Source: a bacterium | GTDB taxonomy: Bacteria > UBA8248 | Reading direction: 5' to 3' | DNA length: 64,000 nucleotides | Assembly: GCA_965218885.1 (NCBI GenBank) | Contig: OZ244713.1 | Coordinates: 2,800,769-2,864,768, forward strand | In this document: positions 1 through 64,000 of the stretch, in pieces | Layout: every line of letters begins with the position of its first letter | Numbering within the stretch: the first letter of the stretch is position 1 | Notes under the pieces: generated by a model | Database searches by the model: none | What the model was told of the DNA's origin: nothing | What the model saw: the letters and a program-made list of their open reading frames with translations, nothing else | Position numbers and translations under genes: made by a program

Positions 1-38
1 TCTGGTCGAAGAGCAAACGCATTAGGGAAGGAATCGAT

Positions 39-716
39 ATGCCCAAGCCGGATATGGTGCCTGGGAAAATTCGGGTCGCGCCCTCTTTGCTCTCCTGTTC
101 TTTCGAGAAGATGGGCGAGGAAATAGCGGCGGTGCGCGAAGCCGGAGCGGACTGGCTGCATTTCGACGTGATGGACGGGCATTTCGTCCCCAACATTTCC
201 GTGGGGCCTTTGGTCGTTCAGGCGGCCAGGAGAGCCGCGCCCGACATGGTGCTTGACGTGCATTTGATGATCGCGGATCCGGATCGCTACATCGAGGCGT
301 TTGCGGATGCGGGCGCGGACATTTTGACGGTTCACGTGGAGGCGCCGACGCACATCCACCGGACCCTGCAGAGCATACGCGGGCTTGGTTTGGGCGTCGG
401 ACTGACGCTGAACCCCGGAACGCCGCTTTCGGCGATTGAGGCGCTGCTCCCGGAGGTGGATTTGGCCCTCGTCATGAGCGTCAATCCGGGTTTCGGCGGT
501 CAAAAATTCATCCCGGCCTCTTTGGATCGGATTCGGTGTCTGAGGGGGATGATTGAGGAGCAGGGGGCTTCGGTTCTGATAGAGATCGACGGCGGCGTAA
601 CGCCGCAAAATGCGGCGGAGGTGCGCGCAGCGGGCGCAGAGGCGCTGGTGGCCGGTTCCGCCGTGTTCGGGGCGAAAGACTATGCGGAGGCCATACGCGG
701 CATCAGGGGCGGTTGA
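39..716 (+). CDS. rpe: Ribulose-phosphate 3-epimerase
   Basis: APSLLS, HFDVMDGHFVPN, DVHLMI, VMSVNPGFGGQ and IDGG motifs. The stop TGA lies inside the left inverted repeat of the element at 706-1216. Confidence 0.97.
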   Translation: MPKPDMVPGKIRVAPSLLSCSFEKMGEEIAAVREAGADWLHFDVMDGHFVPNISVGPLVVQAARRAAPDMVLDVHLMIADPDRYIEAFADAGADILTVHVEAPTHIHRTLQSIRGLGLGVGLTLNPGTPLSAIEALLPEVDLALVMSVNPGFGGQKFIPASLDRIRCLRGMIEEQGASVLIEIDGGVTPQNAAEVRAAGAEALVAGSAVFGAKDYAEAIRGIRGG

Positions 717-1216
717 AAAACCCTGATTTCGTAATTCGGTGTATGAAGTCGACCAGGCGAGGGGGAAGGAAACTTCACTTCCCCCTTGAGGGGGTAGTTG
801 AAAAAGTCCCTTCGGGTCTGTTGGGATTCCACTGTAGGGGCCGCATACATGCGGCCCTTGTAGTGGGTGAAAAAAAACTAGGGTCGCATATATGCGACCC
901 CTACAATACCGCAAACCCTTTCAGACAGGTTGGATCAATTCCCCCCTTGGGGGTCTAACCCGAGCGAGTAGAGAAGAGATACACTCCCCCCTTGAGGGGG
1001 AGTCGATGAGGTGAGGGTGTAAACCCGAAACTGAATCGGTGGGGGGAGTTTTTCTGTGGCATGTCCCCCCACCGAGTCAGCCTTCACCTGTCGGTTCGGC
1101 TTCCTCGTCGCCCTTCCCGAGGAGGAAAGGCCGACGCTCAAGGGGGGAGTAATTCTTCTCTCTCCCCGGCAGGTTACATACGACGAATCACGAAATCGGG
1201 CTTTTTCAACAACCCC
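706..1216. mobile_element. MITE-like composite inverted-repeat element (copy 1), non-coding
   Basis: Left end GGGGCGGTTGAAAAACCCTGATTTCGTAATTCG (706) and the reverse complement of the right end GGGGTTGTTGAAAAAGCCCGATTTCGTGATTCG (ending 1216) are about 33-bp imperfect TIRs. Internal TIR copy at 791-806, REP pair at 834-904, nested ACTCCCCCCTTGAG/CTCAAGGGGGGAGT arms at 982-1150. Same architecture as 61743-62315. No target duplication evident here. Confidence 0.75.
834..904. repeat. Inverted pair of GTAG-type REP palindromes
   Basis: GTAGGGGCCGCATACATGCGGCCCT (834-858) and, on the minus strand, GTAGGGGTCGCATATATGCGACCCT (880-904). Confidence 0.8.
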
Positions 1217-1276
1217 CTATCGTGGCGGCTTTTTTCATTTGGTCTTGGGCGGAGTAGCCGGGCAATCCTTACGCGG

Positions 1277-1306
1277 TTGACACTTGAGGCATAAAATCCT
1301 TATAAG
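1277..1306 (+). promoter_or_regulatory. Sigma70-type promoter for the ffh operon
   Basis: TTGACA-N18-TATAAG upstream of ffh. Confidence 0.55.
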
Positions 1307-1378
1307 TTGGGTTTCCTCACTCGGCCTTGCGGGTGGAAATTCGAAAACATATTGAATATCAATTAGTTGGGGTGTTCG

Positions 1379-2713
1379 ATGTTTGATGGCTTGAAAGAAC
1401 GCCTGGGCGGAATCTTCAAGGATTTAAGAAGCCGGGGCGTTTTGGGAGAAAAACAGGTCGATTCCGCGCTTCGCGAGATTCGCCTGGCGCTGCTCGAAGC
1501 CGACGTGAACTTCCGGGTCGCCAAGGAATTGGTGGCGAAAATCCGAGAAGATTTGCTTGGGGTGGAGCGCGTTGCGCACCTCGATCCTTCCCAGCAGGTC
1601 ATCAAGACGGTTCAGAATCGTCTTACGGAACTCATGGGGACTAGGAGCGCTCCGCTCGAGCGCGCCACGAGCGGCGTCACCACCGTCATGCTCGTCGGCC
1701 TGCAGGGTTCGGGAAAAACGACGACGGCCGGCAAGATCGCACTAAGATTAAGAGGCAAGGGGTTGCGCGTTCTTCTCGTGCCTGCGGACGTCGCGCGGCC
1801 GGCGGCCATCGCCCAGCTCAAGAGGCTGGCCGAGCAGACGAGCGCCGACGCGTTCGATTCGGAAGGCATGTCGGATCCCGTGGAAATCGTCCGGCGAGCC
1901 GCCGAAAGAGCCCGGCTCGAGCATTTTGATTACTGCATCGTGGACAGCGCGGGCCGGCTGCACATCGATGATGCGTTGATGGACGAGTTGAAACAGATGA
2001 AAGAAGCGGCGCGGCCCGACGAGGTGCTCCTGGTCGCGGATGCGATGACGGGCCAGGAGGCGGTGAACTTAGGCCTGGCGTTTTCCGAGCGAATCGGCAT
2101 CACGGGCGTCGTGCTCACGAAGCTAGACGGAGACGCCAGAGGCGGCGGCGCCCTCTCGCTGCGCTCGGTGACGGGCGTGCCCGTCAAGATGGTCGGCGTA
2201 GGCGAGAAACTCGATGCGCTTGAGGAGTTTCATCCCGAGAGGATGGCCTCGCGCATTCTGGGCATGGGGGACGTCATGTCCCTCATCGAGAAGGCCGAGG
2301 CCGCCATCTCCCCCGATGACGCGAAGTCCATGGCGGAATCCCTCGGCAAGGGGACGTTCACCCTGGTGACGATGAAAGAGCAGATTCTCCAGATGCGGAA
2401 GATGGGTTCGATGGGCGAGGTCATGTCCATGATACCGGGTCTGGGAAACAAGATGCCCGACGTGGATATCGACGAGAAGGAACTCTCGCGCACGGTGGCC
2501 ATCATCGATTCGATGACGCCCACCGAGCGCATGAAGCCTGAAATCATCAAGGGCAGCCGCAGAAAGCGCATCGCCGGCGGGAGCGGAACCCGGGTGCAGG
2601 ATGTGAACCGGCTGCTCAAGCAATTCTCGCAAACGCAGAAACTGATGAAGCAATTTTCCAGGGGCGGCAAGAAAAAACAGATGCAGAGAATGCGTCAAAT
2701 GCTTAATTTTTAA
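1379..2713 (+). CDS. ffh: Signal recognition particle protein Ffh
   Basis: MFDGLKERL start, [24 protein letters not shown] GTPase motifs and Met-rich M domain. ATG 1379 preferred over TTG 1367. Confidence 0.98.
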
Positions 2714-2724
2714 GGAGAAAAACT

Positions 2725-2970
2725 TTGGCCGTAAAGATCAGACTTACCCGCGGGGGTATGAAAAAAGCGCCGCGCTACCGCGTCGTCGTGCAGGATGAGC
2801 GCATGCCGCGCGATGGTCGTTTCATCGAAAGTATCGGCCGCTACGATCCGTCGCAGGATCCCGCATTCGTTCATATCGATCTCGAGAAGGCGAAGGCCTG
2901 GATGGAGAAGGGCGCCATCCCGACCCGGACGGTCAAGAATCTGCTCGACAGGGCAGGCATCAACGATTAG
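2725..2970 (+). CDS. rpsP: 30S ribosomal protein S16
   Basis: [21 protein letters not shown]...PRDGRFIE; SD AAGGAG; TTG start. Confidence 0.98.
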
Positions 2971-2979
2971 GGACGCCCG

Positions 2980-3486
2980 ATGAGCGGCAAGGTAGCCGTG
3001 GGCGTCGCGCTCAAGCCGCACGGTCTCAAAGGAGCCGTCCGGGTGGAGCCCTGGCTCGATGACTTGGACGCCTACGGGCGAATCGAAGAAGTGTTCTCAC
3101 GTGGTGAGCCATCGAGGAGATTCGAGGTGGCGGCCTGCCACCGGGGCGGCAAGGGAGCCGTTGTCTGGAAGTTTGCGGGAATCGACGCCCCCGAAGACGC
3201 CGAGGCGCTGCGGGGGATTGTTTTTCTGGCGGACAGAAAATTCCTGGCCGGCCCCGATGAGGGGGTTCTCTATTTCGAGGATTTCGAAGGCTGCGACATC
3301 GCCGACGAAGAGGGCAGCCTGCTCGGGCGTGTGGTGGACATGTTCGGAGCCGGCGGAAACGACGTTATCGTCATCCGCGCGCCGGGGGGAGAAGAGTTGC
3401 TCGTGCCCGCAACGCGCGAGGTCGTATTGAGGCGCGAGGACGGGCGCTGGATTTTCCGTCCCCCAAAGCTCGATGTCGAGGATTGA
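2980..3486 (+). CDS. rimM: Ribosome maturation factor RimM
   Basis: VGVALKPHGLKGAVRV, GAGGNDVIVI; between rpsP and trmD. Confidence 0.95.
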   Translation: MSGKVAVGVALKPHGLKGAVRVEPWLDDLDAYGRIEEVFSRGEPSRRFEVAACHRGGKGAVVWKFAGIDAPEDAEALRGIVFLADRKFLAGPDEGVLYFEDFEGCDIADEEGSLLGRVVDMFGAGGNDVIVIRAPGGEELLVPATREVVLRREDGRWIFRPPKLDVED

Positions 3487-3495
3487 GGAGTTTCC

Positions 3496-4224
3496 ATGCG
3501 AATCGACATTCTTTCCGTGCTTCCCCGCATGGTGGAAGAGGCGTTCCGGGAGGGCGTCGTGGGACGCGCGGTCCAACAGGGCGTTCTGGAGCTCAAGGTC
3601 TGGAATTTGCGCGATTTCGCCGAGGGGAAATATCAACAGACCGACGACGCTCCCTTCGGCGGCGGAGCGGGCATGGTCATGAAGCCGGAACCCATCTTGA
3701 AGGGCGTTCGGGAGATTCGCGAAGACGGCGATGCCGAACCGCTCAAGGTCCTGCTCACGCCGCAGGGGCGGTTGTTCGATCAGGCGGCCGCGCACAGGTT
3801 CTCCAAGTCTCCCAGGCTGCTCCTCATCTGCGGGCGCTACGAGGGCGTGGACGAGAGGGTGAGCGAATTGTGCGTGGATGAAGAGATCTCCATCGGCGAC
3901 TACGTGCTCTCGGGAGGGGAGATTCCTGCCATGGCCGTCATCGACGCCGTCGGCAGGCTCATCCCCGGCGTTTTGGGCAACGATGATTCGGCGGCGCAGG
4001 ACAGCTTCACGGACGGCCTGCTCGATCATCCCCACTACACGCGGCCGGCGGAGTTCGAGGGAATCCGCGCGCCGGACGTGCTCTTGTCCGGCGACCACGA
4101 GGCGGTTCGCCTCTGGAGGAGACGCCAGGCGCTCGAAAGAACGCGCGAAAGGCGAAAGGATCTGTTCGAGCGGGCCGAATTGAGCGATGAAGATTTGCGC
4201 TTGCTGAAATCTTCGCGGACTTAA
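3496..4224 (+). CDS. trmD: tRNA (guanine-N1)-methyltransferase TrmD
   Basis: DDAPFGGGAGMVM, LICGRYEGVDER, SIGDYVLSGGE, PHYTRP. Confidence 0.98.
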   Translation: MRIDILSVLPRMVEEAFREGVVGRAVQQGVLELKVWNLRDFAEGKYQQTDDAPFGGGAGMVMKPEPILKGVREIREDGDAEPLKVLLTPQGRLFDQAAAHRFSKSPRLLLICGRYEGVDERVSELCVDEEISIGDYVLSGGEIPAMAVIDAVGRLIPGVLGNDDSAAQDSFTDGLLDHPHYTRPAEFEGIRAPDVLLSGDHEAVRLWRRRQALERTRERRKDLFERAELSDEDLRLLKSSRT

Positions 4225-4229
4225 AAGGA

Positions 4230-4811
4230 TTGGGAGTATTGGGCAACGTCTATCTCGCGCTGATCCACTACCCTGTGCTCAATCGCGAAGGCGACGTGGT
4301 GACTTCTTCGGTCACGAGCCTCGATTTGCACGATCTCGCCCGCGTAGGCCGCACCTATGGCGCCTCGGGCGTATTTGTGGTACATCCATCTGCTCCCCAG
4401 CGGGCGTTCGTCGAGCGGGTGATAGGGCATTTCACGGAGGGCCCCGGCCGCACGTTACACCCGCAAAGGAGCGAGACGCTCGAATTCCTGGAAGTTCTGC
4501 CGTCTCTGGATGTGCTCATCGAGGAGGTGGAACGCAAGGAATCAAAAAAGCCGCGATGCGTGGCCACGACGGCCAGGCGAGTCCCGGGCGCCGTGGGGTA
4601 TGAAGCGCTGCGCGGCGAGATGAAGGAGATGGACGCCCCGCTCATCATTTTGTTCGGCACGAGTTGGGGTCTGGCGGATGAGGTGTTGGAGATGTCCGAG
4701 GTGGTTTTGCTTCCCGTGGAGGCGCAAGCCCATACGGGTTTCAACCATCTGCCGGTTCGCGGTGCGGCGGCGATTGTGGTAGATCGTATTCTCGGCAAAA
4801 GAGAGGTATAG
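4230..4811 (+). CDS. SPOUT-class RNA methyltransferase (DUF2168-like)
   Basis: YLALIHYPVLNREGDVVTSSVTSLDLHDLAR, LFGTSWGL, FNHLPVRGAAAIVVDR; family commonly follows trmD. Confidence 0.85.
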   Translation: MGVLGNVYLALIHYPVLNREGDVVTSSVTSLDLHDLARVGRTYGASGVFVVHPSAPQRAFVERVIGHFTEGPGRTLHPQRSETLEFLEVLPSLDVLIEEVERKESKKPRCVATTARRVPGAVGYEALRGEMKEMDAPLIILFGTSWGLADEVLEMSEVVLLPVEAQAHTGFNHLPVRGAAAIVVDRILGKREV

Positions 4812-4841
4812 TGCCGATTTTCCAGAACAAGGAGCGGGCAG

Positions 4842-5189
4842 GTGAACATTATCGATAAAGTTGAGCGCCAGGGCATGCGCAAGGACGTTCCCGAATTCGA
4901 TTCGGGAGATACGGTGCGCGTTCACGTGAAAATCGTCGAGGGCGACAAGGAGCGCATCCAGGTGTTCGAGGGCGTCGTCATCGGAAGGCAGGGCGGCGGT
5001 CTTCGCGAAAGATTTCGCGTTCGCAAACTCTCTTACGGAATCGGCGTGGAACGCATCTTCCCGTTGCATTCCCCGAGAGTCGACAAGATAGAAGTCACCC
5101 GAAGAGGGCGCGTGCGCCGTGCGAAGCTCTACTACTTGAGAGATCGCAAGGGCAAGGCCGCCCAGGTGAAAGAGCGGCGCAGAAGGTAG
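4842..5189 (+). CDS. rplS: 50S ribosomal protein L19
   Basis: [43 protein letters not shown]. Confidence 0.99.
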
Positions 5190-5346
5190 TGGGAAACGGA
5201 ATGTCCCGGTATCAGGCCTCGACATTCTCTTTTTTTCTTCGCTGTTGATTCCACAACAATTCCGCCCATCACAGACCGAACTGGAAGGGAGCTGGCTGAA
5301 ACACACGCTGTTTCGGCATGAATCCTTACAGGAAGGGGGTTGTGAC

Positions 5347-6231
5347 ATGGGACGAATTCCAGCGTTACTCTTCACGGTAGTTCTTTTATTCGGATGCGGC
5401 GGCGAGGATAAAGTCTCACAAGCTCCCGCCACCATGCCTGAAACCGACTCCACCGAGGGCGTCGTGCTGAATGAGCGCGCGGCGTTGTCCATAAGCAACA
5501 GTTATCTTCGCGTTCAAGCTGCTCCGGGGCTGCCGCCCGTGGAATTGACTCTCGAATCGCAATGCGACGGGCAGTCCTGCACGATTACGGAACCGAATAC
5601 GGGTATCAGTGAATCCGTATCCCTGCAGGAACTCCAATCTACCGACACGGACAGCATAGAGAATCTAAGACAGGTAGTACATTTCAGCCTGACGAAGAGG
5701 GACGTCGCCGTCTATGGCGGTTCCGTCGGCTTCGAATTGGGGGAGGGCAGTTCCGTCCACGCCACGGCTTTTGGTGGCTGGATGGTCTACAACTATTTCC
5801 TCGCGGCTTGGGGAGACTATTCCGATACGACCTACCCGTCGGCCCAAGTCGGTGTGGGGCTTTCCATCGGCAACGCTACCGGAACGCATCCTGCCGTGGA
5901 TGCCATTTATAACGGCGTCATGCTCGGCGTAATCACGGCGGAAGGAGGTACTCAGGGGGACGGCGTGGAAGGAGATGCGACTCTTGAGTTCAGCATAGCG
6001 AATCCCAGAGGCGCTCAGATGGACGTTTCTTTCACCAATATAACGAATCGAGAAACGGGTGGTACGCTTTCCGACAACACATGGAGCGCTCTTCAGGTCC
6101 TGCCAGACGGGACTTTCGATACGGGCGACATTCACGGACTTTTCTACGGGCCGAATCACGAAGAGGTGGGCGGCACATTCAATCGGAGCGGCGTCGCCGG
6201 CGCTTTCGGCGCAAGCAAGGCAAGCGAATAG
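5347..6231 (+). CDS. Putative lipoprotein with C-terminal TbpB/transferrin-binding-like beta-barrel
   Basis: From ATG 5347: MGRIPALLFTVVLLFG-C lipobox. C-terminus GLFYGPNHEEVGGTF...AGAFGA resembles the TbpB-type barrel end. Confidence 0.65.
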   Translation: MGRIPALLFTVVLLFGCGGEDKVSQAPATMPETDSTEGVVLNERAALSISNSYLRVQAAPGLPPVELTLESQCDGQSCTITEPNTGISESVSLQELQSTDTDSIENLRQVVHFSLTKRDVAVYGGSVGFELGEGSSVHATAFGGWMVYNYFLAAWGDYSDTTYPSAQVGVGLSIGNATGTHPAVDAIYNGVMLGVITAEGGTQGDGVEGDATLEFSIANPRGAQMDVSFTNITNRETGGTLSDNTWSALQVLPDGTFDTGDIHGLFYGPNHEEVGGTFNRSGVAGAFGASKASE

Positions 6232-6318
6232 ATTATTCCTCTTGCGCTCAAGGATATCGGTTAACTTGACCTAGAAAATGCTCGCGGAAGGTAGGGCGGA
6301 ATAGCTTCAAAAATAGAG

Positions 6319-6348
6319 AAGACCCGGGGTTTTGCCCCGGGTCTTTTT
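6319..6348. terminator. Intrinsic terminator between convergent genes
   Basis: AAGACCCGGGG-ttttg-CCCCGGGTCTT followed by a T tract. Confidence 0.8.
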
Positions 6349-6370
6349 GTTGCCGTTGCTCCCTCTCCAT

Positions 6371-7360
6371 TCAACCCTCCAGAAAATTCTGCACCTCGTT
6401 GTATAAAGCCTCGCGGCGCCATTCGTACTGGGCGAAATGCGTGGCTTCTCCCAGGACGACCGAGCGCTTCCCGCGGCTTCCCGTGAGCGCGCGGTACACG
6501 GCGGCGAAAATGGGGTCGGTCGAACTCCTGTCGTGATCCCCCCGGATGGTCAGGACCGGACAGGTGATTCTGCTCGCGTCGTAAAGCGGCTTGTTGCGCG
6601 CGCGGTCATAGCCGTCCGCCATCGCGCCGTTGGGTACGCGGACGGCGGGGGTTTTTCTGCGCGCGCCCTCGGGGTCGAATTTGAGTTGTTCTCTCCAGAA
6701 GCGTTTGATCGCCGCCTCTGTCCGCCACTTCGCGTGCTGCCCCTTGGGGATGCTCCCGTCCCAACGCTCGCGCTGGTAGGCTTCCGTGACCCAGCGCCAC
6801 GCCCCTTTTCGAGGGTCCCAGCGTCCGGGGCGCGCGGGGTCTTCCGAGAGGGCCGCCGCCTGGGGATTGTCGTATGCGTAAAACGGAGCATAGAGAGCGA
6901 GGCGGCGGATGCGCGCCTGTTTTCCGGCCGTGAAGGCGGCCGTGGTCGTCGTGCCCCATGACCAGCCGAGGAGGTTCAGCTTGTTGATGGCGTTTTGCTC
7001 GCAGATGAATCGCACGGCGGCGTCGATGTCGCGCACCGCGGTGATTCCCCGCACGGCCGGGGGTTGACCGGCGGCGCTTCGGAGCATTTCCGGAGGCCTC
7101 GTGGAAGGGCCGTAGCCCCGGATACAAAGGGCGTAGACGTGAAAACCACGACTGGAGGCGAAGTCCATCCACGAGTAGCCGGGCAACGGAAGATCGAAGG
7201 CGACGGGCGCCGGGGTGCTTTGCCCGTGCACCATGAGCAGCGTGTTGGCCGTTTCCGACTTCTTCATTCCGCGCGGTTTTTTCTCTCTTAAATGCAGCTT
7301 GATGCCTTCGTCGTGTGAGTCGATGAGGTGGTCTTTTTGATAAATATCTTTCTTTGCCAA
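6371..7360 (-). CDS. Alpha/beta fold hydrolase
   Basis: LMVHG, GYGPS, nucleophile elbow GWSWG, RGDHD, C-terminal His (ATHFA); TTG start. Confidence 0.85.
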   Translation of the reverse strand: MAKKDIYQKDHLIDSHDEGIKLHLREKKPRGMKKSETANTLLMVHGQSTPAPVAFDLPLPGYSWMDFASSRGFHVYALCIRGYGPSTRPPEMLRSAAGQPPAVRGITAVRDIDAAVRFICEQNAINKLNLLGWSWGTTTTAAFTAGKQARIRRLALYAPFYAYDNPQAAALSEDPARPGRWDPRKGAWRWVTEAYQRERWDGSIPKGQHAKWRTEAAIKRFWREQLKFDPEGARRKTPAVRVPNGAMADGYDRARNKPLYDASRITCPVLTIRGDHDRSSTDPIFAAVYRALTGSRGKRSVVLGEATHFAQYEWRREALYNEVQNFLEG

Positions 7361-7499
7361 CGTATTTTCTCCAATTCGAGGGATATGCTCATCTTCTCAG
7401 ATTTCAGGCCATCCCCCAAGCCGGATGGCGGGTTTGCGCCTTGAGAACTCCCGGATTCATCGATATATTAGGGGGATCCACCGCCCTGTATGGTCTTTC

Positions 7500-8102
7500 A
7501 TGTATTCCATCGAGCTTGATCTCGCAAGAGAAGGCGTCTCGATCGTCGCAGGCGTGGACGAGGCCGGGCGCGGCCCCCTGGCGGGCCCGGTGGTGGCCGC
7601 CGCCGTGGTGCTCGACCCGGAAAATCGGATTGCCGGCCTTGACGATAGTAAGAAACTATCCCCGCGCCAGAGGGAGGCGTTGTTGCCCGAGATTCTGGCG
7701 AAAGCGCGCGCCGTCGCCCTGGCGGCGGCAGGGCCGCGCGAGATCGAGAGAATCAACATCCTGCAAGCATCGCTTCGCGCGATGGCGACCGCCGTGGAGG
7801 GGCTTGGACTTGCGCCCGCTCACATACTCATCGACGGAAACAAGAGGATTCCCGTCCCGTTGCCGCAAACCCCACTCGTGAAAGGAGATTCGCGGTGCGC
7901 CTGTATCGCCGCGGCGAGTGTTGTCGCCAAGGTGTATCGGGACCGGGTGATGGCCCGGATGGAGGGACGTTTCCCGGGCTATGGCTTCGGCAAGCACAAG
8001 GGCTATCCCACGCGGGAGCATCTCGCCGCTCTGGAGCGTCATGGTCCATGCCGCATTCATCGGCGGACTTTCCGGGGCGTGCCGGCCGTGGTCGGAGCGT
8101 GA
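7500..8102 (+). CDS. rnhB: Ribonuclease HII
   Basis: AGVDEAGRGPLAGPVVAAAV, DSKKL, IDGN, KGD, KHKGYPT. ATG 7500 preferred. Confidence 0.97.
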   Translation: MYSIELDLAREGVSIVAGVDEAGRGPLAGPVVAAAVVLDPENRIAGLDDSKKLSPRQREALLPEILAKARAVALAAAGPREIERINILQASLRAMATAVEGLGLAPAHILIDGNKRIPVPLPQTPLVKGDSRCACIAAASVVAKVYRDRVMARMEGRFPGYGFGKHKGYPTREHLAALERHGPCRIHRRTFRGVPAVVGA

Positions 8103-8109
8103 GGACGCG

Positions 8110-8469
8110 ATGAGCCGCGAGAGCGGAAAAATTGGAGAAGACGTGGCCGTGAAATTCCTGCGCAGACGCGGCTATCAAATCATCGAGCGAAACTACCGTG
8201 GCTCACGCTACGAGGTGGACATCATCGCGCGCGAAGGCGGGGTTCTCTCGTTCGTCGAGGTGAAGACCCGCGCGCCGGGCAAGTCCTTAAGCGGCGCGGA
8301 AGCCATCAATCGCGAGAAACAGCGGAGAATCGCCCAAGCCGCGCAGCACTACCTGCTGACGCACCCGGAAGAGCGCTCATCCGTCTGCCGTTTCGACGTG
8401 GTGTTGCTTGAAGCGGAGGCGGGGAAAAAACCAAAGGCGAAAGAACTTATCCGGAATGCGTTTCAGTAA
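8110..8469 (+). CDS. yraN: YraN (UPF0102) family protein
   Basis: GEDVAVKFLRRRGYQIIERNYR, EVDIIA, FVEVKTR, RFDVV; follows rnhB. Confidence 0.93.
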   Translation: MSRESGKIGEDVAVKFLRRRGYQIIERNYRGSRYEVDIIAREGGVLSFVEVKTRAPGKSLSGAEAINREKQRRIAQAAQHYLLTHPEERSSVCRFDVVLLEAEAGKKPKAKELIRNAFQ

Positions 8470-8522
8470 CGTAGGTTCCCGGGTTTTTATCTTTTTGATG
8501 GGAGAGTCGGCGGTCGTCTCTT

Positions 8523-9302
8523 TCATGGATTTCGCTCGGCGATCAGGCGCAGACCCAGAAGGGTCAAATCAGGGTTGATCAGGTCGAAAACCCCTTCTTC
8601 TTCACCCAAAGCCAGGCTCTGGCCGCCCGTTGCGACGACTTTCGTTTCGCGCCCCAGTTCGGTTTTCATGCGGTCGACGATTTCCCGGACAAGGCCTCGG
8701 TAGCCGTACGCGATGCCGGATTGAATGCTGTGGACCGTGTTTTTTCCGATGACCGAGGGTGGAACGGCGGTTTCGACCCGGGGAAGCCGGGCCGTTTTGT
8801 CGATGAGCGCTTCCAGGGCGATTCCCATGCCTGGCGAAATGGCGCCGCCCAGGTATTCTCCCGCGGCGGATATCGCATCGAAGGTGATGGCCGTTCCGAA
8901 ATCGACGATGACCAAAGGCCCGCCGTACAGATGGTGGCCGGCGACGGCGTTGACGATTCTGTCCGCTCCCACCTCACGGGGGTTGTCGTATTTGATGGAG
9001 ATTCCCGTCCGTATTCCCGGACCGACGACCAGTGGTTTGACGCCGAAATAGCGTATCGCCATCTCCTCCAGATTCGGCCCCAGGGGAGGGACGACGCTCG
9101 CCATCACCACACGGCCCACGTCCGACATCTGGTGTCCCCCGAGCCGGAACAAGCCTTCCATGAGAATGGCCAGTTCATCCGTCGTGCGGCGGGCCACGGA
9201 GCCGAGCCTCCAACTCGATACGATTTCTTCGCCGTCGAAAAGCCCGACGACGGTTTGCGTGTTGCCTACGTCGATGGCCAACAAATAGGAATTTTCGCTC
9301 AT
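8523..9302 (-). CDS. coaX: Type III pantothenate kinase
   Basis: LAIDVGNTQTVVG, VGADRIVN, VDFGTAITFD, GGAISPG. Confidence 0.96.
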   Translation of the reverse strand: MSENSYLLAIDVGNTQTVVGLFDGEEIVSSWRLGSVARRTTDELAILMEGLFRLGGHQMSDVGRVVMASVVPPLGPNLEEMAIRYFGVKPLVVGPGIRTGISIKYDNPREVGADRIVNAVAGHHLYGGPLVIVDFGTAITFDAISAAGEYLGGAISPGMGIALEALIDKTARLPRVETAVPPSVIGKNTVHSIQSGIAYGYRGLVREIVDRMKTELGRETKVVATGGQSLALGEEEGVFDLINPDLTLLGLRLIAERNP

Positions 9303-10066
9303 GGGAGTTCCACCTCGCCGGAGTTTATCCTCTCGATCGACCCGTCGGGCTTTTCGAGGAGCAGGCAGCCCGCCTCGTCAATCCCGTTGTTTTTTCCAAC
9401 AAACTTCTCATCCCCGACGCGAACGGACATCATCTCGCCTATATTATCGCATAAATGAAGCCACTGGCTCCGGATTCCACCGAAACCGCTTGTTTCATAT
9501 TCCTTGAGCCGGGAGGCGATGCGCCCTAGAAGAAGATGGAGAAGATGCTCCGCGTCAGGAACCCGTCCTCCCGAGAGAAGAACCGAGGATGCTGTTTCTC
9601 GCAGTTCGGGAGGAAAATCGCCCCGCTGCGTCGTGAGGTTGACGCCTAAGCCTGCGACGACGGCGGCGGGCTGATTCGGGAGGCTGATATATTCGCAGAG
9701 GATTCCGCCGATTTTTTTTCCGTCCACCCTCAAATCGTTCGGCCATTTGAGCCCGATGCGGAGGCCCGTCGCCTCTGCGAGTCCTTCCGCGACGGTGACG
9801 CCGAGTAAAAGCGTCAGGAGGGATGAAATTCCGGTTTCGCCATCCGGACGAAGCAGAGCCGAGAAGTAGAGTCCGCTCCCCGGCGGTGAAAACCAGGAGC
9901 GTCCCTGCCGTCCTCTTCCTTTGGTTTGGGATATCGCCCGTACGACGAGGCCGCTCGCTTCGCCTTCTCGCGCACGGGCCGAAACCAGATCGTTTGTGGA
10001 ACTCGCCTCGTCAATCGTTTCGATGCGCCAGTTCAGCGTCTTATCGTAGGCGCCGGTGGAGTGCAT
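9299..10066 (-). CDS. birA: Biotin-[acetyl-CoA carboxylase] ligase (no N-terminal HTH)
   Basis: SSTND, QTKGRGRQGRSW, KWPNDL, KKIGGIL. Confidence 0.95.
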   Translation of the reverse strand: MHSTGAYDKTLNWRIETIDEASSTNDLVSARAREGEASGLVVRAISQTKGRGRQGRSWFSPPGSGLYFSALLRPDGETGISSLLTLLLGVTVAEGLAEATGLRIGLKWPNDLRVDGKKIGGILCEYISLPNQPAAVVAGLGVNLTTQRGDFPPELRETASSVLLSGGRVPDAEHLLHLLLGRIASRLKEYETSGFGGIRSQWLHLCDNIGEMMSVRVGDEKFVGKNNGIDEAGCLLLEKPDGSIERINSGEVELP

Positions 10067-12688
10067 CTAGTTCTGAAACTCTGCGATGCGCTCTGCGCTC
10101 TCGCGGAGTTTTTGTGCGCGCTCCTGGGTCTCGCGCAAACGGGTTTTGTCCTTTTCCACGATTGCAGCGGGCGCGCGTTCGATGAAGGAGGGGTTGGTGA
10201 GCTTTTTCTCCAGACTCGCTATCGTATCGCTTGCGTCGGCGATTTGTTTGTCGAGACGCTTCAGTTCTTCTTCGATGTCGATGAGGCCGCCGATGGGGAC
10301 GAACGCCTGACCATAGCCGAAAACGGTGTGGGCCGACGCCTTGGGCCGCTCCACGTCGGGGCCGACCTTCCAGTCGGGCGAGAGCTTCGCCAGTCTCCGT
10401 ATCCATTCGGATTCGCGCATGATGATGTCGAGTTTCTTGGAGTCGTGCACCTGAATGTGCGCCTCCATCTGCTTGTTGGGGGAAATGTTCAACTCTCCCC
10501 GTATGTTCCTGATGCCGCCGATCATGTCCATCAGGGCCTCGAATTCCGCTTCCGCTTCGGGGTCGTCCCACCCATCTTGGGTTTTCGGCCATTCGGCCAT
10601 CATGATGCTCTCGCCCTTGCGGTTCGGAAGTTTCTGCCAGATCTCCTCGGTGATGAAGGGGATGATCGGGTGCAGGAGGCGAAGCGTGCGCTCTAGAACT
10701 TCGGCGAGCACCGCGCGGCTCTCGTCGCCGCGCTCATCCGAGGTGAGGGCGGGTTTGATGACTTCCAAGTACCAGTCGCACAATTCATGCCATGTGAAAT
10801 GGTACAGCGCCAGCGCGGCGTCGTTGAAGCGGTATTCCTCGAGCGCCTCCTCCACCTGGCGCGTCACGCCGTTTAAGCGGCTCAATATCCATCTGTCACC
10901 GAGAGAGAGCGCCTCTCTGGGCGGCATGGGTGGAACTTGCTCGCCCAGATTCATCAGGGTGAAGCGGGCCGCGTTCCAGATTTTGTTGCAGAAATTCCGG
11001 TATCCGGCGATTCGCTCCATGGACAGGCGTATGTCGCGCCCCTGGGCGGCCATGGCGGTGAGCGTGAACCGCAGCGAATCCGTGCCGTATTCCTCGATGA
11101 TCTCCAGCGGATCGATAATGTTTCCCCGCGTCTTGCTCATCTTTTGTCCCTGCTCATCCCGCACGAGGGCGTGAATGTAGACGTCGCGGAAGGGGACGTC
11201 GTCCATGAACTTGAGTCCCGTCATGATCATTCTGGCGACCCAGAAGAAGATGATGTCGAAGCCCGTGACCAGAACGGACGTGGGGTAGAAGTATTTCAGG
11301 TCGGGATTGTCGTCCGGCCAGCCGAACGTCGAAAAAGGCCACAGTGCGGAACTGAACCAGGTGTCGAGCACGTCGGTTTCGCGCCTTAGGTTCGGGTCGT
11401 CGGGCTCTTCGCGCGAGACGATGACCTCTCCGGTTTCGTCGTTGTACCAGGCGGGTATCTGGTGGCCCCACCAAATCTGGCGGCTGATGCACCAATCTCG
11501 AATGTTGCGCATCCACTCGAAATAGGTGGATTCCCACTGTTTGGGAATGATTTTGATGCGTCCGTCCTCGACGGCGCGAATCGATTCCTCCGCCAGCGGT
11601 TTCGCGCGCACGAACCATTGTTTCGAGAGATATGGCTCCACCACCGTGCCGCAGCGGTAGCATCCACCTATGGCGTGGCGATGGGCTTCCACCCCGCGCA
11701 TCAACCCTTGCGCTTCCATGTCCGAGAGGATGCGCTTCCGCGCCTCGAACCTGTCCAGTCCCTCATAAGGTCCTCCGTTTTCGTTGATCTTCGCATCCGG
11801 GGTGAGGATGTTGATTTGCGGCAGGTCGTTTCTGAGGCCCGCCTCGAAATCGTTCGGGTCGTGCGCGGGCGTGACCTTCACGGCGCCGGAGCCGAACGCG
11901 GCGTCCACGAAAGAATCCGCGATGACGGGGATTTTTCTGTCCAGAAGCGGTAGGCGGAGATGTTCGCCCACGAGGTCCTTGTATCTCTCGTCATCGGGAT
12001 GAACGGCCACGGCCGTGTCGCCCAGCATGGTCTCGGGGCGCGTCGTCGCGATGGTGACGCCATCCCCGCCGTCCCAGAGCGGATAATGGAATTCCCAGAG
12101 GTGGCCGTCCTGATCTTCGTGCTCGACTTCCAGGTCCGAGACGGCCGTCTCGCATCTCGGGCACCAGTTCACCAGATAATTGTCGCGGTAAATCAGCCCC
12201 TCCTCAAAGAGCCTCACGAAGGCTTCGCGCACGGCGCGGGAGAGTCCCTCGTCCATCGTGAATCGCTCGCGCTCCCAGTCGCACGAAGCACCCAGGCGGT
12301 GAAGCTGGCGAATGATGGTACCGCCGCTCTCGGCTTTCCACTTCCAGACTCGCTCGATGAATTTCTCACGCCCCAGGGATTCGCGGGAGAGGTTCTCCTC
12401 GGCGAGCTGGCGCTCCACCACGTTCTGGGTGGCGATGCCCGCATGGTCGGTGCCCGGCATCCAGCAGACGCTCAGGCCGCTCATGCGCTTCCAGCGAACC
12501 AGGATGTCCTGCAAGGCGTTGTTCAGGGCGTGGCCCATGTGCAGGGAGCCCGTCACGTTCGGTGGCGGGATGACGATGGAATACGGTTCTTGGCTCTCGC
12601 TGGGCGCGCCGTGAAAATATCCGCGCTTCAGCCATTCGGCATACCAGCGATCTTCGGCCCCTTTCGGGTCGTAACGAGGTTCCAGCAA
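10067..12688 (-). CDS. valS: Valine--tRNA ligase
   Basis: PPPNVTGSLHMGH (HIGH-like), DHAGIATQ, KMSKT, C-terminal coiled-coil arm. Confidence 0.99.
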   Translation of the reverse strand: MLEPRYDPKGAEDRWYAEWLKRGYFHGAPSESQEPYSIVIPPPNVTGSLHMGHALNNALQDILVRWKRMSGLSVCWMPGTDHAGIATQNVVERQLAEENLSRESLGREKFIERVWKWKAESGGTIIRQLHRLGASCDWERERFTMDEGLSRAVREAFVRLFEEGLIYRDNYLVNWCPRCETAVSDLEVEHEDQDGHLWEFHYPLWDGGDGVTIATTRPETMLGDTAVAVHPDDERYKDLVGEHLRLPLLDRKIPVIADSFVDAAFGSGAVKVTPAHDPNDFEAGLRNDLPQINILTPDAKINENGGPYEGLDRFEARKRILSDMEAQGLMRGVEAHRHAIGGCYRCGTVVEPYLSKQWFVRAKPLAEESIRAVEDGRIKIIPKQWESTYFEWMRNIRDWCISRQIWWGHQIPAWYNDETGEVIVSREEPDDPNLRRETDVLDTWFSSALWPFSTFGWPDDNPDLKYFYPTSVLVTGFDIIFFWVARMIMTGLKFMDDVPFRDVYIHALVRDEQGQKMSKTRGNIIDPLEIIEEYGTDSLRFTLTAMAAQGRDIRLSMERIAGYRNFCNKIWNAARFTLMNLGEQVPPMPPREALSLGDRWILSRLNGVTRQVEEALEEYRFNDAALALYHFTWHELCDWYLEVIKPALTSDERGDESRAVLAEVLERTLRLLHPIIPFITEEIWQKLPNRKGESIMMAEWPKTQDGWDDPEAEAEFEALMDMIGGIRNIRGELNISPNKQMEAHIQVHDSKKLDIIMRESEWIRRLAKLSPDWKVGPDVERPKASAHTVFGYGQAFVPIGGLIDIEEELKRLDKQIADASDTIASLEKKLTNPSFIERAPAAIVEKDKTRLRETQERAQKLRESAERIAEFQN

Positions 12689-12691
12689 AGG

Positions 12692-13477
12692 TTATTCTCC
12701 GCGTTTGATTTTTTCGATTTCTCTAAGAACGATTTGCTCTACGATATCAGGGAGTTGCGCCACCACGATGGATTCGATGCGGCGCAACAACGTGGGGGCG
12801 ATCTTTTCCGCGGCTTCTTCCAGGTATTTATGGATGATGGGCTCGAGTTTTTCGCTGTCCGGCCCGGGAGCGGAAAAGGGTGGTTGTTCTTCCTCCTCGC
12901 TCGCAGATGGCGCACTCTCTGCGTCGGCGAGAGCCTCTTCCGTTTCTTCGAGCGCTTCTTCCGCAACTGGAGCGGGAGGGGTTTCTTTGGACTCCTCTAC
13001 CCTGTCTTCTGGAGGCGGGGGAGCCTCGTCCGCAGCTTCTGTGTCCATTGTTTTTTCAGGAGAATGTGGTTGCGTCTGCTCCTGGGGTTCCGGGGCCGGC
13101 GCGCGGCCAAACGGGCCGATAATGCGTTCCACTTCCGTGGTGAATACCACCGGCTTGAACGGTTTTTCGATGCTACCTATCGCCTCCACTTCCTGGATTT
13201 CCTCATCACTGACGCTGTTGCGCGTGCTAGTCAAAACGAGAAGAGGAACCCGGGATAATTCCGGTTTTTCGCGCAGGCGTCGACAAAAGTCCAAGCCATC
13301 GGAATTCTCCATGTCCAGGCTGGCAACGACGATGTCCGGCGGCGCATTTCCCGCGATTTCGAGTGCTTCATCGGCATCCTCCGCCATATGTATATCGACT
13401 CTCGTGTTTCTGAAAGCCAATTCCACGACCCGCTGCACCAGAAGGCTTTCGTCGAGGAGAAGTAGGTTGGTCGCCAT
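12692..13477 (-). CDS. RomR-like response regulator (receiver + acidic Pro/Glu linker + conserved C-terminal helix)
   Basis: From ATG 13477: MATNLLLLDES receiver, KPF motif, low-complexity linker, C-terminal IESIVVAQLPDIVEQIVLREIEKIK; immediately upstream of valS. Confidence 0.75.
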   Translation of the reverse strand: MATNLLLLDESLLVQRVVELAFRNTRVDIHMAEDADEALEIAGNAPPDIVVASLDMENSDGLDFCRRLREKPELSRVPLLVLTSTRNSVSDEEIQEVEAIGSIEKPFKPVVFTTEVERIIGPFGRAPAPEPQEQTQPHSPEKTMDTEAADEAPPPPEDRVEESKETPPAPVAEEALEETEEALADAESAPSASEEEEQPPFSAPGPDSEKLEPIIHKYLEEAAEKIAPTLLRRIESIVVAQLPDIVEQIVLREIEKIKRGE

Positions 13478-13633
13478 GTGTTCGGTCCCCGTCCGGGCGT
13501 TCGCTGGATGAGCCGAATGGAGGATAAGAATCAGGAGTCTGCGCTTAAATATCTCTAGAACTTTTGCGCCTTCTTGCACCAGGCAACTAGTTGACAATCA
13601 TGCCACTACCATAATTCCGGGGTCAACCTGTAT

Positions 13634-14701
13634 CTATTTGCGTTGATATCGATTCACGGCGCGGCGATGTTCGCGGTAAGTGCGGGAAAACCGGTGGCCG
13701 CCGTTCTTGGTGGCCACGAAATACAGATATTTCACTTTGGCGGGGTTCAACGCCGATTTGATGGATTCCAGCCCCGGACTGGCGATAGGGCCCGGGGGGA
13801 GTCCCCGGTAGAGGTAGGTGTTGTAGGGTGAATCGTATCGCAAATCTTTCTTTGTGATGTTTCCATCGAAGTGAGGCAGTCCGTATATGACGGTGGGGTC
13901 GCTTTGAAGGCGCATTCTTCGCTTGAGCCGATTGATGAATACGGCTGCGATGAGCGGGCGCTCACTGCTCAGGGAAGTTTCTTTTTCGATAATCGAGGCC
14001 AGCGTGAGCGTCTGGTGGATGGTGAATCCCATCGTTTTCGCCTGTTTTTTGAGAGCGGGCGAGAATTTTTTCCGCATCGTGCGAACCATGAAGCGCAGGA
14101 TTTTTTTGGCCGAAGCGCCCACCGGGAAATGATAGGTGTCGGGGAACAGATATCCCTCCAGAGAAGCCGCGGTAATGTTCAGTTCTCGAAGAAAAGAAGG
14201 GTCGCGCGAAATTCTGAGAATTTCCCCTGCACTGGCGAGTTTGGCGCGCTGGATCGTTCGGGCGATTTCCCGGGTGTTGTAGCCCTCGGGAATAGTGAGC
14301 GTGCGCCGGGCGACTCTGCCCTCCGATAAATCTCGGTATATCTCTCGTGGCGACTTGGATGCTTTGAGCGCATAGACGCCGGCTTGAATGCTATTGGCGC
14401 CGCCCCTGAGTCTGGCCTGGAGGTGGAACAACCCCGGGTTTCGAATTAAACCGCTTTTATCCAGCAATTCCAGAATCTGGGCGAAGGACATTCCCGAGCG
14501 GACGTGAATGAGCTTCGTTTCATTAGCCTGCGGGTTGGCGGGCCGGTTGAATTCGTCGTCGAGATATTGATAGCCGACAAAAGTGCTCAGGATCATGAGG
14601 GAGAAAAGCGCGACGAGTAATTTCCCGAGCCGCCGCTTTTCGGCGGGAGGCTTTGTTTCCGGCGCATCGCTTTCTTCTGAAAGATTTTCGTTTTCAGCCA
14701 T
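13634..14701 (-). CDS. mltG: Endolytic transglycosylase MltG
   Basis: N-terminal TM, TIPEG, LEGYLFPDTY, LASIIEKET, LQSDPT, SPYNTY, GLPPGPIASPG. Confidence 0.97.
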   Translation of the reverse strand: MAENENLSEESDAPETKPPAEKRRLGKLLVALFSLMILSTFVGYQYLDDEFNRPANPQANETKLIHVRSGMSFAQILELLDKSGLIRNPGLFHLQARLRGGANSIQAGVYALKASKSPREIYRDLSEGRVARRTLTIPEGYNTREIARTIQRAKLASAGEILRISRDPSFLRELNITAASLEGYLFPDTYHFPVGASAKKILRFMVRTMRKKFSPALKKQAKTMGFTIHQTLTLASIIEKETSLSSERPLIAAVFINRLKRRMRLQSDPTVIYGLPHFDGNITKKDLRYDSPYNTYLYRGLPPGPIASPGLESIKSALNPAKVKYLYFVATKNGGHRFSRTYREHRRAVNRYQRK

Positions 14702-15137
14702 GGGAGGTCGGGCGCTTCATGTTCTGATGATCCAGGTACGCCTGTAGAATGAGTTGCGCCGCGATGACGTCGCGCTTTTTTATCTTCCGGCTCGGTTTGG
14801 TTTCCATTTCGTTCAAGATCCGGTCCGCCTGCGTCGTGCTGAGTCGCTCGTCCCATTTTTCGACGGGAATATCGAGATTTTCCCGGAAGAATTTCACGAG
14901 CCTTCTGGTGCGCTTCGCCCTGGACGTATCCCGGTTCGATAGGCCGACGGGGTGTCCCACGACCAGCAGATGAACATCACGCTCACGGATGATGCCGCCC
15001 AACTCGTCGAGCAGTTGCTGATCACTTTGTCTTTCAATGAGGGCGAGCGGTTGGGATGTCAGACCCAGAGAATCGCTGATGGCGAGGCCTACCCGCTTTT
15101 CGCCGAAGTCCATTCCCAAAATTCGGGGATGACTCAT
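14694..15137 (-). CDS. ruvX: Holliday junction resolvase-like RuvX/YqgF
   Basis: ILGMDFGEKRVGLAISD, VVGHP, WDERLST, DVIAAQLILQAYL. Confidence 0.94.
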   Translation of the reverse strand: MSHPRILGMDFGEKRVGLAISDSLGLTSQPLALIERQSDQQLLDELGGIIRERDVHLLVVGHPVGLSNRDTSRAKRTRRLVKFFRENLDIPVEKWDERLSTTQADRILNEMETKPSRKIKKRDVIAAQLILQAYLDHQNMKRPTSHG

Positions 15138-16768
15138 TTTTGGGTTGTTTTCGTTTTGGTTGGTTTTGTCTTGGCCTCGCCGGGATAGAACATTTCGACC
15201 TGGAATCGCTCGAGAGTGGAATGCGTCGCCCTATCCAATGAAGCGAGGGATTTGCGGTAGTCGATGAGCGCCCGGGTTTCTTGCGTCAGGGCGTTGGCCA
15301 GCCTTTCCTGGTCTTCGAGAATGTCTCTGCTCGTCGAGAGGCCGACCTTGAATTTTTTCTCCTGGGCGTCCAGGCGCTCTTCCGCCAGCCTTCTGGCGAC
15401 GCGCGTGGCTTCGATTCTTTTGACGCCCAGGCGAATCCGGCGCGCGCTTCGGTGAACTTTTTCCATGATGGATTGCCGCGTTTGGTGGTAGGAGGCCACC
15501 GTTTTAGCGTAACTGAGTTGCGCCTGGCGGTAGTCCGCCTTCGCTCTCCTGTTTCCGAGGGGAATACGGAACGAGATTCCACCGGAGAAGCTGTATCTCT
15601 TGTTTTTGAATTGCTCCTCGAAGGCCTCCCCCTGGCTTTCCGCGAGAGCGTTGTTGGATGCCGATGCGTTCAGATTGACTTCGGGCAATAGATTTTGTTT
15701 TTTTACTTTCAGGTCGATTTGCCTTTTGTCGACTTCGATGCGGGCTTTTTCCAGTTCCGCGTGCTTGCGCAAGGCATCGAGTATGAGTTGCATCTCATCT
15801 ACATTGACGGCCTGAAACTTCGGCTTTTCGGTCGGTAGAATCTCGATGCCCCAGGAAGAGGGCGTATCCGTGACGTTCAGGAGCATTTTCAGGGTGTCTT
15901 CCCGGTCCTTGACTTGTTGCTGCGTCACGAGAAGGGCTTCTTCCCGGGAGGCGACGGTGGCTTGCGCTTCCGTTATCTCTATCGGGGCGAGAGTGCCGAC
16001 CTCGACTTGAATCTTGTTTCGTCGCAAGAGGTCCTTGGCAAGATCGAGAGATTTTCGCCTGAACTGGAGATTTTCAATGGAGAAGACGAGGTCCCAGTAG
16101 GCTTGTTCAACGGCGTCTATTGTCTCGATGACCCTGGTTCGGTATGTGTGGAGCGTTTGTTCTTTCGTGGCCATGGCCACCTTGATTCTGGCTTGATGGA
16201 GATCGATGCCGAAATTTTTGAGCAAGGGCTGTTCGATGGTGAAAGTGAGACTGGTTTGAAAGTTCGGATCGAAAACATTTTGCGGAGAATTAGACGATTC
16301 TCTAATGCTTCGCAGGATAAGTGAATACTCTGCTCCCGTGATGAGCCTTTGGCGAATGCCGGCCGCTACCCCCAGGGTGTCGGTTTCCCGTATTCCCCCT
16401 GTCCTGTTGAATACGCTGTTCGCCGAGCCGAGCTTGGATTTGCTGATATTCGTGTCCACGACGGCTTGGGGATCGAAGGCGGAGCGTTCTCTGATGACGT
16501 TGCCTTCCGCGATGTCGGGGTCGAACCCGGCGATGGTGATGTCGAAATTGCGCGCAAGGGCGATGCTCACGGCCTCTCGTATGGACAGTGCGAGGCGAGG
16601 ACCCTTGATCGTTGGCGTCGCCACATCGCTGCGCGGACGCTCGAAAGAAGTTTCCGCAGACATAGTGGATTCTGCGGCGGAGGCTACGTCCGCGAGAGGA
16701 GGTGAGGATAAGGAAATGAGAATTGAAAGCGCAATACAATGGCAAGCTAATAATTTGGGCGGTTTCAT
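15134..16768 (-). CDS. TolC family outer-membrane channel
   Basis: Signal peptide, LSIREAVSIALARN, duplicated OEP repeats, [29 protein letters not shown]. Confidence 0.88.
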   Translation of the reverse strand: MKPPKLLACHCIALSILISLSSPPLADVASAAESTMSAETSFERPRSDVATPTIKGPRLALSIREAVSIALARNFDITIAGFDPDIAEGNVIRERSAFDPQAVVDTNISKSKLGSANSVFNRTGGIRETDTLGVAAGIRQRLITGAEYSLILRSIRESSNSPQNVFDPNFQTSLTFTIEQPLLKNFGIDLHQARIKVAMATKEQTLHTYRTRVIETIDAVEQAYWDLVFSIENLQFRRKSLDLAKDLLRRNKIQVEVGTLAPIEITEAQATVASREEALLVTQQQVKDREDTLKMLLNVTDTPSSWGIEILPTEKPKFQAVNVDEMQLILDALRKHAELEKARIEVDKRQIDLKVKKQNLLPEVNLNASASNNALAESQGEAFEEQFKNKRYSFSGGISFRIPLGNRRAKADYRQAQLSYAKTVASYHQTRQSIMEKVHRSARRIRLGVKRIEATRVARRLAEERLDAQEKKFKVGLSTSRDILEDQERLANALTQETRALIDYRKSLASLDRATHSTLERFQVEMFYPGEAKTKPTKTKTTQK

Positions 16769-17067
16769 GAAAAAAATTGCTCCACGTTACTGGCGGCGCA
16801 AAACGCAAATCGCTTTTACCGTGAATCTGCACATCATTCTCGTGGTCCAGTTTTCCGGTTTCTTGAAAAATATACTACTCGTATCGGGGTAAAAAGGGAA
16901 ATGAGTTTTGCTTTCCCATCGATTACCCTTTGTAAATACGGGAGATAGAGCGTCGCCCTTTCTTTTCTTGCGCAAGTGCGTGGCGCTCTGCTAGAAAGAT
17001 TTCTGCAAGTAATCTTCGGTCCGTAGTGGCTTCGTGTAAGGCGAAATTCTTTTGAGGTGAGCGAGCG

Positions 17068-18000
17068 GTGGAAGTTTTTGAGGGAGTAGACGCCTATGAT
17101 TGTGAAGATTCTCCCTCGGTATTGAGCATTGGGAATTTTGACGGTGTTCATCTCGCTCACAGAGAGATTTGCCGATTCATCAAGGAAGAGGCCGCCCGAC
17201 GAGGCGGCCGGAGCGTCATATTGACGTTCGAGCCGCACCCGCTCTCCGTGGTTGCTCCCGAAAGACGCCCCCCCCTGATGACGACCCTCGAAGAGAAGCT
17301 GGCCCGCTTGGAAGCCCAGGATATTGACGCCGTGGTGATTGAGAAATTCACGCCCCGTCTGGCGCAAACCGAGGCGAGGGATTTCGTGGGGCAGATTATC
17401 GGCGAAGGCCTAAAAGCTTCGCTCGTGGCGATCGGCTTCAACTTCCGTTTCGGAAAAGGGCGTGCGGGAAACGTCGAACTCCTGCAGGAAGAGGGAGCGA
17501 ACGCCGGCTTCGAAACACACGTACTGGAACCTTATATGTTCGAGGGGAGACGGGTCAGCAGTACGGAAATACGAAAGCTGTTGTTGGGCGGGGCGGTGGA
17601 GGAGGCCGCTCGCCTGCTGGGGCAGCACCATATGATAGGAGGAAGAGTGGTTCGTGGCGACGGGCGGGGCCGGCAAATCGGCATACCGACGGCCAACGTG
17701 GATTACCCGCCCATCCTGATTCCCGAAAACGGGGTGTACGCCTGTCGGGTGCAGCTCGATGGAAGAGAGGGACTCCGGCATCCCGCCGTGACGAACATCG
17801 GGAATCGACCCACGTTCGATAAAAAAGAAGTGACTCTCGAAACACACTTGCTGGATTGGGAAGAGGATATTTATGGAAAATCCATTCGGGTGGAATTCGT
17901 TTCCCGCTTGCGCGAAGAGAAAAAGTTTTCAGGCCCCCAAGAACTCGTCAAGCAGATTCATTTGGATATGGAAAACGGGCGGAAAAAATTGCTCGGCTAG
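17068..18000 (+). CDS. ribF: Bifunctional riboflavin kinase/FAD synthetase
   Basis: IGNFDGVHLAH, SSTEIR, GRQIGIPTAN, NIGNRPTF, LETHLLD. Confidence 0.97.
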   Translation: MEVFEGVDAYDCEDSPSVLSIGNFDGVHLAHREICRFIKEEAARRGGRSVILTFEPHPLSVVAPERRPPLMTTLEEKLARLEAQDIDAVVIEKFTPRLAQTEARDFVGQIIGEGLKASLVAIGFNFRFGKGRAGNVELLQEEGANAGFETHVLEPYMFEGRRVSSTEIRKLLLGGAVEEAARLLGQHHMIGGRVVRGDGRGRQIGIPTANVDYPPILIPENGVYACRVQLDGREGLRHPAVTNIGNRPTFDKKEVTLETHLLDWEEDIYGKSIRVEFVSRLREEKKFSGPQELVKQIHLDMENGRKKLLG

Positions 18001-18623
18001 ACCAGAATACCCATCAGGCCATCCCATATAAAGAAAACCCCGAAGCCCAGCATCACCCACGCGCAGCCCTGCTCGATTCTCGTCCACCCGGTTTCACCGA
18101 TCATGCGGCTCCCCTGGTTCGATGACCAAGTGATGAAAACGGCCCATATCCCATCCGCCAGCAAGTGAACGACGATCATTCCCGCCAAACCGGCCAACCA
18201 CCCGAATTCGCTCGTTCGCGCGATGAGGTTCGCGCCAATGGTGAGCCACCACAAAACCCAGTAGGGGTTCAGGACCGTGAGCAGGACGCCGCCGGTGAGG
18301 GCGTTGCACCGAAGAACGCTCTTTTGCTCGGGGGCGGCGGTCCTGAAATTTCTGAACACGCCGCTTCCTAGATAAACGAGGACGCCGCCGCCAAGCAAAG
18401 AGACGCCCTCGCGTATCCCCTGGATTTCAAAAAACGGCTGCAATCCGGCGTACAGGGCGATGATGAGCGGGACTTCGGCCAGGGCGTGTCCGAGGGTAAC
18501 CCAGATTCCGGCCCATGGGCTTTGTTTGCCGCGCGCGATGAGAAATGCCGTAAGAGGACCCGGCGACATGACGCCGCTCAGGGAAATGACGGTGATGAAT
18601 CCGTAAAACGCGAGCAGGTTCAT
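17997..18623 (-). CDS. LysE family transporter
   Basis: SPGPL, GHALAEVP, LTVLNPYWVLWW; multiple TM segments. Confidence 0.88.
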   Translation of the reverse strand: MNLLAFYGFITVISLSGVMSPGPLTAFLIARGKQSPWAGIWVTLGHALAEVPLIIALYAGLQPFFEIQGIREGVSLLGGGVLVYLGSGVFRNFRTAAPEQKSVLRCNALTGGVLLTVLNPYWVLWWLTIGANLIARTSEFGWLAGLAGMIVVHLLADGIWAVFITWSSNQGSRMIGETGWTRIEQGCAWVMLGFGVFFIWDGLMGILV

Positions 18624-18865
18624 TTCTTTGGTTCTGGTTCATCGAGCAGGCGGCGCAGTCGCTTGACGTCTAAATGAAATTTGAAAACCTTTGTTTCCCC
18701 TAGATAGCCGACGGGCACTTGCTCACCATACAGGCGCTTTAGTTCCGGGTCTCTATCCACGTCGACCTCATTGATGATGAGGTCCGGAAAATGGCGCATT
18801 ATCGCCGCTTTCGCCTCATGGCATAGATGGCACTCGCTTCGCGTATAGAATGTGATTTTCCGCAT
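18620..18865 (-). CDS. Glutaredoxin-like protein (DUF836 type)
   Basis: FYTRSECHLCHEAK (CxxC), VDVDRDPELKRLYGEQVPV. Confidence 0.85.
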   Translation of the reverse strand: MRKITFYTRSECHLCHEAKAAIMRHFPDLIINEVDVDRDPELKRLYGEQVPVGYLGETKVFKFHLDVKRLRRLLDEPEPKK

Positions 18866-18955
18866 ATCTTCCCAAAGTCTTGTCGGATTCGAGGTTGTTC
18901 TTTCCTCTCGCCACTATATCAAAGACGGGATAGTTTTATTCATCGACTCGAATCC

Positions 18956-18984
18956 TTGACAACGCATCCGCCCCCCGATATAGG
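18956..18984 (+). promoter_or_regulatory. Sigma70 promoter of tRNA-Leu
   Basis: TTGACA-N17-TATAGG about 20 nt before the tRNA. Confidence 0.65.
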
Positions 18985-19004
18985 GGATGACTACCAATCT
19001 TCTC

Positions 19005-19091
19005 GCCGGAGTGGCGGAACTGGTAGACGCGCTAGATTCAGGTTCTAGTGGGCTTCGGCCCGTGGAGGTTCAAGTCCTCTCTCCGGCACCA
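19005..19091 (+). tRNA. tRNA-Leu (anticodon CAG)
   Basis: GCCGGAG acceptor stem pairing with CTCCGGC-ACCA; D loop GGAACTGGTAGAC; anticodon arm CTAGA-TTCAGGT-TCTAG; long variable arm; GGTTCAAGTCC T loop. Confidence 0.97.
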
Positions 19092-19146
19092 TTAAAATAA
19101 TTCTCATTCAGGCGAAGGTTCGCGCTTTCTCAATCCAGGAGGCCTC

Positions 19147-20400
19147 ATGAAGATTGTCGAGGACAAATTTTCCAACGGGATTCGCGTGGTGACGGCGGAA
19201 CGCTCCGAGTCGGCGGCGGTGGCGTTCCATATTTATTTCGGCTGTGGTGGTCGCCATGAGCGCGATGAAGTAGTGGGTGTATCCCATGCGCTCGAGCATA
19301 TGGTTTTTAAGGGCACGCCTTCGAGAACAACGCTCGACATCGCTCGTGAGATGGAAGGCAACGGCGCATCCATCAACGCGAATACGGCGTCCGAGCGCAC
19401 TTGCTATCACTTCACGGCGCCGGCCGATGCGTTCGCCACCGTGCTCGAAGTCTATGCGGATGCGGTGAATAACTGCCTGTTAGATAAAGACGAATGGGCT
19501 CGGGAGCGGATGGTCATCCTCGAGGAGTTGAAGATGTATGAGGACATGCCGCGCATCTGGGTGTCGGATATGCTGGAGACCACTGTCTACAATCTGCAGA
19601 TGGGCGTCATCGGGAACCGGGAGACCATCAAAGCGATTGAGCCCGAACACATGCGCGAGTTGATAGAGAAATGGTACGTCCCCGGCAACACGGTGATCTC
19701 CGTTGCGGGCGGCGTGAGGCACGAGGAGGTGATGGCGCTGTCCGAGAAACACTTTGGTGCTCGGAGCGGCAGCGAGGAGAAGCCTCTCTCACCCGGCTTG
19801 CCAGAGGAGAGCAAGGCCAAGATCATAGATCAGGCTCGCCAGACGGATCAGGTGAATCTCGCGCTCGGTTTCCGCGCCTTCGGCCTCAATCACGAAGACG
19901 CCGCCCCGCTCCGGGTGATGTGCAACATCCTGGGCGGGAAGATGAGCAGCAGATTATTCACCGAAGTGCGCGAGAAGCGGGGTCTTGCGTACAGCGTGGG
20001 TGCCGTGCCGCATCGCTACACCGACACGGGGATGGTTGAAATGAAGGCGGGCGTAGCCCTCGAAAAAGCGGTAGAGGCGACCGAGGTGATATTGTCTGAA
20101 ACAGGAAAGTTCAAGACCGAACACGTAACGAGTCAGGAACTGGCCGAAGCGAAGCGGTACATCAAGGGAAATCTCCAGATACATGAGAGTTCGGAATATC
20201 ATGCGGGGCGAAACGGCTCGAATCTCATGCTCAGAGGGAAGGTGTATTCCGTGGAGGAGGAGTTGGCGGATATCGACTCCGTGGGCGAGGAAGACATTCA
20301 GCGTGTAGCCAAAGAGGTGTTTCAGGAAGATAGGCTTACGGGCGCCGTGATTGCCGAAAAACCACTCGGTTCCGAAATCGAGGCGGTGCTCAAGATCTAA
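19147..20400 (+). CDS. M16 family (pitrilysin-like) zinc peptidase
   Basis: HALEHMVFKGT (HxxEH), NANTASERTCY, SSRLFTEVREKRGLAY. Confidence 0.93.
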   Translation: MKIVEDKFSNGIRVVTAERSESAAVAFHIYFGCGGRHERDEVVGVSHALEHMVFKGTPSRTTLDIAREMEGNGASINANTASERTCYHFTAPADAFATVLEVYADAVNNCLLDKDEWARERMVILEELKMYEDMPRIWVSDMLETTVYNLQMGVIGNRETIKAIEPEHMRELIEKWYVPGNTVISVAGGVRHEEVMALSEKHFGARSGSEEKPLSPGLPEESKAKIIDQARQTDQVNLALGFRAFGLNHEDAAPLRVMCNILGGKMSSRLFTEVREKRGLAYSVGAVPHRYTDTGMVEMKAGVALEKAVEATEVILSETGKFKTEHVTSQELAEAKRYIKGNLQIHESSEYHAGRNGSNLMLRGKVYSVEEELADIDSVGEEDIQRVAKEVFQEDRLTGAVIAEKPLGSEIEAVLKI

Positions 20401-20423
20401 GCCCCCGGAAAACGGAAAAGATG

Positions 20424-23372
20424 CTAGGGGGTTGCTGCCGCAGTGTTTGGCGGAGGATTGCTCAGAAGTATGTCGGTTCGACGATTCTTGGCGCGCCCCT
20501 CTTCTGTGTCGTTACTCGCCACCGGGCGGTAAAAAGAGTAGCCGGTCGCCGACATGCGTTTAGGCGATATGTTTTTCGATTCCAGGAATTTGACGACGGC
20601 AACGGCGCGTGCGACGGAGAGTTCCCAATTCGTGGGATAGCGACCGAGCAGATTGCCTTTAATCGGCTGATTATCCGTATGTCCTTCTATCCGTATTATT
20701 TTGTCTTTTTGTTTTTGGAGAAATTCCGCAACTGTTGAGAGCGCCTCGATACCTTTTTTTCTGATCTCGGCGCTTCCCAGATCAAACAAAAAATTGTTCA
20801 CGAAGGTGACGCGGAGCAAATCCTTGGTCCGTTCCAGCGTGATGGATTGTTTCTTTAACCTGCTGTTCATCTCGTTCAGATCTGATGCGAGCTTTTGGGA
20901 GCGTTCGGCTTCTTCTTGCGCTTTTTTCTCGAGTATTTTTGAGCGCGCAATCGCCAGCGTGTGTTTTTTGATCGTTTCCGACAGGCTCAAGTTTGTCTGG
21001 TCCAGCTTGTTTTTGATGAGTTCGGCCACGGAGGTTTTCTCCGAGATGAGTTGGCTCATCTCTTGAACCTGGGCCCGCAGAAGCTCTCCGGCTTTTACCA
21101 GACTCCCTATCTTTTGAGTTTTGTTTCTCGCGAGTTCGGCATTTCGCGCGTTTGATTCTTCGGCCTTGGCTCGCGTCTTGCGTTCACTCTCGAGGGTTTT
21201 CTGGATTTGTTCGAGCGCGAGTTCGAGGTTTCGGGCTTTCGTTTTTTCCTGCTCGATATCGGTATTTTTCTCTGCGATGAGTCGGCTCATCTCCTGAACC
21301 TGGGTGTTGAGGATTTCCCTGGTTTGTTCGAGGCGCTTCATTTCTTCGGCTCGATTTTTAGCGAGCATGGCGTCTTGCGCATTTGATTTTTTAGCTTTCG
21401 CCGATGACTTGCGCTTATCGGCGATATTGCGCTTATCTGCTTTTTTCTGCTCGGTCGTGATGAGTTGATCCATCTTACGGACTTGCGCCTCGATGATTTC
21501 CCTGTTTTTTTCGAGACGCTTCATTTCTTCGGCTCGATTTTTAGCGAGCATGGCGTCTTGCGCATTCGATTTTTTAGCTTTCGCCGGTGACTTGCGCTTA
21601 TCGGCGATATTGCGCTTTTTCATTTTTTCCTTCTCGGTCGCGATGAGTTGATCCATCTTACGGACTTGCGCCTCGAGGATTTCCCTGTTTTTTTCGAGAC
21701 GCTTCATTTCTTCGGCTCGATTTTTAGCGAGCATGGCGTCTTGCGCATTCGATTTTTCTGGCTTCGCAGACACCTTGCGCTGATCGGCGAGATTGCGCTT
21801 ATCTGCTTTTTTCTGCTCGGCCGCGATGAGTTGATCCATCTTTCGAACTTGGTTCTCGAGAATTCCCCGAACTTTTTCGAGACGCTTTAACTCTTCAGCC
21901 TGGCTTCTGGCCAGTTCGAGGTTTCGTTTATTTGATTTTTCAATCTCCACTCGGGTCTTGCGCTCGGTTTCAAGGGTGGCCTGGATTTGTTGGAGCGCGT
22001 GTTCGAGACTTTGGGTTTTCGCTTTTTCCTGTTCGATGTCGGCAGTTTTCTCGGCGATGAGTTGCCGCATATTGCTCACTTGGGCCTCGAGACGCTCTCT
22101 CGCTTTTTCGAGGCGCTGTATTTCTTGGGCCCGTTTACCGGCGATTGCGAGGTTTTGTTTGCTTGATTTTTCCGCCTCGGCGCGCATCTTGCGCTCAGTT
22201 TCAAGGGTTGTCTGTATACGTTTGAGGGCGATTTCGAGGTTCTGGGTTTTTGTTTTTTCCTGCTCGATGTCGGTGCTTTTCATCGCGATGAGTTGGCGCA
22301 TCTTTGCGACTTGAGCTTGGAGAAGCGCTCGGACTTTTTCGAGACGCTTGGTCTCTTCGGCCAGGCTGGCGGCGATTTCGAGGTTCTGCTTGTTTGATTT
22401 TTCCATATCGGCGCGCATTTTGCGCTCAGTTTCAAGGGTTGCCTGGATTTGTTTGAGCGCGCGTTCGAGATTCTGGGTTTTCTTTTTCTCCTGTTCGATG
22501 TCGGTGCTTTTCATCGCGACGATTTGGCTCATCTTTTGGACCTGGGTCTCTAGTCGCTTTATCTCTTCGCCCCTGTCGCCGGCGATTTCGATGTTTTGTT
22601 TATTCGCTTTTTCCGCCTCGGCTCGCGCTTTGCGTTCGTTATCGAGGGAGCTGTTGATTATGTCGAGTGTGGATTTGAGGTTTCGGATTTCGGTTTTTTC
22701 CTGCTTGATATCAGCGCTTTTTTCGTTGATGAGTCGGCTCATCTCTTCAGCCCGTTTGCTTGCGATTTCGATGTTTTGTTTATTCGCTTTTTCCGCCTCG
22801 GCTCGCGCTTTGCGTTCGTTATCGAGGGAGCTATTGATTATGTCGAGTGTGGATTTGAGGTTTCGGATTTTGGCTTTTTCCTGCTCGATGCCGGTGGTTT
22901 TCTCGGCGACGAGTCGGCTCATCTCTTTGGCCTGGGTCTCGAGGCGCTGTATCTCTTCGGCCCGCTTGGCCGCGAGCCCGGTGTTTTGTTGGTTTGCCTT
23001 CTCCGCCTCGGCGCGCATCTTGCGTTCGTCATCGAGGGCCGTCTGGATTTGCTTGAGCGTCATTTCGAGGCCTTGGATTTTGGCTTTTTCCTGCTCGATG
23101 CCGGTGGTTTTCTCCGCGATGAGTCGGCTCATCTCCTGAATCTCGGTTTTGGCGGAGGTCCCCTCTTTTTCGAGTCGGGACTGCAAACCCTTCATCTGCT
23201 GCTCTATTGTTTTGAAACGAAGGTTCAGCTTGGCGGTATTGTCTTTTTCCGCTGAAAGATCGATCTCTCGTTTTTGCAGCTGATTTTTCGTTGAATGGGA
23301 TTGCTGAGCGAAATATCCTGTTCCACCAAGGAGTACAGCGATAATCGCCCCTATGGTGATGCGAATGCCCAA
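20424..23372 (-). CDS. Giant coiled-coil protein with N-terminal membrane anchor and C-terminal MotB/OmpA-like peptidoglycan-binding domain
   Basis: Hydrophobic ITIGAIIAVLLGGTGY; about 820 aa of heptad-rich repeats; LFDLGSAEI, IEGHTDN, NWELSVARA, GYSFYRPVASNDTEEGRAKNRR. Confidence 0.85.
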   Translation of the reverse strand: MGIRITIGAIIAVLLGGTGYFAQQSHSTKNQLQKREIDLSAEKDNTAKLNLRFKTIEQQMKGLQSRLEKEGTSAKTEIQEMSRLIAEKTTGIEQEKAKIQGLEMTLKQIQTALDDERKMRAEAEKANQQNTGLAAKRAEEIQRLETQAKEMSRLVAEKTTGIEQEKAKIRNLKSTLDIINSSLDNERKARAEAEKANKQNIEIASKRAEEMSRLINEKSADIKQEKTEIRNLKSTLDIINSSLDNERKARAEAEKANKQNIEIAGDRGEEIKRLETQVQKMSQIVAMKSTDIEQEKKKTQNLERALKQIQATLETERKMRADMEKSNKQNLEIAASLAEETKRLEKVRALLQAQVAKMRQLIAMKSTDIEQEKTKTQNLEIALKRIQTTLETERKMRAEAEKSSKQNLAIAGKRAQEIQRLEKARERLEAQVSNMRQLIAEKTADIEQEKAKTQSLEHALQQIQATLETERKTRVEIEKSNKRNLELARSQAEELKRLEKVRGILENQVRKMDQLIAAEQKKADKRNLADQRKVSAKPEKSNAQDAMLAKNRAEEMKRLEKNREILEAQVRKMDQLIATEKEKMKKRNIADKRKSPAKAKKSNAQDAMLAKNRAEEMKRLEKNREIIEAQVRKMDQLITTEQKKADKRNIADKRKSSAKAKKSNAQDAMLAKNRAEEMKRLEQTREILNTQVQEMSRLIAEKNTDIEQEKTKARNLELALEQIQKTLESERKTRAKAEESNARNAELARNKTQKIGSLVKAGELLRAQVQEMSQLISEKTSVAELIKNKLDQTNLSLSETIKKHTLAIARSKILEKKAQEEAERSQKLASDLNEMNSRLKKQSITLERTKDLLRVTFVNNFLFDLGSAEIRKKGIEALSTVAEFLQKQKDKIIRIEGHTDNQPIKGNLLGRYPTNWELSVARAVAVVKFLESKNISPKRMSATGYSFYRPVASNDTEEGRAKNRRTDILLSNPPPNTAAATP
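21300..21850 (-). repeat. Three intragenic 183-bp tandem units (61 aa)
   Basis: TCGGCTCGATTTTTAGCGAGCATGGCGTCTTGCGCA recurs at 21346, 21529 and 21712. Confidence 0.9.
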
Positions 23373-23493
23373 GACTATTCTCCTACCAGGGCGATAATGG
23401 GCGTTTGGTCTTTCTGAATTCTAATTATAACACTCATTTTCGGGAAATTAAACAGGCGGGTTATAGATTCGCAGTAAAGCTTTCACTATAGCG

Positions 23494-23520
23494 AAACCGG
23501 GGCCGAAGCCCCGGCTTTTT
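23494..23520. terminator. Hairpin/terminator downstream of the BI-1 gene
   Basis: CCGGGGC-CGAA-GCCCCGG (cUUCGg tetraloop on the minus strand), flanked by A and T tracts. Confidence 0.65.
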
Positions 23521-23536
23521 GAGCGGGACACTTTTT

Positions 23537-24247
23537 TCAATCGCGCGAGGCGCCCAGAAGATGCGTCAGGTAAATGAACATCATGATGAAATCAAGGTAG
23601 AGTTCGAGCGCCGCCATGATGGAGGCGCGCCTGCCCGTTTCATTGTCCGTGTCCTGGGCGTAGGCGTATTCCTTCATCTTCTGGGTGTCATAGGCCGTAA
23701 GCCCCGCAAAAATGAGAACGCCCAGAACGCTGATGGCGAAATGAACGGCGGAACTGGCTACGAAGATGTTAACGACGCTGGCGAGGATGATGCCGATAAG
23801 GCCCACCATGCAGAAATTGCCCACGCCCGACAAGTCTTTTTTTGTGACGAAAGCAAAAAGGGTCAATCCGCCGAACGCGCCGCCGGTGACGAAAAACGCC
23901 TGAGCCACGGAAGTGAGCGTGTAGCGCAAGAGCAGGGTGGAAACGGTAACGCCCAGCGTCGCGCTGTAGAGCAGGAACAAAACCGCGCCCGCTTGCCAGC
24001 CTTTGCTGCGCATCACCGGCCTGATGGAGAAAACCAGGGCGAGTTGAACGCCGATGACCAGAAATACCGAGATGGAGCTTCCAAAAATGAATTGAATGGC
24101 GGCGGGGCTGGACGCGACGTAGAGCGCGCTGAAGCCGGTGACAAAGAGCCCCAGCGTCATCCATCCATAGACGCGCTGCATGAACGCGGCGGCGTCTTGT
24201 GCGATGACTCGTTGCCCGGTCGAGCGAGTGAAGTCTTGAGAGCGCAT
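23537..24247 (-). CDS. Bax inhibitor-1/YccA family membrane protein
   Basis: FMQRVYGWMTLGL, KKDLSGVG, LTAYDTQKMK, ALELYLDFI. ATG 24247 preferred. Confidence 0.93.
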   Translation of the reverse strand: MRSQDFTRSTGQRVIAQDAAAFMQRVYGWMTLGLFVTGFSALYVASSPAAIQFIFGSSISVFLVIGVQLALVFSIRPVMRSKGWQAGAVLFLLYSATLGVTVSTLLLRYTLTSVAQAFFVTGGAFGGLTLFAFVTKKDLSGVGNFCMVGLIGIILASVVNIFVASSAVHFAISVLGVLIFAGLTAYDTQKMKEYAYAQDTDNETGRRASIMAALELYLDFIMMFIYLTHLLGASRD

Positions 24248-24459
24248 TTCAGAAATCCTCCTGGATATCCAATCATTCAGTATCTTAGGCGAAGCGGCCA
24301 AAGTTTATACACTAATCTCTGATATCCTTTCTCTTTCAGGATATCAACATCCCCACGATAGTATATCTCATTCCGTTGAAATTCCAGTACCTCGAAAAAA
24401 GAGTTTCGTTCGGCGTTGTTATATTCTGTGGCTGTGGAACGTCAGCGGGTAACTGCTGG

Positions 24460-24488
24460 TTGACTTGGATTGTAAGGCGCCATATAAT
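24460..24488 (+). promoter_or_regulatory. Sigma70 promoter of marR
   Basis: TTGACT-N17-TATAAT. An imperfect AATTAG-N12-CTAATT inverted repeat overlaps the -10/+1 region (possible operator). Confidence 0.7.
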
Positions 24489-24523
24489 TAGGCCCCATAG
24501 CATCTAATTCTCGGAGCAAAGCC

Positions 24524-25066
24524 ATGTTCTACATGAAAGAACTGCCTAACGAGGAAGATTTCAGGCCCCTCGTGCCGGAGTATTCCTCTCTGGATACTTC
24601 CTCGGTCATGCTTTTTTATCTTTTTTTGCAGGTCGGCAGCGATATGCTCACCGTTTTTGAAACGTACCTGGCCGATCATGGCGTATCGCAGGGCAGGTTT
24701 ATCGTTTTATTGTTGTTGCTGCGCTCCCAGGTGAGGAACAACGGCTCGGGCCTCAGCCCATCGGAGTTGGCCAGACAAGCGGGTGTGACGCGCGCGACGA
24801 TGACCGGGTTGATGAAGGGACTTCAGCGCGATGGGCTCATCGAGCGTTTCAGCCACGATGGCGATAGAAGGAAAGTCATCGTTCGTCTCACATCAAAAGG
24901 AAAAAAGAGCCTGAATTCCATTTTTCCAGACTATTATTCGCGCATCGCGGAACTCATGAATGATTTGGAGGACGAGGAAAGAGAGAAATTATCCATGCTC
25001 CTCCATAAAGTGAAAAATAAAATGTATTCATCAAAACAAGCGCCGGCCGCCGGCGCCCAAGGATGA
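24524..25066 (+). CDS. MarR family transcriptional regulator
   Basis: LSPSELARQAGVTRATMTGLMKGLQRDGLIER, DRRKVIVRLT. Confidence 0.92.
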   Translation: MFYMKELPNEEDFRPLVPEYSSLDTSSVMLFYLFLQVGSDMLTVFETYLADHGVSQGRFIVLLLLLRSQVRNNGSGLSPSELARQAGVTRATMTGLMKGLQRDGLIERFSHDGDRRKVIVRLTSKGKKSLNSIFPDYYSRIAELMNDLEDEEREKLSMLLHKVKNKMYSSKQAPAAGAQG

Positions 25067-25127
25067 AGAATATCTTTGCTCGGATGCTTGAAGGAGCAAA
25101 TCCCTGTCGAGGAAGGAGAATACGGCG

Positions 25128-26372
25128 ATGGCGAAACCCAAAGTAATTATCCAGCTATACCCCATGCTGCCTGCGGAAAACCGGGAGGAGCGCGAGCAGA
25201 AAAGGCCTTTGGCCAGGGACAAGGATTTGTACCATCACGTGCTTCACGAATGGGTCGACATCGTGAAGGCCGCCGATGAGATGGGCGTATGGGGCATCAG
25301 CACAATCGAGCACCATCTGCATTCGGAGGGCTATGAAGTGGGGCCCAATCCGGGCGTTCTCAACGCATGGTGGGCCGCTCAGGTGAAAAACGCGAGAGTG
25401 GGCGCGCTCGGTTACGTTATGGCGACGCAGGATCCGATTCGCGTGGCCGAGGAAACGGCCATACTCGACCACATCACCAAGGGGAAGTTCTTCTGCGGCG
25501 TGGCGCGGGGGTATCAGTCCAGGTGGGCGAACATCCTGGGTCAATTCAGCGACACCCGGGCCACCGTCTCCACCGACTTGGGCGGGGCCGATGACGTGAA
25601 GAACCGCGACATCTTCGAAGAGCGCGTCGAGATGCTTCTTAAATTCTGGCAAGAAGATTCGGTGGAGGTGAAAGGAGCGCATTACGAGATTCCCTATCCC
25701 TATGAGGATGGAATCGATTATCCGGCCTGGAGGAGCGCCCGGGACGCCGGCGCAATCGGCGAGGTCGGCGATGACAATCGGGTGCGAAGGGTGAGCGTTG
25801 TTCCCAAGCCTTACCAAGAGCCTTATCCACCCATGTTTCAAGCCGTGAGCGCGAGCCCTGATTCCATAAAATTCGCCGCGAGAAATGGGTTCCGGCCCGT
25901 GTATTTCACCAAGCTGGAAAAGATGGAGGAATTCTCCCACCTCTACGTGGAGGAAGCGGCCAAGGCGGGCCACAACTTCGCCCATGGTGAGCGGCAATGC
26001 GTTTGCCGGTGGATTCATGTAACGGAAACCGAAGAAGAGTACGACGAGAAACTCAGGAAATACGATCAGGATATCTACCAGAACTTCTACGTGCCCTTCT
26101 TCCCCCAGTTCCCGGACGACACGGAAAGCATCGACTGGATCCAGAACATCAAGGAAAGCGGAATTTTCCTGGGAGGTACGGTAGATACGCTCAAGCGGGA
26201 GTGGGAGGAAACGTACGAAAAAGTGCCTTCGGAGTTCATCACCCTGATCTGGCACTACGCGCAATGCCCCAAGGAAGAAGTCATTTATGAGCTGGAAACG
26301 TTTATGACGAAAGTGTGGCCCGACCTGGAGTGCCCGGTGTCGAACGGCGTTACGGTCGGCGGCGTCGCCTGA
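25128..26372 (+). CDS. LLM-class flavin-dependent oxidoreductase (luciferase-like monooxygenase)
   Basis: AADEMG..STIEHHLHSEG, DPIRVAEETAILDHITKGK, GVARGYQ, PKPYQEPYPP. Confidence 0.9.
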   Translation: MAKPKVIIQLYPMLPAENREEREQKRPLARDKDLYHHVLHEWVDIVKAADEMGVWGISTIEHHLHSEGYEVGPNPGVLNAWWAAQVKNARVGALGYVMATQDPIRVAEETAILDHITKGKFFCGVARGYQSRWANILGQFSDTRATVSTDLGGADDVKNRDIFEERVEMLLKFWQEDSVEVKGAHYEIPYPYEDGIDYPAWRSARDAGAIGEVGDDNRVRRVSVVPKPYQEPYPPMFQAVSASPDSIKFAARNGFRPVYFTKLEKMEEFSHLYVEEAAKAGHNFAHGERQCVCRWIHVTETEEEYDEKLRKYDQDIYQNFYVPFFPQFPDDTESIDWIQNIKESGIFLGGTVDTLKREWEETYEKVPSEFITLIWHYAQCPKEEVIYELETFMTKVWPDLECPVSNGVTVGGVA

Positions 26373-26389
26373 CCTTTTTCTTGATGAGG

Positions 26390-26420
26390 AAGCCCCCGCA
26401 TCGGTATACCGGGGGCTTTC
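26390..26420 (+). terminator. Intrinsic terminator-like hairpin after the LLM gene
   Basis: AAGCCCCCG...CGGGGGCTT followed by TC. Confidence 0.55.
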
Positions 26421-26444
26421 TGAATCGTTTTCGAGGAGATAAGC

Positions 26445-27158
26445 ATGTATGAAATCATCGATCTGAGCCAGGAGATTTATACCGGCGCGCCCAGGTTTCC
26501 CGGGCATCCGGCGACGACGATCGAGTACGTCGCCAGGCACGAAGACGCGGCCAACGCGCCGATCAGACCGAAGGACATCACGTACGCGGCCATGATGCTC
26601 CACATGTGCGACCACGGGCCGACGCATACCGATTCAGTGAGCCACATCGATGAACGCGAAACGGCACCGAACATCGATCAGGCGCCGCTCGAGTGGTTCA
26701 TCACCCGGGCGATTGCGCTGGACTTCACGGGCAAGGTGGAGCCGATGGAGGAGATATCCTTGCAGTTGCTGCAGGATGAGCTTTCGGCGGCGAACCTCAC
26801 ACCCCCCAGGGACGGCACGCTTCTCTTCACGGGCGGGCATTTCAAGCGCACCTATCCGGCGGACGACTACCTCACGACCTACCCGGGCCTGGGGTATGAC
26901 GCCGCGGATTTCCTCTATCGTGAATGCGGCGTGGTGAACATCGGACAGGATGCGCCCAGCATCGACGCCGGCGTGAACACCACGGAACTGACGTTTCCCT
27001 GTCATGTGCTTTGCCGGGAACTCCAGCGCCACAACACGGAAAATCTGGCGAATATCGAAGCGGTGGCGGGGAAGGAATTTCTCTACGTGGGGCTCCCCCT
27101 CAAGATTCGCGCAGGCACGGGCTCTCCCGTGCGCGCCGTCGCCGTGATGAACCTTTGA
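26445..27158 (+). CDS. Cyclase family metallohydrolase (kynurenine formamidase-like)
   Basis: IIDLSQEI, HGPTHTDSVSH (HxGTHxD-like), GQDAPSID, ENLANI, PLKIRAGTGSPVRAVA. Confidence 0.88.
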   Translation: MYEIIDLSQEIYTGAPRFPGHPATTIEYVARHEDAANAPIRPKDITYAAMMLHMCDHGPTHTDSVSHIDERETAPNIDQAPLEWFITRAIALDFTGKVEPMEEISLQLLQDELSAANLTPPRDGTLLFTGGHFKRTYPADDYLTTYPGLGYDAADFLYRECGVVNIGQDAPSIDAGVNTTELTFPCHVLCRELQRHNTENLANIEAVAGKEFLYVGLPLKIRAGTGSPVRAVAVMNL

Positions 27159-27282
27159 GCAAACGGTGGCATTCTCGCCTTCATCATGAGTCTGTTGAGG
27201 GCGAGAAACTCTCGAATCATTTTGCCGCCATCATGGTTGTTCCAACGAGAGGGATTCTCGTTTCGTGAGGAGATTCAGGATT

Positions 27283-27633
27283 ATGCCGAAGACAGTGGAT
27301 TGGTATTATCATCGCTCCGGCTGAAAGACTTGCGCTAAAACGCAAGCGTTTCTTGCGGAGAACGGTATCGGGGTGTCCGAGCAGGCCAGCTCCAAAAAAG
27401 ACGTGGTGGATGAAGGCAACGTCGATTCTGTTCTGGATGGCGTGGCGGATGTGTATTCGACCAGGGGCAGAAAGGTGATCCACCTGAACATCGAAGAAGA
27501 AAAACCTGCGCGAGAAGACGTGCTGGCTCTTTTGATGGGTCGTTCAGGCACGCTCAGAGCCCCTGTCATCAAATATCAAAGCACCCTCATCGTCGGCTTC
27601 GATGAAGAAACATACGCACAGGTTTTGAAATAA
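27283..27633 (+). CDS. ArsC/Spx-like thioredoxin-fold selenoprotein (UxxC), 116 aa
   Basis: ATG 27283 with SD GAGGAG/AGGA gives MPKTVDWYYHRSG-[TGA 27322-27324]-KTC-AKTQAFLAE, in frame with the 27373..27633 fragment (GRSGTLRAP..LIVGF, ArsC-like). Hairpins follow the UGA. Confidence 0.85.
27325..27364 (+). promoter_or_regulatory. Putative bacterial SECIS for the ArsC-like gene
   Basis: After the UGA: CTTGCG-CTAAAA-CGCAAG, or alternatively CGTT(T)CT-TGCGG-AGAACG with a bulged U and G in the loop about 30-34 nt downstream. Confidence 0.5.
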
Positions 27634-27648
27634 ATCGTATCCGGTGAC

Positions 27649-29103
27649 TTAGAGGGCCAACTGGCCCTGGGTGGGTTCCGCTCAGCAAAACCACGATTCG
27701 GTCAAACGAGGCGGGCGGATTCGATCGGGCGCGAAGGCGGCCTTTGCCTGCGCCTGATCGGGACGCTCCAGAATATCGGCCGCCAATTCGCGAATCCTCA
27801 TGAATGTTGTGGCGGCATCCTCGAGGCGCGTTGCTGCATCCTCGGCGAGGAGGAGCGCTTCTTCGTGCAGTTTGTCCATTCTCGCGTCCGGATGCTCCCA
27901 GCGGTAGATGAAATTCTCGGCGTCGAGTTCCTTGATGTATCTCGTCATGTGGGGGGAGTCGAGCAAATGGGAACCCGGCGGCGCCAGAAGCCGGATGGCC
28001 ATCTGAATGGGGTCCACCTCGTCGATCAATGTGTATTCTTCAATGAAATCCAGTAGATAGAAATAATCCTGCGCGCTTGTCCAAGGCGTGAATGCGACCA
28101 GAGATGGTCTGATGGAAACATTCGCCTCCCGGGCGGCTTTCACCACACGAAAGACATCTTCTTTGGTGTGTCCCTTATCCAGATGAGCGAGCACGAGGTC
28201 GCTCAAGGACTCCATCGCTGTGACGAAAAACGCGCACCCGTTTTCCCGGAATTCAGGCAGAAGAGCCTCATGTTTGATCAGGTGCTCTACTTTGGCCGTA
28301 AAATCGAAGGAAAGGGCGGGGAATCTCTCGTGTAAGGCGCGAGCGACTCGAATCGCATGAGACGGGCCATTCAGAAAATCCGGGTCCGCAAAGGTGATGT
28401 GGCGCGCGCCTTGCGCGGCCAGATCTTCGATATCCTCCAGAACCTTCTCTTGGGGCACGATGAAGAAACGGCCTTCATACACTGGCGGAATGGGGCAATG
28501 CAGGCACAAGTGTTTGCAGCCCCGGCTCGCCTCGACGGCCCCGGCGGGATAGTGGTTCTCCCCGCTTATGAGATGCGCGTATGCCTGAAGCGCAGGCAAT
28601 CCCTCTCGCTCGGGCTTGAGCAAGGGAATTTTTTCGAGATACGGGCCCGATGTGTGCTCTCTCGTGGCTGCGCCGGGAACCTCAAGGATGCCGGAGGGTC
28701 GGGACAGCTCTTGAACGAGCTTCACGAGCGGCCATTCGAACTCGCCACCTATGGCCGAATCCGCGCCGTTTTCGAGAAGATAGTCCTTGTTGAGCAGACC
28801 ATAGAGGCCATAAAAGCAAATATGGCACTTCGGATTCGTCTCACGTATTTTCGCCGCCACTTCTACGCCGAGCCTGAGCGCCGTGTGCATCGGCACGCTG
28901 ATGCCGACGAATTTCGCATTCGCTATTTTCTCTTGGGAGAAATCCTCCGCCGCCACGTCCATCGCCCAGGGCTGAAAGCCCGCTTCGCGCAGAAAAGCCA
29001 GGGGCGAGGCGACGGCGAGGGGCTGGTGTCCCAACTCGTAGCAGGAGATGAGAACGACGGCGCCGGGTGATTGCCACTTGGATGTCTTATCGTTTCGACT
29101 CAC
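27649..29103 (-). CDS. CUAEP-tail radical SAM selenoprotein with N-terminal B12-binding-like domain, 484 aa
   Basis: EASRGCKHLCLHC (CxxxCxxC). The frame continues past TGA 27684-27682 as ESWFC-U-AEPTQGQLAL-TAA (27651-27649). SECIS-like hairpin downstream of the UGA. Confidence 0.88.
27653..27668 (-). promoter_or_regulatory. Putative bacterial SECIS for the radical SAM gene
   Basis: AGGGCC-AGTT-GGCCCT starts 14 nt after the UGA; loop GU at +21/+22, comparable to the E. coli fdhF-type SECIS geometry. Confidence 0.7.
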
Positions 29104-29125
29104 GGCGAATTCTCTCGGTAGCCAT

Positions 29126-29158
29126 AAAAAAAGCCCCGGACTTATGACGCCCGGGGCT
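29126..29158 (-). terminator. Intrinsic terminator after iscA
   Basis: Minus strand AGCCCCGG-N11-CCGGGGCT followed by a T tract. Confidence 0.75.
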
Positions 29159-29175
29159 CGTAAGGCATTGTTTCA

Positions 29176-29559
29176 TCAAGTGGTGAAAGATTTGCCGCAA
29201 CCGCACATGCTCATGGCGTTGGGGTTGTTGATCTTGAAGCCCGAGCCCTGCAGGCCATCGACGAAATCGATTTCCGTTCCCGCGATGACGGGATAGCTCT
29301 GGGGGTCCACGAACACGTCGAACCCATTGGCGGAGAATACCTTATCCTCCGGATTGGCGGATTCCTCGAAATAAAGACCATAGTTGTAACCGGAGCATCC
29401 ACCGGCGGTGACGGCCAGGCGCAGGCCGTAGCCGGTTTTTCCTTCCGACTCGAGAATCTCGGCCACCTTGCCGTTGGCTGTCGGCGTAACCGTAATGCCT
29501 TTAAGTGCTTGCGGTTTCTTTTGAGATTGATCGAATAAATTGATCGTTCCATCCGTCAT
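29176..29559 (-). CDS. A-type Fe-S cluster carrier (IscA/HesB/ErpA family)
   Basis: LRLAVTAGGCSGYNY, IDFVDGLQGSGFKINNPN, CGCGKSF. Confidence 0.95.
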   Translation of the reverse strand: MTDGTINLFDQSQKKPQALKGITVTPTANGKVAEILESEGKTGYGLRLAVTAGGCSGYNYGLYFEESANPEDKVFSANGFDVFVDPQSYPVIAGTEIDFVDGLQGSGFKINNPNAMSMCGCGKSFTT

Positions 29560-29778
29560 CTGTTGTTTCTCCTTGGCCTTGATGATGGCGATTGAAATTT
29601 GTTTTTGTCTCTACAGTTTTGAATATTACTCTTTTTTTGTTTTTTTGCAAAGGCCTGATTCACATATATCCTTGAAATGTGGGCTTGTTGACGGAGGAAA
29701 CCGCCTTTTCCCCGCCGAGTGAGCGGGGGACTTCCTGTACAAGGGTTGAAAATTCTATATATTTTGTTGTTAAAAAAC

Positions 29779-29807
29779 TTGACAATAACAGACTAAGATA
29801 TTATATT
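29779..29807 (+). promoter_or_regulatory. Sigma70 promoter upstream of clpB
   Basis: TTGACA-N17-TATATT in an AT-rich intergenic region. Confidence 0.65.
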
Positions 29808-29955
29808 TTCCTTGCGTCGAGAGCTTCGGCCGCCTCCGCCATGCGGAATTGACGAGGTTTTCGGCGCCGAGAAATTTATCGAAATAGAGTGGAAATTTAT
29901 CGGAATTTATCGAATTTTTCATGAATTTTCACAAAAAAATTCGGAGCACACGTTC

Positions 29956-32586
<2,631 letters not shown>

Positions 32587-32653
32587 ATACTTCAGGGCGG
32601 CGGTGGAGCTTTGATTCGTGTCCATAAAACATGAAAGCAAGCGAATGTAAAAA

Positions 32654-32892
32654 ATAGTTGAAAAATTCGGGAGTTGTATACATGACTCGGCCTTGGGATT
32701 CCGGGTTTTACATTCGAAAGGGAACGATGTAATCACTCCCCCCTTGAGCAGCCGTAGAGACAGGTCTCGACCTGTCCCTACCAAAGACGGTCCATGCGCT
32801 TTCTGGTTCGTCATTCCGGCTTTCGCCGGAATGACGGTGAACATTCTCGATTGGGGGAGCAACAACCCCTTGGGGGATTTTTCAAAAACTCA
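32654..32892. repeat. Degenerate third copy of the composite repeat family
   Basis: TAGTTGAAAAA (32654), ATCACTCCCCCCTTGAG, GTAGAGACAGGTCTCGACCTGTCCCTAC (32754-32781), GTCATTCCGGCTTTCGCCGGAATGAC (32810-32835), CAACAACCCC and TTTTTCAAAAACTC. Confidence 0.7.
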
Positions 32893-32938
32893 ACACCATT
32901 GGATCCGGCTGGAAAATTAAGAACTATATAAAGGAGAG

Positions 32939-33226
32939 TTGGCAATGCTTTCGATGAATATATCAGCAGCTACGGCGTTAAGTCAGTTGAAAAGTATTCT
33001 ACACCAGACTTTGCAGAACGGTAGGGCAAAATATTGGAATACTAACAATAACAATGAAGCAGAAGAGCAGAGTTTCTATTGGTTGTTTTGTTGGGCTAAA
33101 ACTACAAGAAGGGGTTGTGGCCCTTATGCCGCCCAAGCAATGGAAGCGCTAAGAGAGATTTTTGATGACGCCCTAATTCAACAGACGTCATTACAATATG
33201 CTAGGGATTCACGCGACTATCGATAA
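32939..33226 (+). CDS. Hypothetical AT-rich orphan protein (about 95 aa)
   Basis: SD AAAGGAG before TTG 32939/ATG 32945; open frame in an AT-rich island; no recognisable motif. Confidence 0.5.
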   Translation: MAMLSMNISAATALSQLKSILHQTLQNGRAKYWNTNNNNEAEEQSFYWLFCWAKTTRRGCGPYAAQAMEALREIFDDALIQQTSLQYARDSRDYR

Positions 33227-33262
33227 AACTTTAATTTTGTATCCCGATAAGGAGAAAGATTG

Positions 33263-35176
33263 ATGTCGAAAGTAATCGGAATCGATTTGGGCACCACCAA
33301 CTCGGTCGTCTCGGTCATGGAGGGTGGGCAGCCTACGGTCATCGCCAACCAGGAGGGCAACCGCACGACGCCCAGCGTCGTGGCGTTCACCGACGATGGG
33401 GAGAAGCTCGTCGGCCTCGTGGCCAAACGCCAGGCGGTGACGAACCCGACCAGGACCATCTATTCCGTCAAGCGCTTCATGGGCAGGCGATTCGCCGAGG
33501 TGCCCGAGGAAGTCACCATCGTGCCCTACGAGGTCGTGAAATCGGACAACGGCGACGCGCGCATCAAAATCGACGGCAAGGAACACGCCCCGCCCGAGAT
33601 ATCTGCGAGCGTTCTGCAAAAGCTCAAGCAGGCCGCGGAGGATTATCTGGGCGAGAAGGTGAACGAGGCGGTCGTCACGGCGCCTGCGTATTTCAACGAC
33701 AGCCAGCGCCAGGCGACGAAGGACGCCGGAAAAATCGCCGGTCTCGACGTGAAGCGCATCATCAACGAGCCGACGGCGGCCGCTCTCGCCTACGGACTCG
33801 ACAAGAAGGCGGATCAGACCATCGCGGTGTATGACTTCGGCGGCGGCACGTTCGACATCTCCATCCTGGAGGTGGGGGACAACGTGGTCGAGGTGAAGGC
33901 CACGAACGGCGATACGCATCTGGGCGGCGACAACATCGACCACCGGATCATCGAGTGGATGGCGGAGGAGTTCAAGAAGGATCAGGGAATCGACGTCTCG
34001 GGCGATCCCATGGCGCTTCAGCGACTGCGCGAGGAATCCGAAAAGGCGAAGATCGAACTGTCGAGTTCGATGGAGACGACCATCAACCTGCCGTTCATCA
34101 CGGCGGACGCCTCGGGTCCCAAGCACCTGAACTTGAAGCTCACGCGCGCGAAACTCGAGCAGTTGACGGGCGATCTGGTGGAGAAGACGCTGGCTCCCTG
34201 TCGGCGCGCGCTCGATGACGCCAAGCTCCAGCCCGGAGACATCGACGAGGTGGTGCTGGTGGGCGGCTCGACGCGGATGCCGCTGGTGCAGGATGCGGTG
34301 GAGAAATTTTTCGGAAAAGAACCCCACAAGGGCGTGAATCCCGATGAGGTGGTGGCGGTCGGCGCGGGCGTTCAGGGCGGCGTGCTCGCCGGAGACGTGA
34401 AGGACGTGTTGCTGCTGGACGTCACCCCGCTTTCCTTGGGGATCGAGACGCTGGGCGGCGTGTCCACCAAGCTCATCGAGCGCAACACGACGATACCGGT
34501 CAAGAAGAGCGAAACCTTCTCCACCGCGGCGGACAACCAGCCCTCCGTCGAGGTGCACGTCCTCCAGGGAGAGCGCGAGATGGCCACGGGCAACCGCTCG
34601 CTGGGCAAGTTCCATCTTGTCGGCATTCCTCCCGCGCCCCGGGGCGTTCCCCAGATCGAGGTGACGTTCGACATCGACGCCAACGGCATCGTGAACGTCT
34701 CCGCCAAGGACCTGGGCACCAGCAAGGAGCAGGCGATCACCATCACGAGTTCGAGCGGCCTCTCCGAAGATGAGATCAACAACATGGTGTCCGAGGCGGA
34801 TGAGCACGCCGAGGAGGACAAGAAGCGGCGCGAGGCCGTCGAGGCGAGAAACATGGCCGACAGCATGGCGTACAACACGGAGAAGATGCTCAAGGAGAAT
34901 GAGGGCAAGGTTTCGGCCGAGGACAAGAAAGAGATAGAAGACGCCATCGCCGCGCTCCGGGCGGTTCTGGAGAAAGAGGACGCGACGGTGGATGAAATCA
35001 CAGAAGCGCAAGCAAAACTCGAGGCGGCCTCGCACAAGCTCGCGCAGGCGATGTACGAGCAGGCGAGTCAGGCGGACGCCGCCGACGCCCCGGAGTCCGG
35101 CGGCGGGGAGAACGGCGCGCCCGCGGGCGACGTCGTGGATGCGGAGTTCGAGGAAGTGGATAAGGACAAGCCCTAA
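33263..35176 (+). CDS. dnaK: Chaperone DnaK
   Basis: [53 protein letters not shown] tail. Confidence 0.99.
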
Positions 35177-35200
35177 AAGTCTTGCCCGCATGAGGATGGT

Positions 35201-36139
35201 ATGCCCAAGCGTGATTATTACGAGGTGCTGGGGATCGACCGAAGCGCTTCGGAGGTGGAACTGAAACGCGTCTTCAAGAAGCTGGCGCGCAAGTATCACC
35301 CCGACGTCAACCCGGGGGATGCGAATGCGGAGGAGCGCTTCAAGGAGATCAGCGAGGCGTACGCCGTTATCTCGGACCCGGAGAAGCGCAGAAAATATGA
35401 CGCCATGGGGCATGCCGCCTTCGGCGGGGGCAGCCCCTGGGGCGAGGGAGCCCCGCCCGGAATGGAAGACATCCTGCGCGAAATTTTCGGCGGAGTTTTC
35501 GGAGGAGCGCGCGGCGGCGCGGGACGTGGCGGCTTCCACGCGCAGCCCCAGGCCCCCCGGCGGGGTCAGGATGTGAATTACTCGATGGAGATCGGTTTTG
35601 ACGATTCCCTCAAAGGACTCAACACCACCATCACCGTGCCCAAGACCACGCAAGAGAACGGGAAAATCCAGCACACGACAGAGCGCATTCAGGTGAAAAT
35701 ACCGCCCGGCGTCTCGAACGGCTCGCGCATTCGCCTGGCGGGCAAGGGAGAAGCCTCCCTGAACGGGGGGCCGCAGGGGGACCTCTTCATCGTCACGAAG
35801 GTGCGGGAGCATCCTTTCTTCGAGCGAAAAGGGGATAATCTGTATCTCGAGCTTCCCGTCAGTCTCGGCGAGGCGCTGCTCGGCGCGCGCGTGGAAATCA
35901 ACACCTTCGAGGGGGCCACGAAGATGACGATTCCTCCCTCGACCCAGAACGACCAGGTTTTCAGGCTTCCGGGAAAGGGCGCTCCGAAGCTCAAGGGTTC
36001 GGGCAAGGGCGATTTGTTCGTCAGGGTCCAGGTACTGCTGCCGGAGAAGATGGATGAGGAAAGCAAGGAGATCGTCCGCGAACTAGAGAGGCGCAACCCC
36101 ACGTCGCCGCGAGCGAACATGACGGGCGTGAGCATATAG
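35201..36139 (+). CDS. DnaJ-class co-chaperone without zinc finger (CbpA-like)
   Basis: J domain with HPD, G/F region, DnaJ C-terminal domains, no CxxCxGxG repeats. Confidence 0.92.
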   Translation: MPKRDYYEVLGIDRSASEVELKRVFKKLARKYHPDVNPGDANAEERFKEISEAYAVISDPEKRRKYDAMGHAAFGGGSPWGEGAPPGMEDILREIFGGVFGGARGGAGRGGFHAQPQAPRRGQDVNYSMEIGFDDSLKGLNTTITVPKTTQENGKIQHTTERIQVKIPPGVSNGSRIRLAGKGEASLNGGPQGDLFIVTKVREHPFFERKGDNLYLELPVSLGEALLGARVEINTFEGATKMTIPPSTQNDQVFRLPGKGAPKLKGSGKGDLFVRVQVLLPEKMDEESKEIVRELERRNPTSPRANMTGVSI

Positions 36140-36199
36140 TGAAGGACGCAGGCATGACGGGAGCAGGCGATCTGATGACGAGAGGCCCAGGAGAAGGCA

Positions 36200-36607
36200 A
36201 TGGCGCGTAGAAGCGTGAGAAACGGGCGCTACACCATCAGCGCGGTGGCCGAGATGTTCGGGGTTCACCAGCAGACGCTCAGGTTGTATGAGCGCCAGGG
36301 CCTCATCGACCCGGCCCGCAGCGAGGGCAGGACGCGCTATTACTCCGAAGATGATCTGGAGCGGCTCGAAATTATCATGGCGCTCACGCGGGACATGGGC
36401 GTGAATCTGGCGGGCGTGCAGGTCATCATCGAGCTTCGCGAGAAGCTCATGCGTGCGCTCGAGCGCCTGGGCGAACTCGAGGAATTGATCGAGAGCCGGG
36501 CGTTCGAGGATTTTCGCGAGCAGATGAGCAACGCGACGCCCGATATGCAGGCCATGATCCCCGCGTTCTCCGCCAAGCTCGTGCGTTTCAGGAGGAGAGG
36601 GAAGTGA
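36200..36607 (+). CDS. hspR: MerR-family heat-shock repressor HspR-like
   Basis: [51 protein letters not shown]; inside the dnaK-dnaJ operon. Confidence 0.85.
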
Positions 36608-37464
36608 ACACGAATTCCATCAAATCCTTTTTGCTGCTCGGATTGTTGACGGGGCTGATTCTGCTCATCGGCAATCTCCTCGGCGGCACGACCGGGCTGG
36701 TCATCGCCCTGGTGCTCGCGGTGGGCATCAACGGATACAGCTATTGGTATTCGGACAAAATCGTTCTCGCCAGCACGGGCGCGAGCGAGGTGCTCCCCGA
36801 ACACGCGCCGGAACTCTACGGCATGGTGGCGGACCTGGCGCGGCGCGCGAACCTGCCCATGCCGCGTGTATACGTCATTCCCGAGGATGCGCCGAACGCC
36901 TTCGCCACGGGCAGAAACCCCGAGAACGCCGCCGTCGCCTTCACCGAGGGGATTTTGCAGGATCTGAACAGAGAAGAACTCGAAGGCGTGGCCGCGCACG
37001 AACTCGCCCACATCAAGAATCGGGACATCCTGCTGAGCACCATCGCCGCCTCCCTGGCGGGCGCCATCATGTATCTCGCGCAGATGGCGCAGTTCGCCGC
37101 GTTTTTCGGCGCCTACGGCAGGGGCGACGATGAGGAGGGCGGTGGCGGAGGCTTGCTGGGAATCATCGTCGCCGCGATAGTGGCCCCCATTGCGGCGACG
37201 CTGCTTCAGATGGCGGTGAGCCGCTCGCGCGAGTATCTTGCCGACGCCACGGGCGCGCAAATCGCGGGCACGCCGGTCGGGCTGGCGAACGCCCTGCATC
37301 GCCTGGATGAGGCCGCCCATCGCGAGGAACTCCACTGCGCGAGCGAGGCGACGGCCCACATGTATATCGTCAACCCGCTCTCGGGCGGGGGGATGGCGAG
37401 ACTTTTCAGTACGCACCCGCCGATGGAGGAGAGGATTCGGCGGTTGATGGAGATGAGATACTAG
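36604..37464 (+). CDS. htpX: Zinc metalloprotease HtpX
   Basis: [17 protein letters not shown] (HExxH), [21 protein letters not shown]; GTG overlaps the hspR stop. Confidence 0.96.
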
Positions 37465-37486
37465 GTTCTGGGGAGGAAGTCGTTTC

Positions 37487-38179
37487 ATGAAAGCGAAGGA
37501 TGTGAAAGTCGATACGGAGGGCGGCGATGGCGTGAAGGCCGAAGCCGCAGAGCCGGTGGACGCAGGCCGCGCGGAAGAAGAAGTCAAGGAGAAGCCGCGC
37601 GTCGTGGACAGGCGGCGCGTCCGCGAAGACGGCGAGATGAGCGAGGAGGGGGCCGGGGAGGCCGAAGAAACCCCGCGCGTGCCCGCCTACGTGGAGCAGC
37701 TCCAGGCGAAGGTAGCCGCCGCCGAGGAGAAGCTCAGAGAGCACATCGAGAAAATCGACAAGGATACGGCCGATTTCAGGGCCCGGCAGGAGCGCGAGAT
37801 GGAGCGCAGGACCCGGGAGGTGAAAAAACAGGCCGTATCGGGCTTTTTGAGCATCGCCGATGATCTGGCGCGCGCCACGGCGGCCGTGGACGGCGGAGCC
37901 TCCCAGGGGGAGGAGGGCGGAGTTCTCGAAACCCTGGTGCAGGGGGTGCGGATGATTCAGGGCCGGTTCTTTCAGGAACTCTCCAACCTGGGGGTGGAGC
38001 CTCTCTCTGCGATGGGCGTCGCCTTCAATCCCGAAGAACACGAGGCGGTGCGCATGGTCGAGGTGAGCGATGAGGCGCTGGACGGCATGGTGGTGGAGGA
38101 ACTGGCTTGCGGCTATAGGCTGGGCGACGCGGTTCTAAGACCCGCGCGCGTCTCGGTGGGCAAGTATGCGGGCGAATAG
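37487..38179 (+). CDS. grpE: Nucleotide exchange factor GrpE
   Basis: ADFRARQERE, FNPEEHEAV, GYRLGDAVLRPARVSV. Confidence 0.93.
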   Translation: MKAKDVKVDTEGGDGVKAEAAEPVDAGRAEEEVKEKPRVVDRRRVREDGEMSEEGAGEAEETPRVPAYVEQLQAKVAAAEEKLREHIEKIDKDTADFRARQEREMERRTREVKKQAVSGFLSIADDLARATAAVDGGASQGEEGGVLETLVQGVRMIQGRFFQELSNLGVEPLSAMGVAFNPEEHEAVRMVEVSDEALDGMVVEELACGYRLGDAVLRPARVSVGKYAGE

Positions 38180-38257
38180 CCGGTCTCGCGCCCTTGAACC
38201 AGATTCGTGCTCATAGTATCGTCGCGTGTTTTTCGATTTTCGGGGTGAAGGGAAAGC

Positions 38258-39406
38258 ATGAGCAAGCGTGATTACTACGAAGTGCTGAGCGTAGGCCGCG
38301 ACGCGGGCGACGCCGAGATCAAGAAGGCGTATCGCACGCTGGCGATGAAGCATCATCCGGATCGCAACCCGGGCGATGCGAAGGCCGAGGAATTGTTCAA
38401 GGAAGCATCCGAGGCCTACCAGGTGTTGAGCGAGTCCGAGAAGAGGAGCGCGTATGATCGCTTCGGCCACGAGGGGCTCCGGGGAATGGGGCATCAGGGT
38501 TTTTCGAGTTTCGACGATATCGTCTCCTCGTTCGGGGATGTTTTCGGGGATTTGTTCGGCGGCGTTTTCTCCGGCGGGCGCGCGCGCCGCGACGGTCCGC
38601 GCAAGGGCCGGGACCTTGCCTATCAACTGGAGATGACGTTCGAGGAAGCGGCGACGGGCATCGAGCGCGAGCTCGAGTTCGAGCGGCCCACGGAATGCGT
38701 CTATTGCGGCGGCAGCGGGGCCAAGTCGCCCGATGCGGTTCGCGAATGCCCATCCTGCGGCGGCAGCGGCCAGAGGTCCTACCGCCAGGGTTTCATGACT
38801 TATTCCACCACCTGCTCGGATTGTGGCGGCGCAGGCAGGCAAATCCTCGAGCACTGCGCGGAATGCGATGGGGCCGGACGCCGTCTGGAGCAGAGGAAGG
38901 TGAAGGTCAAGATTCCCCCCGGCGTGGACGAGGACGCCAGACTGCGTCTTCGCGAAGAGGGAGAAGGAGGCGCCAAGGGTGGGCCGGCGGGCGATTTGTT
39001 CGTCGTCGTCTCCTTGCTCGCGCATGAGGAATTCGAACGCAATGGGGCGGATGTGGCGAGCCAGGTGTATGTTTCGTTCTCACAGGCGGCGCTGGGCGAC
39101 ACGGTGAAGGTGAGGACGCTCTATGGAGAATCCGAACTCGAGATTCCCAAGGGAGTGCAGTCCTCGGATGTTCTCAGGCTGAGGGGCGAGGGATTCCAGC
39201 GCCTCGGCAGGAAAGGGCGCGGCGATCATATGTTTTTGGTTCACGTCCAGACGCCGACGAAATTGACGGCGGACGAGGAAAGACTCTTTGGCGAATTGTC
39301 GGAGATCGAACGTGAAAAGGCGGAAAAAAATGGGGCTGGAAGAGCCGAGGAAAATGGCGCCGGGAAAAAGGGTATTCTCGGCAAGTTGAGTTCTCTTTGG
39401 GGATAG
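38258..39406 (+). CDS. dnaJ: Chaperone DnaJ (zinc-finger type)
   Basis: HPD, four CxxCxGxG repeats, C-terminal domains. Confidence 0.97.
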   Translation: MSKRDYYEVLSVGRDAGDAEIKKAYRTLAMKHHPDRNPGDAKAEELFKEASEAYQVLSESEKRSAYDRFGHEGLRGMGHQGFSSFDDIVSSFGDVFGDLFGGVFSGGRARRDGPRKGRDLAYQLEMTFEEAATGIERELEFERPTECVYCGGSGAKSPDAVRECPSCGGSGQRSYRQGFMTYSTTCSDCGGAGRQILEHCAECDGAGRRLEQRKVKVKIPPGVDEDARLRLREEGEGGAKGGPAGDLFVVVSLLAHEEFERNGADVASQVYVSFSQAALGDTVKVRTLYGESELEIPKGVQSSDVLRLRGEGFQRLGRKGRGDHMFLVHVQTPTKLTADEERLFGELSEIEREKAEKNGAGRAEENGAGKKGILGKLSSLWG

Positions 39407-39476
39407 GCGCGCATTCAGGCGAAATGAAAAGAGGCGGGGTCCGATAGTCCCGGCATCCGGCGCCGGAGGGTAAGCG

Positions 39477-40001
39477 ATGGAAGAAGAAAACGTAGAAAAT
39501 AAGGGATTCAAGGTTTCCGACCGAAGATTCTCCGTGAGGGGATATGAGGATGAAGAGCCGCCTGCTTCGGGTGGTGAGGGGCGCATTCTCTCCCCGGATG
39601 AGGCTGATGAAGAAATAGGTCCACAATCCGGCGCGTTTTCGTCCGGGCCGGAGGCGATGGAAACAGAGCCGGCTCCATCCCGGGAGGTTCCGCAGCCACT
39701 GGCCGAGGAACAAGCGCAGCCTCCGGTCGAGGAGGCGGACGATGACGAGGAGGGAGACAGGAGTTTCGAGATGCTCGTCGCTATCGTGCAGCAAAACGCT
39801 TTGGCGGCGATGGGCATTCATCCCCAGACGGGTGAGCGCATCGGGACGGCGGACCCGAGAAGTTCAAAAATTTTCGTCGATGTATTCGCCGCCCTCAAGG
39901 AGAAGACGAAAGGCAATCTTTCTCCGGAAGAGGAGCAACTCCTGAATCAGGTTCACTCCGATTTGCAAATGGTATATGTTCGGGAATTAGGGTTCGGTTA
40001 G
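39477..40001 (+). CDS. DUF1844 domain-containing protein
   Basis: GFKVSDRRFS N-terminus; C-terminal ALAAMG..IFVDVFAALKEKTKGNLSPEEEQLL..DLQMVYV. Confidence 0.85.
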   Translation: MEEENVENKGFKVSDRRFSVRGYEDEEPPASGGEGRILSPDEADEEIGPQSGAFSSGPEAMETEPAPSREVPQPLAEEQAQPPVEEADDDEEGDRSFEMLVAIVQQNALAAMGIHPQTGERIGTADPRSSKIFVDVFAALKEKTKGNLSPEEEQLLNQVHSDLQMVYVRELGFG

Positions 40002-40081
40002 GTCCGAGTGATCGTCGAGGCGCGGGTTAGATGCGCGTCATCCCCGATCATCCTTTTTGTTTACCTCATGCGGGGGATTAT

Positions 40082-40357
40082 ATGGCCGTGTCAACGTCCT
40101 ATGACGAGATGTTCGAAGAAGCGCTCGGTATCGTCAAGAATCGCTTTTTGCTTTCGGTGCTGCTCGCCAAGCGGGTGGCCCAACTCAGGCGGGGTGCGGA
40201 GCCTTTGGTAGCCTCACAGCCCCATGAGACGCCCGAGCAGATCGTGTTTCGCGAAATTATCGAAGAAAAACTGGAATGGCGAAAGTCCGCGTCGGCGATC
40301 GATATGACTGATATGGACCAGGGATTCATGGACGGCGGATTCGACGACGAAGAATAG
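40082..40357 (+). CDS. rpoZ: RNA polymerase omega subunit
   Basis: NRFLLSVLLAKRVAQLRRGAEPLV, IVFREIIEEKL. Confidence 0.85.
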   Translation: MAVSTSYDEMFEEALGIVKNRFLLSVLLAKRVAQLRRGAEPLVASQPHETPEQIVFREIIEEKLEWRKSASAIDMTDMDQGFMDGGFDDEE

Positions 40358-40380
40358 TTTCGCTTGAAATCGCACGCCGG

Positions 40381-40412
40381 CCGCTGCCCGATCCACCGGG
40401 CAGCGGTTTTTT
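40381..40412 (+). terminator. Intrinsic terminator after rpoZ
   Basis: CCGCTGCCCG-atccac-CGGGCAGCGG-TTTTTT. Confidence 0.85.
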
Positions 40413-41562
40413 ATCGCTCCCTCAAAAACGTCCCTACTTTTTCGAGGCCGGCTTCGATGTTTTCGATGGAGTTGCAGTAGGAGAACCGGAGGAATCCTTC
40501 TCCTCCGGGCCCGAAATCGGCCCCTGGCGCTACGGCCACGCCGGTGGCTTCCAGAATTTCCCTGGCCAGTTCCAGGCTGTCCGCGCCATAGGCGCGCGCA
40601 TCGGCGAAGGCGTAGAACGCGCCCGTTGGCTCGTGGAGCATTTTGAGGCCGATATCCTTGAGGCGCGCGAGCATGATTTTGCGTCTTTCGTCATAAATGC
40701 CGCGCATGCGCTCCGCTTCCGGCAGGCCTTCTTTCAGAGCGGCGATCGCCGCGTGCTGGACAAAAGAATTGGGCGAGACGAAATAGTTTTGCTGCAGTAT
40801 CTCCAGCGGGCGGACATATTCGGGGGGCACGATGAGATAGCCGATGCGCCAGCCCGTCATCGCGAAATACTTGGAAAAACCGTTGATGACGAAACAATCC
40901 TCCGCAAAGTGAAGCGCCGTGTATTCGGCATCCACGTAGCTGAGTCCGTGGTATATCTCATCCGAGATAATGGGCTTTCCCAGTTCGGCGAGCGCCGCCA
41001 TATCCTGGCGCGAGAGCGATGCGCCCGTGGGGTTTGACGGCGAGTTGATGAGGATGCCCCTGGTTTTCGGGTTGAGGAAGTCGCGAACAGCCTCGGCTTT
41101 CAGTGCGAAGCCATGCTCCGCGCGGGTGGGCGCCCGTATGGGTATTCCGCAGGCGGACTGAATGAAAGCCGGGTAGCAGGCGTAGTGGGGGTCTGAAATG
41201 ATGACTTCATCGCCCTCATTGACGAGGACGGAGAAGAGCATCAGCAGGCCCGGGCTCGTGCCGTTCGTCACCACCACGCGCTCGGGCGATACGGATACTC
41301 CATATTTATGCTCATAAAAATCCGCTATCGCCTCGCGCAGTTCGGGAATTCCCAGTGCCGCCGTGTAGTGGGTGTGGCCGGCGCGAAGGGCATCCTCGGC
41401 GGCGCGGGTGACGACCTCGGGCGTGTCGAAATCTGGTTCCCCCACTTCTAGGTGGATCACCTCGCGGCCTTGCGCCTCCAGTTGATGGGCGCGCTCCATG
41501 ATATCCATCACCAAGAAGGGCTTTATGCCAGAGATTCGCGCCGGTACGGAGAGTTCTTTCAT
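40411..41562 (-). CDS. PLP-dependent aminotransferase class I/II
   Basis: LEVGEPDF, INSPSNPTG, ISDEIY, GFSKYFAMTGWRIG. Confidence 0.95.
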   Translation of the reverse strand: MKELSVPARISGIKPFLVMDIMERAHQLEAQGREVIHLEVGEPDFDTPEVVTRAAEDALRAGHTHYTAALGIPELREAIADFYEHKYGVSVSPERVVVTNGTSPGLLMLFSVLVNEGDEVIISDPHYACYPAFIQSACGIPIRAPTRAEHGFALKAEAVRDFLNPKTRGILINSPSNPTGASLSRQDMAALAELGKPIISDEIYHGLSYVDAEYTALHFAEDCFVINGFSKYFAMTGWRIGYLIVPPEYVRPLEILQQNYFVSPNSFVQHAAIAALKEGLPEAERMRGIYDERRKIMLARLKDIGLKMLHEPTGAFYAFADARAYGADSLELAREILEATGVAVAPGADFGPGGEGFLRFSYCNSIENIEAGLEKVGTFLRER

Positions 41563-41750
41563 CTTGGTTGACCCTTTAATTTCGATATTTTAAAGTGGTT
41601 GCTCACCTGCAAGGCTAGTGGTAAACTTCATTGAACTCAAGGTGTTACCGATATCTTTGATAAGAAGGCAGCCAAAGAGTTGGATAATTTTTAGCCCCGG
41701 ATTGTTCATCTTGAACGAGGTTCGAGGCTCCGAGGATGGGGAGGAGTCCT

Positions 41751-42044
41751 TTGACTAAAATCGATATCATCAATCTCGTGTCGGACGATACGGGCCTCAG
41801 TAAAGTTAAGGCGGAAGAAGCAGTCGAGATGATTATCCAGACCATCAAGGAATCCCTCCAGAGCGGTGAGTCCGTCATTTTAAGGCGCTTCGGCTCCTTC
41901 CAGGTGAGAGAGAAGAACGCTCGCGTGGGACGCAACCCGAAGACGGGTCAGGAAGCGCCCATCAGCGCGCGCCGGGTCGTGCGCTTCAAGGCGGGAAAAC
42001 ACTTCAAGGAAGCGGTGAACGGCGCCGAGGTGAAATTTCATTAA
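41751..42044 (+). CDS. HU/IHF family DNA-binding protein
   Basis: TTG start after SD GGAGGAG; FGSFQVREKNARVGRNPKTG, RVVRFKAGK. Confidence 0.93.
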   Translation: MTKIDIINLVSDDTGLSKVKAEEAVEMIIQTIKESLQSGESVILRRFGSFQVREKNARVGRNPKTGQEAPISARRVVRFKAGKHFKEAVNGAEVKFH

Positions 42045-42068
42045 ACTTTTTTGTTCACCGCCTTTCAG

Positions 42069-43100
42069 CTAGCCTATCAGCATGGCGTCTCCGTAGCTGT
42101 AGAATCGATAGCCCTTTTCAATCGCCCGCGTGTATGCGCTCAGGATTTTCTCCTTGCCCGCGAACGCCGCCACGAGCATGAGCAGGGTCGAGCGCGGCAG
42201 GTGAAAGTTGGTCAGCATCATGTCCACCACCTGAAATCGAAAACCCGGCCTGATGAACAGGCGGGTGCTGAACTCCCCCGCCTGTAGCGTCTGGCCGCGC
42301 GCGGCCGCCTCGATATAAGCGGATTCCAAGGCCCGAACCACCGTCGTTCCCACGGCCAGGATGCGGCCGCCGCCCGCTTTCGTATCGTGGAGCGAGGCGA
42401 CGGCGTCTTCCGTCAAAATGTAGTTTTCCGCGTCCATCTCGTGGTCTTCGATGTGTTCCGTTTGAACGGGCCGGAACGTTCCGGCTCCCACGTGGAGGGT
42501 AAGCTTGGCGATGCGCGCGCCGGCGGCCGAAATGTCTTCGAGCATCCTTGCGCTCAGGTGCAGACCCGCCGTAGGTGCGGCGACGGCCCCCGGGTTTCGG
42601 GCGAAAATGGTTTGGTAGCGCTCTTTGTCGACCGTCTCGGCGATTCTGCCCAGATATGGCGGGATCGGCATTTCCCCGAAAGATTCCAGCCAATCATCAA
42701 GATCATCGGGAGAGGAGAATTCGAGTTCTCTCTCCCGGCCCTGCGGCCCGAGCGTGGCGTGGCGCCCCTCGTCGAAAACGATGGTTTCTCCCTCCGCCAG
42801 CGGGCGGTTGGCGCGCACCATGGCGCGAAATTTTCCGGGAGAGAATTGTTTGAGCAAGAGGGCTTCCACCCGGCCTCCGCTCTCGCGCCTGCCGTGAATT
42901 CTCCACGGGTTGACCTTCGTGTCGTTGAGAACAAGCAGATCCCCCGGACGCAGATGGCGCGGCAGATCGGTGATCTTGAGATGCGCAAGCGCTTCGCCCG
43001 CTTTGGGGATGTGGAGGAGCCTCGCGTCCTCGCGGTTCGGCGGCGGGTATCGGGCGATGAGATTCCGGGGCAGGTGATAGTCGAAGTCATCGAGTTTCAT
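42069..43100 (-). CDS. queA: tRNA preQ1 S-adenosylmethionine ribosyltransferase-isomerase QueA
   Basis: DFDYHLP, LNDTKV, IPPY, AAPTAGLH, TLHVGAGTF, NFHLPRSTL, YRFYSYGDAM. Confidence 0.98.
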   Translation of the reverse strand: MKLDDFDYHLPRNLIARYPPPNREDARLLHIPKAGEALAHLKITDLPRHLRPGDLLVLNDTKVNPWRIHGRRESGGRVEALLLKQFSPGKFRAMVRANRPLAEGETIVFDEGRHATLGPQGRERELEFSSPDDLDDWLESFGEMPIPPYLGRIAETVDKERYQTIFARNPGAVAAPTAGLHLSARMLEDISAAGARIAKLTLHVGAGTFRPVQTEHIEDHEMDAENYILTEDAVASLHDTKAGGGRILAVGTTVVRALESAYIEAAARGQTLQAGEFSTRLFIRPGFRFQVVDMMLTNFHLPRSTLLMLVAAFAGKEKILSAYTRAIEKGYRFYSYGDAMLIG

Positions 43101-43145
43101 ACGGCTCACTTCCTGACCAGGTTTCCTTCGGGACGGTGCGCGAAG

Positions 43146-43982
43146 CTAGCTTTCTTCATCCGCTTGATCGAGGCGAGACGAAACGATGGGTTCTTGCGAC
43201 ACGTCTTTTTCCCCAGGATGAAAAAGTTTCCAAATCGCTTGTCGCAGCACGCCCCGCAATACCCGAACCTCCCTCTCGTCGGGCCCCAGCCTGTCGAGCA
43301 TCCTCCTGAAGGTCCGGGCCACGCGATCCGGGTCGTTGTGGGGCACGAAGCCTATCTGCTCCATGGATTCGAGCAGATGATCCACCAGCCCTTCGATTTC
43401 CTCGCGCGATGCGGGTTCGTACTCGTTCGCGCGCTCCGGCTTCGCGTCGCTCTCTCGGGCGGGAGGGGTCACCTGGTTTTGGCTGAAAAGCTCCCAAAGG
43501 ACGATCAGGACGGCTTGGGAGAGGTTGAACGATTCACCGCTTGGCAGCGCCGGGATGAGCAGTTTCTCCTGGCATAGGCTCAACTCCTCGGTGAACAGGC
43601 CCTTGTCCTCCTGTCCGAACACCAGGCCGACTTTCATGGTCGATGCGCGTCCCAGCAGAGCGCCCGCATCCTCTCTCGGGCGCATGGTGGGCTGTCGCTT
43701 TCTGCCCAGACGCCTCGACGTGCCCACCAGCCAGCCGCAATCGTGCGAGGCCTCGCGAAGGCTCGCGAAATGCTCCGCTCCCGCCAGCAAGGGTTGCGCG
43801 TTCATGGCCATCGAGCGGGCCTCCACGCTTTTGACGTCGCATTGGGGTGAGACGAGGCGCAAGTCCGACACGCCGAAGTGCGACATGACGCGCGCGATGG
43901 CGCCCACGTTGCCCGCGCCCCTCGGGCGTACGAGGATGATGGCGAAATCGGTGTTTTCTTCCAAAGAAACTGGCTCGTCCAT
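43146..43982 (-). CDS. trmJ: TrmJ/TrmH family RNA methyltransferase
   Basis: ILVRPRGAGNVGAIARVMSHFG, VFGQEDKGL, SFNLSQAV. Confidence 0.88.
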   Translation of the reverse strand: MDEPVSLEENTDFAIILVRPRGAGNVGAIARVMSHFGVSDLRLVSPQCDVKSVEARSMAMNAQPLLAGAEHFASLREASHDCGWLVGTSRRLGRKRQPTMRPREDAGALLGRASTMKVGLVFGQEDKGLFTEELSLCQEKLLIPALPSGESFNLSQAVLIVLWELFSQNQVTPPARESDAKPERANEYEPASREEIEGLVDHLLESMEQIGFVPHNDPDRVARTFRRMLDRLGPDEREVRVLRGVLRQAIWKLFHPGEKDVSQEPIVSSRLDQADEES

Positions 43983-44263
43983 AAAATGAAGTCAGAGTGT
44001 GAGGGGAATAGGGTCTTTGCATTTTCCTGCGCCGGAAGCCTTATTCGTCATGCCGCCCCGGTGCGGGATGCGTTCTTCTCTTCTCATAGCACGAAGGGGG
44101 GCGACCTGTCATAACGAATCGGGTTTTCGCGCCGATATTCTCCTGTATGGGCGGCGAATGGGCATTTTCCCCCTGGAAATCACCAGGCCCCGGCGCGACG
44201 GATTCGCTCCGAAGCCCGCGCGGCGGTGTCATCTGCTCCATTTTGGCGTAATATGTACGCGCT

Positions 44264-44656
44264 ATGAGTTCCGACATCACACGAACATTCGAAGGCGGGA
44301 ACCTGCACGAGTTGTCCGCTTTTCTCGTGACGCCCGCTCGCTCGGGCATATTCCTCACGCGAAGCCGCATCCGCGCCCTGGCCTTGGAGATGGGACTGCG
44401 CGCGGGCGTCCAGAACCGCGCCAGAATGCTGGAGAATCTGTTCCGCGAGGCGGGTTCGGACGGTCGGGTTCAGGAACTGCTCGGGCGAATCGATGACATC
44501 GCGGGCGAAAACCTCGCCCGGTACCGCGCCTGGGCGAAGGCGTGCCCGCCATCGAAGGCCGCGTGGCGCGATTGGTCCAGGAAGACGCGCGCGCTCAGAC
44601 GCCACCTCGCGCAAGCCCGGAAATGGGCGCGCGCCATGAAAGAAGATGCCCCATAG
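44264..44656 (+). CDS. Hypothetical helical protein (130 aa)
   Basis: Clean ORF with genome-like codon usage, convergent on the TorD-like gene; no motif recognised. Confidence 0.7.
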   Translation: MSSDITRTFEGGNLHELSAFLVTPARSGIFLTRSRIRALALEMGLRAGVQNRARMLENLFREAGSDGRVQELLGRIDDIAGENLARYRAWAKACPPSKAAWRDWSRKTRALRRHLAQARKWARAMKEDAP

Positions 44657-44710
44657 GCGGATTTTGATGCGAGGTGAAAAAGCCGCGTGGCGGAATCGCC
44701 GTCCCCTCTC

Positions 44711-45349
44711 CTAAAGTATCCTGGCGATGTATTTTCTGTCCGAGAAGGCGAATTCGCGTATCCATTTGGCGAGTTCACGGTACAGATGCGTTTCCGCGTC
44801 CTCTTCCATGCTCGCCGTGTAGATGGGCATCCAGCCCATGAGGTGCTCATCCATGAACCGCGCGCTTAAAGATAGTTTCTCCCGCGCGAGGTCGGCGCTT
44901 CCATCTTCCCAGGCGTCGGCTTCTTCCGTGGCGAGCCGGGCCAGGAATTCGAGCTCTACGCTTAAATGATCCATCGCCAGGACGCTGGGGTGGGCGAGAG
45001 CGGCGCTGCCGCGTCCGGGGTTGTAGCCGCAGGCCCGGTAGAAATCGGCCACCTCGTCCGTCCTCTTCGAATTCAGATGTCCGCTTTCATCCATCAGGGC
45101 GGCTTCGTAGGGAGGAGAGGAGAGCACGAACAGGTTTGTGAAATCGACCCTGAGCTTTTGGAGGGCTTCTTCGGTGATATCGAATTTTTCCGGGAACAAG
45201 AACGGGTAGTTCTCTTGTAGGAACGCCGCGAGTTCCGAATCGAGCGGGTCGAGCATCGCCCGGGCCTGCACCCGGTAGAGTTGCGCGCGGAGCCTCGCCT
45301 GTTCGGCGTTTTCAGAGTGTGAGGCGCGGCGCTTCCAGCGAAGACTCAT
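44711..45349 (-). CDS. TorD/DmsD family redox-enzyme maturation chaperone
   Basis: ATG 45349 overlaps the oxidoreductase stop; PPYEAA, VADFYRACG, DHLSVELEFL, FMDEHLMGW. Confidence 0.9.
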   Translation of the reverse strand: MSLRWKRRASHSENAEQARLRAQLYRVQARAMLDPLDSELAAFLQENYPFLFPEKFDITEEALQKLRVDFTNLFVLSSPPYEAALMDESGHLNSKRTDEVADFYRACGYNPGRGSAALAHPSVLAMDHLSVELEFLARLATEEADAWEDGSADLAREKLSLSARFMDEHLMGWMPIYTASMEEDAETHLYRELAKWIREFAFSDRKYIARIL

Positions 45350-48222
45350 TCGGAGATGGTGTAGGCCTCGGCCTGGGGCTTGTTGGGCCGGGCGAACCAC
45401 AGCGGGCGCCTGAGGTTGTCGGGGCCGGGCGCGGGCTTCGTCATCTCGAGCCATTGCTTGTAGTGCTCGAAACTCTTCTTCGTATCGACGCTGATGTCGC
45501 CGTAGCGATCCGCCGCCCCCGCCTTCGTGACCCGCACCTTCTGGTGCCAGCAGTGCATCCCGCTCACCGGATCGGGGTTGACCGGGAAGGTGAGGTTCTG
45601 GTTCACGCCCACCTCGCGCCACCAGATGCGCTCCGTGTCGGGGTCGTCGCTCTTGAAGGGCTGGACGCCGTGGACTTGGCGCATGGTGTATTCCCCATCG
45701 CCCTTCTCATCGAGGCGAACGACGGCGGAGGCGATCTTGGGCGCTCCCTGGTCTTCGCTCAGACGCCAGCGGCCCAGGTGATGCGCCATGGCGACGATGC
45801 CGGGCCTCAGGCCCTCCGTCACCCAGCATCTCGTGACGAAATGGCCTATCCCGGTCTCGACTTTCGCGAGGTCGCCCGTGTTCAATCCGAGGCGTTTGGC
45901 GTCGTCGGTGTGGAGCCACAGCGGGTTGTTGTGGGTGATCTCGTAGAGCCACTTCACGGCCGAGCGCGTGTGGATGAGGGTGGCGAGGCGATAGTTCGGC
46001 AACAGGTCGAACTCGTTGTTCCCCCGTTCCATGTCGCGCCAGTAGACGTGGGTCTTCATGTATTTGGGTATCGCCTCATCGCCCCAGTTCCAGGCCGCCA
46101 TGGTCGGGCTGTAGAATTCGAGTTTTTTAGACGGCGTGTGGAAGCCCTCCCTCGCCTTGCCGCGGCTCATGTTGCCGATGAGCGCGCCGTCTTTCCAGAC
46201 CGAGCCCGTCGCCTCATCCACGTGGGCGTCGTGCATCGCCTCATCCGGTATCTCGTGCATGTGAGGCTCGTATACGTTTTCCTCTACGGCGAAAACACCG
46301 TATTTGCGCATGTATTCGAGAGGCGTCAAGCCTTCTTTCTCGGCGGCTTCGGGCAATCCCGGAACGCCGTTTTCGAACATCCACTGGTAGTATTCGTTCA
46401 CCGTGATCTTCGCGCCCGGCCTGTAGGGACTCTCGAAATATTGCCGGATGCCGAGCGAGCCGTCGGGGTCGATGCGCCAGGAGAGTTCGATGTGGAGCTC
46501 GTCCTCCTCCCACACTTCGCCGGGGTTCGTCTCCCGCGTAGTTTCGAACGTCTCGCCCATCTTCTCGCGCAGCGCCCGCAGGACGGGCTGGCGGAAGCCC
46601 ACCCATTTCGTGGGGTGCGTCTCCTGGCTCTGGTTGTCGTGGCGTTCCGTCGCGTTGCCCATGGGCAGAATGTAGTCCGCGAACCAAGCCGTCTCGCTCC
46701 AGGTGGGGGTGAGCGCCACGTGGCAGCCTATCTTGTCGTGGTCTTTGAGCATATCCACCCACATGAAGCCGTCGGGGTTCGTCCACACCGGGTTATAGAC
46801 CCGCGTGAAATAGACGTCGACGCTGTGGCCCTTGTCCTTCACGAGGTGGGGCATCAGGAAACTCATCTCGAAGAAGGCGAGAGGGTATTCCCGGGGAAAG
46901 AGAAGCTCGTTCCAGTCTTTGGGCCCCGGAGCGGGGTTGGGGTGTTTGGGCACGAATTTGTGCGTGCTCGCCAGGTGGGTTCCGCCCACCGTGCCCACCG
47001 CGCCCGTCAGGGACGGCAGAAAGTGCAGACACCGCGCCACCTGCCAGCCGTGCAGGTTGCCGGTGGCGGCCGCGCGCCAGACGTGGATGCAGAGGCGGCT
47101 TCCGGCGCGGGCGACGACCTGGGCGACTTCGGCGATCAAGTCGACGGAAACGCCCGTCTCCTCCGCCGCGTACTCGAAGGTGAACTCCGCGTATTCTTGT
47201 TTAAGTTTCTCGATGAAGTTATCGAAACTCGCCTCATCGTCGGGGTGAACTGTCCGCATGTATTCGGTCCAGTTCATCCACTCCTCGACGAACTGCGCGT
47301 CGAACTGCTCCGTATCGAGCAGGTAGCGCGCGATGGCGAGCAGAATCGCGCTCTCGGTTCCGCTGTAGGCGGGCAGCCAGTAGTCGGCCTTCGCCGCCGT
47401 GTTGGAGAGCCTGGGGTCTATCACGATGAGCTTCGCCCCGCTGGTTTGCGCCTCGATGATGCGCTGGGCCGAGGGGTTGTAGTAGTGGCCCGTGTCGAGG
47501 TGGCTGCTGATCAGCAAAATGGCGTCGGCGTTGGTGAAATCGGGCGAAGGCCTGTCCGATCCGTTCCAGAGGAACTGGCCGATGCGGGCCGAGGAGCTGC
47601 ACACGTTGGTGTGGCTGTTGTGGCCGTCCACGCCCCAGCCGGCGAGCGTCTTGAACATGTAGCCGTCCTCGCCGGGGCGTCCCACGTGGTAGATGACGCC
47701 GTTTCGCCGCTCCGCCTGAATCGCCTCGCGAATACGCCCGGCGATGTCGTCGAGCGCCTCGTCCCAACTCACGCGCTCCCACTTGCCCTCGCCGCGCTCT
47801 CCCACGCGCTTCAGGGGATAGAAGATGCGGTCGGGGTCGTACACCTGGTTGAGCGTCACCCATCCCTTGGCGCAGTTTCGCCCGCGCGAGGCGGGGTGGA
47901 GGGGATTCCCCTCGATTTTTCTGATCTTCATGTCGTCCTTGTCGACGTAGGCCAGAAGCCCGCATCCCGCCTCGCAGTTGAAGCAAAGCGTCGGAACCAG
48001 CGCGTAGTTTCTCGCTACTTTCTGCGGCCACTTGGTGCTTTCGTATTCCGTCCAGTTGTCCCATTTGTCGGGACTCGGGTAGGAGGTGAGAGCGCCGTTC
48101 GTGTTCGTGTAGTTGAGTTGGCCCGCCGGGGCTGCGGGCGGGGCTTTGGCCAGCAGGTCGGGACGGCCCAAAGAGGCGATGTCTCGCGCGCCCTTGCCGA
48201 CTTGAAGATGACTTGTGCTCAT
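45346..48222 (-). CDS. Molybdopterin (DMSO reductase family) oxidoreductase catalytic subunit, no Tat signal
   Basis: CFNCEAGC...NCAKG Fe-S motif, DPDRIFYPLKRVGERGEGKWERVSWDEALDDIA, HTNVCSSSAR, VIDPRLSNTA, C-terminal binding domain. Confidence 0.93.
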   Translation of the reverse strand: MSTSHLQVGKGARDIASLGRPDLLAKAPPAAPAGQLNYTNTNGALTSYPSPDKWDNWTEYESTKWPQKVARNYALVPTLCFNCEAGCGLLAYVDKDDMKIRKIEGNPLHPASRGRNCAKGWVTLNQVYDPDRIFYPLKRVGERGEGKWERVSWDEALDDIAGRIREAIQAERRNGVIYHVGRPGEDGYMFKTLAGWGVDGHNSHTNVCSSSARIGQFLWNGSDRPSPDFTNADAILLISSHLDTGHYYNPSAQRIIEAQTSGAKLIVIDPRLSNTAAKADYWLPAYSGTESAILLAIARYLLDTEQFDAQFVEEWMNWTEYMRTVHPDDEASFDNFIEKLKQEYAEFTFEYAAEETGVSVDLIAEVAQVVARAGSRLCIHVWRAAATGNLHGWQVARCLHFLPSLTGAVGTVGGTHLASTHKFVPKHPNPAPGPKDWNELLFPREYPLAFFEMSFLMPHLVKDKGHSVDVYFTRVYNPVWTNPDGFMWVDMLKDHDKIGCHVALTPTWSETAWFADYILPMGNATERHDNQSQETHPTKWVGFRQPVLRALREKMGETFETTRETNPGEVWEEDELHIELSWRIDPDGSLGIRQYFESPYRPGAKITVNEYYQWMFENGVPGLPEAAEKEGLTPLEYMRKYGVFAVEENVYEPHMHEIPDEAMHDAHVDEATGSVWKDGALIGNMSRGKAREGFHTPSKKLEFYSPTMAAWNWGDEAIPKYMKTHVYWRDMERGNNEFDLLPNYRLATLIHTRSAVKWLYEITHNNPLWLHTDDAKRLGLNTGDLAKVETGIGHFVTRCWVTEGLRPGIVAMAHHLGRWRLSEDQGAPKIASAVVRLDEKGDGEYTMRQVHGVQPFKSDDPDTERIWWREVGVNQNLTFPVNPDPVSGMHCWHQKVRVTKAGAADRYGDISVDTKKSFEHYKQWLEMTKPAPGPDNLRRPLWFARPNKPQAEAYTISE

Positions 48223-48240
48223 AATCTTGAAACTCCCGGA

Positions 48241-49761
48241 TTACGAAAGGGGAACGGCCTGTCCGGCCTTCACCCAGATTTTATCCCAAAGATACGCGCC
48301 CGCCATGGCCATGATGCCGGCCAGCACCGCGCCAAAACCGCCGAAGCCGCCCGCCCAAAGCAGGAGCAGTGGAACGAGGCATCCCACGATGACGGCGCCT
48401 CCCCAGAAATCGTTCTTGAACGGTCCGCTCGTCAGCAGGTGGATCGCCCGCTCATGCGCCACGGAGCCGAAGCGATGCACGAGAATCGAGAACACGAGGA
48501 TGCACAGGTGCAGCAGGATGAGAATGGCGAGCAGCCCGCCCAGGATGTTCAGGACGGACGCTTGATTCGCGATGGGGAAGAGCGTGGCGAAGAGAAGCAG
48601 GATCGCCGCGCCCTTCAAGCCCGATTGTACGCCGATGTCGATAGTGTTCTCGCTTCCTTTCCACAAATCGCGCGCCGAGGCCTGGGCGAAGAAAAAGCCG
48701 GTATATATCGATGCGAGTACGCCCATGACGATGGTGGGCCACAGGATGAGGCCCATGAAGCCCGACGCGCCGAACATGGCGCCAAGCACCCAGAGTAGGG
48801 TGAGGGCGCCGTCGAGCGCGATGAACCACGTGCCCCACGCCATCCAACTGCCCCAGTTCGAGCGGAGCATGATGTAGTAGAACCGCTCGGGCCGCTTGAG
48901 GTCGGTGACGAGCACCGCTCCCGTGGCGGCCAGAAGGATTCCGCTCAGCGCGGGCATCCAGAAGGAGAACAGCGAACTTTTGAAGCCGAACGCCCACAGA
49001 AACAGGCTGATGACCAAAAGACCCGTGCTCGCGCCCTTGGTCAGCAGATAGGTGATGATCTTCGTCTCCCAGGGAACCTCGTGGAAGGTGTCGTAAACGG
49101 TGCGGCTATCGCCTGGCTTGTTCTCCCACTCGGGCACGACGTCTTCTCTTTCCATGTCCATCTCGCCCTGCTTGTAGATGCCCGACTGGCCCGCTTCCGT
49201 GGGATCCAGGAGTTGGCGGCTGCCCTCGAGATAATAGATGTTGGGCGCCGTGTTGTATTCGGGCTTTCTCACCTGGTAGGGGCGCTGCGTGGTGAGTTTC
49301 GATATCTTCGAATCCGCATCCTCCACGTCGCCGAACACGCGGCACTGCGTGGGGCAGACCACCACGCAGGCGGGCTCCAGGCCCACTTCGAGGCGGTTCG
49401 CGCAGAAATTGCATTTCTCCGCCGTCATCGTGTTGGGGTCGATGAAGAGTTGATCGTACGGACACGCCGCGATGCAGGATTTACACCCGATGCACCAATT
49501 CGGGTCCAGGTCCACGATTCCGTCGCTGCGTCTGAAAAGCGCCTTCGTCGGGCAAATGTTCTGACAGGGCGCATCGTCGCATTGATTGCACAGGACGGGC
49601 AGAAATTCCCTTCTGGTGCTCGGGAAGGCGCCTTTTTCAACCTCTTTCACCCAGCATCGCCAGACGCCGATGGGAATATCGTGTTCAGATTTACACGCGA
49701 TTGTGCAAGCATGACATCCGATGCAGGATTCGAGGTCGATCGCCATTGCATACTTGGGCAT
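48241..49761 (-). CDS. Fused 4x[4Fe-4S] ferredoxin and NrfD/PsrC-type membrane anchor
   Basis: CIGCHACTIAC, CNQCDDAPC..CP, CIGCKSCIAACP, CNFC..PAC..CP; then LVTDLKRPERF and SWMAWG TM region. Confidence 0.92.
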   Translation of the reverse strand: MPKYAMAIDLESCIGCHACTIACKSEHDIPIGVWRCWVKEVEKGAFPSTRREFLPVLCNQCDDAPCQNICPTKALFRRSDGIVDLDPNWCIGCKSCIAACPYDQLFIDPNTMTAEKCNFCANRLEVGLEPACVVVCPTQCRVFGDVEDADSKISKLTTQRPYQVRKPEYNTAPNIYYLEGSRQLLDPTEAGQSGIYKQGEMDMEREDVVPEWENKPGDSRTVYDTFHEVPWETKIITYLLTKGASTGLLVISLFLWAFGFKSSLFSFWMPALSGILLAATGAVLVTDLKRPERFYYIMLRSNWGSWMAWGTWFIALDGALTLLWVLGAMFGASGFMGLILWPTIVMGVLASIYTGFFFAQASARDLWKGSENTIDIGVQSGLKGAAILLLFATLFPIANQASVLNILGGLLAILILLHLCILVFSILVHRFGSVAHERAIHLLTSGPFKNDFWGGAVIVGCLVPLLLLWAGGFGGFGAVLAGIMAMAGAYLWDKIWVKAGQAVPLS

Positions 49762-49909
49762 GAAGAATCCTCACTTCTTATGAAACACGTTTCTCGTAAC
49801 GTGGCTTTGATAGTCCATTACTAGAACTTTGTGGCGGACGTGTCAATTGAGGCAGGGTGGTCCGGATATTTCACGTTCTGGGGCGGCTGGAGGCTTGGGA
49901 GGAGGCCGG

Positions 49910-50488
49910 ATGATGGCAGGAGCGAGCATCAGGCCGAAACTCGCGTGCCTGGCAAGAGGCCTCACACTCGCCCGTATACTGGCGATTCCTGCATTCTTAT
50001 GGGTTTTCTTCCGCTTGGAGTCCGCTCCCGACCTCAGGTGGCGGATGTTGCTCATCGCCGTTTACGCCTACGCGGTCTTGAGCGACTTGACTGACGGCCC
50101 CTTGGCGAGGCGCGCAGGCGCTGCGAGTTATTTCTGGGGCCGGGTGGACGCCTTCTCGGACGTCGCCTTCAACGCGGCGGCGCTCTCGGCCGCCGCATGG
50201 ACGGGGCGGGTCGGCCCCTGGGCGCCCCTTGGAGTCTTGGCGCTGGGCGCTCAGTTCCTGTGGCGCTGCCGGAGGGAGCTCGGGAGCGAGGGCGATTCCC
50301 TGCCCGAGGATGTGGCGGGCAAGTGGGCGGGGGTGCTTTTCTATGCGCTGGTGGGCGGCGTCGTCTTCGAGATTAGCTTTTCGTGGGACTGGCTGAAGCC
50401 TGTCCTCCTCTGGCTCGACCGCCTGGTTTTTCTCTACGCTTTATATTTACTCATCCGAAACGGCCTCTTGCCTCATCGACGCCTTTAG
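49910..50488 (+). CDS. CDP-alcohol phosphatidyltransferase family protein
   Basis: LTLARI, SDLTDGPLARR, GRVDAFSD (DxxDGxxAR...G..D..D). Confidence 0.85.
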   Translation: MMAGASIRPKLACLARGLTLARILAIPAFLWVFFRLESAPDLRWRMLLIAVYAYAVLSDLTDGPLARRAGAASYFWGRVDAFSDVAFNAAALSAAAWTGRVGPWAPLGVLALGAQFLWRCRRELGSEGDSLPEDVAGKWAGVLFYALVGGVVFEISFSWDWLKPVLLWLDRLVFLYALYLLIRNGLLPHRRL

Positions 50489-51429
50489 ATGTTCTGCTTC
50501 TTTTTTCCGAACAGATCCGCATACGCTTTCGGCATGAACAATAGGCCGATCGTCCCGTTCGCCAGCATGAAGGTCAGGTGGGAGACGAGGCTGTAGGCGA
50601 GCAGGTCCGCTTCCGCCGCATAGTCCTTGAAGAAGAATATCCATGCGGCCTGGGAGGTGCCCAGATGCGCCACCGTCACCGGAAGCGCCCCTATCATGAA
50701 AACGAGCGGCAGGAACGTCAGAAGCCGCAGCAGCGGTATGTCCATCCCGAAGAGCGTCAGGGCGTATTTGTGGACGAACAAGGAGAGGAGAAAAACGGAG
50801 CCCTTGAGCGCGAGGACCAGGAGACCCTGCCTGAAGCGGACCGCCCGGAAAGTGTTGAGCAGGGTGTGGCCGCCGATTTTCTCGCCGATAACGCCCAGAC
50901 CGCCTCGCGCCACCTGGGTGATGAGAAGCCAGAAACACCCAAGTCCCAGGGGCAGAGTGATGAGAATGATCGGCGCGCCGCCCGGAAAGGCGATGACACC
51001 GATTGTGGCGAACGAAATCAGGTTCGTGACTTCCAGAAGAATGAGCATGGCGACCGTGCTTGTGATCTCGGCGAGCGGGGTCTGGAACCTGCGGTGAAAA
51101 TAAAGCGCCAGCGCCACCTGTGCGAGTTGGGTGTTGATGATGGAGACGACGTAGGTGACGGCGCGCACGGGCAGCAGCGTCCGGAAGTCGAGCGGGCCGT
51201 GGAACCAGCGGATCATTTTGCTCAGGACGAAGGTGTCCATCAGGAAAAAACAGATGGAAAAACACGCCATCAGCACGAGGAAGGGCGCAAGCCTCGCCTT
51301 CGATATGGCGAGGACGAACTCGTTGAAGGGGATTCGCCAGAAAATGATGAGGAATATCACCACCGTCAGGCCGATGGGGATGAGTTGCCCGGCTTTGCCT
51401 GATGGATGAGAATCCTGGTTTTGCTCCAA
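50485..51429 (-). CDS. Lysylphosphatidylglycerol synthase TM-domain (flippase-like) protein
   Basis: Multi-TM; LPVTVAHLGTSQAAWIFFF resembles the LPG_synthase_TM C-terminal motif. Confidence 0.7.
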   Translation of the reverse strand: MEQNQDSHPSGKAGQLIPIGLTVVIFLIIFWRIPFNEFVLAISKARLAPFLVLMACFSICFFLMDTFVLSKMIRWFHGPLDFRTLLPVRAVTYVVSIINTQLAQVALALYFHRRFQTPLAEITSTVAMLILLEVTNLISFATIGVIAFPGGAPIILITLPLGLGCFWLLITQVARGGLGVIGEKIGGHTLLNTFRAVRFRQGLLVLALKGSVFLLSLFVHKYALTLFGMDIPLLRLLTFLPLVFMIGALPVTVAHLGTSQAAWIFFFKDYAAEADLLAYSLVSHLTFMLANGTIGLLFMPKAYADLFGKKKQNI

Positions 51430-51455
51430 AGCGAAACTCCTTGAAGGCGCAGAGG

Positions 51456-52400
51456 CTATTCGCGGTGCGGCAGTGAGAGGTCCAGAATTTCATCGACGCC
51501 GGTGGAGGTGATGGGCATGGCGTTTCTGGTTTCCTCATCACTGCACAGATGTTCGTAGAATATAATGTCGAATACGGTGCGGCTCATGGGGGAAGAGGGG
51601 GAGAGGCGGCTGATGATGCTCGACGCGGCCCGGGCCGGCCTTCTGGGAATCGTCAGAATTCGGGGCCGTTTCCCGAGCCTTTGCCCGGCGCGCATGAGCA
51701 GTTCGCGGTAGAGGAGGGTGTCCGGCCCCACGAGGTTCATGCGCGTGAGCGGCGCCTCGGGATGAAGGAGCGCCCATTCAACCGCGCTCAGTACGTCGCC
51801 CAGGTATATCGGCTGGACGCGCACCGCGCCTCCCGCCACGAGGGGGACTACCGAGGAGGCGAGCAGTCTTTTTATCTGATTCGTGGCCTGTGTGTCGGGC
51901 CCCAGAATCATGGGCACGCGGAAAATGGCGCCCGACCCGAAATTCCCTTCAATCAAATCCTCGGCCTGGCCTTTCGTTCGTAGATATTCATTTTCCGCCC
52001 GGGAGTCCGCGCCCGGAAAACTCAGGTATACGAAGGATTTCACGCCACAGCTTTTACTCGCTTCCACGATGTTTTTCGTGGTGATCAGATTCGCTTGAAG
52101 GAGGGAGTCGCCCGCTCTCGGAACCAGCGAACCCGCCAGGTGCGCCACGCAGTCAGCACCTTCCACGGCGCGCGCGAGGCTTTCGGGGTCGTCGTAGTCC
52201 ACTTCTATCACTTCGGCGGGTAGATCGCGCAGGTTCTCGCTTCGCCCCATGTCCCGGACGAGCGCCCGCAGGCGCATCTGTTCGATGGCCGTATTGGAAC
52301 CTAGGCGTTCGATGAGCGCGTTGCCGACGGCGCCGTTCGCGCCCGTGATGGCGATGTCGATGGGTTTTCTCCCGTGCTGTGGAAGGCGGCCATGCGCAAT
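51456..52400 (-). CDS. NAD-dependent epimerase/dehydratase (SDR-like); start uncertain
   Basis: Rossmann motif IAITGANGAVG lies in frame upstream of ATG 52277; AHLAG, YLRTK (YxxxK). No ATG/GTG/TTG in frame before the upstream stop at 52478. Confidence 0.75.
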   Translation of the reverse strand: MAHGRLPQHGRKPIDIAITGANGAVGNALIERLGSNTAIEQMRLRALVRDMGRSENLRDLPAEVIEVDYDDPESLARAVEGADCVAHLAGSLVPRAGDSLLQANLITTKNIVEASKSCGVKSFVYLSFPGADSRAENEYLRTKGQAEDLIEGNFGSGAIFRVPMILGPDTQATNQIKRLLASSVVPLVAGGAVRVQPIYLGDVLSAVEWALLHPEAPLTRMNLVGPDTLLYRELLMRAGQRLGKRPRILTIPRRPARAASSIISRLSPSSPMSRTVFDIIFYEHLCSDEETRNAMPITSTGVDEILDLSLPHRE

Positions 52401-52443
52401 GAGGCCCCGGGCGGTTTCCGCGAGGTCAGCGCCTCGATCCGGT

Positions 52444-53682
52444 CTAGGTCGTGAGAAGTTTGTGCGTCGGTGCGGTCATCTTCTCGATGGGCAGTCCGTG
52501 CGTGCAGGCGCCCGCGCAGCTTTGGTGGCTGCATGTGAGACATGCCGAAGCGCCCGCGCCCAGGAGGGAGTACTCGGCTTTGGCGAATCGCACGTCTTCA
52601 TAGTCCGTTGCATACATGCGGGTGCGGAGCACGTCCGCGATGGGGACGTTCTCGGGACACGCGCCCTCGCAGTCGTTGCACGCATGGCGGCAGTAAGACG
52701 TTCCGTTGAGCCGCGCGTATTTTTTGAGAATCGGCATCTCAAGGCGCGATATCTTCTTCCAGCCCGAACCGCCCACGAACTCGGTGATGTTATCCTTGCT
52801 CGTCATCGAGATGATGAGGGAATCCACGTTGGGGTTCGAGAGCACCCAGCGGAAGGCGGCTTGCGAGTAAGTGGCGCCCCCTTTTTCATAGGGCCGCATG
52901 TCGTTCAAGCGCGCGCCCATGAGCGTTTTCATGGTGACGACGCCGATGCCCTTGGCCTTCGCCCTTGCGAGGACTCCGGGCAGTTTCGGGAACCTGGCGA
53001 TGAAATCGAAACCGCGCGTGAACCTCTGGTAGAAGGCCGGGTCCTGGCCGAAATTGTACGCCACCAGGAATACGTCCACCGCACTGTTGTCGATGCAGTA
53101 ATCGAGGCACTCGATCAGGTTGCCCGCATGGCCGGACATGCCGGAATACCGGATTTTCCCCTGTTTTTTCGCAAGCGCCACGAACTCGCCCCATTCGGGG
53201 TTCTTCATCCTGTCCACGTCGTTCACCGCGTGGTTGAAATAGATGTCCACGTAGTCGGTCTGGAGTTTTTGCAGGCTCGCCTCGAGCGAGCGCATCATCG
53301 ACTCTTTTTTGTCCGTGGAACTCGTATGCGTCTTGGAGGTGAGGTAGACCTTGTGGCGTTTTCCCTTGAGCGCGCGGCCGATGGTGGTCTCGGATTCTCC
53401 CCAGGAGTAGCTCTCGGCGGTGTCGAAATAGTTGATCCCCAGGTCGAGGGCGTGAAGAACGAGTTCTTCCTCGCCTGCGCCCAGGCGGCTGCCGCCGAAT
53501 GAAATGTCCGACATCTTGATGTCCGTTTTTCCCAGGGTGACGTAGCGGCGAACCCGGTTCTGCGCGGCGTCCGATTCCATGGCGCGCGCGAGGGGCAGGA
53601 GTCCTGCGCCGAGGCCGGCGAAGGCGCTTTTTCGGATAAAATCGCGTCTTGGTAAAAAGTCGGTATGATCGGGCATCGGCAT
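52444..53682 (-). CDS. Aldo/keto reductase with Tat-like signal and C-terminal Fe-S motif
   Basis: RRDFIRK + hydrophobic stretch; GINYFDTAESY, YLTSK, LQTDYVD; C-terminal CRHACNDCEGACP...CLTC..SC..AC. Confidence 0.88.
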   Translation of the reverse strand: MPMPDHTDFLPRRDFIRKSAFAGLGAGLLPLARAMESDAAQNRVRRYVTLGKTDIKMSDISFGGSRLGAGEEELVLHALDLGINYFDTAESYSWGESETTIGRALKGKRHKVYLTSKTHTSSTDKKESMMRSLEASLQKLQTDYVDIYFNHAVNDVDRMKNPEWGEFVALAKKQGKIRYSGMSGHAGNLIECLDYCIDNSAVDVFLVAYNFGQDPAFYQRFTRGFDFIARFPKLPGVLARAKAKGIGVVTMKTLMGARLNDMRPYEKGGATYSQAAFRWVLSNPNVDSLIISMTSKDNITEFVGGSGWKKISRLEMPILKKYARLNGTSYCRHACNDCEGACPENVPIADVLRTRMYATDYEDVRFAKAEYSLLGAGASACLTCSHQSCAGACTHGLPIEKMTAPTHKLLTT

Positions 53683-53858
53683 TCTCCACGAAAGAGAGAA
53701 ATATGGCGACCCGCCTATCTCACCCTATTTTTCCGTTTTGGTCAATTCGCGGAATTTCGCTCGTTTTTCAATATCTCTGCTTGCATCCTAGCTAGGGTGG
53801 GAACGTGGAGTCACGTTAGTGGGGCGGATTATGGTATCGGCGTGAGGGTTGAGTATAG

Positions 53859-54413
53859 TCAAGAGGACTGAAGAGTTCTCAGAATGAACAGCAACAAGTA
53901 GATAATAGCTGCTATCCATATAATGCTCCGCAATCCACATCCAGAACCTCTGGACTGAGCCCGAACTCGCTGGAGTGGGACGGGTTCGTGACCGGTTATT
54001 TCATGGAAACGTTCCGCCGACTGATCTCTTAAGGACTTAAGCGCCGCTTCGAATCCTGCGGCATCCTCGCGTGTAGAGAAAGGACTGGACGTCCAAAGCA
54101 GCTTCGGATTGCCACCGGCAGTAGATTCGACTTTGTTGGCTACATGAGCATTCAACCTCGCCCGAACATTGGCGGAGTGCCCCACGTAGTGGCCGTAGTC
54201 GGTATCCAACAGGTACACATAGAACTTGTTGCGACCCAGCTTCGCATCGCGCTCGGACTGGCCGGCCAGATGCTCCGGGTCGCGCCACTTGCTTCGGCGG
54301 CGACGCATCTGACAGGTGTAGCAGCGCGTGTAGCGAAGGCGTATTCTCCGCCCGCAGTCGGCACAGATGTTTAAGCGCATCATAGTTGCTACCTGACTCA
54401 CATGCCTGCGCAA
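53859..54413 (-). CDS. GIY-YIG nuclease-like protein with N-terminal CxxC/CxxC and C-terminal TM helix
   Basis: FYVYLL...HYVGHSANVRARLNAH...EDAAGFE; CADC..CYTC; IIWIAAIIYLLLFIL. Start may be 54383. Confidence 0.7.
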   Translation of the reverse strand: MRRHVSQVATMMRLNICADCGRRIRLRYTRCYTCQMRRRRSKWRDPEHLAGQSERDAKLGRNKFYVYLLDTDYGHYVGHSANVRARLNAHVANKVESTAGGNPKLLWTSSPFSTREDAAGFEAALKSLRDQSAERFHEITGHEPVPLQRVRAQSRGSGCGLRSIIWIAAIIYLLLFILRTLQSS

Positions 54414-54589
54414 TGGCTAGAAAGATCTCGGCGCAGCTTTTTTGCTTTCACTGAACCGATGACGTTCTAGTTACATTGGATCGGCATCCTCGTGTGTTCG
54501 CAGGTTCTTGGGGCGAAAACTGGTACTTTCTCTCTCTCGTGTGGTTGCCTCTAGGCTCTTGGCAGTGAAGCAAGCCCCGCGTACTCAAA

Positions 54590-55822
54590 TCATGCGTCGA
54601 TGACCCGGAAGCTCCTGTCCTGGGGAATGAGCATCTCCCAGCCGTTTTCCTTCACGATCACCGAGTATTCGATCTGGTATCCCCCGACGCCGAACGTGCC
54701 GATGGGCGCCTCGATGTTGATTACCGAATGGACGGGAAAGGGAATCTCGGAGGTTTTTGGGTAGAAAGGCTGGTTGTGCTTTGATTCAGGACCCAGGATG
54801 AACGGGAATTCTCTCGCTTCGAGGCCTATCGTGTGCCCGGCGAAGGGGGCGTCGAACTCGGGGAAGCGCGACTGGATTCCCTTTACCAGGGCCTGATATA
54901 TCTGGTTGCCCGTGCAGCCGGCCTTTATCGCCTCCAGGCATTCGTGGAATCCCTCCTCGACCCCCTTCCATTCGCGCTGCGTCCGCGCGCTCGGCTCGCC
55001 GATGGAGCCGCAGCTTCCCGTGTCGGCGTTGTAGTTTTTGTAAAAAAGCCCTGCGTCGAACATGAAGCCGTCGCCCTTTTGGAGTTTTCTGTCGGTGGGG
55101 GGAAAGATGAAGACGCCCCTCGGGCCGCTGTTGAAGTGGAACCAGTGCCACATGCCGCCGGGCCGGGCCACCTCCTGACGCCAGACCTCGGCCACCTCGC
55201 GCTCGCTCACGCCCTCGCGCACGAAGTCGAAAACCTTGGTGATGGCGTCTTCGTTCACCTGGGCCGCCTCGCGCAGGCGGTCGAGTTCATCCGCCGTCTT
55301 GACGAGGCGCGTCATGAGGAACAGGCCCGAACCCGGGATGAATTCACAATCGGGGAGTTTTTCCTTCAAGGTGGCGAACAGGCTGTCCGGGCAGCCCTCC
55401 TCGTCCAGGGCGATTCTGCCGGAAGTGATGCCCCGATCCTGAAGCGCGGCGAGAAGCCCGTCGAGAAGGGTCGCGTGTTTACCCCCGCTTGCGTGAAGCT
55501 CCCGGTAGCGCCTCATCTCGTCGTCATGCGGCACATAGCCTTCCGGTTCGATGTGATTCGCCTGTCCTCCCCAGACGTAGACGTTCTCTGCGTGTCCGCC
55601 ATAGGCGGCGTAATAGGTGTTGTCCGCGCGGTTCATGATGAGGTCGGTGCCGGCGTCTGGGTTGTTGGTGATCACGCCATAGCTTTTGCGCGCGCGGTAG
55701 ACCCGCTGCGCCCAGCCGATGTGGCCCGTCAGATAGGTGACGTTCTCGAGCGTCGTGCCGATCATGGCGACCACGTCGTGTTCTTTCATCAGTTCCAGCG
55801 CGCGTTCCCTGTTGTAAAGCAT
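54590..55822 (-). CDS. Xaa-Pro peptidase family (M24) protein
   Basis: RLVKTADEL, FDAG..YNAD, GHTIGLEARE, NIEAP, IEYSVIV metal ligands. Confidence 0.88.
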   Translation of the reverse strand: MLYNRERALELMKEHDVVAMIGTTLENVTYLTGHIGWAQRVYRARKSYGVITNNPDAGTDLIMNRADNTYYAAYGGHAENVYVWGGQANHIEPEGYVPHDDEMRRYRELHASGGKHATLLDGLLAALQDRGITSGRIALDEEGCPDSLFATLKEKLPDCEFIPGSGLFLMTRLVKTADELDRLREAAQVNEDAITKVFDFVREGVSEREVAEVWRQEVARPGGMWHWFHFNSGPRGVFIFPPTDRKLQKGDGFMFDAGLFYKNYNADTGSCGSIGEPSARTQREWKGVEEGFHECLEAIKAGCTGNQIYQALVKGIQSRFPEFDAPFAGHTIGLEAREFPFILGPESKHNQPFYPKTSEIPFPVHSVINIEAPIGTFGVGGYQIEYSVIVKENGWEMLIPQDRSFRVIDA

Positions 55823-55971
55823 GTTTTTCTCCCTGAAATTTTTTTTTCTTCATGAAATTTTGTTGGAAAGTGTCTTGGGGGGAATATGTATCACAACCAA
55901 AGCGTTTCAGGCGAGGCGAGACGCTTGACAGAAACGCTCCGAAGCGCAAGGTTTAATAACAGCGGGAGCAG

Positions 55972-56592
55972 TTGGCTCGTCATCTGATTCGTCATCCTGA
56001 GGAGAAGAAGTTGAGTGTGGAACTGGATCGCCCGAGCGCCGAGGCGCTTTTATTCGAATGGACGAAAAGCCCGGGCTTGAGAGCGCACGCCCGGGCGGTG
56101 GAGGCCGCGCTGCGCGCCTACGCGAAAAAATACGGAGAAGACGAGGCGCTTTGGGGAGTCACAGGCCTGCTGCACGACATGGATTACGAGAAACATCCAT
56201 CGCCCGAAGAGCACCCCGAGACCGGCTGCGCGGTGTTGCGCGAGGCGGGCTATCCCGAAGAGATGATACAAGCCATCCTGGGACACGCGCAGTATCTCGA
56301 CGTTCCCCGGGAGACGCGCCTGGCTCAAGCGCTTTTCGCCGTGGATGAACTGGTGGGCCTCATCACCGCCGTAGCCCTGGTGAATCCGGCGAAAGATGTT
56401 CGCCAGGTAAAGCCGAGAAGCATACGGAAAAAGTGGAAGGACAAGGCTTTCGCCAAGGGCGTGAACCGCGAGGACGTGGAGACGGGAGCCTCCGAACTGG
56501 GTGTGCCTTTAGAGGAACATATCGCCTTCACGCTCGAAGCCATGCAGGGCGCGGCTGCGGATTTGGGCCTCGATGGCTCGCGTGCGGGCTGA
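55972..56592 (+). CDS. HD/HDIG domain phosphohydrolase
   Basis: HARAVE, GLLHDMDYE, ILGH, LFAVDELVGL, FAKGVNR; start may be a downstream GTG. Confidence 0.85.
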   Translation: MARHLIRHPEEKKLSVELDRPSAEALLFEWTKSPGLRAHARAVEAALRAYAKKYGEDEALWGVTGLLHDMDYEKHPSPEEHPETGCAVLREAGYPEEMIQAILGHAQYLDVPRETRLAQALFAVDELVGLITAVALVNPAKDVRQVKPRSIRKKWKDKAFAKGVNREDVETGASELGVPLEEHIAFTLEAMQGAAADLGLDGSRAG

Positions 56593-56629
56593 TGTGTTTG
56601 TTTTTTTTGTGAAAAAGGTTGATTTTACG

Positions 56630-56658
56630 TTGACGGCTTTGATGGATTTAAGCATAAT
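56630..56658 (+). promoter_or_regulatory. Sigma70 promoter of korAB
   Basis: TTGACG-N17-CATAAT. Confidence 0.55.
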
Positions 56659-56810
56659 TCGCGCTCAACTGGTTGGTGATGAAACGCCATTCAGACTCGC
56701 AATGGACATACTCAAAAAAGATATGCACAACATACGGTTTCCAGCACTCAATAAAACCCTCCACGTATTTTCCGACACCAGGTCAATCCAACTAAAGGAC
56801 ATCCAAAACG

Positions 56811-58667
56811 ATGGCTGAGTCTTCAGGTAAAAACGGGGCTGAGAAGCAGCTTGTTGAACTCGAAACGGTGGCGATTCGCTTTGCGGGCGACTCCGGCGAC
56901 GGAATGCAGCTCACGGGAGATCGCTTTACGAACGCAGCGGCCATTGCCGGGAATGATTTGAGCACGTTTCCGGACTTTCCCGCCGAGATTCGCGCGCCTG
57001 TCGGAACCCTCGCCGGAGTGAGCGGGTTCCAGATCAATTTCTCGAGCAGGGACATTCACACCCCGGGCGACGCCGTGGACGTTCTGGTGGCGATGAACCC
57101 CGCCGCGCTCAAGACGAGCATCGGCGATTTGAAGAGCGGGGGCATCATCATCGCCAACGTGGACAACTTCGGCCCGAAGAATCTGGACAAGGCCGGCTAT
57201 GCGTCGAACCCCCTCGAGGATGAGGAGTTCAAGAGCAACTATGATGTCCACGAGGTGAAGATCACCTCCATGACGCGCCGGGCTCTGGAAGACATGGAGC
57301 TTCAGTCCAACCTGGCGGATCGGTGCAAGAACTTCTTCGCGCTGGGTCTGATGTACTGGATGTATTCGCGCCCCCTCGATCCGACCAAGCAGTGGATCGA
57401 GGAGAAATTCGGAAAACGCCCCGAGTTCGTGCAAGCCAACACGCGCGCCCTCGAGGCGGGTTTTTTCTTCGGTGAGAACACCGAGGTCTTCACCAGCAAC
57501 TACATCGTGCGCGAAGCGACCTATCCGCCCGGCAAATACAGGAACATCTCGGGCAACGTCGCCCTGGCCTTCGGCTTCATCGCGGCGACGAAGAAGATGG
57601 GGATCAACCTTTTCTGGGGCGCCTATCCGATAACGCCCGCCAGCGACGTTCTCCACGAACTCTCCCGCCACAAGAATTTCGGTGTGCAGACCTTCCAGGC
57701 GGAAGATGAAATCGCGGCCGTCTCCGCCGCTCTGGGCGCCTCGTTCACCGGCTCGCTCGGCGTGAGTTGCTCGAGTGGTCCCGGAATCGCCTTAAAGGCC
57801 GAAGCCATGGGGCTGGGCGTGATGACGGAGCTTCCCATGGTCATCGCCAACATCCAGCGCGGCGGCCCGAGCACGGGCCTTCCCACGAAGACCGAGCAGG
57901 CCGACCTTCTTCAGGTGATGTTCGGGCGCAACAGCGAGAGCCCGCTGCCGGTCGTGGCGGCGGCCACGCCGGGGGATTGCTTCTGGACGGCGATAGAAGC
58001 GTGCCGCCTGGCGGTGAAATACATGACGCCCGTGGTGGTTTTGAGCGATGGTTATCTGGCCAACGGCTCAGAACCCTGGCTCCTGCCCAAGGCCTCCGAC
58101 ATTCCCGAGATGCCGGTGACCTTCCGGACGGACCCGGAGGACTTCCTGCCCTATCTTCGGGACCCGGAAACGCTGGCCCGTCCGTGGGCGATTCCCGGTA
58201 CGCCGGGGCTCGAGCACAGGATCGGCGGAATCGAAAAAGAGGACGGGACCGGCAACGTCAACTACGAGCCCGAGAACCACGAGTTCATGGTGCGCACGCG
58301 CGACGCGAAGATTGCGGGCATCGCGAAGGACATCCCGCCCGTGGAGGTCATCGGCGAGAAGAGCGGCAAGGTTCTCGTCATCGGCTGGGGTGGAACCTTC
58401 GGCGCCATCACGGCGGCGATGGAGGCTCTACAAGCTCGCGGCGCCTCCGTATCCCAGGTTCACCTCCGGCACCTCAACCCCTTCCCGGCGAACCTCGAAG
58501 AAGTGATGAGCGGTTTCGAAAAAATTCTCATCCCCGAGCTGAACCTCGGGCAACTCTCCAAAATGCTCCGCTACCAGTATCTGGTCGACACGATCAGCTT
58601 CAATAAAATACAAGGAAAGCCCTTCAAGGTCGGCGAACTGATTACCAAGATTGAGGAGTTACTCTAA
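56811..58667 (+). CDS. korA: 2-oxoacid:ferredoxin oxidoreductase alpha subunit (gamma-alpha fusion)
   Basis: IRFAGDSGDGMQ, YPITPASD, QAEDEIAA, SSGPG, QRGGPSTGLPTK. Confidence 0.95.
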   Translation: MAESSGKNGAEKQLVELETVAIRFAGDSGDGMQLTGDRFTNAAAIAGNDLSTFPDFPAEIRAPVGTLAGVSGFQINFSSRDIHTPGDAVDVLVAMNPAALKTSIGDLKSGGIIIANVDNFGPKNLDKAGYASNPLEDEEFKSNYDVHEVKITSMTRRALEDMELQSNLADRCKNFFALGLMYWMYSRPLDPTKQWIEEKFGKRPEFVQANTRALEAGFFFGENTEVFTSNYIVREATYPPGKYRNISGNVALAFGFIAATKKMGINLFWGAYPITPASDVLHELSRHKNFGVQTFQAEDEIAAVSAALGASFTGSLGVSCSSGPGIALKAEAMGLGVMTELPMVIANIQRGGPSTGLPTKTEQADLLQVMFGRNSESPLPVVAAATPGDCFWTAIEACRLAVKYMTPVVVLSDGYLANGSEPWLLPKASDIPEMPVTFRTDPEDFLPYLRDPETLARPWAIPGTPGLEHRIGGIEKEDGTGNVNYEPENHEFMVRTRDAKIAGIAKDIPPVEVIGEKSGKVLVIGWGGTFGAITAAMEALQARGASVSQVHLRHLNPFPANLEEVMSGFEKILIPELNLGQLSKMLRYQYLVDTISFNKIQGKPFKVGELITKIEELL

Positions 58668-59690
58668 ATGTCTACAACGACAGCCAAGAACGGCGGTGGG
58701 TTGGGCCTCACCCGCAAGGATTTTCAGTCCGACCAAGTCGTACGCTGGTGCCCGGGTTGCGGAGACTACGCGATTCTCGCCCAGATGCAGAAGGTGCTGC
58801 CGAACCTCGAAATTCCGCGCGAGAAATTCGTTTTCGTCTCCGGCATCGGCTGCGCGGCGCGCTTTCCGTATTACATGGATACCTTCGGTTTCCACACCAT
58901 TCACGGGCGGGCGCCTGCGTTCGCCACCGGCGTGAAGGTGAGCAATCCGGACCTCTCCGTCTGGGTCATCAGCGGCGACGGCGACGCGCTGAGCATCGGC
59001 GGAAACCACCTGATTCACTCCATGCGCCGCAACGTGGGCGTCAAGATTATTCTCTTCAACAACCGCGTTTACGGATTGACCAAAGGCCAGTATTCGCCCA
59101 CCTCGCTTATGGGCTCGCGCACGAAATCCACGCCCATCGGCTCGGTGGACTATCCGCTTCACCCGCTGACGCTGGCCCTGGGGGCGGAGTGCAGCTTCGT
59201 CGCCCGCACGACGGACAGGGATCAGAGGCACATGGCCTCGATGTTCGAGGAGATGGCGAACCACGAGGGAACCTCTCTGCTCGAGGTGCTGCAGAACTGC
59301 ATCGTGTTCAACGACGGCGCGTGGCACAAATTCACCGAGAAAGGTATGAAAGAGCAAAACGTGATGTATCTCGAAGACGGACAGCCCCTCGTCTATGGCC
59401 CGGCGGATGATCGCAAGGGAATTTCCCTGGAGGATTACAAGGTCCGCATCGTCGAGGCCGATTCTCCCGACGTCACCGTCCACCGCGTGGATGATGAGGC
59501 GGGCGGCTACGCCCACATCCTGAGCCGGGTCGAACTCGAAGGCGGCCCCGTGCCCCTGGGCGTTCTGAGAAAAGTGGAGCGTCCGCCGTTTGAGGGATTG
59601 ATGGGCGAGCAGGTCGCCGCGGCCCAGGCGAAAGGCGAGGGCGATATCGACTCGCTCTTGAATTCGGGAGATACCTGGGAGCACCACTAG
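58668..59690 (+). CDS. korB: 2-oxoacid:ferredoxin oxidoreductase beta subunit
   Basis: WCPGCGDY, SGIGC, HTIHGRA, SGDGDALSIGGNH, NNRVYGLTKGQYSPT. Confidence 0.95.
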   Translation: MSTTTAKNGGGLGLTRKDFQSDQVVRWCPGCGDYAILAQMQKVLPNLEIPREKFVFVSGIGCAARFPYYMDTFGFHTIHGRAPAFATGVKVSNPDLSVWVISGDGDALSIGGNHLIHSMRRNVGVKIILFNNRVYGLTKGQYSPTSLMGSRTKSTPIGSVDYPLHPLTLALGAECSFVARTTDRDQRHMASMFEEMANHEGTSLLEVLQNCIVFNDGAWHKFTEKGMKEQNVMYLEDGQPLVYGPADDRKGISLEDYKVRIVEADSPDVTVHRVDDEAGGYAHILSRVELEGGPVPLGVLRKVERPPFEGLMGEQVAAAQAKGEGDIDSLLNSGDTWEHH

Positions 59691-59709
59691 TTTTCGTCGC
59701 CTCCAAAGG

Positions 59710-59739
59710 GCCGTCGGGATTCGCGCCGGCGGCTTTTTT
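59710..59739 (+). terminator. Intrinsic terminator after korB
   Basis: GCCGTCGG-N8-CCGGCGGC-TTTTTT. Confidence 0.75.
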
Positions 59740-59763
59740 CGCGCCTCCGAGCGTCTGGAACCC

Positions 59764-60633
59764 ATGTCCAAAACCTTCACCCTTCTTATCGTTCACGCGC
59801 ACCCCGACGATGAGTGCAGCAGCACGGGCGGTCTGATTCTCAAGAGCGCGCGGGAAGGCCACCGCGTCATACTCATCACCTGCACCAACGGCGAGATGGG
59901 CGAGATGAAGCATCTGGGCATGAATCTCGACCCCGATTCCGAGACGGACAGGCAAAGGCTCGGGGAAATCAGAAGAGAAGAACTCACCCGGGCGGCGCAG
60001 ATCTTGAACGTCTCGCAGGTTCACACCCTGGGCTATCGCGACTCCGGCATGGACGGCTGGGAGGGCAACGGGCATCCCGAGGCGTTCAAAAACGCCGATG
60101 AGGAAGAAGTCGTCGGCAAGATAGTGGGCTACATACGCCGCTATCGCCCGGACGTGGTCGTCACCTACAACGAGCAGGGCGGATACGGCCACCCCGATCA
60201 CGTGATGGCCAACAAGGTCACGACGGAGGCGATAGAGGCGGCCGCGGACCCCGACAGATTCCCCGAGGCCGGGCGAGAGGTCTGGCGGGTCCCCAAGCTC
60301 TACCACACGGCGTGGGCGCGCTCGAAGATGCTGCGCGCCTGGCGCTGGATGAGGTTTCTCGGTCAAAAAACGCCGCTCGATGATCCGGATTTCAGAGAAG
60401 ATAAATACGGGACGCCGGATGAACTCATCACCACCCGCGTGAACATCAGCAGGCACCTTCGCCGCAAATGGCGCGCGCTCATTGCGCACAAGAGTCAAAT
60501 CAACGGAAATTTCTTCTGGTGGTTCGTCCGCATGACGGGGCGCTGGCTCTACAACGAGGAATCCTTCGTTTGCGCCCACTCGCAGATTGAGGTGCGGAAG
60601 AACGAGCGGTCGGTGTTCGAGGGCCTATCCTGA
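59764..60633 (+). CDS. PIG-L family deacetylase (MshB/Mca-like)
   Basis: HAHPDDE, TCTNGEMG, GYRDSGM, GGYGHPDH, AHKSQ. Confidence 0.9.
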   Translation: MSKTFTLLIVHAHPDDECSSTGGLILKSAREGHRVILITCTNGEMGEMKHLGMNLDPDSETDRQRLGEIRREELTRAAQILNVSQVHTLGYRDSGMDGWEGNGHPEAFKNADEEEVVGKIVGYIRRYRPDVVVTYNEQGGYGHPDHVMANKVTTEAIEAAADPDRFPEAGREVWRVPKLYHTAWARSKMLRAWRWMRFLGQKTPLDDPDFREDKYGTPDELITTRVNISRHLRRKWRALIAHKSQINGNFFWWFVRMTGRWLYNEESFVCAHSQIEVRKNERSVFEGLS

Positions 60634-61023
60634 GCCCTCTGAGAGGGGCCTGCTGACCTCGATCAAAAAACCGTTCGGGTCCTTCAGCATGAACATGCGC
60701 ACGCCCCACGGGGCGTTGCGGGGAGGGAACACGACCTCCGCTCCCTTTTCGGTGAGCGCGTCATAGGCGCGGTCCACGTCCTCGGGCGTGAGCGTCACCA
60801 CGACGCCGGAGCCTCTGGGTTCCCGGAGGGGTTCGAGATTCCATTTCCTCATCTCCTCATCCGGGATCGGCGCGTGGATGATGAGCGAGGTTCCTCCCAG
60901 TTCATAGCGAACGTGGTCTTTCGCCCGGCTCGCTTCTTTCAATCCCAGCGTTTCGGTATAAAAACGACAAGACGCCTCGTAGTCTTTGGTGATGAGAAAA
61001 ACGGCGGGCAGCGATTCGAACAA
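60625..61023 (-). CDS. VOC/glyoxalase family protein
   Basis: TTG 61023 after SD AAGGAG; FYTETLGL, DVDRAY, PWGVRMFMLKDPNGFLIE. Confidence 0.88.
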   Translation of the reverse strand: MFESLPAVFLITKDYEASCRFYTETLGLKEASRAKDHVRYELGGTSLIIHAPIPDEEMRKWNLEPLREPRGSGVVVTLTPEDVDRAYDALTEKGAEVVFPPRNAPWGVRMFMLKDPNGFLIEVSRPLSEGSG

Positions 61024-61069
61024 GATGAAGACTCCTTGATTTTCGGATGTATTCGTTTGGAGAAACGGT

Positions 61070-61753
61070 ATGCCCCATCCTCTGGTCGAGTTGAAAGAGG
61101 TCTCCAAAACCTACGTCGCGGGCGACGCGCTCGTCCACGCGCTCAAAGACGTGAGCTTCCGGGCGGAACCAGGCGAGTTTATCACGGTTTCGGGCCCGAG
61201 CGGGTCGGGCAAGAGCACGCTTCTGCACTTGATGGGCGCGGTCGACGCCCCCTCGAGCGGCGAGGTCTTTTTCGACGGACGGGACATATCTGGCCTCAAC
61301 GATGAAGGTTTGAGCGAAATTCGCCTGAAAGAGGTGGGTTTCATCCATCAGTTTTTCCATCTCATGCCGACGATGACCGCGTATGAAAACGTCGCCCTGC
61401 CCCTCGTGCTCCAAGGCCAGAAACGGGCGGAGACCAATGAAGTGGTCGAAAACGCACTGGCGCGTGTGGGGCTTGAGAACCGGATGCGCAGCTTCCCGAG
61501 GCAACTCTCGGGCGGTGAGATGCAAAGGGTGGCCGTCGCGCGCGCCATCATCCACAAGCCCCGCCTCATCCTCGCCGATGAGCCGACGGGGAATCTCGAT
61601 TCCGAGAATTCGCAGAAAGTCCTGGAACTCATTTCGGAACTCCACAAAGAAGATGGTTTTACGGTCGTCATGGCCACGCACGACAAGATGCCCTTGCGCT
61701 ACGCCACGCGGAGTGTCGGGATAACCGATGGCCGCCTGGAGGGGGGGTGTTGA
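61070..61753 (+). CDS. ABC transporter ATP-binding protein (LolD/MacB-like)
   Basis: GPSGSGKST, LSGGEMQRVAVARA, LADEPTGNLD, H-loop ATHD. The last codons and stop come from the inserted element. Confidence 0.95.
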   Translation: MPHPLVELKEVSKTYVAGDALVHALKDVSFRAEPGEFITVSGPSGSGKSTLLHLMGAVDAPSSGEVFFDGRDISGLNDEGLSEIRLKEVGFIHQFFHLMPTMTAYENVALPLVLQGQKRAETNEVVENALARVGLENRMRSFPRQLSGGEMQRVAVARAIIHKPRLILADEPTGNLDSENSQKVLELISELHKEDGFTVVMATHDKMPLRYATRSVGITDGRLEGGC

Positions 61754-62315
61754 AAAAGACCTGGTTTCGTAATTCGGCGTATGGAACCAACCGACGAGAA
61801 CGCCTAACAAAAACTCCCTTTAAAGGGGTTGTTGAAAAAGCCCCTCGATGCGGGAAAACCACCGTCATTCCGGCGAAAGCTGGAATCCATTTTATGATTT
61901 TTGCTTTCGTTTTCGCATTTGATTCCGACTCGCGGGAGGGAGCGTCGCGCCCGAATCCGGAACGGATGAGGTGGATATATATGGCGGAGTCCGTATCTTT
62001 CCCGGCCGGGAGCGAGGACGTCCGGGCGAAAGGCCAAAAACAAAGGCGAAAATGGATTCCGGCTTTCGCCGGAATGACGAACAAAACCACATCGCCTCTT
62101 GTAGTGACAGCCCCTCCACGGGGCTGTCCCACAGGTCGCGACCTGTCCCTACGGCGAACGATCTTGAAAGTCGGACAAGGGTTTTTTCAACAACCCCCTC
62201 AAGGGGGGAGTGATTCTCTTCTCTCTCGTCTGTTGGCAATGCTGTTCATAAGCGAAGTTCGCAGCCGCGCCGGTGGGGGTGAATTCCGAGCGAGTAGAGG
62301 TTTTTCCACAACCCC
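61743..62315. mobile_element. MITE-like composite element (copy 2) with 5-bp GGAGG target-site duplication
   Basis: Outer TIRs GGGGGTGTTGAAAAA (61743) and TTTTTCCACAACCCC (ending 62315), flanked by GGAGG at 61738-61742 and 62316-62320. Inner TIR pair 61825-62197; ATTCC-N8-GGAAT pair 61864-61889 and 62053-62078; GTAG REPs 62101-62152. Confidence 0.8.
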
Positions 62316-62330
62316 GGAGGAGGCGGGCTG

Positions 62331-64000
62331 ATGGGCGTCTTGGGCGCGCTCTTGCGTCTTCTCGCCTGGCGGCGCCTGAAGGAAGAGCCGTTTCGCCTGC
62401 TGCTCACGCTGGTGGGCGTGGCGCTTGGCGTCGCCGTGTTCATCGCCATCAAGCTCGCGAACGGGGCGTCCACCCAGGCGTTTGAGAACAGCTTGGTGGC
62501 CATTTCCGGAAAGACGCAACTGGAAGTTTCCGCAGGCGGTCTGGGCGTGAATGAAGAGTTGATTCTGCGGCTCCGGGCGATGCGGGAGGTGAAAAGAGCG
62601 GCGCCTGTCATCCAGCAACACGCCTGGGTGAGGAGGGCGGACGGCTCAGGCGCCAGGTGGCGGCGCGGCGCGCCATCGCAAGGACGCGCCGTCCTGGCTT
62701 TGGGGCTCGACTTGCTGGGGGATAATGATTTCAGGGGCTATGCGTTCGAGAATAAATACTCGCGCGAGCAAATTCTCTCGCGCATCGCCGACCCACGGGG
62801 TCTGTTCATCGCCCGGGGCGTAGCCGATGCGCTGGGCGTCGGTGTAGGCGATTTCGTCGAAATCGAGGCCGCGCGCAGAATGCGCTTTCGCGTGCGGGGC
62901 GTCCTTAGACCTGAGGGCATGGCGAAATCCATGGACGGCCGCCTCCTCATCATGGATATCGGCGTCGCGCAAGAAGTTTTTGAGCGTTTCGGCTGTTTGG
63001 ACCGGATCGATCTGATTCTAGAAGATAAGGGCGAAATCGGGTCGGTCAGTAAAAAGATTCAAAATCTCCTGCCGTCCGGCGCGGTGGCCGCGCGGCCTGC
63101 GCGGCGCGGAAGCGACGTGGAGAAAATGCTGGCGTCGTTTCAGTTGAACCTCACGGTGCTGAGCGTCATCGCGCTGCTGGTGGGCTGTTTTCTGATCTAC
63201 AACACGATGTCGGCATCGGTATTGCGGCGCAGGGGTGAAATCGCCACCCTGCGCTCGCTGGGCATGACGGCCAAGGCGATCATCTTTCTCTACGGAGCGG
63301 AGGCGTTTTGCATCGGCTTGGCGGGCTCGTGTCTGGGCGTTGCGATGGGGGTGTTCATGGCCCAGGGCGCGCTTTCGTTCATCACCCAGACGATCCGCAA
63401 CCTGTACGCATTTCTGGAAGTGCGTCATGTCCCCCTGGGTCCCGAGGCGCTCCTTTGGGGATTCGGCGTAGGGCTGGGCGTTTCTCTCGTGTCCGGTCTT
63501 TTTCCGGCGGTGGCGGCGTCGCGTCAGACTCCGCGCCAGGGCGTCGTGGACAGGCGGGGAAAAGTGGAGGTGCGGCCTGCGGTCACCGCCGCCCTGGTTG
63601 TAAGCGCCCTGCTCGTCGCCTTCATCGCCTATTGGCTGAATATACAGGCGCTGGCGCGAGGAACTCCTCTGCCCGGCTATCTATCGGCGGCGGCGGTCAT
63701 TCTGGCCACCGCGCTCGCGAGCCTGCCGGTCGTCTTGTTCGGCTCTTTCGTCGTCCGGCGCATGCTGGGCGGAAGCGCCAACGGTTGGCTCGCCGCGCAC
63801 GGTTTGGGTAGGCATCCGCATCGCAACGGCGTCACGCTGTCTTCATTGGCGATCGCCGTGGCCATGCTGGTGAGCCTCATCATCATGATCGAGAGTTTCA
63901 GGGCCACGGTGGAAATCTGGACGCATCAGACGCTCAAGGCGGATTTCTACGCAGCACCCGCGGCGCGCTTCATCAAGGGCTCACGGGCGAGCATCTCGGA
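62331..64000 (+). CDS. ABC transporter permease, FtsX/MacB-like (runs off the window end)
   Basis: ATG 62331; LLTLVGVALGVAVFIAIKLAN; MLASFQLNLTVLSVIALLVGCFLIYNTM..RRRGEIATLRSLG. Absent from the ORF track because it has no stop in the window. Confidence 0.92.
   Translation, partial: MGVLGALLRLLAWRRLKEEPFRLLLTLVGVALGVAVFIAIKLANGASTQAFENSLVAISGKTQLEVSAGGLGVNEELILRLRAMREVKRAAPVIQQHAWVRRADGSGARWRRGAPSQGRAVLALGLDLLGDNDFRGYAFENKYSREQILSRIADPRGLFIARGVADALGVGVGDFVEIEAARRMRFRVRGVLRPEGMAKSMDGRLLIMDIGVAQEVFERFGCLDRIDLILEDKGEIGSVSKKIQNLLPSGAVAARPARRGSDVEKMLASFQLNLTVLSVIALLVGCFLIYNTMSASVLRRRGEIATLRSLGMTAKAIIFLYGAEAFCIGLAGSCLGVAMGVFMAQGALSFITQTIRNLYAFLEVRHVPLGPEALLWGFGVGLGVSLVSGLFPAVAASRQTPRQGVVDRRGKVEVRPAVTAALVVSALLVAFIAYWLNIQALARGTPLPGYLSAAAVILATALASLPVVLFGSFVVRRMLGGSANGWLAAHGLGRHPHRNGVTLSSLAIAVAMLVSLIIMIESFRATVEIWTHQTLKADFYAAPAARFIKGSRASIS

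What the first reader, a model, noticed from the sequence alone, without database searches (positions are those of the whole stretch)
27283..27633. Hidden selenoprotein: ArsC-like thioredoxin fold with a UxxC active site
Seen: the ORF track starts this protein at 27373, but an SD-preceded ATG at 27283 gives DWYYHRSG-TGA-KT-C. The TGA occupies the first Cys position of the CxxC motif of ArsC/Spx-like proteins, and a hairpin with a bulged U and a G-containing loop lies about 30 nt downstream. Without recoding the product would be a 13-aa peptide. An ArsC-family (seleno)protein group is known from protein-family collections; to my knowledge its substrate is not established.
Basis: partly seen in the sequence, partly recalled or inferred. 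Interest (0 to 1): 0.72.

Follow-up and report, generated by a model that had tools for sequence, protein, structure and literature searches.

The report
Known ArsC/Spx-like selenoprotein gene, mis-annotated short
The in-frame TGA is almost certainly a real selenocysteine codon in a small redox protein, but the protein belongs to a selenoprotein family that is already catalogued (function still unknown), so the call is correct and ordinary.

Summary
ATG 27283, preceded by GAGGAG, opens a 116-codon frame that ends at 27633. Its only interruption is TGA 27322-27324, the first position of a U-x-x-C motif.

With U read as C, the product scores 119.8 bits (cut-off 85) on NCBIfam NF041106, 'ArsC family (seleno)protein'.

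- **Homologues:** of 80 homologous loci plus the window, 75 carry TGA and 6 carry TGC at this codon.
- **SECIS:** every TGA form, and no TGC form, has a 5-9 bp hairpin with a GUU or GUA loop core, 22 nt after the UGA in the window. In the window it is 27341-27357. It is kept through register shifts and compensatory changes, and it is far more stable than synonymous recodings.
- **Sequence quality:** independent assemblies and metatranscriptome contigs keep the TGA.
- **Genetic code:** TGA is an ordinary stop elsewhere in the window.
- **Second selenoprotein:** the convergent neighbour is a second catalogued selenoprotein, a CUAEP-tail radical SAM enzyme.

The family corresponds to 'Arsenate reductase 2, UxxC' of Zhang and Gladyshev (2008). 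It is closer to Spx than to true ArsC. Its pairing with the radical SAM gene is synteny confined to Nitrospinota-type lineages. Novelty: already known. Interest: low.

The parts
27267..27272 (+). Shine-Dalgarno-like GAGGAG, 10 nt before the ATG
   Evidence: Read directly from the sequence.
27283..27633 (+). Full selenoprotein ORF: 116 residues, MPKTVDWYYHRSG-U-KTC..., stop TAA at 27631-27633
   Evidence: Translation with TGA=U. NF041106 at 119.8 bits against a cut-off of 85. Pfam ArsC PF03960. The AF2 model has mean pLDDT 87.3.
27322..27324 (+). UGA selenocysteine codon (U14), first position of the U-x-x-C motif
   Evidence: TGA in 75 and TGC in 6 of 81 aligned genes. It aligns with Spx Cys10. 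It is unchanged in DNA contigs and RNA contigs.
27331..27333 (+). TGC codon for Cys17, the resolving cysteine of U-x-x-C
   Evidence: Invariant in the 57-sequence alignment A3. In all 81 genes it is Cys except in one locus, L042, which has TAC.
27341..27357 (+). Bacterial SECIS core: 6-bp stem CGCAAG/CUUGCG with loop CGUUU (27347-27351). G27348 and U27349 are the conserved loop bases.
   Evidence: Folding energy -7.3 kcal/mol. 94.9% of cells are paired and 0 of 500 shuffles reach this. A hairpin is present in 75 of 75 Sec forms and is not distinguishable from background in 6 of 6 Cys forms. The third base of the GNG codon is G in 75/75 Sec forms against 0/6 Cys forms.
27329..27346 (+). Alternative hairpin CUUGCG/CGCAAG that shares its 3' arm with the SECIS. 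It is mutually exclusive with the SECIS and is probably melted by the ribosome sitting at the UGA.
   Evidence: Folding energy -7.9 kcal/mol. 85.9% of cells are paired, but covariation is no better than shuffles. The terminator scan flagged it as terminator-like.
27373..27375 (+). GTG used by gene callers as a false start (86-aa truncated product, P0001)
   Evidence: The codon is ATA, GTA, GTT or GTC in close relatives (columns 58-60 of the alignment), so it is not a conserved start.
27172..27207 (+). 15-nt inverted repeat after the upstream cyclase-family gene. It is a probable terminator, which suggests that the selenoprotein gene has its own promoter.
   Evidence: This reading is inference only.
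27649..29103 (-). Context, not part of the gene: a convergent CUAEP-tail radical SAM selenoprotein. Its own UGA lies at 27682-27684 and its SECIS palindrome at 27653-27668.
   Evidence: NF040546 at 659 bits against a cut-off of 500. The TGA and hairpin are kept in 18 of 18 Nitrospinota-type loci.

Best explanation
The gene at 27283-27633 encodes a 116-residue selenoprotein of the ArsC/Spx/YffB thioredoxin-fold superfamily. It is a member of NCBIfam NF041106, 'ArsC family (seleno)protein'.

**Recoding (shown by comparison):**
- UGA 27322-27324 is decoded as selenocysteine.
- A minimal SECIS hairpin lies 16 nt further on (27341-27357; 6 bp; loop CGUUU with the conserved G-U).

**Recoding (inferred from the established bacterial mechanism):**
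- When the ribosome places the UGA in its A site, it has melted the competing upstream hairpin.
- The SECIS then forms at the mRNA entrance and recruits SelB-GTP-Sec-tRNA(Sec).
- Sec is inserted in competition with release factor 2.

**Protein function (inferred):**
- U14 sits at the N-terminus of helix 1, as the first Cys of a CxxC redoxin does. It is the attacking nucleophile.
- It forms a reversible selenenylsulfide with C17, which makes the protein a small thiol/selenol-disulfide oxidoreductase.
- The invariant R11 and R92-A-P94 loop lie next to the redox centre.
- The substrate is unknown.
- The residue pattern and profile scores place the protein nearer to Spx-type CxxC proteins than to arsenate reductase.
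For: - **Family:** NF041106 at 119.8 bits against a cut-off of 85, over the full model length. Pfam ArsC also matches.
- **Sec/Cys pairing:** 75 TGA and 6 TGC at the aligned codon in 80 genome loci plus the window. The loci are from Nitrospinota, Methylomirabilota, Acidobacteriota, Planctomycetota, Gemmatimonadota and others. The full-length database homologues P0049 and P0059 carry C-x-x-C.
- **Coding upstream of the TGA:** in 16 close relatives the codons for DWYYHRSG differ from the window's mostly by synonymous third-position changes.
- **SECIS stability:** all 75 Sec forms have a hairpin here, with mean -8.9 kcal/mol against -3.0 for synonymous recodings. In 71 of 75, at most 5% of recodings fold as well. 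The 6 Cys forms do not differ from their recodings.
- **SECIS conservation:** the stem is kept through CCCAGG/CCUGGG, GCCCAAG/CUUGGGC and GCUCAAG/CUUGAGC variants and through a one-base register shift.
- **Loop G:** it is the third base of a GNG codon in 75/75 Sec forms and 0/6 Cys forms.
- **Geometry:** it fits the bSECIS consensus of a 3-9 nt loop, a 4-16 bp stem, G in loop position 1-2 and 16-37 nt spacing.
- **No sequencing error:** two contigs at 63x and 32x match the window exactly, and related strains keep the TGA.
- **Transcription:** metatranscriptome contigs from two studies run unbroken across the ATG, the TGA and the SECIS.
- **Standard code:** TGA is a normal stop for ClpB and other genes in the window, and it is the true stop of many family members.
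- **Second recoded gene:** a second catalogued selenoprotein gene with its own conserved UGA and GUU-loop hairpin lies 15 bp away.
- **Fold:** the AF2 model (pLDDT 87.3) finds Spx, YffB and ArsC-related proteins as its best PDB matches. U14 and C17 align with Spx C10 and C13.
Against: - None of them lies among the roughly 28 window ORFs I scanned against NCBIfam. About half of the roughly 59 candidate ORFs were not scanned. ARAGORN and Rfam found only tRNA-Leu.
- The window's core hairpin folds at -7.3 kcal/mol. That is just short of the -7.5 limit of the published bSECIS model and weaker than in other phyla.
- A competing hairpin (27329-27346, -7.9 kcal/mol) is the minimum-energy fold of the naked RNA.
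- There is no protein-level evidence (no 75Se labelling, no mass spectrometry) for any member of the family.
- The redox mechanism is inferred only from homology to CxxC proteins.
- The fold match to Spx and ArsC is moderate (TM about 0.56). The model's middle part is a beta-hairpin rather than a helical subdomain.
Confidence: 0.9

Rival explanations
1. The TGA is a true stop. On this reading the locus is either a decayed gene or encodes only the 86-residue product from GTG 27373, as current gene calls have it.
For: Standard ORF calling gives exactly this product. About 58 of the 69 database homologues are annotated as products of 63-102 residues. The Sec machinery was not verified.
Against: - The 86-residue product would lack strand 1, the redox motif and helix 1 of the fold.
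- GTG 27373 is not conserved even in close relatives.
- The codons before the TGA are under purifying selection.
- The TGA and hairpin are kept in 75 genes across phyla, which decay would not do.
- The annotated start positions of the truncated products vary (63 to 102 residues), as expected of gene-caller artefacts.
Confidence: 0.03
2. The UGA is read through, but not as selenocysteine. Either the code is reassigned (UGA = Trp or Gly), or Cys or Trp is inserted by near-cognate decoding.
Against: - TGA ends ClpB, the luciferase-like gene and many other clear genes in the window.
- TGA is the genuine stop of dozens of family members.
- A hairpin with SECIS features accompanies the TGA forms only.
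- The aligned residue in the TGC forms is Cys, which is the classic Sec/Cys pair.
Confidence: 0.03
3. The protein is a genuine selenoprotein that works as an arsenate reductase of the R773 ArsC (glutaredoxin-coupled) type.
For: - The Pfam ArsC domain matches.
- The Y-H-x-x-x-[C/U] motif aligns with YHNPAC of R773 ArsC, so that U14 corresponds to Cys12.
- The literature names the family 'arsenate reductase 2' or 'arsenate reductase-like'.
Against: - The equivalog model for ArsC (TIGR00014) does not appear among matches up to E = 0.01. The next-best models are all Spx/MgsR.
- The profile comparison with R773 ArsC reaches only 20% probability and places no Arg opposite Arg60.
- In my reading of the HMMER alignment to Spx, the position equivalent to ArsC Arg94 is a nearly invariant Ala93.
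- A resolving Cys17 is present as in Spx. R773 ArsC has no such residue.
- No ars genes are nearby.
Confidence: 0.1
4. The gene is one half of a selenium-dependent metalloid-processing system. The other components would be the convergent CUAEP-tail radical SAM selenoprotein (an ArsL relative) and the IscA-type carrier.
For: Two UGA-recoded genes lie 15 bp apart tail to tail. The radical SAM enzyme's nearest named relative is the arsinothricin enzyme ArsL. The arrangement is kept in 17 of 17 Nitrospinota-type genome loci and in one metagenome locus, L082.
Against: - None of the other 63 loci of the ArsC-like gene, from other phyla, has the radical SAM gene within 3 kb.
- Only 1 of 80 metagenome loci of the radical SAM family has an ArsC-like neighbour.
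- The radical SAM family has at least 8,000 sequence clusters, far more than the ArsC-like family.
- The genes are convergent, so they are not one operon.
- Within one clade, conserved order cannot be told apart from shared ancestry.
Confidence: 0.06
5. The protein is an Spx-like redox-sensing regulator that binds RNA polymerase, rather than an enzyme.
For: Spx is the best match in solved structures by both sequence and fold, and the CxxC positions coincide. TIGR01617 (Spx/MgsR) is the second-best family.
Against: - TIGR01617 scores 44 bits against a cut-off of 75.
- The protein is 15 residues shorter than Spx.
- Its model replaces much of the helical subdomain with a beta-hairpin, and the TM-score is only about 0.56.
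- From general knowledge: that subdomain is the part of Spx that contacts the RNA polymerase alpha C-terminal domain, and Spx regulators are characterised only in Firmicutes. The host phyla here are all different.
Confidence: 0.04

Closest known systems
NCBIfam NF041106 'ArsC family (seleno)protein'. The 2026 catalogue (PMC13188914) lists it as 'Arsenate reductase-like protein, UxxC' and cites the GOS study (PMC2398784). That study's only UxxC ArsC row is 'Arsenate reductase 2' (cd03032).
   Same: The match covers the full model length and lies above the cut-off. The U/C-x-x-C motif is at the same place, the protein is of the same size (about 115 residues) and the SECIS lies directly downstream. 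The function is uncharacterised in the family as well.
   Different: Nothing of substance. This copy belongs to a Nitrospinota-type clade whose SECIS loop is CGUUU (an Ala GCG codon) rather than the G/A-GUU-C/U loop of other phyla.
Spx (Bacillus subtilis; PDB 1Z3E, 3GFK, 6GHB)
   Same: It is the best solved relative (E = 4e-7). C10-x-x-C13 aligns with U14-x-x-C17, and the L-R-x-P loop is shared. The core is thioredoxin-like.
   Different: Sequence identity is 20-25% in the structural alignments and the TM-score is about 0.56. The window protein has no C-terminal tail, its predicted middle subdomain differs, it uses Sec instead of Cys, and it occurs in other phyla. It falls below the cut-off of TIGR01617.
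R773/E. coli ArsC arsenate reductase (PDB 1I9D; TIGR00014). Its Sec form is 'Arsenate reductase 1, UxxS' of the Sargasso Sea and GOS studies.
   Same: Same Pfam superfamily. The nucleophile lies in the same Y-H-x-x-x-C/U context.
   Different: The ArsC motif is UxxS/CxxS with no resolving Cys. The Arg60/Arg94/Arg107 triad is not recovered here, and the profile match is weak. It is listed as a separate selenoprotein family in the catalogue.
E. coli fdhF-type bacterial SECIS, and the bSECIS consensus model of Zhang and Gladyshev as described in PMC13188914
   Same: A hairpin in the coding sequence just 3' of the UGA. G followed by U lies at the start of a small apical loop, and the spacing of 22 nt is within the 16-37 nt range.
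   Different: The element is minimal: 6 bp, with no conserved lower stem and no bulged U. The core energy of -7.3 kcal/mol is marginally weaker than the model's -7.5 limit.

Membership tests
NF041106 ArsC family (seleno)protein | Whole-protein HMM score at or above the curated cut-off of 85 bits | tested here: met
   119.8 bits, E = 7.3e-35, residues 5-111 on model positions 1-107 of 107 (U entered as C).
NF041106 ArsC family (seleno)protein | Sec or Cys at the first position of an N-terminal U/C-x-x-C motif | tested here: met
   U14-K-T-C17 in the window. 75 genes have TGA and 6 have TGC at this column, among 80 loci plus the window.
Bacterial selenoprotein gene (general) | A SECIS hairpin 3' of the UGA that fits the consensus: 3-9 nt loop, 4-16 bp stem, G in loop position 1-2, 16-37 nt spacing | tested here: met
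   5-nt loop CGUUU, 6-bp stem, 22-nt spacing. Criteria taken. Conserved with compensatory changes, and present only in Sec forms.
Bacterial selenoprotein gene (general) | SECIS folding energy of -7.5 kcal/mol or lower | tested here: inconclusive
   The core hairpin folds at -7.3 kcal/mol in the window. Relatives in other phyla range from -6.1 to -13.4, with a mean of -8.9.
Bacterial selenoprotein gene (general) | The genome encodes selA, selB, selD and tRNA-Sec | not testable with these tools
None of these genes was found in the part of the 64-kb window that I scanned. Indirect support comes from a second recoded gene next door. Earlier, unchecked notes report three more selenoprotein genes in this genome.
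Bacterial selenoprotein gene (general) | Cys-containing homologues aligned with the UGA | tested here: met
   L017, L019, L022, L031, L034 and L076 have TGC. P0049 and P0059 have CxxC.
Arsenate reductase ArsC, R773 type (TIGR00014) | Match to the equivalog model | tested here: not met
   TIGR00014 is absent from the matches up to E = 0.01.
Arsenate reductase ArsC, R773 type (TIGR00014) | The Cys12 nucleophile | tested here: met
   U14 aligns with Cys12 in the hhalign comparison with R773 ArsC, although that comparison reaches only 20% probability.
Arsenate reductase ArsC, R773 type (TIGR00014) | The Arg60/Arg94/Arg107 triad | tested here: inconclusive
   No Arg stands opposite Arg60 in the low-probability hhalign alignment, which does not reach Arg94 or Arg107. 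Through the Spx alignment the Arg94 position maps to Ala93. That mapping is my own reading.
Spx/MgsR regulators (TIGR01617) | HMM score at or above the cut-off of 75 bits | tested here: not met
   44.3 bits.
Spx/MgsR regulators (TIGR01617) | Binding to the C-terminal domain of the RNA polymerase alpha subunit | not testable with these tools
   This needs an experiment. The structural match is only moderate (TM about 0.56).

The most novel reading that the evidence does not exclude
In the sponge- and marine-associated Nitrospinota-type clade, the UxxC ArsC-like selenoprotein and the convergent CUAEP-tail radical SAM selenoprotein (an ArsL relative), together with the adjacent IscA-type carrier, might form a selenium-dependent pathway that reduces a metalloid or chalcogen and builds a carbon-metalloid bond. 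On this reading the small selenoprotein would deliver or recycle the substrate bound at the Cys-Sec tail of the radical SAM enzyme.
Probability: 0.05. Interest if true: 0.6.

Novelty: already known. Interest (0 to 1): 0.15.

Why it matters
The main value is as an annotation correction. This gene and about 58 of its 69 database relatives are stored as products of 63-102 residues that lack the active site. Any functional or structural inference drawn from those records is therefore wrong.

The comparison also gives a clean, quantified example of a minimal bacterial SECIS: 5-9 bp and a GUU or GUA loop core. It is maintained by codon choice (GNG, CTT) and by register-shifting compensatory changes, and it is absent from the Cys forms.

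The biological question that stays open is what this widespread UxxC protein reduces. It occurs in Nitrospinota, Methylomirabilota, Acidobacteriota, Planctomycetota and Gemmatimonadota. This window does not make that question more answerable.

Tried and rejected
- **Sec machinery:** ARAGORN and Rfam on the window found only tRNA-Leu and no SECIS family. NCBIfam scans of about 28 of roughly 59 candidate window ORFs showed housekeeping, chaperone and molybdoenzyme genes but no sel genes. Earlier notes of this scan do not locate the sel genes either.
- **The minimum-energy fold of the naked RNA:** it uses the upstream hairpin at 27329-27346. I rejected that hairpin as the SECIS. Its loop, CUAAAA, has no G, it starts only 4 nt after the UGA, and its covariation is no better than shuffles.
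- **A conserved lower stem or bulged U:** RNAalifold finds only the core stem.
- **Functional linkage to the radical SAM neighbour:** tested in both directions and rejected as general.
- **Other conserved neighbours:** only a TIGR01777 (YfcH) oxidoreductase recurs, immediately upstream in 11 of 63 loci from other phyla. The window does not have it in that position.
- **True arsenate reductase:** the profile comparison with R773 ArsC is weak.
- **Global UGA reassignment:** rejected on stop-codon usage.

Full report
**1. Observation**

GAGGAG at 27267-27272 precedes ATG 27283. Thirteen sense codons (MPKTVDWYYHRSG) lead to TGA at 27322-27324, followed by AAG ACT TGC (K-T-C). The frame stays open to TAA at 27631-27633.

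Read with TGA=U, the product has 116 residues. The mechanical ORF list starts the gene at GTG 27373, giving 86 aa. That is also how the protein collection holds it (P0001).

**2. Family**

With U entered as C, the protein matches NCBIfam NF041106 'ArsC family (seleno)protein' at 119.8 bits against a curated cut-off of 85, over the whole model. It also matches Pfam ArsC PF03960. The next families are Spx/MgsR models, all below their cut-offs. The arsenate reductase equivalog is not among the matches.

By sequence, the nearest solved structures are Spx proteins (E = 4e-7). U14 and C17 fall on Spx C10 and C13, and the L-R-x-P loop aligns.

**3. Homologues**

- A search of the protein collection returned 69 relatives. 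About 58 of them are products of 63-102 residues that begin after the TGA position. The two of full length, P0049 and P0059, read HRPGC-x-x-C.
- A scan of one genome per species returned 80 loci. Read in frame, 75 of the 81 genes (window included) have TGA at the aligned codon and 6 have TGC.
- The TGA forms come from MAGs labelled Nitrospinota, Methylomirabilota/Rokubacteria, Acidobacteriota, Planctomycetota, Gemmatimonadota, Eisenbacteria and others.
- Many of these genes end with TGA as their genuine stop. In the window, TGA ends ClpB and other clear genes. The code is therefore standard and the recoding is local.
- Among the 16 closest relatives, the codons for DWYYHRSG before the TGA differ from the window's mainly by synonymous third-position changes. 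This is expected only if that stretch is translated as part of a larger protein.
- The GTG at 27373 is not conserved in the same relatives.

**4. SECIS**

Two mutually exclusive hairpins share the arm CGCAAG (27341-27346).

- *The upstream hairpin (27329-27346).* This is the minimum-energy fold of the naked RNA. Its loop, CUAAAA, has no G. It starts only 4 nt after the UGA. Its pairing across the family is no better than shuffled controls.
- *The downstream hairpin (27341-27346 with 27352-27357, loop CGUUU).* It is paired in 94.9% of cells, and none of 500 shuffles reaches the observed pairing or covariation.

The fixed-register count understates the conservation of the downstream hairpin. Several lineages keep the hairpin in a register shifted by one base, using other codons: ACC CAG GAG TTC CTG GGA, GCC CAA GAG TTC TTG GGC and GCT CAA GAG TTC TTG AGC.

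Each gene was then folded on its own:
- All 75 Sec forms give a hairpin centred on GUU or GUA. The mean is -8.9 kcal/mol, against -3.0 for 300 synonymous recodings of the same peptide. In 71 of 75, at most 5% of recodings fold as well.
- The six Cys forms average -4.2 against -2.8 and are not distinguishable from their recodings.
- The loop G is the third base of a GNG codon (Ala, Gly or Glu). It is G in 75 of 75 Sec forms and in 0 of 6 Cys forms.

The geometry fits the published bacterial consensus: 5-nt loop, 6-bp stem, G then U at loop positions 2-3, and 22 nt from the UGA. One reservation is that the window's core energy of -7.3 kcal/mol is marginally weaker than the model's -7.5.

**5. 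Reads**

- Logan contigs of two DNA runs cover 27200-27700 at 63x and 32x without a single difference. These may be the source samples of the assembly.
- Related strains in other studies differ at several third positions but not at 27322-27324.
- Contigs from four metatranscriptome runs of two studies are 90-99% alike. They run unbroken over 27172-27457, 27263-27570, 27270-27424 and 27288-27560, that is, across the ATG, the TGA and the SECIS.
- This shows that RNA covers the whole recoded frame in close relatives. The usual caveat applies that such libraries can contain DNA.

**6. Sec machinery**

The window holds only tRNA-Leu. No sel genes appeared among the roughly 28 of about 59 candidate ORFs that I scanned.

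The indirect evidence is good. The convergent neighbour at 27649-29103 is NF040546 'CUAEP/CCAEP-tail radical SAM (seleno)protein' at 659 bits against a cut-off of 500. It has its own UGA inside W-F-C-U-A-E-P and a GGGCC-AGUU-GGCCC hairpin, and both are kept in 18 of 18 Nitrospinota-type loci. Earlier notes of this scan report an OsmC-like and two UGSC selenoprotein genes elsewhere in the same genome. I did not check those notes.

**7. What the protein is likely to do**

- An AlphaFold2 model built on 57 family members has mean pLDDT 87.3. It shows a thioredoxin-like core, with U14 at the start of helix 15-26.
- Its best PDB matches are Spx, an S. mutans Spx-like protein, B. fragilis and Brucella 'ArsC-related' proteins, and YffB. 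All have TM-scores of only about 0.5-0.57.
- The model's middle segment (56-69) is a beta-hairpin, where Spx and ArsC have helices.
- Invariant residues in the 57-sequence alignment are W7, Y9, R11, U/C14, C17, G89, L91, R92, P94, L102, V104, G105, F106, E108 and Y111.
- A profile comparison with R773 ArsC reaches only 20% probability. It aligns U14 with Cys12 and places no Arg opposite Arg60.

My reading is a small selenol/thiol-disulfide oxidoreductase that cycles through a U14-C17 selenenylsulfide, with an unknown substrate. Arsenate reduction and Spx-like regulation are minor possibilities.

**8. Context**

- The order MarR, luciferase-like monooxygenase, cyclase-family protein, ArsC-like selenoprotein, then (convergent) radical SAM selenoprotein and IscA, then ClpB is kept in 16 close genome loci. 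It is kept in part in a more distant Nitrospinae MAG.
- None of the other 63 loci has the radical SAM gene within 3 kb.
- In the reverse test, only 1 of 80 metagenome loci of the radical SAM family has an ArsC-like neighbour. That family has at least 8,000 clusters.
- The adjacency is therefore lineage-specific synteny and is not evidence of a shared pathway.
- The only neighbour that recurs across phyla is a TIGR01777 (YfcH) oxidoreductase. It lies directly upstream in 11 of 63 loci, next to both Sec and Cys forms.

**9. Comparison with what is known**

[quoted passage not shown] It credits the 2008 Global Ocean Sampling study. That study's only UxxC ArsC row is 'Arsenate reductase 2, cd03032, UxxC', with 42 sequences and 238 Cys homologues. 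This family is distinct from 'Arsenate reductase 1', the UxxS form of the Sargasso Sea study.

**10. Verdict**

- This is a genuine selenoprotein gene with about 0.9 confidence.
- It is a member of an already catalogued family of unknown function.
- The useful by-products are a corrected gene model and a well-supported minimal SECIS.
- Interest is low.

Noticed in passing
window 27649-29103 (- strand): The convergent neighbour is a CUAEP-tail radical SAM selenoprotein (NF040546, 659 bits). Its apparent stop at 27682-27684 is a UGA followed by AEPTQGQLAL and TAA. Its SECIS is the palindrome AGGGCC-AGUU-GGCCCU at 27653-27668. The TGA and hairpin are kept in 18 of 18 related loci, and 61 of 80 metagenome homologues also have U in the tail.
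   Followed up: partly
window 27659-27700: Summed contig depth in the DNA metagenome runs jumps from about 63x to about 3,200x over this 40-nt stretch. The extra contigs differ by 4-6 letters and run on into unrelated sequence. The stretch encodes the C-terminal ...RLTESWFC-U-AEP part of the radical SAM gene and the start of its SECIS. It appears to be near-identical at the DNA level across many organisms or paralogues in the sample.
   Followed up: no
window 27329-27357: The 5' arm of the SECIS (CGCAAG) can instead pair with CUUGCG at 27329-27334. That hairpin is followed by CGUUUCUU and was flagged as terminator-like. The alternative pairing is possible in 86% of family cells but shows no covariation. 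Whether the switch has any regulatory role is unknown.
   Followed up: partly
L017, L018, L019, L022, L024, L027, L028, L032, L042, L045, L071 (about 100-150 nt upstream of the ArsC-like gene): A TIGR01777 (YfcH) family oxidoreductase of about 300 residues lies directly upstream on the same strand in 11 of 63 loci from other phyla. It occurs next to both Sec and Cys forms. It is the only neighbour that recurs across phyla and is a possible functional partner.
   Followed up: partly
window 27283-27633 (model m87f49c58221c): The AlphaFold2 model (pLDDT 85-90 in this part) puts a beta-hairpin at residues 56-69, where HMMER aligns helices of Spx. TM-scores to Spx, ArsC and YffB are only about 0.5-0.57. 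NF041106 may be a structural variant of the ArsC/Spx fold.
   Followed up: no
window 45346-49761 (- strand): A 958-residue molybdopterin-oxidoreductase-like protein and a 506-residue 4Fe-4S subunit lie side by side. Both score far below the cut-offs of every named family (PhsA, DmsA, Fdh, ArrA, TtrB, DsrO), so this is an unassigned member of the complex iron-sulfur molybdoenzyme group.
   Followed up: no
window 29812-39406: A heat-shock and proteostasis cluster: ClpB, DnaK, two DnaJ-type proteins and HtpX lie within 10 kb of the selenoprotein pair.
   Followed up: no
window 20424-23372 (- strand): A 982-residue ORF matches known families only in its last 180 residues or so (OmpA/MotB-type peptidoglycan-binding domain). 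The N-terminal 800 residues have no family match.
   Followed up: no

Follow-up and report, generated by a model that had tools for sequence, protein, structure and literature searches.

ArsL, the C-As bond-forming enzyme of arsinothricin biosynthesis, transfers the 3-amino-3-carboxypropyl group of SAM, and its Cys-rich tail binds As(III) (10.1101/2024.02.01.577332; 10.64898/2026.04.29.721666). The radical SAM (rSAM) family NF040546, whose members carry a CUAEP or CCAEP tail, has been termed uncharacterized (Haft preprint, 10.1101/2022.07.06.499078). Sec forms of glutaredoxin-coupled ArsC carry UxxS (Zhang et al. 2005, PMC1088965), and the family with the motif UxxC is named 'Arsenate reductase-like protein, UxxC' in a 2026 review (PMC13188914). 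In the locus described here, a gene of the UxxC family (hereafter ArsC-like) and a gene of the CUAEP/CCAEP rSAM family converge beside a gene for the A-type Fe-S carrier IscA, within a 64-kb stretch of bacterial DNA that was analysed as a whole and is referred to below as the window. The original prediction held that the three proteins constitute an undescribed selenium-dependent system for processing metalloids. Both selenoproteins, however, score above the cut-offs of the existing family models NF041106 and NF040546, and the locus is an ordinary member of known, uncharacterised families. In our judgement it probably comprises two independent, catalogued selenoprotein genes whose adjacency is a lineage-specific gene order, with iscA and the rSAM gene as the functional unit and the ArsC-like protein standing alone.

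Organization of the Locus

The ArsC/Spx-family UxxC selenoprotein gene occupies positions 27283..27633 of the forward strand and encodes 116 aa with the motif U14-K-T-C17, its stop codon lying at 27631-27633. The CUAEP-tail rSAM selenoprotein gene (27649..29103, reverse strand; 484 aa) runs from a GTG start at 29103 to a stop at 27651-27649, and the two genes are therefore tail to tail, with a gap of exactly 15 nt between their stop codons (27634..27648), in which a terminator scan found none. Metatranscriptome contigs span this spacer (27531-27816, 27473-27675 and 27555-27675). Given the convergent orientation, the ArsC-like and rSAM genes do not form a co-transcribed pair. Upstream of the rSAM gene and on the same strand lies iscA (29176..29559; 127 aa, with Cys55, Cys119 and Cys121, and the RBS AAGGAG), and an intrinsic terminator on the reverse strand (29124..29159), with an 11-pair stem containing eight GC pairs (hairpin 29159-29131) followed by a T run, separates iscA from the rSAM start. 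The coordinates and the terminator scan agree with the layout as originally predicted, namely two UGA-recoded genes converging 15 bp apart with no terminator between them, and an Fe-S carrier gene (29559-29176) upstream of the rSAM gene on the same strand, set off from it by a terminator.

On the 5' side of the ArsC-like gene, genes for a MarR regulator (24524-25066), a luciferase-like monooxygenase (LLM; 25128-26372) and a cyclase-family hydrolase (cyclase; 26445-27158) lie on the same strand as the ArsC-like gene, and this order of four genes is also present in the related loci L001-L003. The annotated genes between ~17 and 41.6 kb further include those for RibF, LysE, an M16 peptidase, an OmpA-like protein, BI-1, ClpB, DnaK, a DnaJ-like protein, an M48 peptidase, GrpE and an aminotransferase; among the annotated flanking genes of this interval, for which part of the window ORFs was scanned, there was no ars or sel gene. 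An Rfam scan of 26500-30500 returned sub-threshold chance matches only, with no match to a bacterial SECIS or a riboswitch. A remnant of an Rrf2 gene was sought in the AT-rich stretch of 400 nt separating iscA from clpB, and homologues of ATP-grasp, DUF169 and Nfu proteins across the whole window; none was found in either search.

Selenocysteine Recoding of the Two UGA Codons

The ArsC-like ORF (27283-27633, forward strand) translates as MPKTVDWYYHRSG-U-KTC..., and its in-frame UGA (27322..27324) encodes Sec14, the aligned counterpart of Cys10 in the CxxC of Spx. Across the family, TGA is found at the Sec codon in 79/80 loci, and Cys forms with PGCISC and PGCTTC exist. A SECIS-like hairpin, CGCAAG-CGUUU-CUUGCG (27341..27357, forward strand), begins 16 nt after the UGA; it is retained in six members of the clade, with changes that are G-U compatible only, and its core is near-invariant in 54 unique metagenome sequences, synonymous sites included. 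An alternative hairpin considered as the SECIS of this gene, CUUGCG-CUAAAA-CGCAAG (27329-27346), was rejected, as it acquires a C-A mismatch in L001 and in others, while the hairpin at 27341..27357 is conserved. The rSAM ORF (29103-27649, reverse strand) ends in ...RLTESWFC-U-AEPTQGQLAL, in which the UGA at 27682..27684 encodes Sec474 of the WFC-U-AEP tail and the motif runs on in frame past it; the tail codon is TGA in 54 of 75 homologous loci and TGT or TGC in the other 21. The SECIS-like hairpin of this gene, AGGGCC-AGUU-GGCCCU (27653..27668, reverse strand), begins 13 nt after the UGA and ends 1 nt before the stop. In six sequences all six of its pairs are kept, with three one-sided, G-U compatible changes and no double compensatory change. 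The loops of both conserved hairpins contain G/U.

Both UGAs are more than chance occurrences, because Cys homologues exist, the hairpins are conserved, and the read-through proteins exceed curated family cut-offs. On the evidence of their sequences, both genes are genuine selenoprotein genes. It is very improbable that the UGAs are ordinary stops, with the rSAM protein ending at ...WFC and the small protein starting at an internal GTG (27373), although public gene calls shorten both proteins in exactly this way, the former at WFC and the latter from the internal GTG. Against such a reading, the AEPTxGQ tail of the rSAM protein is conserved in frame past the TGA and takes Cys forms in the 21 loci mentioned above, the conserved N-terminus of the ArsC-like protein (DWxYHRxG-U-xTC) precedes the internal start, the hairpins are conserved even at synonymous sites, and the full-length proteins pass curated (seleno)protein models.

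Distribution of the Gene Pair

The original prediction took the adjacency of two selenoprotein genes as a sign of a shared pathway, and the neighbourhood of both families was compared across genomes. Among 80 rSAM loci from many phyla, 72 of which had a downstream flank of 500 nt or more, an ArsC-like gene adjoins the rSAM gene in five, all belonging to one clade. In the reverse direction, an rSAM gene adjoins the ArsC-like gene in three of 80 ArsC-like loci, from the same lineages as the five rSAM loci, one contig being shared between the three and the five. No neighbour is common to more than eight of the other 77 ArsC-like loci, and four further members of the family have unrelated neighbours. 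An ArsC-like neighbour is likewise missing from 49 of the 54 rSAM loci with a Sec tail, and within the window clade itself (support 100/99) six rows have it and five do not (L006 and L172-L175). Linkage in 5/80 and 3/80 loci, patchy and confined to one clade, speaks against the prediction: the two families are essentially unlinked elsewhere and the genes are convergent, so that adjacency does not imply a shared pathway.

The pairing nevertheless persists in three deep lineages, i.e., the window clade, one Nitrospinae MAG and one Tectomicrobia MAG, whose ArsC-like proteins are only ~50% identical, and there may be some selection for it within the window clade. In the Tectomicrobia locus the BI-1 and LLM genes are retained as well, so that the adjacency belongs to a conserved gene order of greater extent.

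IscA and the Fe-S Carriers beside the rSAM Gene

IscA scores 120.2 bits against TIGR00049 (cut-off 58.8), matches PF01521 and possesses Cys55, Cys119 and Cys121; against the ErpA equivalog it reaches 106.7 bits, under the cut-off of 117. Fe-S carriers (IscA, NfuA-like and Nfu) adjoin the rSAM gene in at least 29 of the 80 loci, all but one on the same strand, in Acidobacteriota, Nitrospirota, Planctomycetota, Poribacteria, Rokubacteria, Bacteroidota and others. For this count, IscA and Nfu neighbours were separated with phmmer, since NfuA-like fusion proteins had joined both in one cluster. Four more loci beyond the 80 (L172-L175) also combine an Fe-S carrier with the rSAM gene. In the 11-row clade formed by the window and its closest relatives, iscA adjoins the rSAM gene on the same strand, and in the sister lineages L004-L006 and L172-L175 the arrangement is Rrf2-IscA-rSAM; elsewhere, the neighbours of the rSAM family also include an ATP-grasp ligase and DUF169. 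A hairpin with a T run is found at the equivalent position between iscA and the rSAM gene in L001-L004 and L172. In metatranscriptomes, one iscA transcript contig stops at 29118, and iscA contigs are ~3 times deeper than rSAM contigs in three of four data sets, a weak measure drawn from assembled contigs only.

The only well-supported partnership at the locus is that of the rSAM enzyme with IscA. We propose that iscA and the rSAM gene form a functional unit, represented in sister lineages by Rrf2(IscR-like)-IscA-rSAM beside clpB and in other phyla by rSAM-Nfu-DUF169-ATP-grasp, in which the A-type carrier would deliver or rebuild the cluster of the rSAM enzyme, and in which the conserved terminator between the two genes would keep IscA in excess over the enzyme. 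Of the predicted supply of clusters by IscA, the link to a carrier neighbour is upheld by at least 29 of the 80 loci, while the supply itself is a proposal. IscA could also simply be the general A-type carrier of the cell, in an IscR-type operon which the rSAM gene has joined.

The ArsC-Like UxxC Protein

The ArsC-like protein scores 119.8 bits against NCBIfam NF041106 (cut-off 85) and is matched by Pfam ArsC PF03960. Across 47 sequences, W7, Y9, H10, R11, U/C14, C17, R92 and P94 are invariant, and in an AF2 model (pLDDT 92.8) the UxxC motif is placed at the start of helix 1. No match to TIGR00014, the glutaredoxin-type arsenate reductase, was obtained at E<=0.01. Spx ranks first in searches of the PDB by sequence (E 4e-9) and by fold (TM about 0.57), arsenate reductase structures 3rdw and 3f0i rank low (E 0.06-0.24), and the score against the Spx/MgsR model TIGR01617 is 44.3 bits, under its cut-off of 75.05. 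By sequence and by the modelled fold, the protein is closer to Spx and the glutaredoxins than to arsenate reductases, and by the available tests it is not an arsenate reductase. The predicted reduction of As(V) to As(III) by this protein accordingly finds no backing in TIGR00014, the nearest relatives being Spx/Grx-like proteins. Members of NF041106 are redox proteins that nearly always contain Sec and have no fixed genomic context, and the family would better not be named arsenate reductase; the protein encoded here would act on its own, as a UxxC selenol/thiol oxidoreductase with a thioredoxin fold, within the ArsC/Spx superfamily.

The Radical SAM Enzyme

The rSAM protein scores 659.3 bits against NCBIfam NF040546 (cut-off 500), residues 16-483 covering profile positions 1-467 of 468, and the ArsL family NF040542 follows at 304.2 bits, under the cut-off of 450. 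The cluster motif C196-x3-C200-x2-C203 (28495..28518, reverse strand; Pfam Radical_SAM), as well as C473 and U474, is invariant in 61 family members. Together with the WFC-U/C-AEP tail, the alternation of Sec and Cys and an N-terminal B12-binding-like domain, the CX3CX2C motif gives the protein the features of NF040546. Its AF2 model (pLDDT 93.9) has a fold matching AprD4, TsrM, OxsB and MiaB. The CUAEP/CCAEP family is very large, with at least 8000 protein clusters in the homology search, and ~70% of its members are selenoproteins; a family of this size, mostly selenoproteins, uncharacterised and the nearest relative of ArsL, is part of what gives the locus its remaining value.

ArsL being the nearest characterised family, a soft-atom substrate on the Cys-Sec tail is a reasonable lead. 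By homology only, the CX3CX2C [4Fe-4S] enzyme would cleave SAM and act in an ArsL-like manner on a soft atom bound by the Cys473-Sec474 pair at the flexible C-terminus, with the invariant Cys21 as a possible third ligand. Nothing in the data ties the substrate to arsenic, and the profile match to ArsL stops at position 414 of 423, short of the tail. Of the predicted alkylation of a metalloid, the kinship with ArsL (304 bits) is supported.

Alternative Readings

Vicinal Cys-Sec pairs, such as that in the GCUG tail of thioredoxin reductase, can become joined in a selenenylsulfide, which has to be reduced again. This is one of the attractions of the three-protein pathway originally predicted, in which reduction of As(V) or recycling of the oxidised Cys-Sec tail falls to the UxxC protein, alkylation of the metalloid to the rSAM enzyme and provision of clusters to IscA; the relationship of the rSAM enzyme to ArsL, the retention of the adjacency in the window clade, L004 and L005, and the metatranscriptome contigs by which both genes are seen to be transcribed in environmental relatives also favour it. 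If true, it would add a selenium-dependent route to those known for metalloids, but outside one lineage the linkage behind the proposal does not hold: there is no link in 75/80 rSAM loci, 77/80 ArsC-like loci and 5/11 members of the window clade, and in 49 loci a Sec-tail rSAM has no ArsC-like partner. The convergent orientation of the two genes, the lack of a TIGR00014 match in a protein whose fold is nearer Spx and Grx, and the lack of ars or sel genes among the annotated flanking genes weigh against it as well, and we regard this pathway as unlikely. A partnership of the ArsC-like selenoprotein with the MarR, LLM and cyclase genes, for instance as their redox partner, is rather unlikely too. 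All four genes share a strand and, in L001-L003, their order, an LLM gene lies upstream in the Tectomicrobia contig as well, and a transcript contig (27172-27407) extends over most of the spacer between the cyclase and ArsC-like genes; this spacer, however, is a 124-nt gap with a weak hairpin, an LLM or cyclase neighbour does not recur in the 77 other ArsC-like loci, and the arrangement is likewise just a clade-specific gene order.

A more specific scheme, which we hold to be quite unlikely, would apply to the Nitrospinota/Tectomicrobia-related clade. The rSAM enzyme would there be an ArsL-type 3-amino-3-carboxypropyl transferase whose target, a soft atom (Se, S, As, Sb or Hg), is bound by Cys21, Cys473 and Sec474. 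It would be subject to IscR-type Fe-S control, IscA would rebuild a cluster, and the UxxC protein would serve the enzyme as a dedicated reductant or loader, reducing the tail selenenylsulfide. If true, this would be a two-selenoprotein relay building a carbon-heteroatom bond. Two independent selenoprotein genes, with iscA and the rSAM gene as a unit of their own, constitute the reading that we prefer.

Comparison with Known Systems

Spx shares with the ArsC-like protein the position of its redox motif, C10xxC13 aligning with U14xxC17, and its LRRP aligns with LRAP. The two differ in that the AF2 model has a beta-hairpin where Spx has a helical subdomain, and in that Spx is a CxxC regulator of Firmicutes, whereas the ArsC-like protein contains Sec and comes from non-Firmicute lineages. 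Glutaredoxin/NrdH-like redoxins are, with Spx, among its nearest relatives. Glutaredoxin-coupled ArsC belongs to the same superfamily, PF03960, and the Sec of the ArsC-like protein falls at the position of the catalytic Cys; the motif of the ArsC-like protein, in contrast, is UxxC and not UxxS. From the NF041106 family it shows no differences, and the adjoining rSAM gene is only a circumstance of the clade.

ArsL is the nearest characterised family to the rSAM protein (304 bits over residues 17-423), and both combine CX3CX2C with a Cys-rich tail. The ArsL tail is RCCLKC (CCxxC), with three Cys, whereas that of the rSAM protein, ESWFCUAEP, is borne on an extension of ~60 residues and offers two chalcogen ligands; the arsM/arsQ context of ArsL is absent from the annotated flanking genes. 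With the NF040546 family the rSAM protein agrees without differences, and it is the context that differs: the 64 kb of the window contain no ATP-grasp ligase, Nfu or DUF169 gene, and IscA replaces Nfu. The arrangement [Rrf2]-IscA-rSAM beside the clpB-dnaK heat-shock genes, with its conserved terminator between iscA and the rSAM gene, is a third type of context for this family, and strengthens the view that its enzymes depend on a dedicated Fe-S carrier.

Two Selenoprotein Genes with Converging Ends

The gene for a small ArsC-like protein of 116 aa lies on the forward strand (27283-27633), and its product reads MPKTVDWYYHRSG-U-KTCAKTQ... when the in-frame TGA at 27322-27324 is taken as selenocysteine (Sec). 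Facing it on the reverse strand is a radical SAM (rSAM) gene of 484 aa (29103-27649), with the cluster motif C196-x3-C200-x2-C203 and the tail ...RLTESWFC-U-AEPTQGQLAL, in which the TGA at 27684-27682 is likewise read as Sec. The stop codons of the two genes (27631-27633 and 27649-27651) are 15 nt apart, and a consensus terminator scan found no terminator between them. Upstream of the rSAM gene, on the same strand, lies iscA (29559-29176, 127 aa), which encodes an A-type Fe-S carrier, and the scan placed a strong terminator between iscA and the rSAM start (29159-29131; 11 pairs, 8 of them GC, followed by a T run). Sequence and scan thus bear out the arrangement originally described: two UGA-containing genes tail to tail across a terminator-free spacer, and a carrier gene separated from the rSAM gene by a terminator. 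The annotated flanking genes are of the housekeeping type, with no ars or sel genes seen among them. Genes for a MarR regulator, a luciferase-like monooxygenase (LLM) and a cyclase-family (PF04199) hydrolase precede the ArsC-like gene on its strand (24524-27158); their order recurs in three closely related loci (L001-L003), and the LLM gene is also retained in a Tectomicrobia contig (L094, 1829-3076). The clpB-dnaK interval holds a low-GC patch (32600-33230) with a 95-aa ORF (32939-33226, GC3 0.39) unlike its surroundings; a small insertion could account for the patch, or it could have a regulatory role.

Both UGAs had been proposed to encode Sec, and this proposal is upheld by curated family models, Cys homologues and conserved hairpins. 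Among the NCBIfam models, the read-through ArsC-like protein scores 119.8 bits against NF041106, "ArsC family (seleno)protein" (curated cut-off 85), and the read-through rSAM protein scores 659.3 bits against NF040546, "CUAEP/CCAEP-tail radical SAM (seleno)protein" (curated cut-off 500). Among the 75 rSAM loci in which the tail could be read, the corresponding codon is TGA in 54 and TGT or TGC in 21; in the ArsC-like family it is TGA in 79 of 80 metagenome loci (L092-L171), and Cys forms are known (PGCISC, PGCTTC). Conserved hairpins start 13 nt 3' of the rSAM UGA (AGGGCC-AGUU-GGCCCU) and 16 nt 3' of the ArsC-like UGA (CGCAAG-CGUUU-CUUGCG), the core of the latter being nearly invariant, synonymous sites included, across 54 unique sequences. 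All substitutions in both hairpins are G-U compatible and no double compensatory changes were seen in either, so that the hairpin evidence is good, if below covariation grade. Both genes are therefore real selenoprotein genes, each from a known but uncharacterised family. In the NF041106 family, which is common in soil metagenomes and almost always a selenoprotein, the nucleotides of the SECIS core ACGCAAG-GGUUC-CUUGCG are nearly invariant, although the proteins are only 42-53% identical.

Linkage of the Two Families across Genomes

The original prediction joined the ArsC-like protein, the rSAM enzyme and IscA in a metalloid-processing pathway, and expected the two selenoprotein families to be linked in other genomes. 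In both directions, such linkage proved confined to a few loci. The forward sample comprised 80 loci encoding rSAM relatives, one genome per species, from Acidobacteriota, Nitrospirota, Planctomycetota, Poribacteria, Rokubacteria, Gemmatimonadota, Chloroflexota and others, with a downstream flank of at least 500 nt in 72 of them. An ArsC-like gene was detected by tblastn in the flanks of only five: the close relatives L001-L003 (rSAM 80-86% identical), a Nitrospinae MAG (L004) and a Tectomicrobia MAG (L005). Conversely, only 3 of the 80 metagenome loci encoding the ArsC-like family carry an rSAM gene, two of them members of the window's clade and the third being the Tectomicrobia contig of L005. 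The other 77 have no conserved neighbour in common, the best neighbour cluster occurring in 8 loci, and four more members checked singly have unrelated neighbours.

In the rSAM protein tree, the window falls within a clade of eleven rows (support 100/99), six of which have an ArsC-like neighbour and five of which do not; its place is taken by an OYE-type gene in L006 and by MFS and BI-1 genes in four further sister-lineage loci (L172-L175). The link is thus patchy even in the clade that includes the window. In the Tectomicrobia contig, the BI-1 and LLM genes that lie 5' of the ArsC-like gene in the window are retained as well, and L004 retains clpB and dnaK; the adjacency accordingly belongs to a wider stretch of inherited gene order that surrounds heat-shock genes. 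Furthermore, an ArsC-like neighbour is missing from 49 rSAM loci with a Sec tail, and the Sec tail therefore needs no such gene nearby. Metatranscriptome contigs of related strains (27473-27816; runs X23, X25 and X26) do span the 15-nt spacer; these fit overlapping antisense 3' ends rather than co-transcription, and the mRNA 3' ends of both genes, including the rSAM SECIS, probably lie under antisense transcripts. With a link that is lineage-limited and patchy, Sec-tail loci lacking the partner, and genes that converge, the three-protein pathway is not sustained. We regard as improbable a functional link confined to this clade, in which the ArsC-like protein might for instance reduce the Cys-Sec tail. 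The arrangement is likely to represent an IscA-rSAM unit and an unrelated, context-free UxxC redox selenoprotein, which became its convergent neighbour by chance in this lineage.

The Fe-S Carrier and the Conserved Terminator

The association of IscA with the rSAM enzyme, also part of the original prediction, is borne out: iscA lies 5' of the rSAM gene on the same strand throughout the eleven-row clade, and an Fe-S carrier gene adjoins the rSAM gene in at least 29 of the 80 loci. In L004-L006 and L172-L175, a gene for a Cys-rich, IscR-like Rrf2 regulator stands 5' of iscA, with clpB divergent (L004 5612-6007; L006 424-822; L172 2473-2898; also L173-L175). It is absent at this site in the window and L001-L003, and has been lost there in the window clade. 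In its place is a 400-nt AT-rich spacer (29560-29956), which holds a near-consensus clpB promoter (TTGACA-17-TATATT, 29779-29807). The window contributes a new context type for the rSAM family, [Rrf2]-IscA-rSAM, marked by a conserved terminator.

In L001-L004 and L172, the iscA-rSAM interval has a hairpin resembling a terminator, with a T run, at the matching position. In the window element (GCCCCGG...CCGGGGC and T run, 29124-29159), stem and position are conserved and the loop is variable. One iscA metatranscriptome contig ends at 29118, directly past the T run, and iscA contigs are about threefold deeper than rSAM contigs in three of four runs, by what is a weak measure. These observations suggest a leaky terminator that holds the carrier IscA in excess. 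As the T run is only about 20 nt from the rSAM start, rSAM expression probably depends on read-through.

In other phyla, the rSAM gene belongs to a compact same-strand cluster with an Nfu- or NfuA-type carrier, a DUF169 protein (16 of 80 loci) and an ATP-grasp ligase of the L-amino-acid-ligase type (32 of 80). The order rSAM, Nfu, DUF169, ATP-grasp ligase is found in L018, L027 (2398-6652), L029, L034, L035, L041, L043, L044, L055 and others. By analogy with the rSAM enzyme ArsL, this cluster suggests that an unusual amino acid may be made and then ligated. No ATP-grasp, DUF169 or Nfu gene lies within the 64-kb window.

Comparison with Characterized Families

By both sequence and fold (model pLDDT 92.8), the best solved relative of the ArsC-like protein is Spx, whose C10xxC13 aligns on U14xxC17, followed by ArsC-related proteins, YffB, glutaredoxins and NrdH. 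Among its solved relatives, true arsenate reductases come low in the ranking, and the protein does not match the arsenate reductase equivalog TIGR00014. A 2026 review enters NF041106 as "Arsenate reductase-like protein, UxxC" (PMC13188914).

The main interest lies in the rSAM protein, which represents a large, uncharacterised, ArsL-related selenoenzyme family. The folds closest to its model (pLDDT 93.9) are AprD4, TsrM, OxsB, MgmA and MiaB, all radical SAM enzymes with an N-terminal domain that is Rossmann-like, B12-binding-like or of UPF0004 type. The CUAEP family has been described as uncharacterised, with a CU motif suggested to interact with a heavy metal (10.1101/2022.07.06.499078). Among characterised families, ArsL is the closest in sequence to the rSAM protein, which scores 304 bits, below the ArsL cut-off of 450. 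ArsL generates a 3-amino-3-carboxypropyl radical from SAM, which is transferred to As(III) on an RCCLKC tail (10.1101/2024.02.01.577332; 10.64898/2026.04.29.721666). The invariant non-cluster cysteines of the CUAEP family are Cys21, Cys473 and Sec/Cys474; Cys21 (29043-29041), in the SCYELG motif of the N-terminal Rossmann-like domain, is invariant in 61 family members. We infer that these three residues could form an ArsL-like three-ligand site, with Cys21 as the third ligand that completes the two-residue Cys-Sec tail. In the ArsL preprint, the conserved cysteines of ArsL are described as limited to three belonging to the cluster motif and three in the tail; going by that description alone, Cys21 would be non-conserved in ArsL.

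Follow-up and report, generated by a model that had tools for sequence, protein, structure and literature searches.

A CUAEP-tail radical SAM gene with a probable selenocysteine codon, compared with its relative ArsL

As judged by model scores, the nearest characterised relative of the radical SAM gene described here is ArsL. This enzyme splits SAM into methylthioadenosine and a 3-amino-3-carboxypropyl (ACP) fragment and joins the ACP fragment to As(III) on its Cys-rich C-terminal tail; the partners of its gene are arsM and arsQ. The tail motif, RCCLKC, binds As(III) and is required for formation of the C-As bond (10.1101/2024.02.01.577332; 10.64898/2026.04.29.721666), and the original prediction for this locus was right to ascribe to ArsL a Cys-rich RCCLKC tail and the formation of a C-As bond. 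Arsenic is held through three tail cysteines, which together with the three cluster cysteines are the only six conserved in ArsL (10.64898/2026.04.29.721666). The CUAEP/CCAEP-tail family, to which our gene belongs, was named and noted as uncharacterised in Haft's 2022 preprint (10.1101/2022.07.06.499078). Our literature search found no characterised member, and that preprint was the sole mention of the family. The family is very large and comprises 8,000 or more clusters at 90% identity, and the only relative of it that appears to have been studied forms the unusual carbon-arsenic bond. To the existing description we add a quantified, covarying minimal SECIS, evidence for a SECIS constraint on tail residues, a family-specific list of cysteines, the ligase/Nfu/DUF169 gene context and two cultured strains.

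Family membership and domain layout

The gene occupies positions 27649-29103 of the minus strand of the window, by which we mean the whole 64-kb stretch of bacterial DNA that was analysed, and runs from a GTG start at 29103 to a TAA at 27649-27651. Translation of 27640-29103 on this strand with TGA read as U yields a product of 484 residues that ends in PPRLTESWFC-U-AEPTQGQLAL. The listed ORF is shorter, with 473 amino acids, as it terminates at the TGA at 27682-27684, immediately 3′ of the Cys473 codon. The product matches NF040546, the model for the ‘CUAEP/CCAEP-tail radical SAM (seleno)protein’, at 659.3 bits against a cut-off of 500 (E = 3e-198), over residues 16-483 of the protein and positions 1-467 of the 468 in the model, and it carries the C-(U/C)-A-E-P motif that appears as WFCCAEPT in Cys-form homologues. 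It is thus a member of an already named and curated family, and its Sec recoding is not new in itself. The full-length match above the cut-off, the CxxxCxxC core, the WFC-(U/C)-AEPT tail, the alternation of Sec and Cys and the usual database truncation at the Cys are all shared with the family; nothing material differs, and the gene is a typical Sec-form member. The 74 family loci that we placed in a tree bear about a dozen different phylum labels, and among labelled relatives, MAGs of Nitrospinota and Tectomicrobia stand nearest. Public gene calls for this protein and for its closest relatives end at Cys473 and so lose both the Sec and the conserved AEPT tail, which the present annotation restores.

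The radical SAM cluster motif C196-x3-C200-x2-C203 (CKHLCLHC; 28495-28518, minus strand) lies inside the match to Pfam Radical_SAM PF04055 (residues 191-330, 51.6 bits), and its three cysteines are invariant among 118 family members. Upstream, an N-terminal Rossmann-like (B12-binding-like) domain segment (28813-29043, minus strand) contains Cys21 and Cys93-x-x-Cys96. In the same 118 members C21 is conserved at 99%, C93 at 90% and C96 at 99%, and C290 is a further conserved extra Cys. The match to Pfam B12-binding PF02310 reaches 22.8 bits, below the gathering score of 32.1. An AlphaFold2 model of the 484-residue protein has a pLDDT of 91 and a pTM of 0.90; along the final 14 residues the pLDDT drops to 62-52. 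Its fold neighbours are AprD4, TsrM, OxsB and MiaB, with TM scores of about 0.65 (range 0.58-0.69; 0.60-0.69 for AprD4, TsrM and OxsB, 0.58-0.63 for MiaB). AprD4, an enzyme that uses no cobalamin, is the top fold match (TM 0.65), while the top sequence match among solved structures is 9ccb (E = 3e-11). No close solved structure was found, and ArsL is absent from the PDB copy that was searched. From these results we infer a layout of a Rossmann-like N-domain, a CxxxCxxC [4Fe-4S]/SAM core and a C-terminal helical region that ends in the tail.

Selenocysteine decoding at codon 474

The first line of evidence for decoding of the UGA comes from the alignment of related loci. Codon 474 is TGA in 52 of the 74 and TGC or TGT in the remaining 22, and in both groups AEPT-x-x-Q follows it in frame, with PPRLTExWFC conserved before it. 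The post-Sec tail AEPTQGQLAL (27652-27681, minus strand), which ordinary gene calling misses, matches the C-AEPT-x-x-Q-(L/F) tail of the Cys forms. Rather than ending at the Cys without an AEP motif, these homologues continue as WFCCAEPT.xQ(F/L), a finding that leaves the original prediction of a selenocysteine unrefuted. At least 4-8 switches between Sec and Cys are placed on the tree of the 74 loci, and by this comparison the two residues are interchangeable at position 474 in evolution.

The second line of evidence is a SECIS-type hairpin, AGGGCC-AGUU-GGCCCU (27653-27668, minus strand), which opens 13 nt downstream of the UGA, is contained in the final sense codons and directly adjoins the TAA. 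The G and U of its loop fall 21 and 22 nt downstream of the TGA (24 and 25 if the U of UGA is counted as 1), so that a count of positions bears out both the hairpin and the loop placement that had been predicted. Folding of the hairpin alone, in a stretch of 51 nt, is no better than that of shuffled sequences (z = +0.27, with 120 of 200 shuffles folding at least as well). As the single-sequence fold was not significant, it was replaced by a comparative test. A contiguous stem of at least five pairs is present at the same place in 47 of 51 TGA loci, compared to 1 of 22 loci with a Cys codon (Fisher p = 2e-13, for loci that are not phylogenetically independent). Two-sided compensatory changes are seen at five of the seven stem positions (CG/UA/GC, GC/AU and AU/GC/CG), and the CAGUU loop is nearly invariant among these related loci. 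The stem is built from codons, and the encoded amino acids co-vary in ways that keep the pairing, for example EGQLAL, EGQLDP and RDQFGP, evidence that tail residues are under constraint from the SECIS.

The prediction had also likened this element to the SECIS of E. coli fdhF, and the likeness is partial. Much like the fdhF-type element, in which the hairpin begins 12-13 nt after the UGA and a small loop at its apex presents a G and a U some 21-22 nt downstream, the hairpin in the window has the expected start distance and loop G/U position. Unlike it, the hairpin in the window has a far shorter stem (6-7 bp), a loop of 4-5 nt and no bulged U.

One alternative explanation is that the TGA is a true stop and the protein ends at Cys473, with the hairpin and the AEPTQGQLAL frame being fortuitous, or with the hairpin serving as a shared terminator of two convergent genes. 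This would agree with the public gene calls and with the unremarkable single-sequence fold. It would leave unexplained the in-frame AEPT-x-x-Q after the TGA at 52 loci, just as in the Cys forms, and a covarying hairpin that keeps a fixed distance to the TGA whatever the downstream gene is and that is absent from the Cys forms. We rejected the terminator role specifically, as the hairpin has no T-run, does not appear in the list of the terminator scan, and tracks the TGA and not the gene downstream. A true stop is therefore highly improbable. Also counted in favour of Sec decoding was an independent second selenoprotein gene, 50 bp away, whose own hairpin is conserved. No tRNA-Sec was detected in the 64-kb window, which has a tRNA-Leu only, and no SelB or SelD motif was found in it.

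Taken together, it is very likely that the gene is an NF040546 member of 484 residues whose UGA at 27682-27684 is decoded as Sec, that the 6-bp hairpin with the AGUU loop is its SECIS, and that decoding places a vicinal Cys473 and Sec474 ten residues before the C-terminus. The hairpin would recruit SelB with Sec-tRNA. The main claims of the original prediction are upheld by these data: minus-strand translation places AEPTQGQLAL-TAA in frame after ESWFC and the TGA, the family exists and includes this gene, and the alignment and the TGA-specific hairpin support a Sec next to Cys473.

Gene neighbourhood and the ArsC-family selenoprotein

The neighbours of the radical SAM gene in the window encode IscA, ClpB, an ArsC-like selenoprotein, a cyclase, an LLM oxidoreductase and MarR. 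Upstream on the same strand is a gene for an IscA/ErpA-type Fe-S carrier (29176-29559, minus strand; TIGR00049, 120 bits against a cut-off of 58.8), and the terminator scan lists a strong terminator-like hairpin between the two genes. The commonest setting of the family is different from this one, as in other phyla the gene often stands beside genes for an L-amino-acid ligase, Nfu/IscA or DUF169. A ligase of the ATP-grasp_4 + LAL_C2 type is adjacent in 33 of 80 related loci, Nfu/IscA in 26 of the 80 as well as in the window, and YggX-like genes in 5. Neither an L-amino-acid ligase nor DUF169 was found by tblastn in the 64-kb window.

Downstream, the convergent gene (27283-27633, plus strand) encodes an ArsC-family selenoprotein of 116 amino acids with U14 in a U-K-T-C motif. 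With 119.8 bits to NF041106 (cut-off 85) and a Pfam ArsC match at 2.4e-8, it is by these sequence criteria a second known selenoprotein. Its TGA is conserved in five relatives, and the Cys forms carry CxxC. The motif is an Spx-like UxxC, unlike the single Cys of arsenate reductases. Adjacency of the ArsC-like and radical SAM genes is restricted to the window and five relatives (L001-L005), which belong to one clade; IscA completes a set of three adjacent genes in the window, L001, L002 and L004, while L003 and L005 have the pair. A family-wide linkage of the two genes was considered and rejected, since around three distant NF041106 members the neighbouring genes are unrelated.

This neighbourhood invites the reading that the Sec-containing ArsC-like protein, the Sec-containing radical SAM enzyme and IscA constitute, in this lineage, a system dedicated to selenium-dependent metalloid processing. 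The adjacency of the three genes at four loci would fit, as would the presence of two selenoproteins tail to tail, one of them of the ArsC fold family. Several observations weigh against such a system and make it decidedly improbable: the adjacency is confined to a single clade and distant NF041106 members lack it, the UxxC motif is Spx-like, a strong terminator-like hairpin stands between iscA and the radical SAM gene, and the ArsC-like gene, besides being convergent to the radical SAM gene, is co-directional with an unrelated block of MarR, LLM-oxidoreductase and cyclase genes. A functional link between the ArsC-like selenoprotein and the radical SAM enzyme is possible but by no means certain.

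Comparison with ArsL and possible roles of the tail

The ArsL model, NF040542, scores 304.2 bits on our protein, below its cut-off of 450. It is by far the second-best model, the next reaching 48 bits. The alignment is confined to residues 17-423, and the two tails are therefore not homologous in sequence. Our protein resembles ArsL in domain layout, in the canonical CxxxCxxC motif and in a C-terminal tail with a vicinal dithiol-type pair, the Cys-rich tail being functional in ArsL. The tails differ in that C-U-AEP offers two chalcogen ligands and lies about 50 residues further out, whereas RCCLKC provides three As-binding cysteines. The conserved C21, C93, C96 and C290 of the CUAEP/CCAEP family are missing from ArsL, and the usual partners of the family are the ligase, Nfu/IscA and DUF169 in place of arsM and arsQ. 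No arsM, arsQ, arsenic-resistance or other metalloid genes were found near the gene, and no methyltransferase or permease gene within about 5 kb.

The original prediction assigned to the Cys-Sec tail the binding of a soft metalloid or metal substrate, a role that is plausible by analogy with ArsL. Of the possible mechanisms, the most likely one, which we put forward tentatively and at somewhat less than an even chance, is that the tail captures a soft heteroatom for bonding to a SAM-derived carbon fragment. The mobile Cys-Sec tail would take up a metalloid, or a chalcogen (Se or S) as selenotrisulfide or persulfide, and would offer it to the SAM-derived fragment at the cluster, giving a carbon-heteroatom bond. 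The use of Sec instead of Cys would sharpen nucleophilicity and affinity for soft atoms. The product could be a non-proteinogenic amino acid, as suggested by the adjacency of the L-amino-acid ligase in 33 of 80 loci, and in many other phyla it would be passed on to that ligase. Counted for a soft-atom role is the observation that CU motifs are rare and otherwise occur in proteins that handle Hg and organometals (Haft preprint, 10.1101/2022.07.06.499078). Against the mechanism stand the two tail ligands in place of the three As-binding cysteines of ArsL, with tails that are not alignable, and the lack of metalloid genes nearby and of the ligase and DUF169 in the window. In addition, C21, C93, C96 and C290 and the frequent Nfu/IscA/YggX neighbours fit an auxiliary-cluster enzyme equally well. 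Our best explanation as a whole, which joins family membership and Sec decoding to this proposed mechanism, we regard as likely.

That auxiliary-cluster alternative would make the enzyme something other than ArsL-type. Cys21 and Cys93-x-x-Cys96 would bind a second Fe-S cluster in the manner of the MiaB/RimO N-domain, and the Cys-Sec tail would ligate an open iron or deliver S or Se, with the cluster perhaps consumed and rebuilt by Nfu, IscA or YggX. Near-complete conservation of these cysteines, in a family whose relative ArsL has six conserved cysteines only, points this way, as do the Fe-S carrier genes at related loci and in the window and the place of MiaB among the structural neighbours. 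MiaB and RimO have an N-terminal three-Cys auxiliary cluster domain together with a TRAM domain; their HMMs reach 19-25 bits on our protein, far under cut-offs of about 250-357, and cover the radical SAM cluster motif only. Carrier genes beside an Fe-S enzyme may also merely mean cluster supply, and on balance we judge this alternative unlikely.

Another possible hypothesis assigns the tail a redox role. Cys473-Sec474 would act as a swinging arm (selenenylsulfide/selenolthiol), as does Gly-Cys-Sec-Gly in mammalian thioredoxin reductase, or would quench a product radical by donating a hydrogen atom, and would not be a substrate site; the ArsC/Spx-fold UxxC neighbour could re-reduce the pair. 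Tails of the thioredoxin reductase type and Cys hydrogen-atom donors in radical SAM enzymes both exist. The GCUG arm of thioredoxin reductase, the C-terminal Cys-Cys arm of MerA and the CU motifs of HgcA and of SAO proteins resemble our tail: in each, two vicinal chalcogens sit on a flexible stretch at the C-terminus, able to carry electrons or a soft metal into a buried active site. The likeness is one of motif and position only, as the folds and catalytic cores are unrelated to those of our protein. The hypothesis gains from the low pLDDT around the Cys-Sec pair and from the thioredoxin-fold UxxC protein (CxxC in Cys forms) that is kept beside the gene in five relatives. It loses from the nearest characterised relative, whose Cys tail binds substrate and is not a redox arm, and from the ArsC-like partner, which is limited to one lineage and unlinked elsewhere. 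Furthermore, the two genes are convergent and hence not co-transcribed. We consider a redox arm unlikely.

If heteroatom capture by the tail is retained, a wider and doubtful extension can be drawn from it: the CUAEP/CCAEP proteins might be a second, far more widespread ArsL-like class, which would transfer ACP onto Se, S or a metalloid borne by the tail, and in which a C21/C93/C96 cluster might assist. The product would then be a heteroatom amino acid, made into a dipeptide by the adjacent L-amino-acid ligase in many phyla. Within the Nitrospinota/Tectomicrobia-like lineage of the window, the UxxC ArsC-fold selenoprotein next to the gene would act as a dedicated loader or reductant of the tail. 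Both forms of the gene are present in cultured strains, the Sec form in Thermosporothrix hazakensis ATCC BAA-1881 and the Cys form in Thermogemmatispora carboxidivorans PM5.

The UGA-containing tail and its family

Conventionally read, the radical SAM gene runs on the minus strand from a GTG at 29103 to a TGA at 27682-27684 and encodes 473 amino acids. With the TGA translated as selenocysteine (U), the frame gains ten codons (AEPTQGQLAL) before a TAA at 27649-27651, giving a product of 484 residues with the C-terminus ...PPRLTESWFC-U-AEPTQGQLAL. The RNA 3′ of the UGA reads GCGGAACCCACCC-AGGGCC-AGUU-GGCCCU-C-UAA, in which a perfect 6 bp SECIS-type hairpin (AGGGCC-AGUU-GGCCCU; 27653-27668, minus strand) starts 13 nt after the UGA and presents a G and a U in its loop 21 and 22 nt past it. 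Every element of the original prediction, from ESWFC-TGA-AEPTQGQLAL-TAA to the hairpin and its loop GU at +21/+22, was located where it had been placed. As a single sequence, the hairpin is matched by 120 of 200 shuffles (z = +0.27) and is by itself ordinary for DNA of 55-60% G+C, so the case for selenocysteine must stand on comparison with relatives.

The full-length protein scores 659 bits over the whole of the NCBIfam model NF040546, 'CUAEP/CCAEP-tail radical SAM (seleno)protein', against a curated cut-off of 500 bits, confirming that such a family exists and includes this gene. The next-best model, ArsL (NF040542), reaches 304 bits over residues 17-423 only, below its cut-off of 450, and the third reaches 48 bits. 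Pfam Radical_SAM covers residues 191-330, and a B12-binding match at residues 17-128 is below threshold. At least 8,000 candidate relatives were found among 5.8 billion proteins, all but one with E < 1e-20. Among the matches listed, every record of the nearest relatives (75-100% identity) stops at ...ESWFC, while remoter ones stop at the same Cys or continue as ...WFCCAEPT.xQ(F/L)...; aligned with these CCAEP homologues, as had been proposed, AEP is kept beyond the Cys. Several NCBI records already carry the CUAEP/CCAEP name. The gene is an ordinary member of NF040546, and because that family is curated as selenoproteins the recoding is already known; what keeps it of interest is the chemistry of an ArsL-like family that is very widespread.

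Selenocysteine and cysteine forms

Scanning one genome per species yielded 80 loci, and the PRLTExWFC motif could be placed in 74. The codon that follows is TGA in 52 of these and TGC/TGT in 22, with AEPT-x-x-Q in frame past it in both groups alike. On a maximum-likelihood tree of the 74 proteins, selenocysteine and cysteine have interchanged at least eight times, at least four of which are forced by strongly supported branches. Selenocysteine is the majority state in Nitrospinota, Tectomicrobia, Rokubacteria/Methylomirabilota, Planctomycetota, Poribacteria, Acidobacteriota, Gemmatimonadota and part of Chloroflexota, and cysteine predominates in Nitrospirota. The window protein falls in a clade of four MAGs with full support, nested in a larger supported clade whose seven members include one Nitrospinota and one Tectomicrobia MAG.

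The hairpin was measured as contiguous Watson-Crick/GU pairs around a conserved CAGUU at fixed distance from the codon. The median stem is 6 pairs in TGA loci (5 or more in 47/51) and 1 pair in Cys loci (2 or fewer in 21/22), a difference with a Fisher p of 2e-13 by a test that ignores the kinship of the loci. The hairpin occurs in two registers, whose loops are AGUU (4 nt) and AGUUN (5 nt). Its stem has 34 sequence variants, with two-sided compensatory changes at 5 of 7 positions (pair 2 as CG, UA or GC; pairs 3-5 as GC or AU; pair 6 as AU, GC or CG). Since the stem consists of codons, tail residues in TGA loci co-vary so as to preserve pairing (E-G-Q-L-A-L, E-G-Q-L-D-P, R-D-Q-F-G-P); judged from these alignments, RNA structure shapes protein sequence in the selenocysteine tails, and the cysteine tails are freer and more variable. 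The resemblance to the fdhF SECIS that had been proposed holds for spacing and loop content but not for the stem, which is smaller and lacks the bulged U.

In comparative terms, a covarying hairpin specific to TGA loci is the standard signature of a bacterial selenoprotein gene. Together with the 52 TGA and 22 TGC/TGT codons at one position, it argues that the UGA very probably encodes selenocysteine and that the tail carries the predicted Cys-Sec pair. The 64-kb window yielded tRNA-Leu alone in a search for tRNAs, with no tRNA-Sec, and no SelB or SelD motifs; a second selenoprotein gene within it gives indirect support to Sec decoding. Unlike the other 21 Cys forms, that of Thermogemmatispora carboxidivorans PM5 (locus L057, 7390-7429; TGT) has an 8-bp stem at the SECIS position and looks like a recent Sec-to-Cys conversion.

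Comparison with ArsL

A literature search for a characterised NF040546 member found none; the sole mention found was a 2022 preprint by Haft, in which the family is one of a handful of selenoproteins bearing a CU motif and is described as "not well known" in structure and function (10.1101/2022.07.06.499078). ArsL has a canonical CxxxCxxC, yet its cleavage of SAM yields MTA and an ACP fragment, and the latter is joined to As(III) (10.1101/2024.02.01.577332; 10.64898/2026.04.29.721666). Its RCCLKC tail is required for product and dispensable for SAM cleavage (same two references), and all three tail cysteines bind arsenite (10.64898/2026.04.29.721666). The Cys-rich tail and C-As bond formation ascribed to ArsL in the original prediction thus agree with published work. 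By analogy, the likeliest mechanism for the present family, put forward tentatively, would be ArsL-like formation of a carbon-heteroatom bond, with the Cys-Sec tail holding the heteroatom. The NF040546 tail, however, offers two chalcogen ligands rather than three cysteines and lies about 50 residues past the region alignable with ArsL. The Cys-Sec pair could alternatively serve as a TrxR-like redox or hydrogen-donor arm, which we rank second and consider rather unlikely.

The cysteine complement also differs. ArsL proteins are reported to conserve six cysteines only, those of cluster and tail (10.64898/2026.04.29.721666), whereas the 118 NF040546 members compared conserve, beyond the cluster cysteines and C473/U474, C21 (99%), C93 (90%), C96 (99%) and C290 (95%), encoded on the minus strand at 28813-29043 and, for C290, 28234-28236. 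A confident AlphaFold2 model (pLDDT 91, with 52-62 over the last 14 residues; pTM 0.90) places C21 and C93-x-x-C96 at the ends of strands in a Rossmann-like domain; together they could form a putative third metal/cluster site. An auxiliary-cluster enzyme inserting sulfur or selenium is a similarly doubtful alternative to bond formation on a tail-held atom. Solved structures gave no close relative, the most similar folds being AprD4, TsrM, OxsB, MgmA and MiaB (TM 0.55-0.69). Soft-metalloid binding by the tail is best regarded as a reasonable hypothesis with two serious rivals.

Gene neighbourhood

The family's context is likewise unlike that of ArsL: its genes adjoin an L-amino-acid ligase (ATP-grasp_4 + LAL_C2, BacD-like) in 33 of 80 loci, an Nfu- or IscA-type carrier in 26, DUF169 in 15 and a YggX-like protein in 5. 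The cluster recurs in other phyla (for example L008, L017, L019, L022, L027, L032, L033, L040, L042 and L053), and in Blastocatellia also holds a large membrane protein of ~445 aa. The sole recurrent partner in the 64-kb window is an IscA gene (29176-29559); no ligase, DUF169 or YggX gene was found there. Between the IscA gene and the radical SAM start lies a strong terminator-like hairpin (29131-29159, minus strand; 11 pairs, 8 of them G-C, then a T-run). Only about 25 nt separate this hairpin from the start codon at 29103, so the radical SAM gene may be transcribed by read-through or from a promoter that overlaps the hairpin or its neighbour.

An ArsC-family selenoprotein gene (27283-27633, plus strand), which the standard ORF list begins only at 27373, converges on the radical SAM gene, with 15 bp between its end and the radical SAM stop codon. 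Its 116-aa product, MPKTVDWYYHRSG-U-KTC..., has a thioredoxin fold with Sec14 in a U-K-T-C motif, and matches Pfam ArsC and NF041106, 'ArsC family (seleno)protein' (119.8 bits, cut-off 85). The TGA (27322-27324) is kept in five relatives, Cys forms of the family have CxxC, and a hairpin (CGCAAG-CGUUU-CUUGCG; 27341-27357, plus strand) is conserved with variation. The convergent pair might constitute a dedicated system of two selenoproteins, but this is improbable, because the pairing is limited to the window and L001-L005, three distant ArsC-like members have unrelated neighbours, and the ArsC-like gene runs with an upstream, co-directional block (24524-27158, plus strand) of a MarR regulator, an LLM-class flavin oxidoreductase (414 aa) and a cyclase/arylformamidase-like protein (237 aa), syntenic in L001-L003. 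Long antisense 'shadow' ORFs overlie real genes at 25155-26627 (minus), 27217-27572 (minus) and 28357-29070 (plus); one of 490 aa faces the 414-aa LLM gene, and a naive longest-ORF caller would choose such ORFs in this G+C-rich DNA.

What the first reader, a model, noticed from the sequence alone, without database searches (positions are those of the whole stretch)
44711..49761. Tat-less complex iron-sulfur molybdoenzyme with a ferredoxin-NrfD fusion
Seen: neither the catalytic subunit nor the ferredoxin has a twin-arginine signal, the 4x[4Fe-4S] subunit is fused N-terminally to the NrfD/PsrC anchor, and a TorD chaperone is retained. The putative Mo ligand region is HTNVCSSSAR (Cys). Established: Psr/Ttr/Nrf-type soluble subunits are normally periplasmic. 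Inference: a cytoplasm-facing, quinone-linked enzyme with inverted anchor topology and unknown substrate (sulfur or metalloid oxyanions are candidates).
Basis: partly seen in the sequence, partly recalled or inferred. Interest (0 to 1): 0.55.

Follow-up and report, generated by a model that had tools for sequence, protein, structure and literature searches.

The report
Inward-facing fused sulfite-dehydrogenase-like molybdoenzyme
These three genes encode a membrane-bound molybdenum enzyme whose active site faces the cell interior and which probably oxidises sulfite to sulfate; the fused, signal-less layout is real, but it is the normal, already published form of a very widespread family.

Summary
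The minus-strand operon encodes three proteins:
- a 506-aa fusion of a four-cluster ferredoxin to an 8-helix NrfD anchor;
- a 958-aa Mo-bisPGD catalytic subunit with FS0 cysteines and Cys208 as the predicted Mo ligand;
- an ATGA-coupled NarJ/TorD chaperone.

Neither large protein has a twin-arginine leader, and no upstream extension is possible.

The inward-facing inference is supported. In 33 family members, K+R averages 10.6 on the ferredoxin side of the anchor and 0.8 on the other side. Canonical anchors with Tat partners lack this bias.

The architecture is not unusual:
- It occurs in more than 593 species across many phyla.
- B and C are fused in 64 of 67 assessable loci.
- No locus has a Tat leader.
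- It was described in print as the psrBC-psrA / PSRLC3 complex of green sulfur bacteria, Marine Group A and Chloroflexus.
- SoeABC is the characterised inward-facing relative.

In other phyla the operon sits beside SulP sulfate permeases, persulfide-dioxygenase-rhodanese fusions and TauE sulfite exporters. This points to sulfite:quinone oxidoreductase activity, which has never been tested biochemically.

This scan has found the same family repeatedly on other DNA.

Verdict: an ordinary new member of a known kind. Interest is low.

The parts
48241..49761 (-). Fused B-C subunit (506 aa): four-cluster ferredoxin joined to the NrfD/PsrC membrane anchor
   Evidence: Pfam finds Fer4_11 and NrfD in one ORF. 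A GAGGA Shine-Dalgarno sequence precedes the ATG. B and C lie in one ORF in 64 of 67 related loci.
49207..49761 (-). B domain, residues 1-185: PsrB-like ferredoxin with four [4Fe-4S] motifs and no signal peptide
   Evidence: It matches 2vpw_B (PsrB) over residues 1-180 at 2.3e-55; the family profile gives 7.2e-68. All 16 Cys are invariant.
49069..49206 (-). Hydrophilic linker, residues 186-231, between the ferredoxin and the first membrane helix
   Evidence: Sequence and hydropathy. The AF2 model has low pLDDT here. Linker length varies among loci (gap column).
48244..49068 (-). C domain, residues 232-506: NrfD-type anchor with 8 membrane helices and long K/R-rich loops on the ferredoxin side
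   Evidence: The AF2 model shows helices 232-257, 263-287, 306-329, 333-359, 370-394, 400-428, 449-471 and 475-502 at pLDDT above 90. Foldseek gives 2vpw_C at TMt 0.71 plus ActC chains.
45346..48222 (-). Catalytic A subunit (958 aa): Mo/W-bisPGD oxidoreductase without a Tat leader
   Evidence: Pfam finds three domains. The best solved relative is PsrA, 2vpw_A, at 7e-40. Relatives are 57-65% identical across phyla.
47872..47985 (-). FS0 [4Fe-4S] motif of the A subunit: C80-x2-C83-x3-C87 ... C117
   Evidence: Translation checked. Molybdop_Fe4S4 covers residues 75-128.
47599..47601 (-). Codon of Cys208, the predicted molybdenum ligand (in SHTNVCSSSA)
   Evidence: It aligns with Cys173 of PsrA and the equivalent Cys of ArrA. 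The codon was verified.
44711..45349 (-). NarJ/TorD-family maturation chaperone (212 aa), translationally coupled to the A gene by an ATGA overlap
   Evidence: PF02613 at 6.9e-18 and TIGR03482 at 5.6e-12. The overlap was read. A homologous gene follows A in Nitrospinaceae and in at least 9 loci of other phyla.

Best explanation
This is a cytoplasm-facing complex iron-sulfur molybdoenzyme of the PSRLC3 / psrBC-psrA type, a two-polypeptide relative of SoeABC.

The fused B-C protein inserts with its ferredoxin domain and all long loops in the cytoplasm. That is the reverse of PsrC. The A subunit receives its cofactors with the help of the NarJ/TorD-like chaperone. It then docks on the ferredoxin domain inside the cell and is never exported.

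The most likely reaction is oxidation of cytoplasmic sulfite to sulfate at the Cys208-ligated Mo centre. [quoted passage not shown]

Shown here: domain content, fusion, absence of Tat leaders, K/R topology bias, and family conservation.

Inferred: quinone reduction, sulfite as substrate, and the direction of the reaction.

This genome has no Dsr, Apr or Sox pathway. The role here would therefore be removal of sulfite from assimilatory or organosulfur metabolism, not lithotrophic sulfur oxidation.
For: Topology:
- No RR leader is found in A or BC here or in 80 loci from about 10 phyla.
- K+R averages 10.6 on the ferredoxin side against 0.8 on the other side in 33 family members, with the same direction in every sequence.
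- Three canonical NrfD anchors whose partners carry Tat leaders show 5-6 against 4-6 at the homologous positions.
- The model has 8 membrane helices with a PsrC/ActC fold.
- The genome owns TatC and uses a normal leader on another molybdoenzyme.

Family:
- B-C-A order and the fusion are conserved.
- The fused, Tat-less sequences form a supported clade (SH-aLRT 94). It lies inside a superclade with 100% support on a long stem, apart from Tat-bearing Psr/Phs-like enzymes.

Function (neighbours in other phyla):
- SulP sulfate permease is adjacent in 18 loci.
- A metallo-beta-lactamase + rhodanese fusion, the persulfide dioxygenase type that makes sulfite, is adjacent in 9 loci.
- The TauE/SafE sulfite exporter is adjacent in 4 loci.
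- MobA is adjacent in 2 loci.
- A CsoR-type regulator sits directly upstream in Thermomicrobium roseum.

Literature:
- The psrBC fusion without Tat is described in green sulfur bacteria, Marine Group A, Caldilinea and Chloroflexus, and is proposed to oxidise sulfite (PMC3906813).
- SoeABC is accepted as N-side-facing with an inverted anchor (PMC8076601).
- Dahl 2013 treats the green-sulfur-bacterial complex as SoeABC (quoted in PMC8232776).
Against: - No member of the fused family has been purified or assayed.
- I could not fetch a bona fide SoeA or a green-sulfur-bacterial sequence. Orthology to the characterised enzyme therefore rests on published trees, not on a test made here.
- In this genome the operon's neighbours (QueA, SpoU methylase, aminotransferase, CDP-alcohol phosphatidyltransferase) give no functional hint.
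- The genome has no DsrA, AprA or SoxB over cut-off.
- It has only weak hits to the PDO-rhodanese fusion and a distant SulP.
- SulP transporters are not specific for sulfate.
- The best named HMM hits are reductases (PhsA, TtrB), all far below their cut-offs.
Confidence: 0.6

Rival explanations
1. A cytoplasm-facing quinol-oxidising reductase of an inorganic sulfur compound (polysulfide, thiosulfate or tetrathionate). It would be a Psr/Phs/Ttr-type enzyme working in the reductive direction inside the cell.
For: The closest solved structures and named models are reductases: PsrA/PsrB of Thermus, and PhsA and TtrB as top NCBIfam hits. Wright et al. annotated the same layout as polysulfide reductase (PMC3906813). 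A rhodanese/persulfide neighbourhood would also suit a sulfane-sulfur substrate.
Against: All equivalog scores are far below cut-off: PhsA 195 against 694, TtrB 184 against 416. The family is carried mainly by aerobic or facultative heterotrophs (Saprospiraceae, Ktedonobacteria, Blastocatellia, Rhodococcus). Sulfate permease and sulfite-exporter neighbours fit an oxidised product. An inward-facing quinol-oxidising reductase of this kind would conserve no energy (inference from established redox-loop principles).
Confidence: 0.15
2. The same inward-facing architecture acting on a different, not yet recognised cytoplasmic substrate, such as another oxyanion or an organic sulfur or selenium compound. 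The sulfur-gene neighbours would be only a lineage-specific association.
For: In this genome, and in most of the 80 loci, no sulfur gene is adjacent. This organism lacks the known sulfite-producing dissimilatory pathways. Substrate cannot be read from DMSO-reductase-family sequence alone, as stated for Psr/Phs/Sre in PMC8359478.
Against: A subunits are 57-65% identical across phyla, which argues for one conserved reaction. Every recurrent functional neighbour found concerns sulfite, persulfide or sulfate. No arsenic, selenium or nitrogen genes recur.
Confidence: 0.2
3. A normal periplasm-facing enzyme exported by an unrecognised route, such as hitch-hiking on another Tat substrate or a cryptic internal signal.
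For: A TorD-family chaperone, usually associated with Tat substrates, is retained. PsrB of Thermus also lacks its own leader and hitch-hikes on PsrA (2vpw_B begins at residue 1).
Against: Here the A subunit, which would have to carry the leader, has none in any of 80 loci. The ferredoxin is covalently N-terminal to the anchor and starts at its first cluster. The K/R bias places that side inside. NarJ shows that such chaperones also serve non-exported enzymes (established knowledge of NarGHI).
Confidence: 0.03

Closest known systems
PSRLC3 / 'psrBC-psrA' cytoplasmic polysulfide-reductase-like complex (green sulfur bacteria, Marine Group A, Caldilinea, Chloroflexus aggregans, haloarchaea; Frigaard & Bryant 2008 and Gregersen 2011 as cited in PMC3906813 and PMC9324843)
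   Same: Both are two-gene enzymes with B and C fused, gene order BC then A, and no Tat leader on A. Both are inferred to face the cytoplasm and are proposed to oxidise sulfite. My related loci include Chloroflexus sp. at 58% identity with the same layout, and haloarchaeal plasmid copies at about 50%.
   Different: I could not fetch a green-sulfur-bacterial sequence, so membership is by architecture and by shared named taxa rather than by a direct tree. This copy carries a coupled NarJ/TorD gene, which only a minority of loci show. This organism has no Dsr system to feed it.
SoeABC sulfite:quinone oxidoreductase (Allochromatium vinosum, Aquifex aeolicus, Ruegeria pomeroyi; Dahl 2013, Boughanemi 2020, as described in PMC8076601)
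   Same: Both combine a Mo-bisPGD A subunit, a four-cluster B and an NrfD-type C. Neither has Tat leaders. In both, A and B lie on the cytoplasmic (N) side and the anchor is inverted relative to PsrC. Both would pass electrons to quinone.
   Different: SoeABC has three separate subunits encoded in the order A-B-C. Here B and C are one polypeptide encoded before A. Sequence relationship to SoeA was not measured here. The fused family has Glu/Asp at residue 493 in helix 8 in 32 of 33 sequences. A canonical PsrC-like control has Arg there, and the review reports a conserved Arg, including in SoeC (PMC8076601). I did not verify that these positions correspond.
PsrABC polysulfide reductase of Thermus thermophilus (PDB 2vpw)
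   Same: These are the best solved-structure matches for all three modules: A at 7e-40, B at 2e-55, and the C fold at TMt 0.71. Both use a Cys Mo ligand and an 8-helix anchor.
   Different: PsrA has a Tat leader and the PsrAB subunits are periplasmic. The subunits are separate. The A subunit here is about 190 residues longer, and the K/R topology signal is reversed.
NarGHI respiratory nitrate reductase
   Same: Both are cytoplasm-facing complex iron-sulfur molybdoenzymes that keep a NarJ-family chaperone without being exported.
   Different: NarGHI is anchored by the dihaem cytochrome b NarI, not by NrfD. The narG model scores only 27 bits against a cut-off of 1084.

Membership tests
Complex iron-sulfur molybdoenzyme (Mo/W-bisPGD, DMSO reductase superfamily) with NrfD anchor | Catalytic subunit with molybdopterin and dinucleotide-binding domains and an N-terminal FS0 cysteine motif | tested here: met
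   PF00384, PF01568 and PF04879 are all over cut-off. The FS0 cysteines are C80, C83, C87 and C117.
Complex iron-sulfur molybdoenzyme (Mo/W-bisPGD, DMSO reductase superfamily) with NrfD anchor | Protein ligand to Mo at the conserved position | tested here: met
   Cys208 aligns with PsrA Cys173 and with the ArrA Cys.
Complex iron-sulfur molybdoenzyme (Mo/W-bisPGD, DMSO reductase superfamily) with NrfD anchor | Four-cluster ferredoxin subunit with 16 conserved Cys | tested here: met
   All 16 Cys are invariant in 33 sequences. The match to PsrB covers its full length.
Complex iron-sulfur molybdoenzyme (Mo/W-bisPGD, DMSO reductase superfamily) with NrfD anchor | Haem-less 8-10 helix NrfD/PsrC-type membrane subunit | tested here: met
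   PF03916 at 1.3e-17. The AF2 model has 8 helices. Foldseek finds PsrC and ActC.
PSRLC3 / psrBC-psrA cytoplasmic complex | B and C encoded as one polypeptide | tested here: met
   A single 506-aa ORF here. The fusion is present in 64 of 67 related loci.
PSRLC3 / psrBC-psrA cytoplasmic complex | Gene order BC before A | tested here: met
PSRLC3 / psrBC-psrA cytoplasmic complex | No Tat leader on the A subunit | tested here: met
PSRLC3 / psrBC-psrA cytoplasmic complex | Clusters phylogenetically with the green-sulfur-bacterial PSRLC3 sequences | tested here: inconclusive
   No Chlorobia sequence could be fetched. The clade does include Chloroflexus, and haloarchaeal plasmid copies are about 50% identical. 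Wright 2013 lists Chloroflexus and a haloarchaeon (Haladaptatus) with the green-sulfur-bacterial enzymes.
SoeABC sulfite:quinone oxidoreductase | A and B subunits on the cytoplasmic side and NrfD anchor inverted | tested here: met
   No leaders. The positive-inside bias is reversed relative to Tat-partnered controls. This is computational evidence only.
SoeABC sulfite:quinone oxidoreductase | Three separate subunits encoded as soeA-soeB-soeC | tested here: not met
   B and C are fused and the order is BC-A.
SoeABC sulfite:quinone oxidoreductase | Orthology to characterised SoeA (A. vinosum D3RNN8, A. aeolicus) | not tested
   No reference sequence was reachable.
SoeABC sulfite:quinone oxidoreductase | Sulfite-dependent quinone reduction | not testable with these tools
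   This needs a biochemical assay. Only neighbourhood evidence is available.
Periplasmic Psr/Phs/Ttr/Arr reductases | Twin-arginine leader on the catalytic subunit | tested here: not met
   Compare the TRRQFIK leader on the canonical PsrA of genome G003 and the TRRTFLK leader of the Azoarcus enzyme.
Periplasmic Psr/Phs/Ttr/Arr reductases | Score over the curated equivalog cut-offs | tested here: not met
   PhsA 195 against 694, ArrA 116 against 1600, TtrA 101 against 1750, TtrB 184 against 416.
NarGHI-type cytoplasmic nitrate reductase | NarG-type catalytic subunit and NarI dihaem anchor | tested here: not met
   narG scores 27 bits against a cut-off of 1084. The anchor is NrfD, not cytochrome b.

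The most novel reading that the evidence does not exclude
The very widespread fused, inward-facing family may not be a sulfite dehydrogenase at all. It may act on another cytoplasmic substrate. In organisms such as this Nitrospinaceae bacterium, which lack Dsr, Apr, Sox and a clear persulfide dioxygenase, it would then serve an unrecognised housekeeping redox role linked to the quinone pool. A family-specific acidic residue (Glu/Asp493) replacing the canonical helix-8 arginine might reflect a change in proton handling by the inverted anchor.
Probability: 0.2. Interest if true: 0.6.

Novelty: new member of a known kind. Interest (0 to 1): 0.25.

Why it matters
For this window it matters little. 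The operon is an intact, typical copy of a family whose layout has been in print since 2008-2013 and which this scan has met many times on other DNA.

The family itself is worth a biochemist's attention. It occurs in hundreds of species from Chloroflexota, Acidobacteriota, Bacteroidota, Planctomycetota, Actinomycetota, Nitrospinota and haloarchaea. Public annotation calls it only 'molybdopterin-dependent oxidoreductase', 'polysulfide reductase NrfD' or 'formate dehydrogenase', and its activity has never been measured.

If it is the main cytoplasmic sulfite:quinone oxidoreductase of heterotrophs, metagenomic sulfur-cycle budgets that score it as 'psrA' (sulfur reduction) are misreading it.

Tried and rejected
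Reaching a reference SoeA or PSRLC3 sequence:
- All three word-index protein searches returned only close family members or fragments without functional names.
- The ESM Atlas gave generic names.
- The exhaustive representative search gave unnamed distant relatives.
- Cluster look-ups added no names.
- Neither the Dahl 2013 paper nor the Gregersen 2011 paper is held.
- A direct tree with SoeA was therefore not possible.

Other attempts that led nowhere:
- phmmer of the C domain alone against PDB found nothing. The fold search was needed instead.
- My first hydropathy-based helix caller was too crude for the control anchors. I replaced it with profile alignment to the family.
- The own genome offered no second NrfD protein as an internal control. 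Controls came from other carriers' genomes.

Readings considered and rejected:
- ACIII: there is no cytochrome c, and A retains FS0 and the Cys ligand.
- The 'FqoABC' formate:quinone idea: one source labels a relative 'formate dehydrogenase', but FdhA models score far below cut-off.
- The dual Sec-Tat insertion model of PMC5449189, rejected by inference. It concerns cofactor-containing extracytoplasmic domains. Here the ferredoxin is N-terminal, starts at its first cluster and has no RR motif.
Full report
WHAT IS THERE

Three co-oriented genes lie on the minus strand.

The first gene, 48241-49761, encodes a 506-aa protein. Its N-terminal 185 residues are a PsrB-like ferredoxin: Fer4_11 in Pfam, and a match to 2vpw_B over residues 1-180 at 2.3e-55. 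Residues 224-471 match NrfD (PF03916, 1.3e-17). The protein begins 12 residues before its first cluster cysteine. All 16 cysteines of the four [4Fe-4S] motifs are invariant in a 33-sequence alignment spanning many phyla.

The second gene, 45346-48222, starts 18 nt after the first gene's stop codon. An upstream extension is therefore impossible. It encodes a 958-aa Mo-bisPGD subunit with the FS0 motif C80/C83/C87/C117. Cys208 aligns with the Mo ligand Cys173 of Thermus PsrA. Its N-terminus is hydrophilic and has no RR motif.

The third gene, 44711-45349, overlaps the second as ATGA. It is a NarJ/TorD-family chaperone.

IS THE MISSING LEADER MEANINGFUL?

The genome is a single 3.9-Mb contig, 94.8% complete. 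Close relatives are named Nitrospinaceae or Nitrospinota in public records. The genome encodes TatC. One of its nine molybdopterin proteins carries a textbook NRRTFLQSS... leader. The organism therefore uses Tat normally, and this enzyme simply is not a Tat substrate.

TOPOLOGY

A published review states that PsrC has both termini on the periplasmic (P) side, the side where PsrB docks. The same review states that SoeC is expected to be inverted (PMC8076601). A ferredoxin fused to the N-terminus of the anchor, without any export signal, must stay in the cytoplasm. The anchor should then be inverted.

I tested this with the positive-inside rule.
- In 33 family members, the loops on the ferredoxin side carry 10.6 K+R on average (minimum 8). 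The four very short loops on the other side carry 0.8 (maximum 3). The direction is the same in every sequence.
- As controls I took three NrfD proteins from other carriers' genomes whose partners have clear Tat leaders. One is a PsrC-like protein whose PsrA begins MGTTRRQFIK.
- These controls align end to end with the family profile, the best at E 6.5e-33. At the homologous positions they show 5-6 against 4-6 K+R, so they lack this bias.
- An AlphaFold model built on the family alignment gives eight membrane helices at pLDDT above 90. It matches PsrC (TMt 0.71) and the ActC chains of alternative complex III.
- The ferredoxin part of the model is poor (pLDDT about 40-70), so I draw nothing from the relative placement of the domains.

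The inward-facing, inverted-anchor inference is thus well supported computationally. It has not been shown experimentally.

HOW COMMON IS IT?

It is very common.
- The word-index search found thousands of proteins of about 505 aa with the same Fer4 + NrfD content.
- Carriers include Nitrospinaceae (78-98% identity), Chloroflexota including Chloroflexus and Ktedonosporobacter rubrisoli, Acidobacteriota, Bacteroidota (Saprospiraceae, Lewinellaceae), Calditrichota, KSB1 and Pirellulaceae. Identity across phyla is 56-61%.
- Cultured carriers with plasmid-borne copies include Thermomicrobium roseum, Rhodococcus jostii RHA1 and several haloarchaea.
- In the 80 loci kept, the order B-C-A is universal. 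B and C share one ORF in 64 of 67 assessable cases, and the three exceptions look like frameshifts.
- No A subunit has a Tat leader.
- All A subunits share the N-terminal motif YPPxExWDDWxEY...WP...VPTxCFNCExxC.

In a quick maximum-likelihood tree, the fused Tat-less sequences form one clade with short internal branches that do not follow taxonomy. That clade sits in a superclade with 100% support on a long stem. The superclade also holds a few unnamed Tat-less and Tat-bearing relatives, and it is separate from the ordinary Tat-bearing Psr/Phs-like enzymes. The careful tree search did not finish, so the tree is a quick one.

WHAT DOES IT DO?

The window's own neighbours are uninformative: QueA, a SpoU methylase, an aminotransferase and a CDP-alcohol phosphatidyltransferase.

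Across other phyla the recurrent neighbours all concern oxidised or sulfane sulfur.
- A SulP sulfate permease is adjacent in 18 loci (Chloroflexota, Bacteroidota, Calditrichota).
- A metallo-beta-lactamase + rhodanese fusion, of the persulfide-dioxygenase type that releases sulfite in the cytoplasm, is adjacent in 9 loci.
- A TauE/SafE sulfite exporter is adjacent in 4 loci.
- MobA is adjacent in 2 loci.
- A NarJ/TorD-like gene is adjacent in at least 9 loci.
- In T. roseum, a CsoR-type regulator is directly upstream.

This pattern fits oxidation of cytoplasmic sulfite to sulfate, with sulfate then exported. The genome in hand has no DsrA, AprA or SoxB over cut-off. It has only weak matches to the PDO-rhodanese fusion. 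The role here would be disposal of sulfite from assimilatory or organosulfur metabolism, not lithotrophy. That step is inference.

COMPARISON WITH WHAT IS KNOWN

Wright et al. 2013 (PMC3906813) describe exactly this layout. They report a psrBC gene fusion, psrBCA order, and PsrA without a Tat signal and therefore cytoplasmic. They find it on a Marine Group A fosmid and in Marine Group II, Caldilinea aerophila and Haladaptatus, and the psrBCA gene order also in Chloroflexus aggregans. They cite Frigaard & Bryant 2008 for the same fusion in green sulfur bacteria, and Gregersen 2011 for the proposal that it oxidises sulfite.

A genome note speaks of '2 genes encoding PSRLC3' (PMC5473276). The legend of a published CISM catalytic-subunit tree, whose references include SoeA (D3RNN8), states that PSRLC3 is inferred to be a sulfite oxidase (PMC9324843). 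A review quoting Dahl 2013 says SoeABC genes are universally present in purple and green sulfur bacteria (PMC8232776).

SoeABC is the characterised inward-facing relative, but it has three separate subunits in A-B-C order. I therefore file this operon under the PSRLC3 / psrBC-psrA type and say that it works like SoeABC. I do not call it SoeABC.

That membership feature remains untested here.

EARLIER NOTES OF THIS SCAN

Look-ups by sequence and by words showed that the same family has been flagged many times on other genomes, with the same verdict. I reached the PSRLC3/SoeABC lead and the neighbourhood result before reading those notes. One note supplied the Wright 2013 reference, which I then read and confirmed.

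VERDICT

The topological inference is supported. The claim of an unusual architecture with an unknown substrate is not supported. This is a new member of a known kind. The substrate assignment (sulfite) is probable but untested. Interest is 0.25.

Noticed in passing
window 48280-48285 (residues 493-494 of the BC protein); alignment A1: In helix 8 the fused family has Glu (29 of 33) or Asp (3 of 33) at residue 493. A canonical Tat-partnered PsrC-like control has Arg at the aligned position (IFRF). A review reports a conserved mid-membrane Arg in helix 8 of nearly all NrfD-like subunits, SoeC included. I did not verify that these positions are the same.
   Followed up: partly
proteins P0366, P0379, P0395 and tree: Three unnamed relatives inside the same 100%-supported superclade share the YPPxExW N-terminal motif but do carry RRxFL Tat leaders. 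Orientation seems to have switched within this lineage.
   Followed up: partly
L034-L063 and other Bacteroidota, Calditrichota and KSB1 loci, N-termini of A: Many A subunits begin with a conserved peptide of about 20 residues, HKPSFIExIAEKLxLIPNLH. It is absent from the Nitrospinaceae copies, which have MSTSHLQVGKGARDIASLGRPDLL instead. It could be a chaperone-binding remnant like the NarG N-terminus.
   Followed up: no
L101:4093-4371 (Thermomicrobium roseum plasmid NC_011961): A CsoR/RcnR-type 'metal-sensitive transcriptional regulator' lies directly upstream of the fused BC gene. Members of this regulator family include persulfide sensors.
   Followed up: no
own genome outside the window, G000:C1:2345304-2347406: One 995-aa open frame starts with a four-cluster-ferredoxin-like sequence (LMIDLERCFGCKSCEAA) and continues into a molybdopterin domain. 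This would be a B-then-A fusion in a single reading frame, the reverse domain order of ActB.
   Followed up: no
L099 (Azoarcus sp. KH32C plasmid) and L100 (Sulfurovum mangrovi plasmid): More distant relatives (33-39% identity) keep the order B, C, A, TorD but with B and C unfused. The Azoarcus A subunit has a Tat leader. Both loci are followed by a shared set of a roughly 370-aa 4Fe-4S protein and small hypothetical proteins.
   Followed up: partly
window 50447-51541 (-): A 364-aa ORF upstream of the operon region has no Pfam match at E 0.01.
   Followed up: no
tree: Within the fused clade, branching does not follow taxonomy. For example, Pirellulaceae pairs with Calditrichaceae, and Pyrinomonadaceae sits with Bacteroidota. 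This suggests frequent horizontal transfer of the operon.
   Followed up: no
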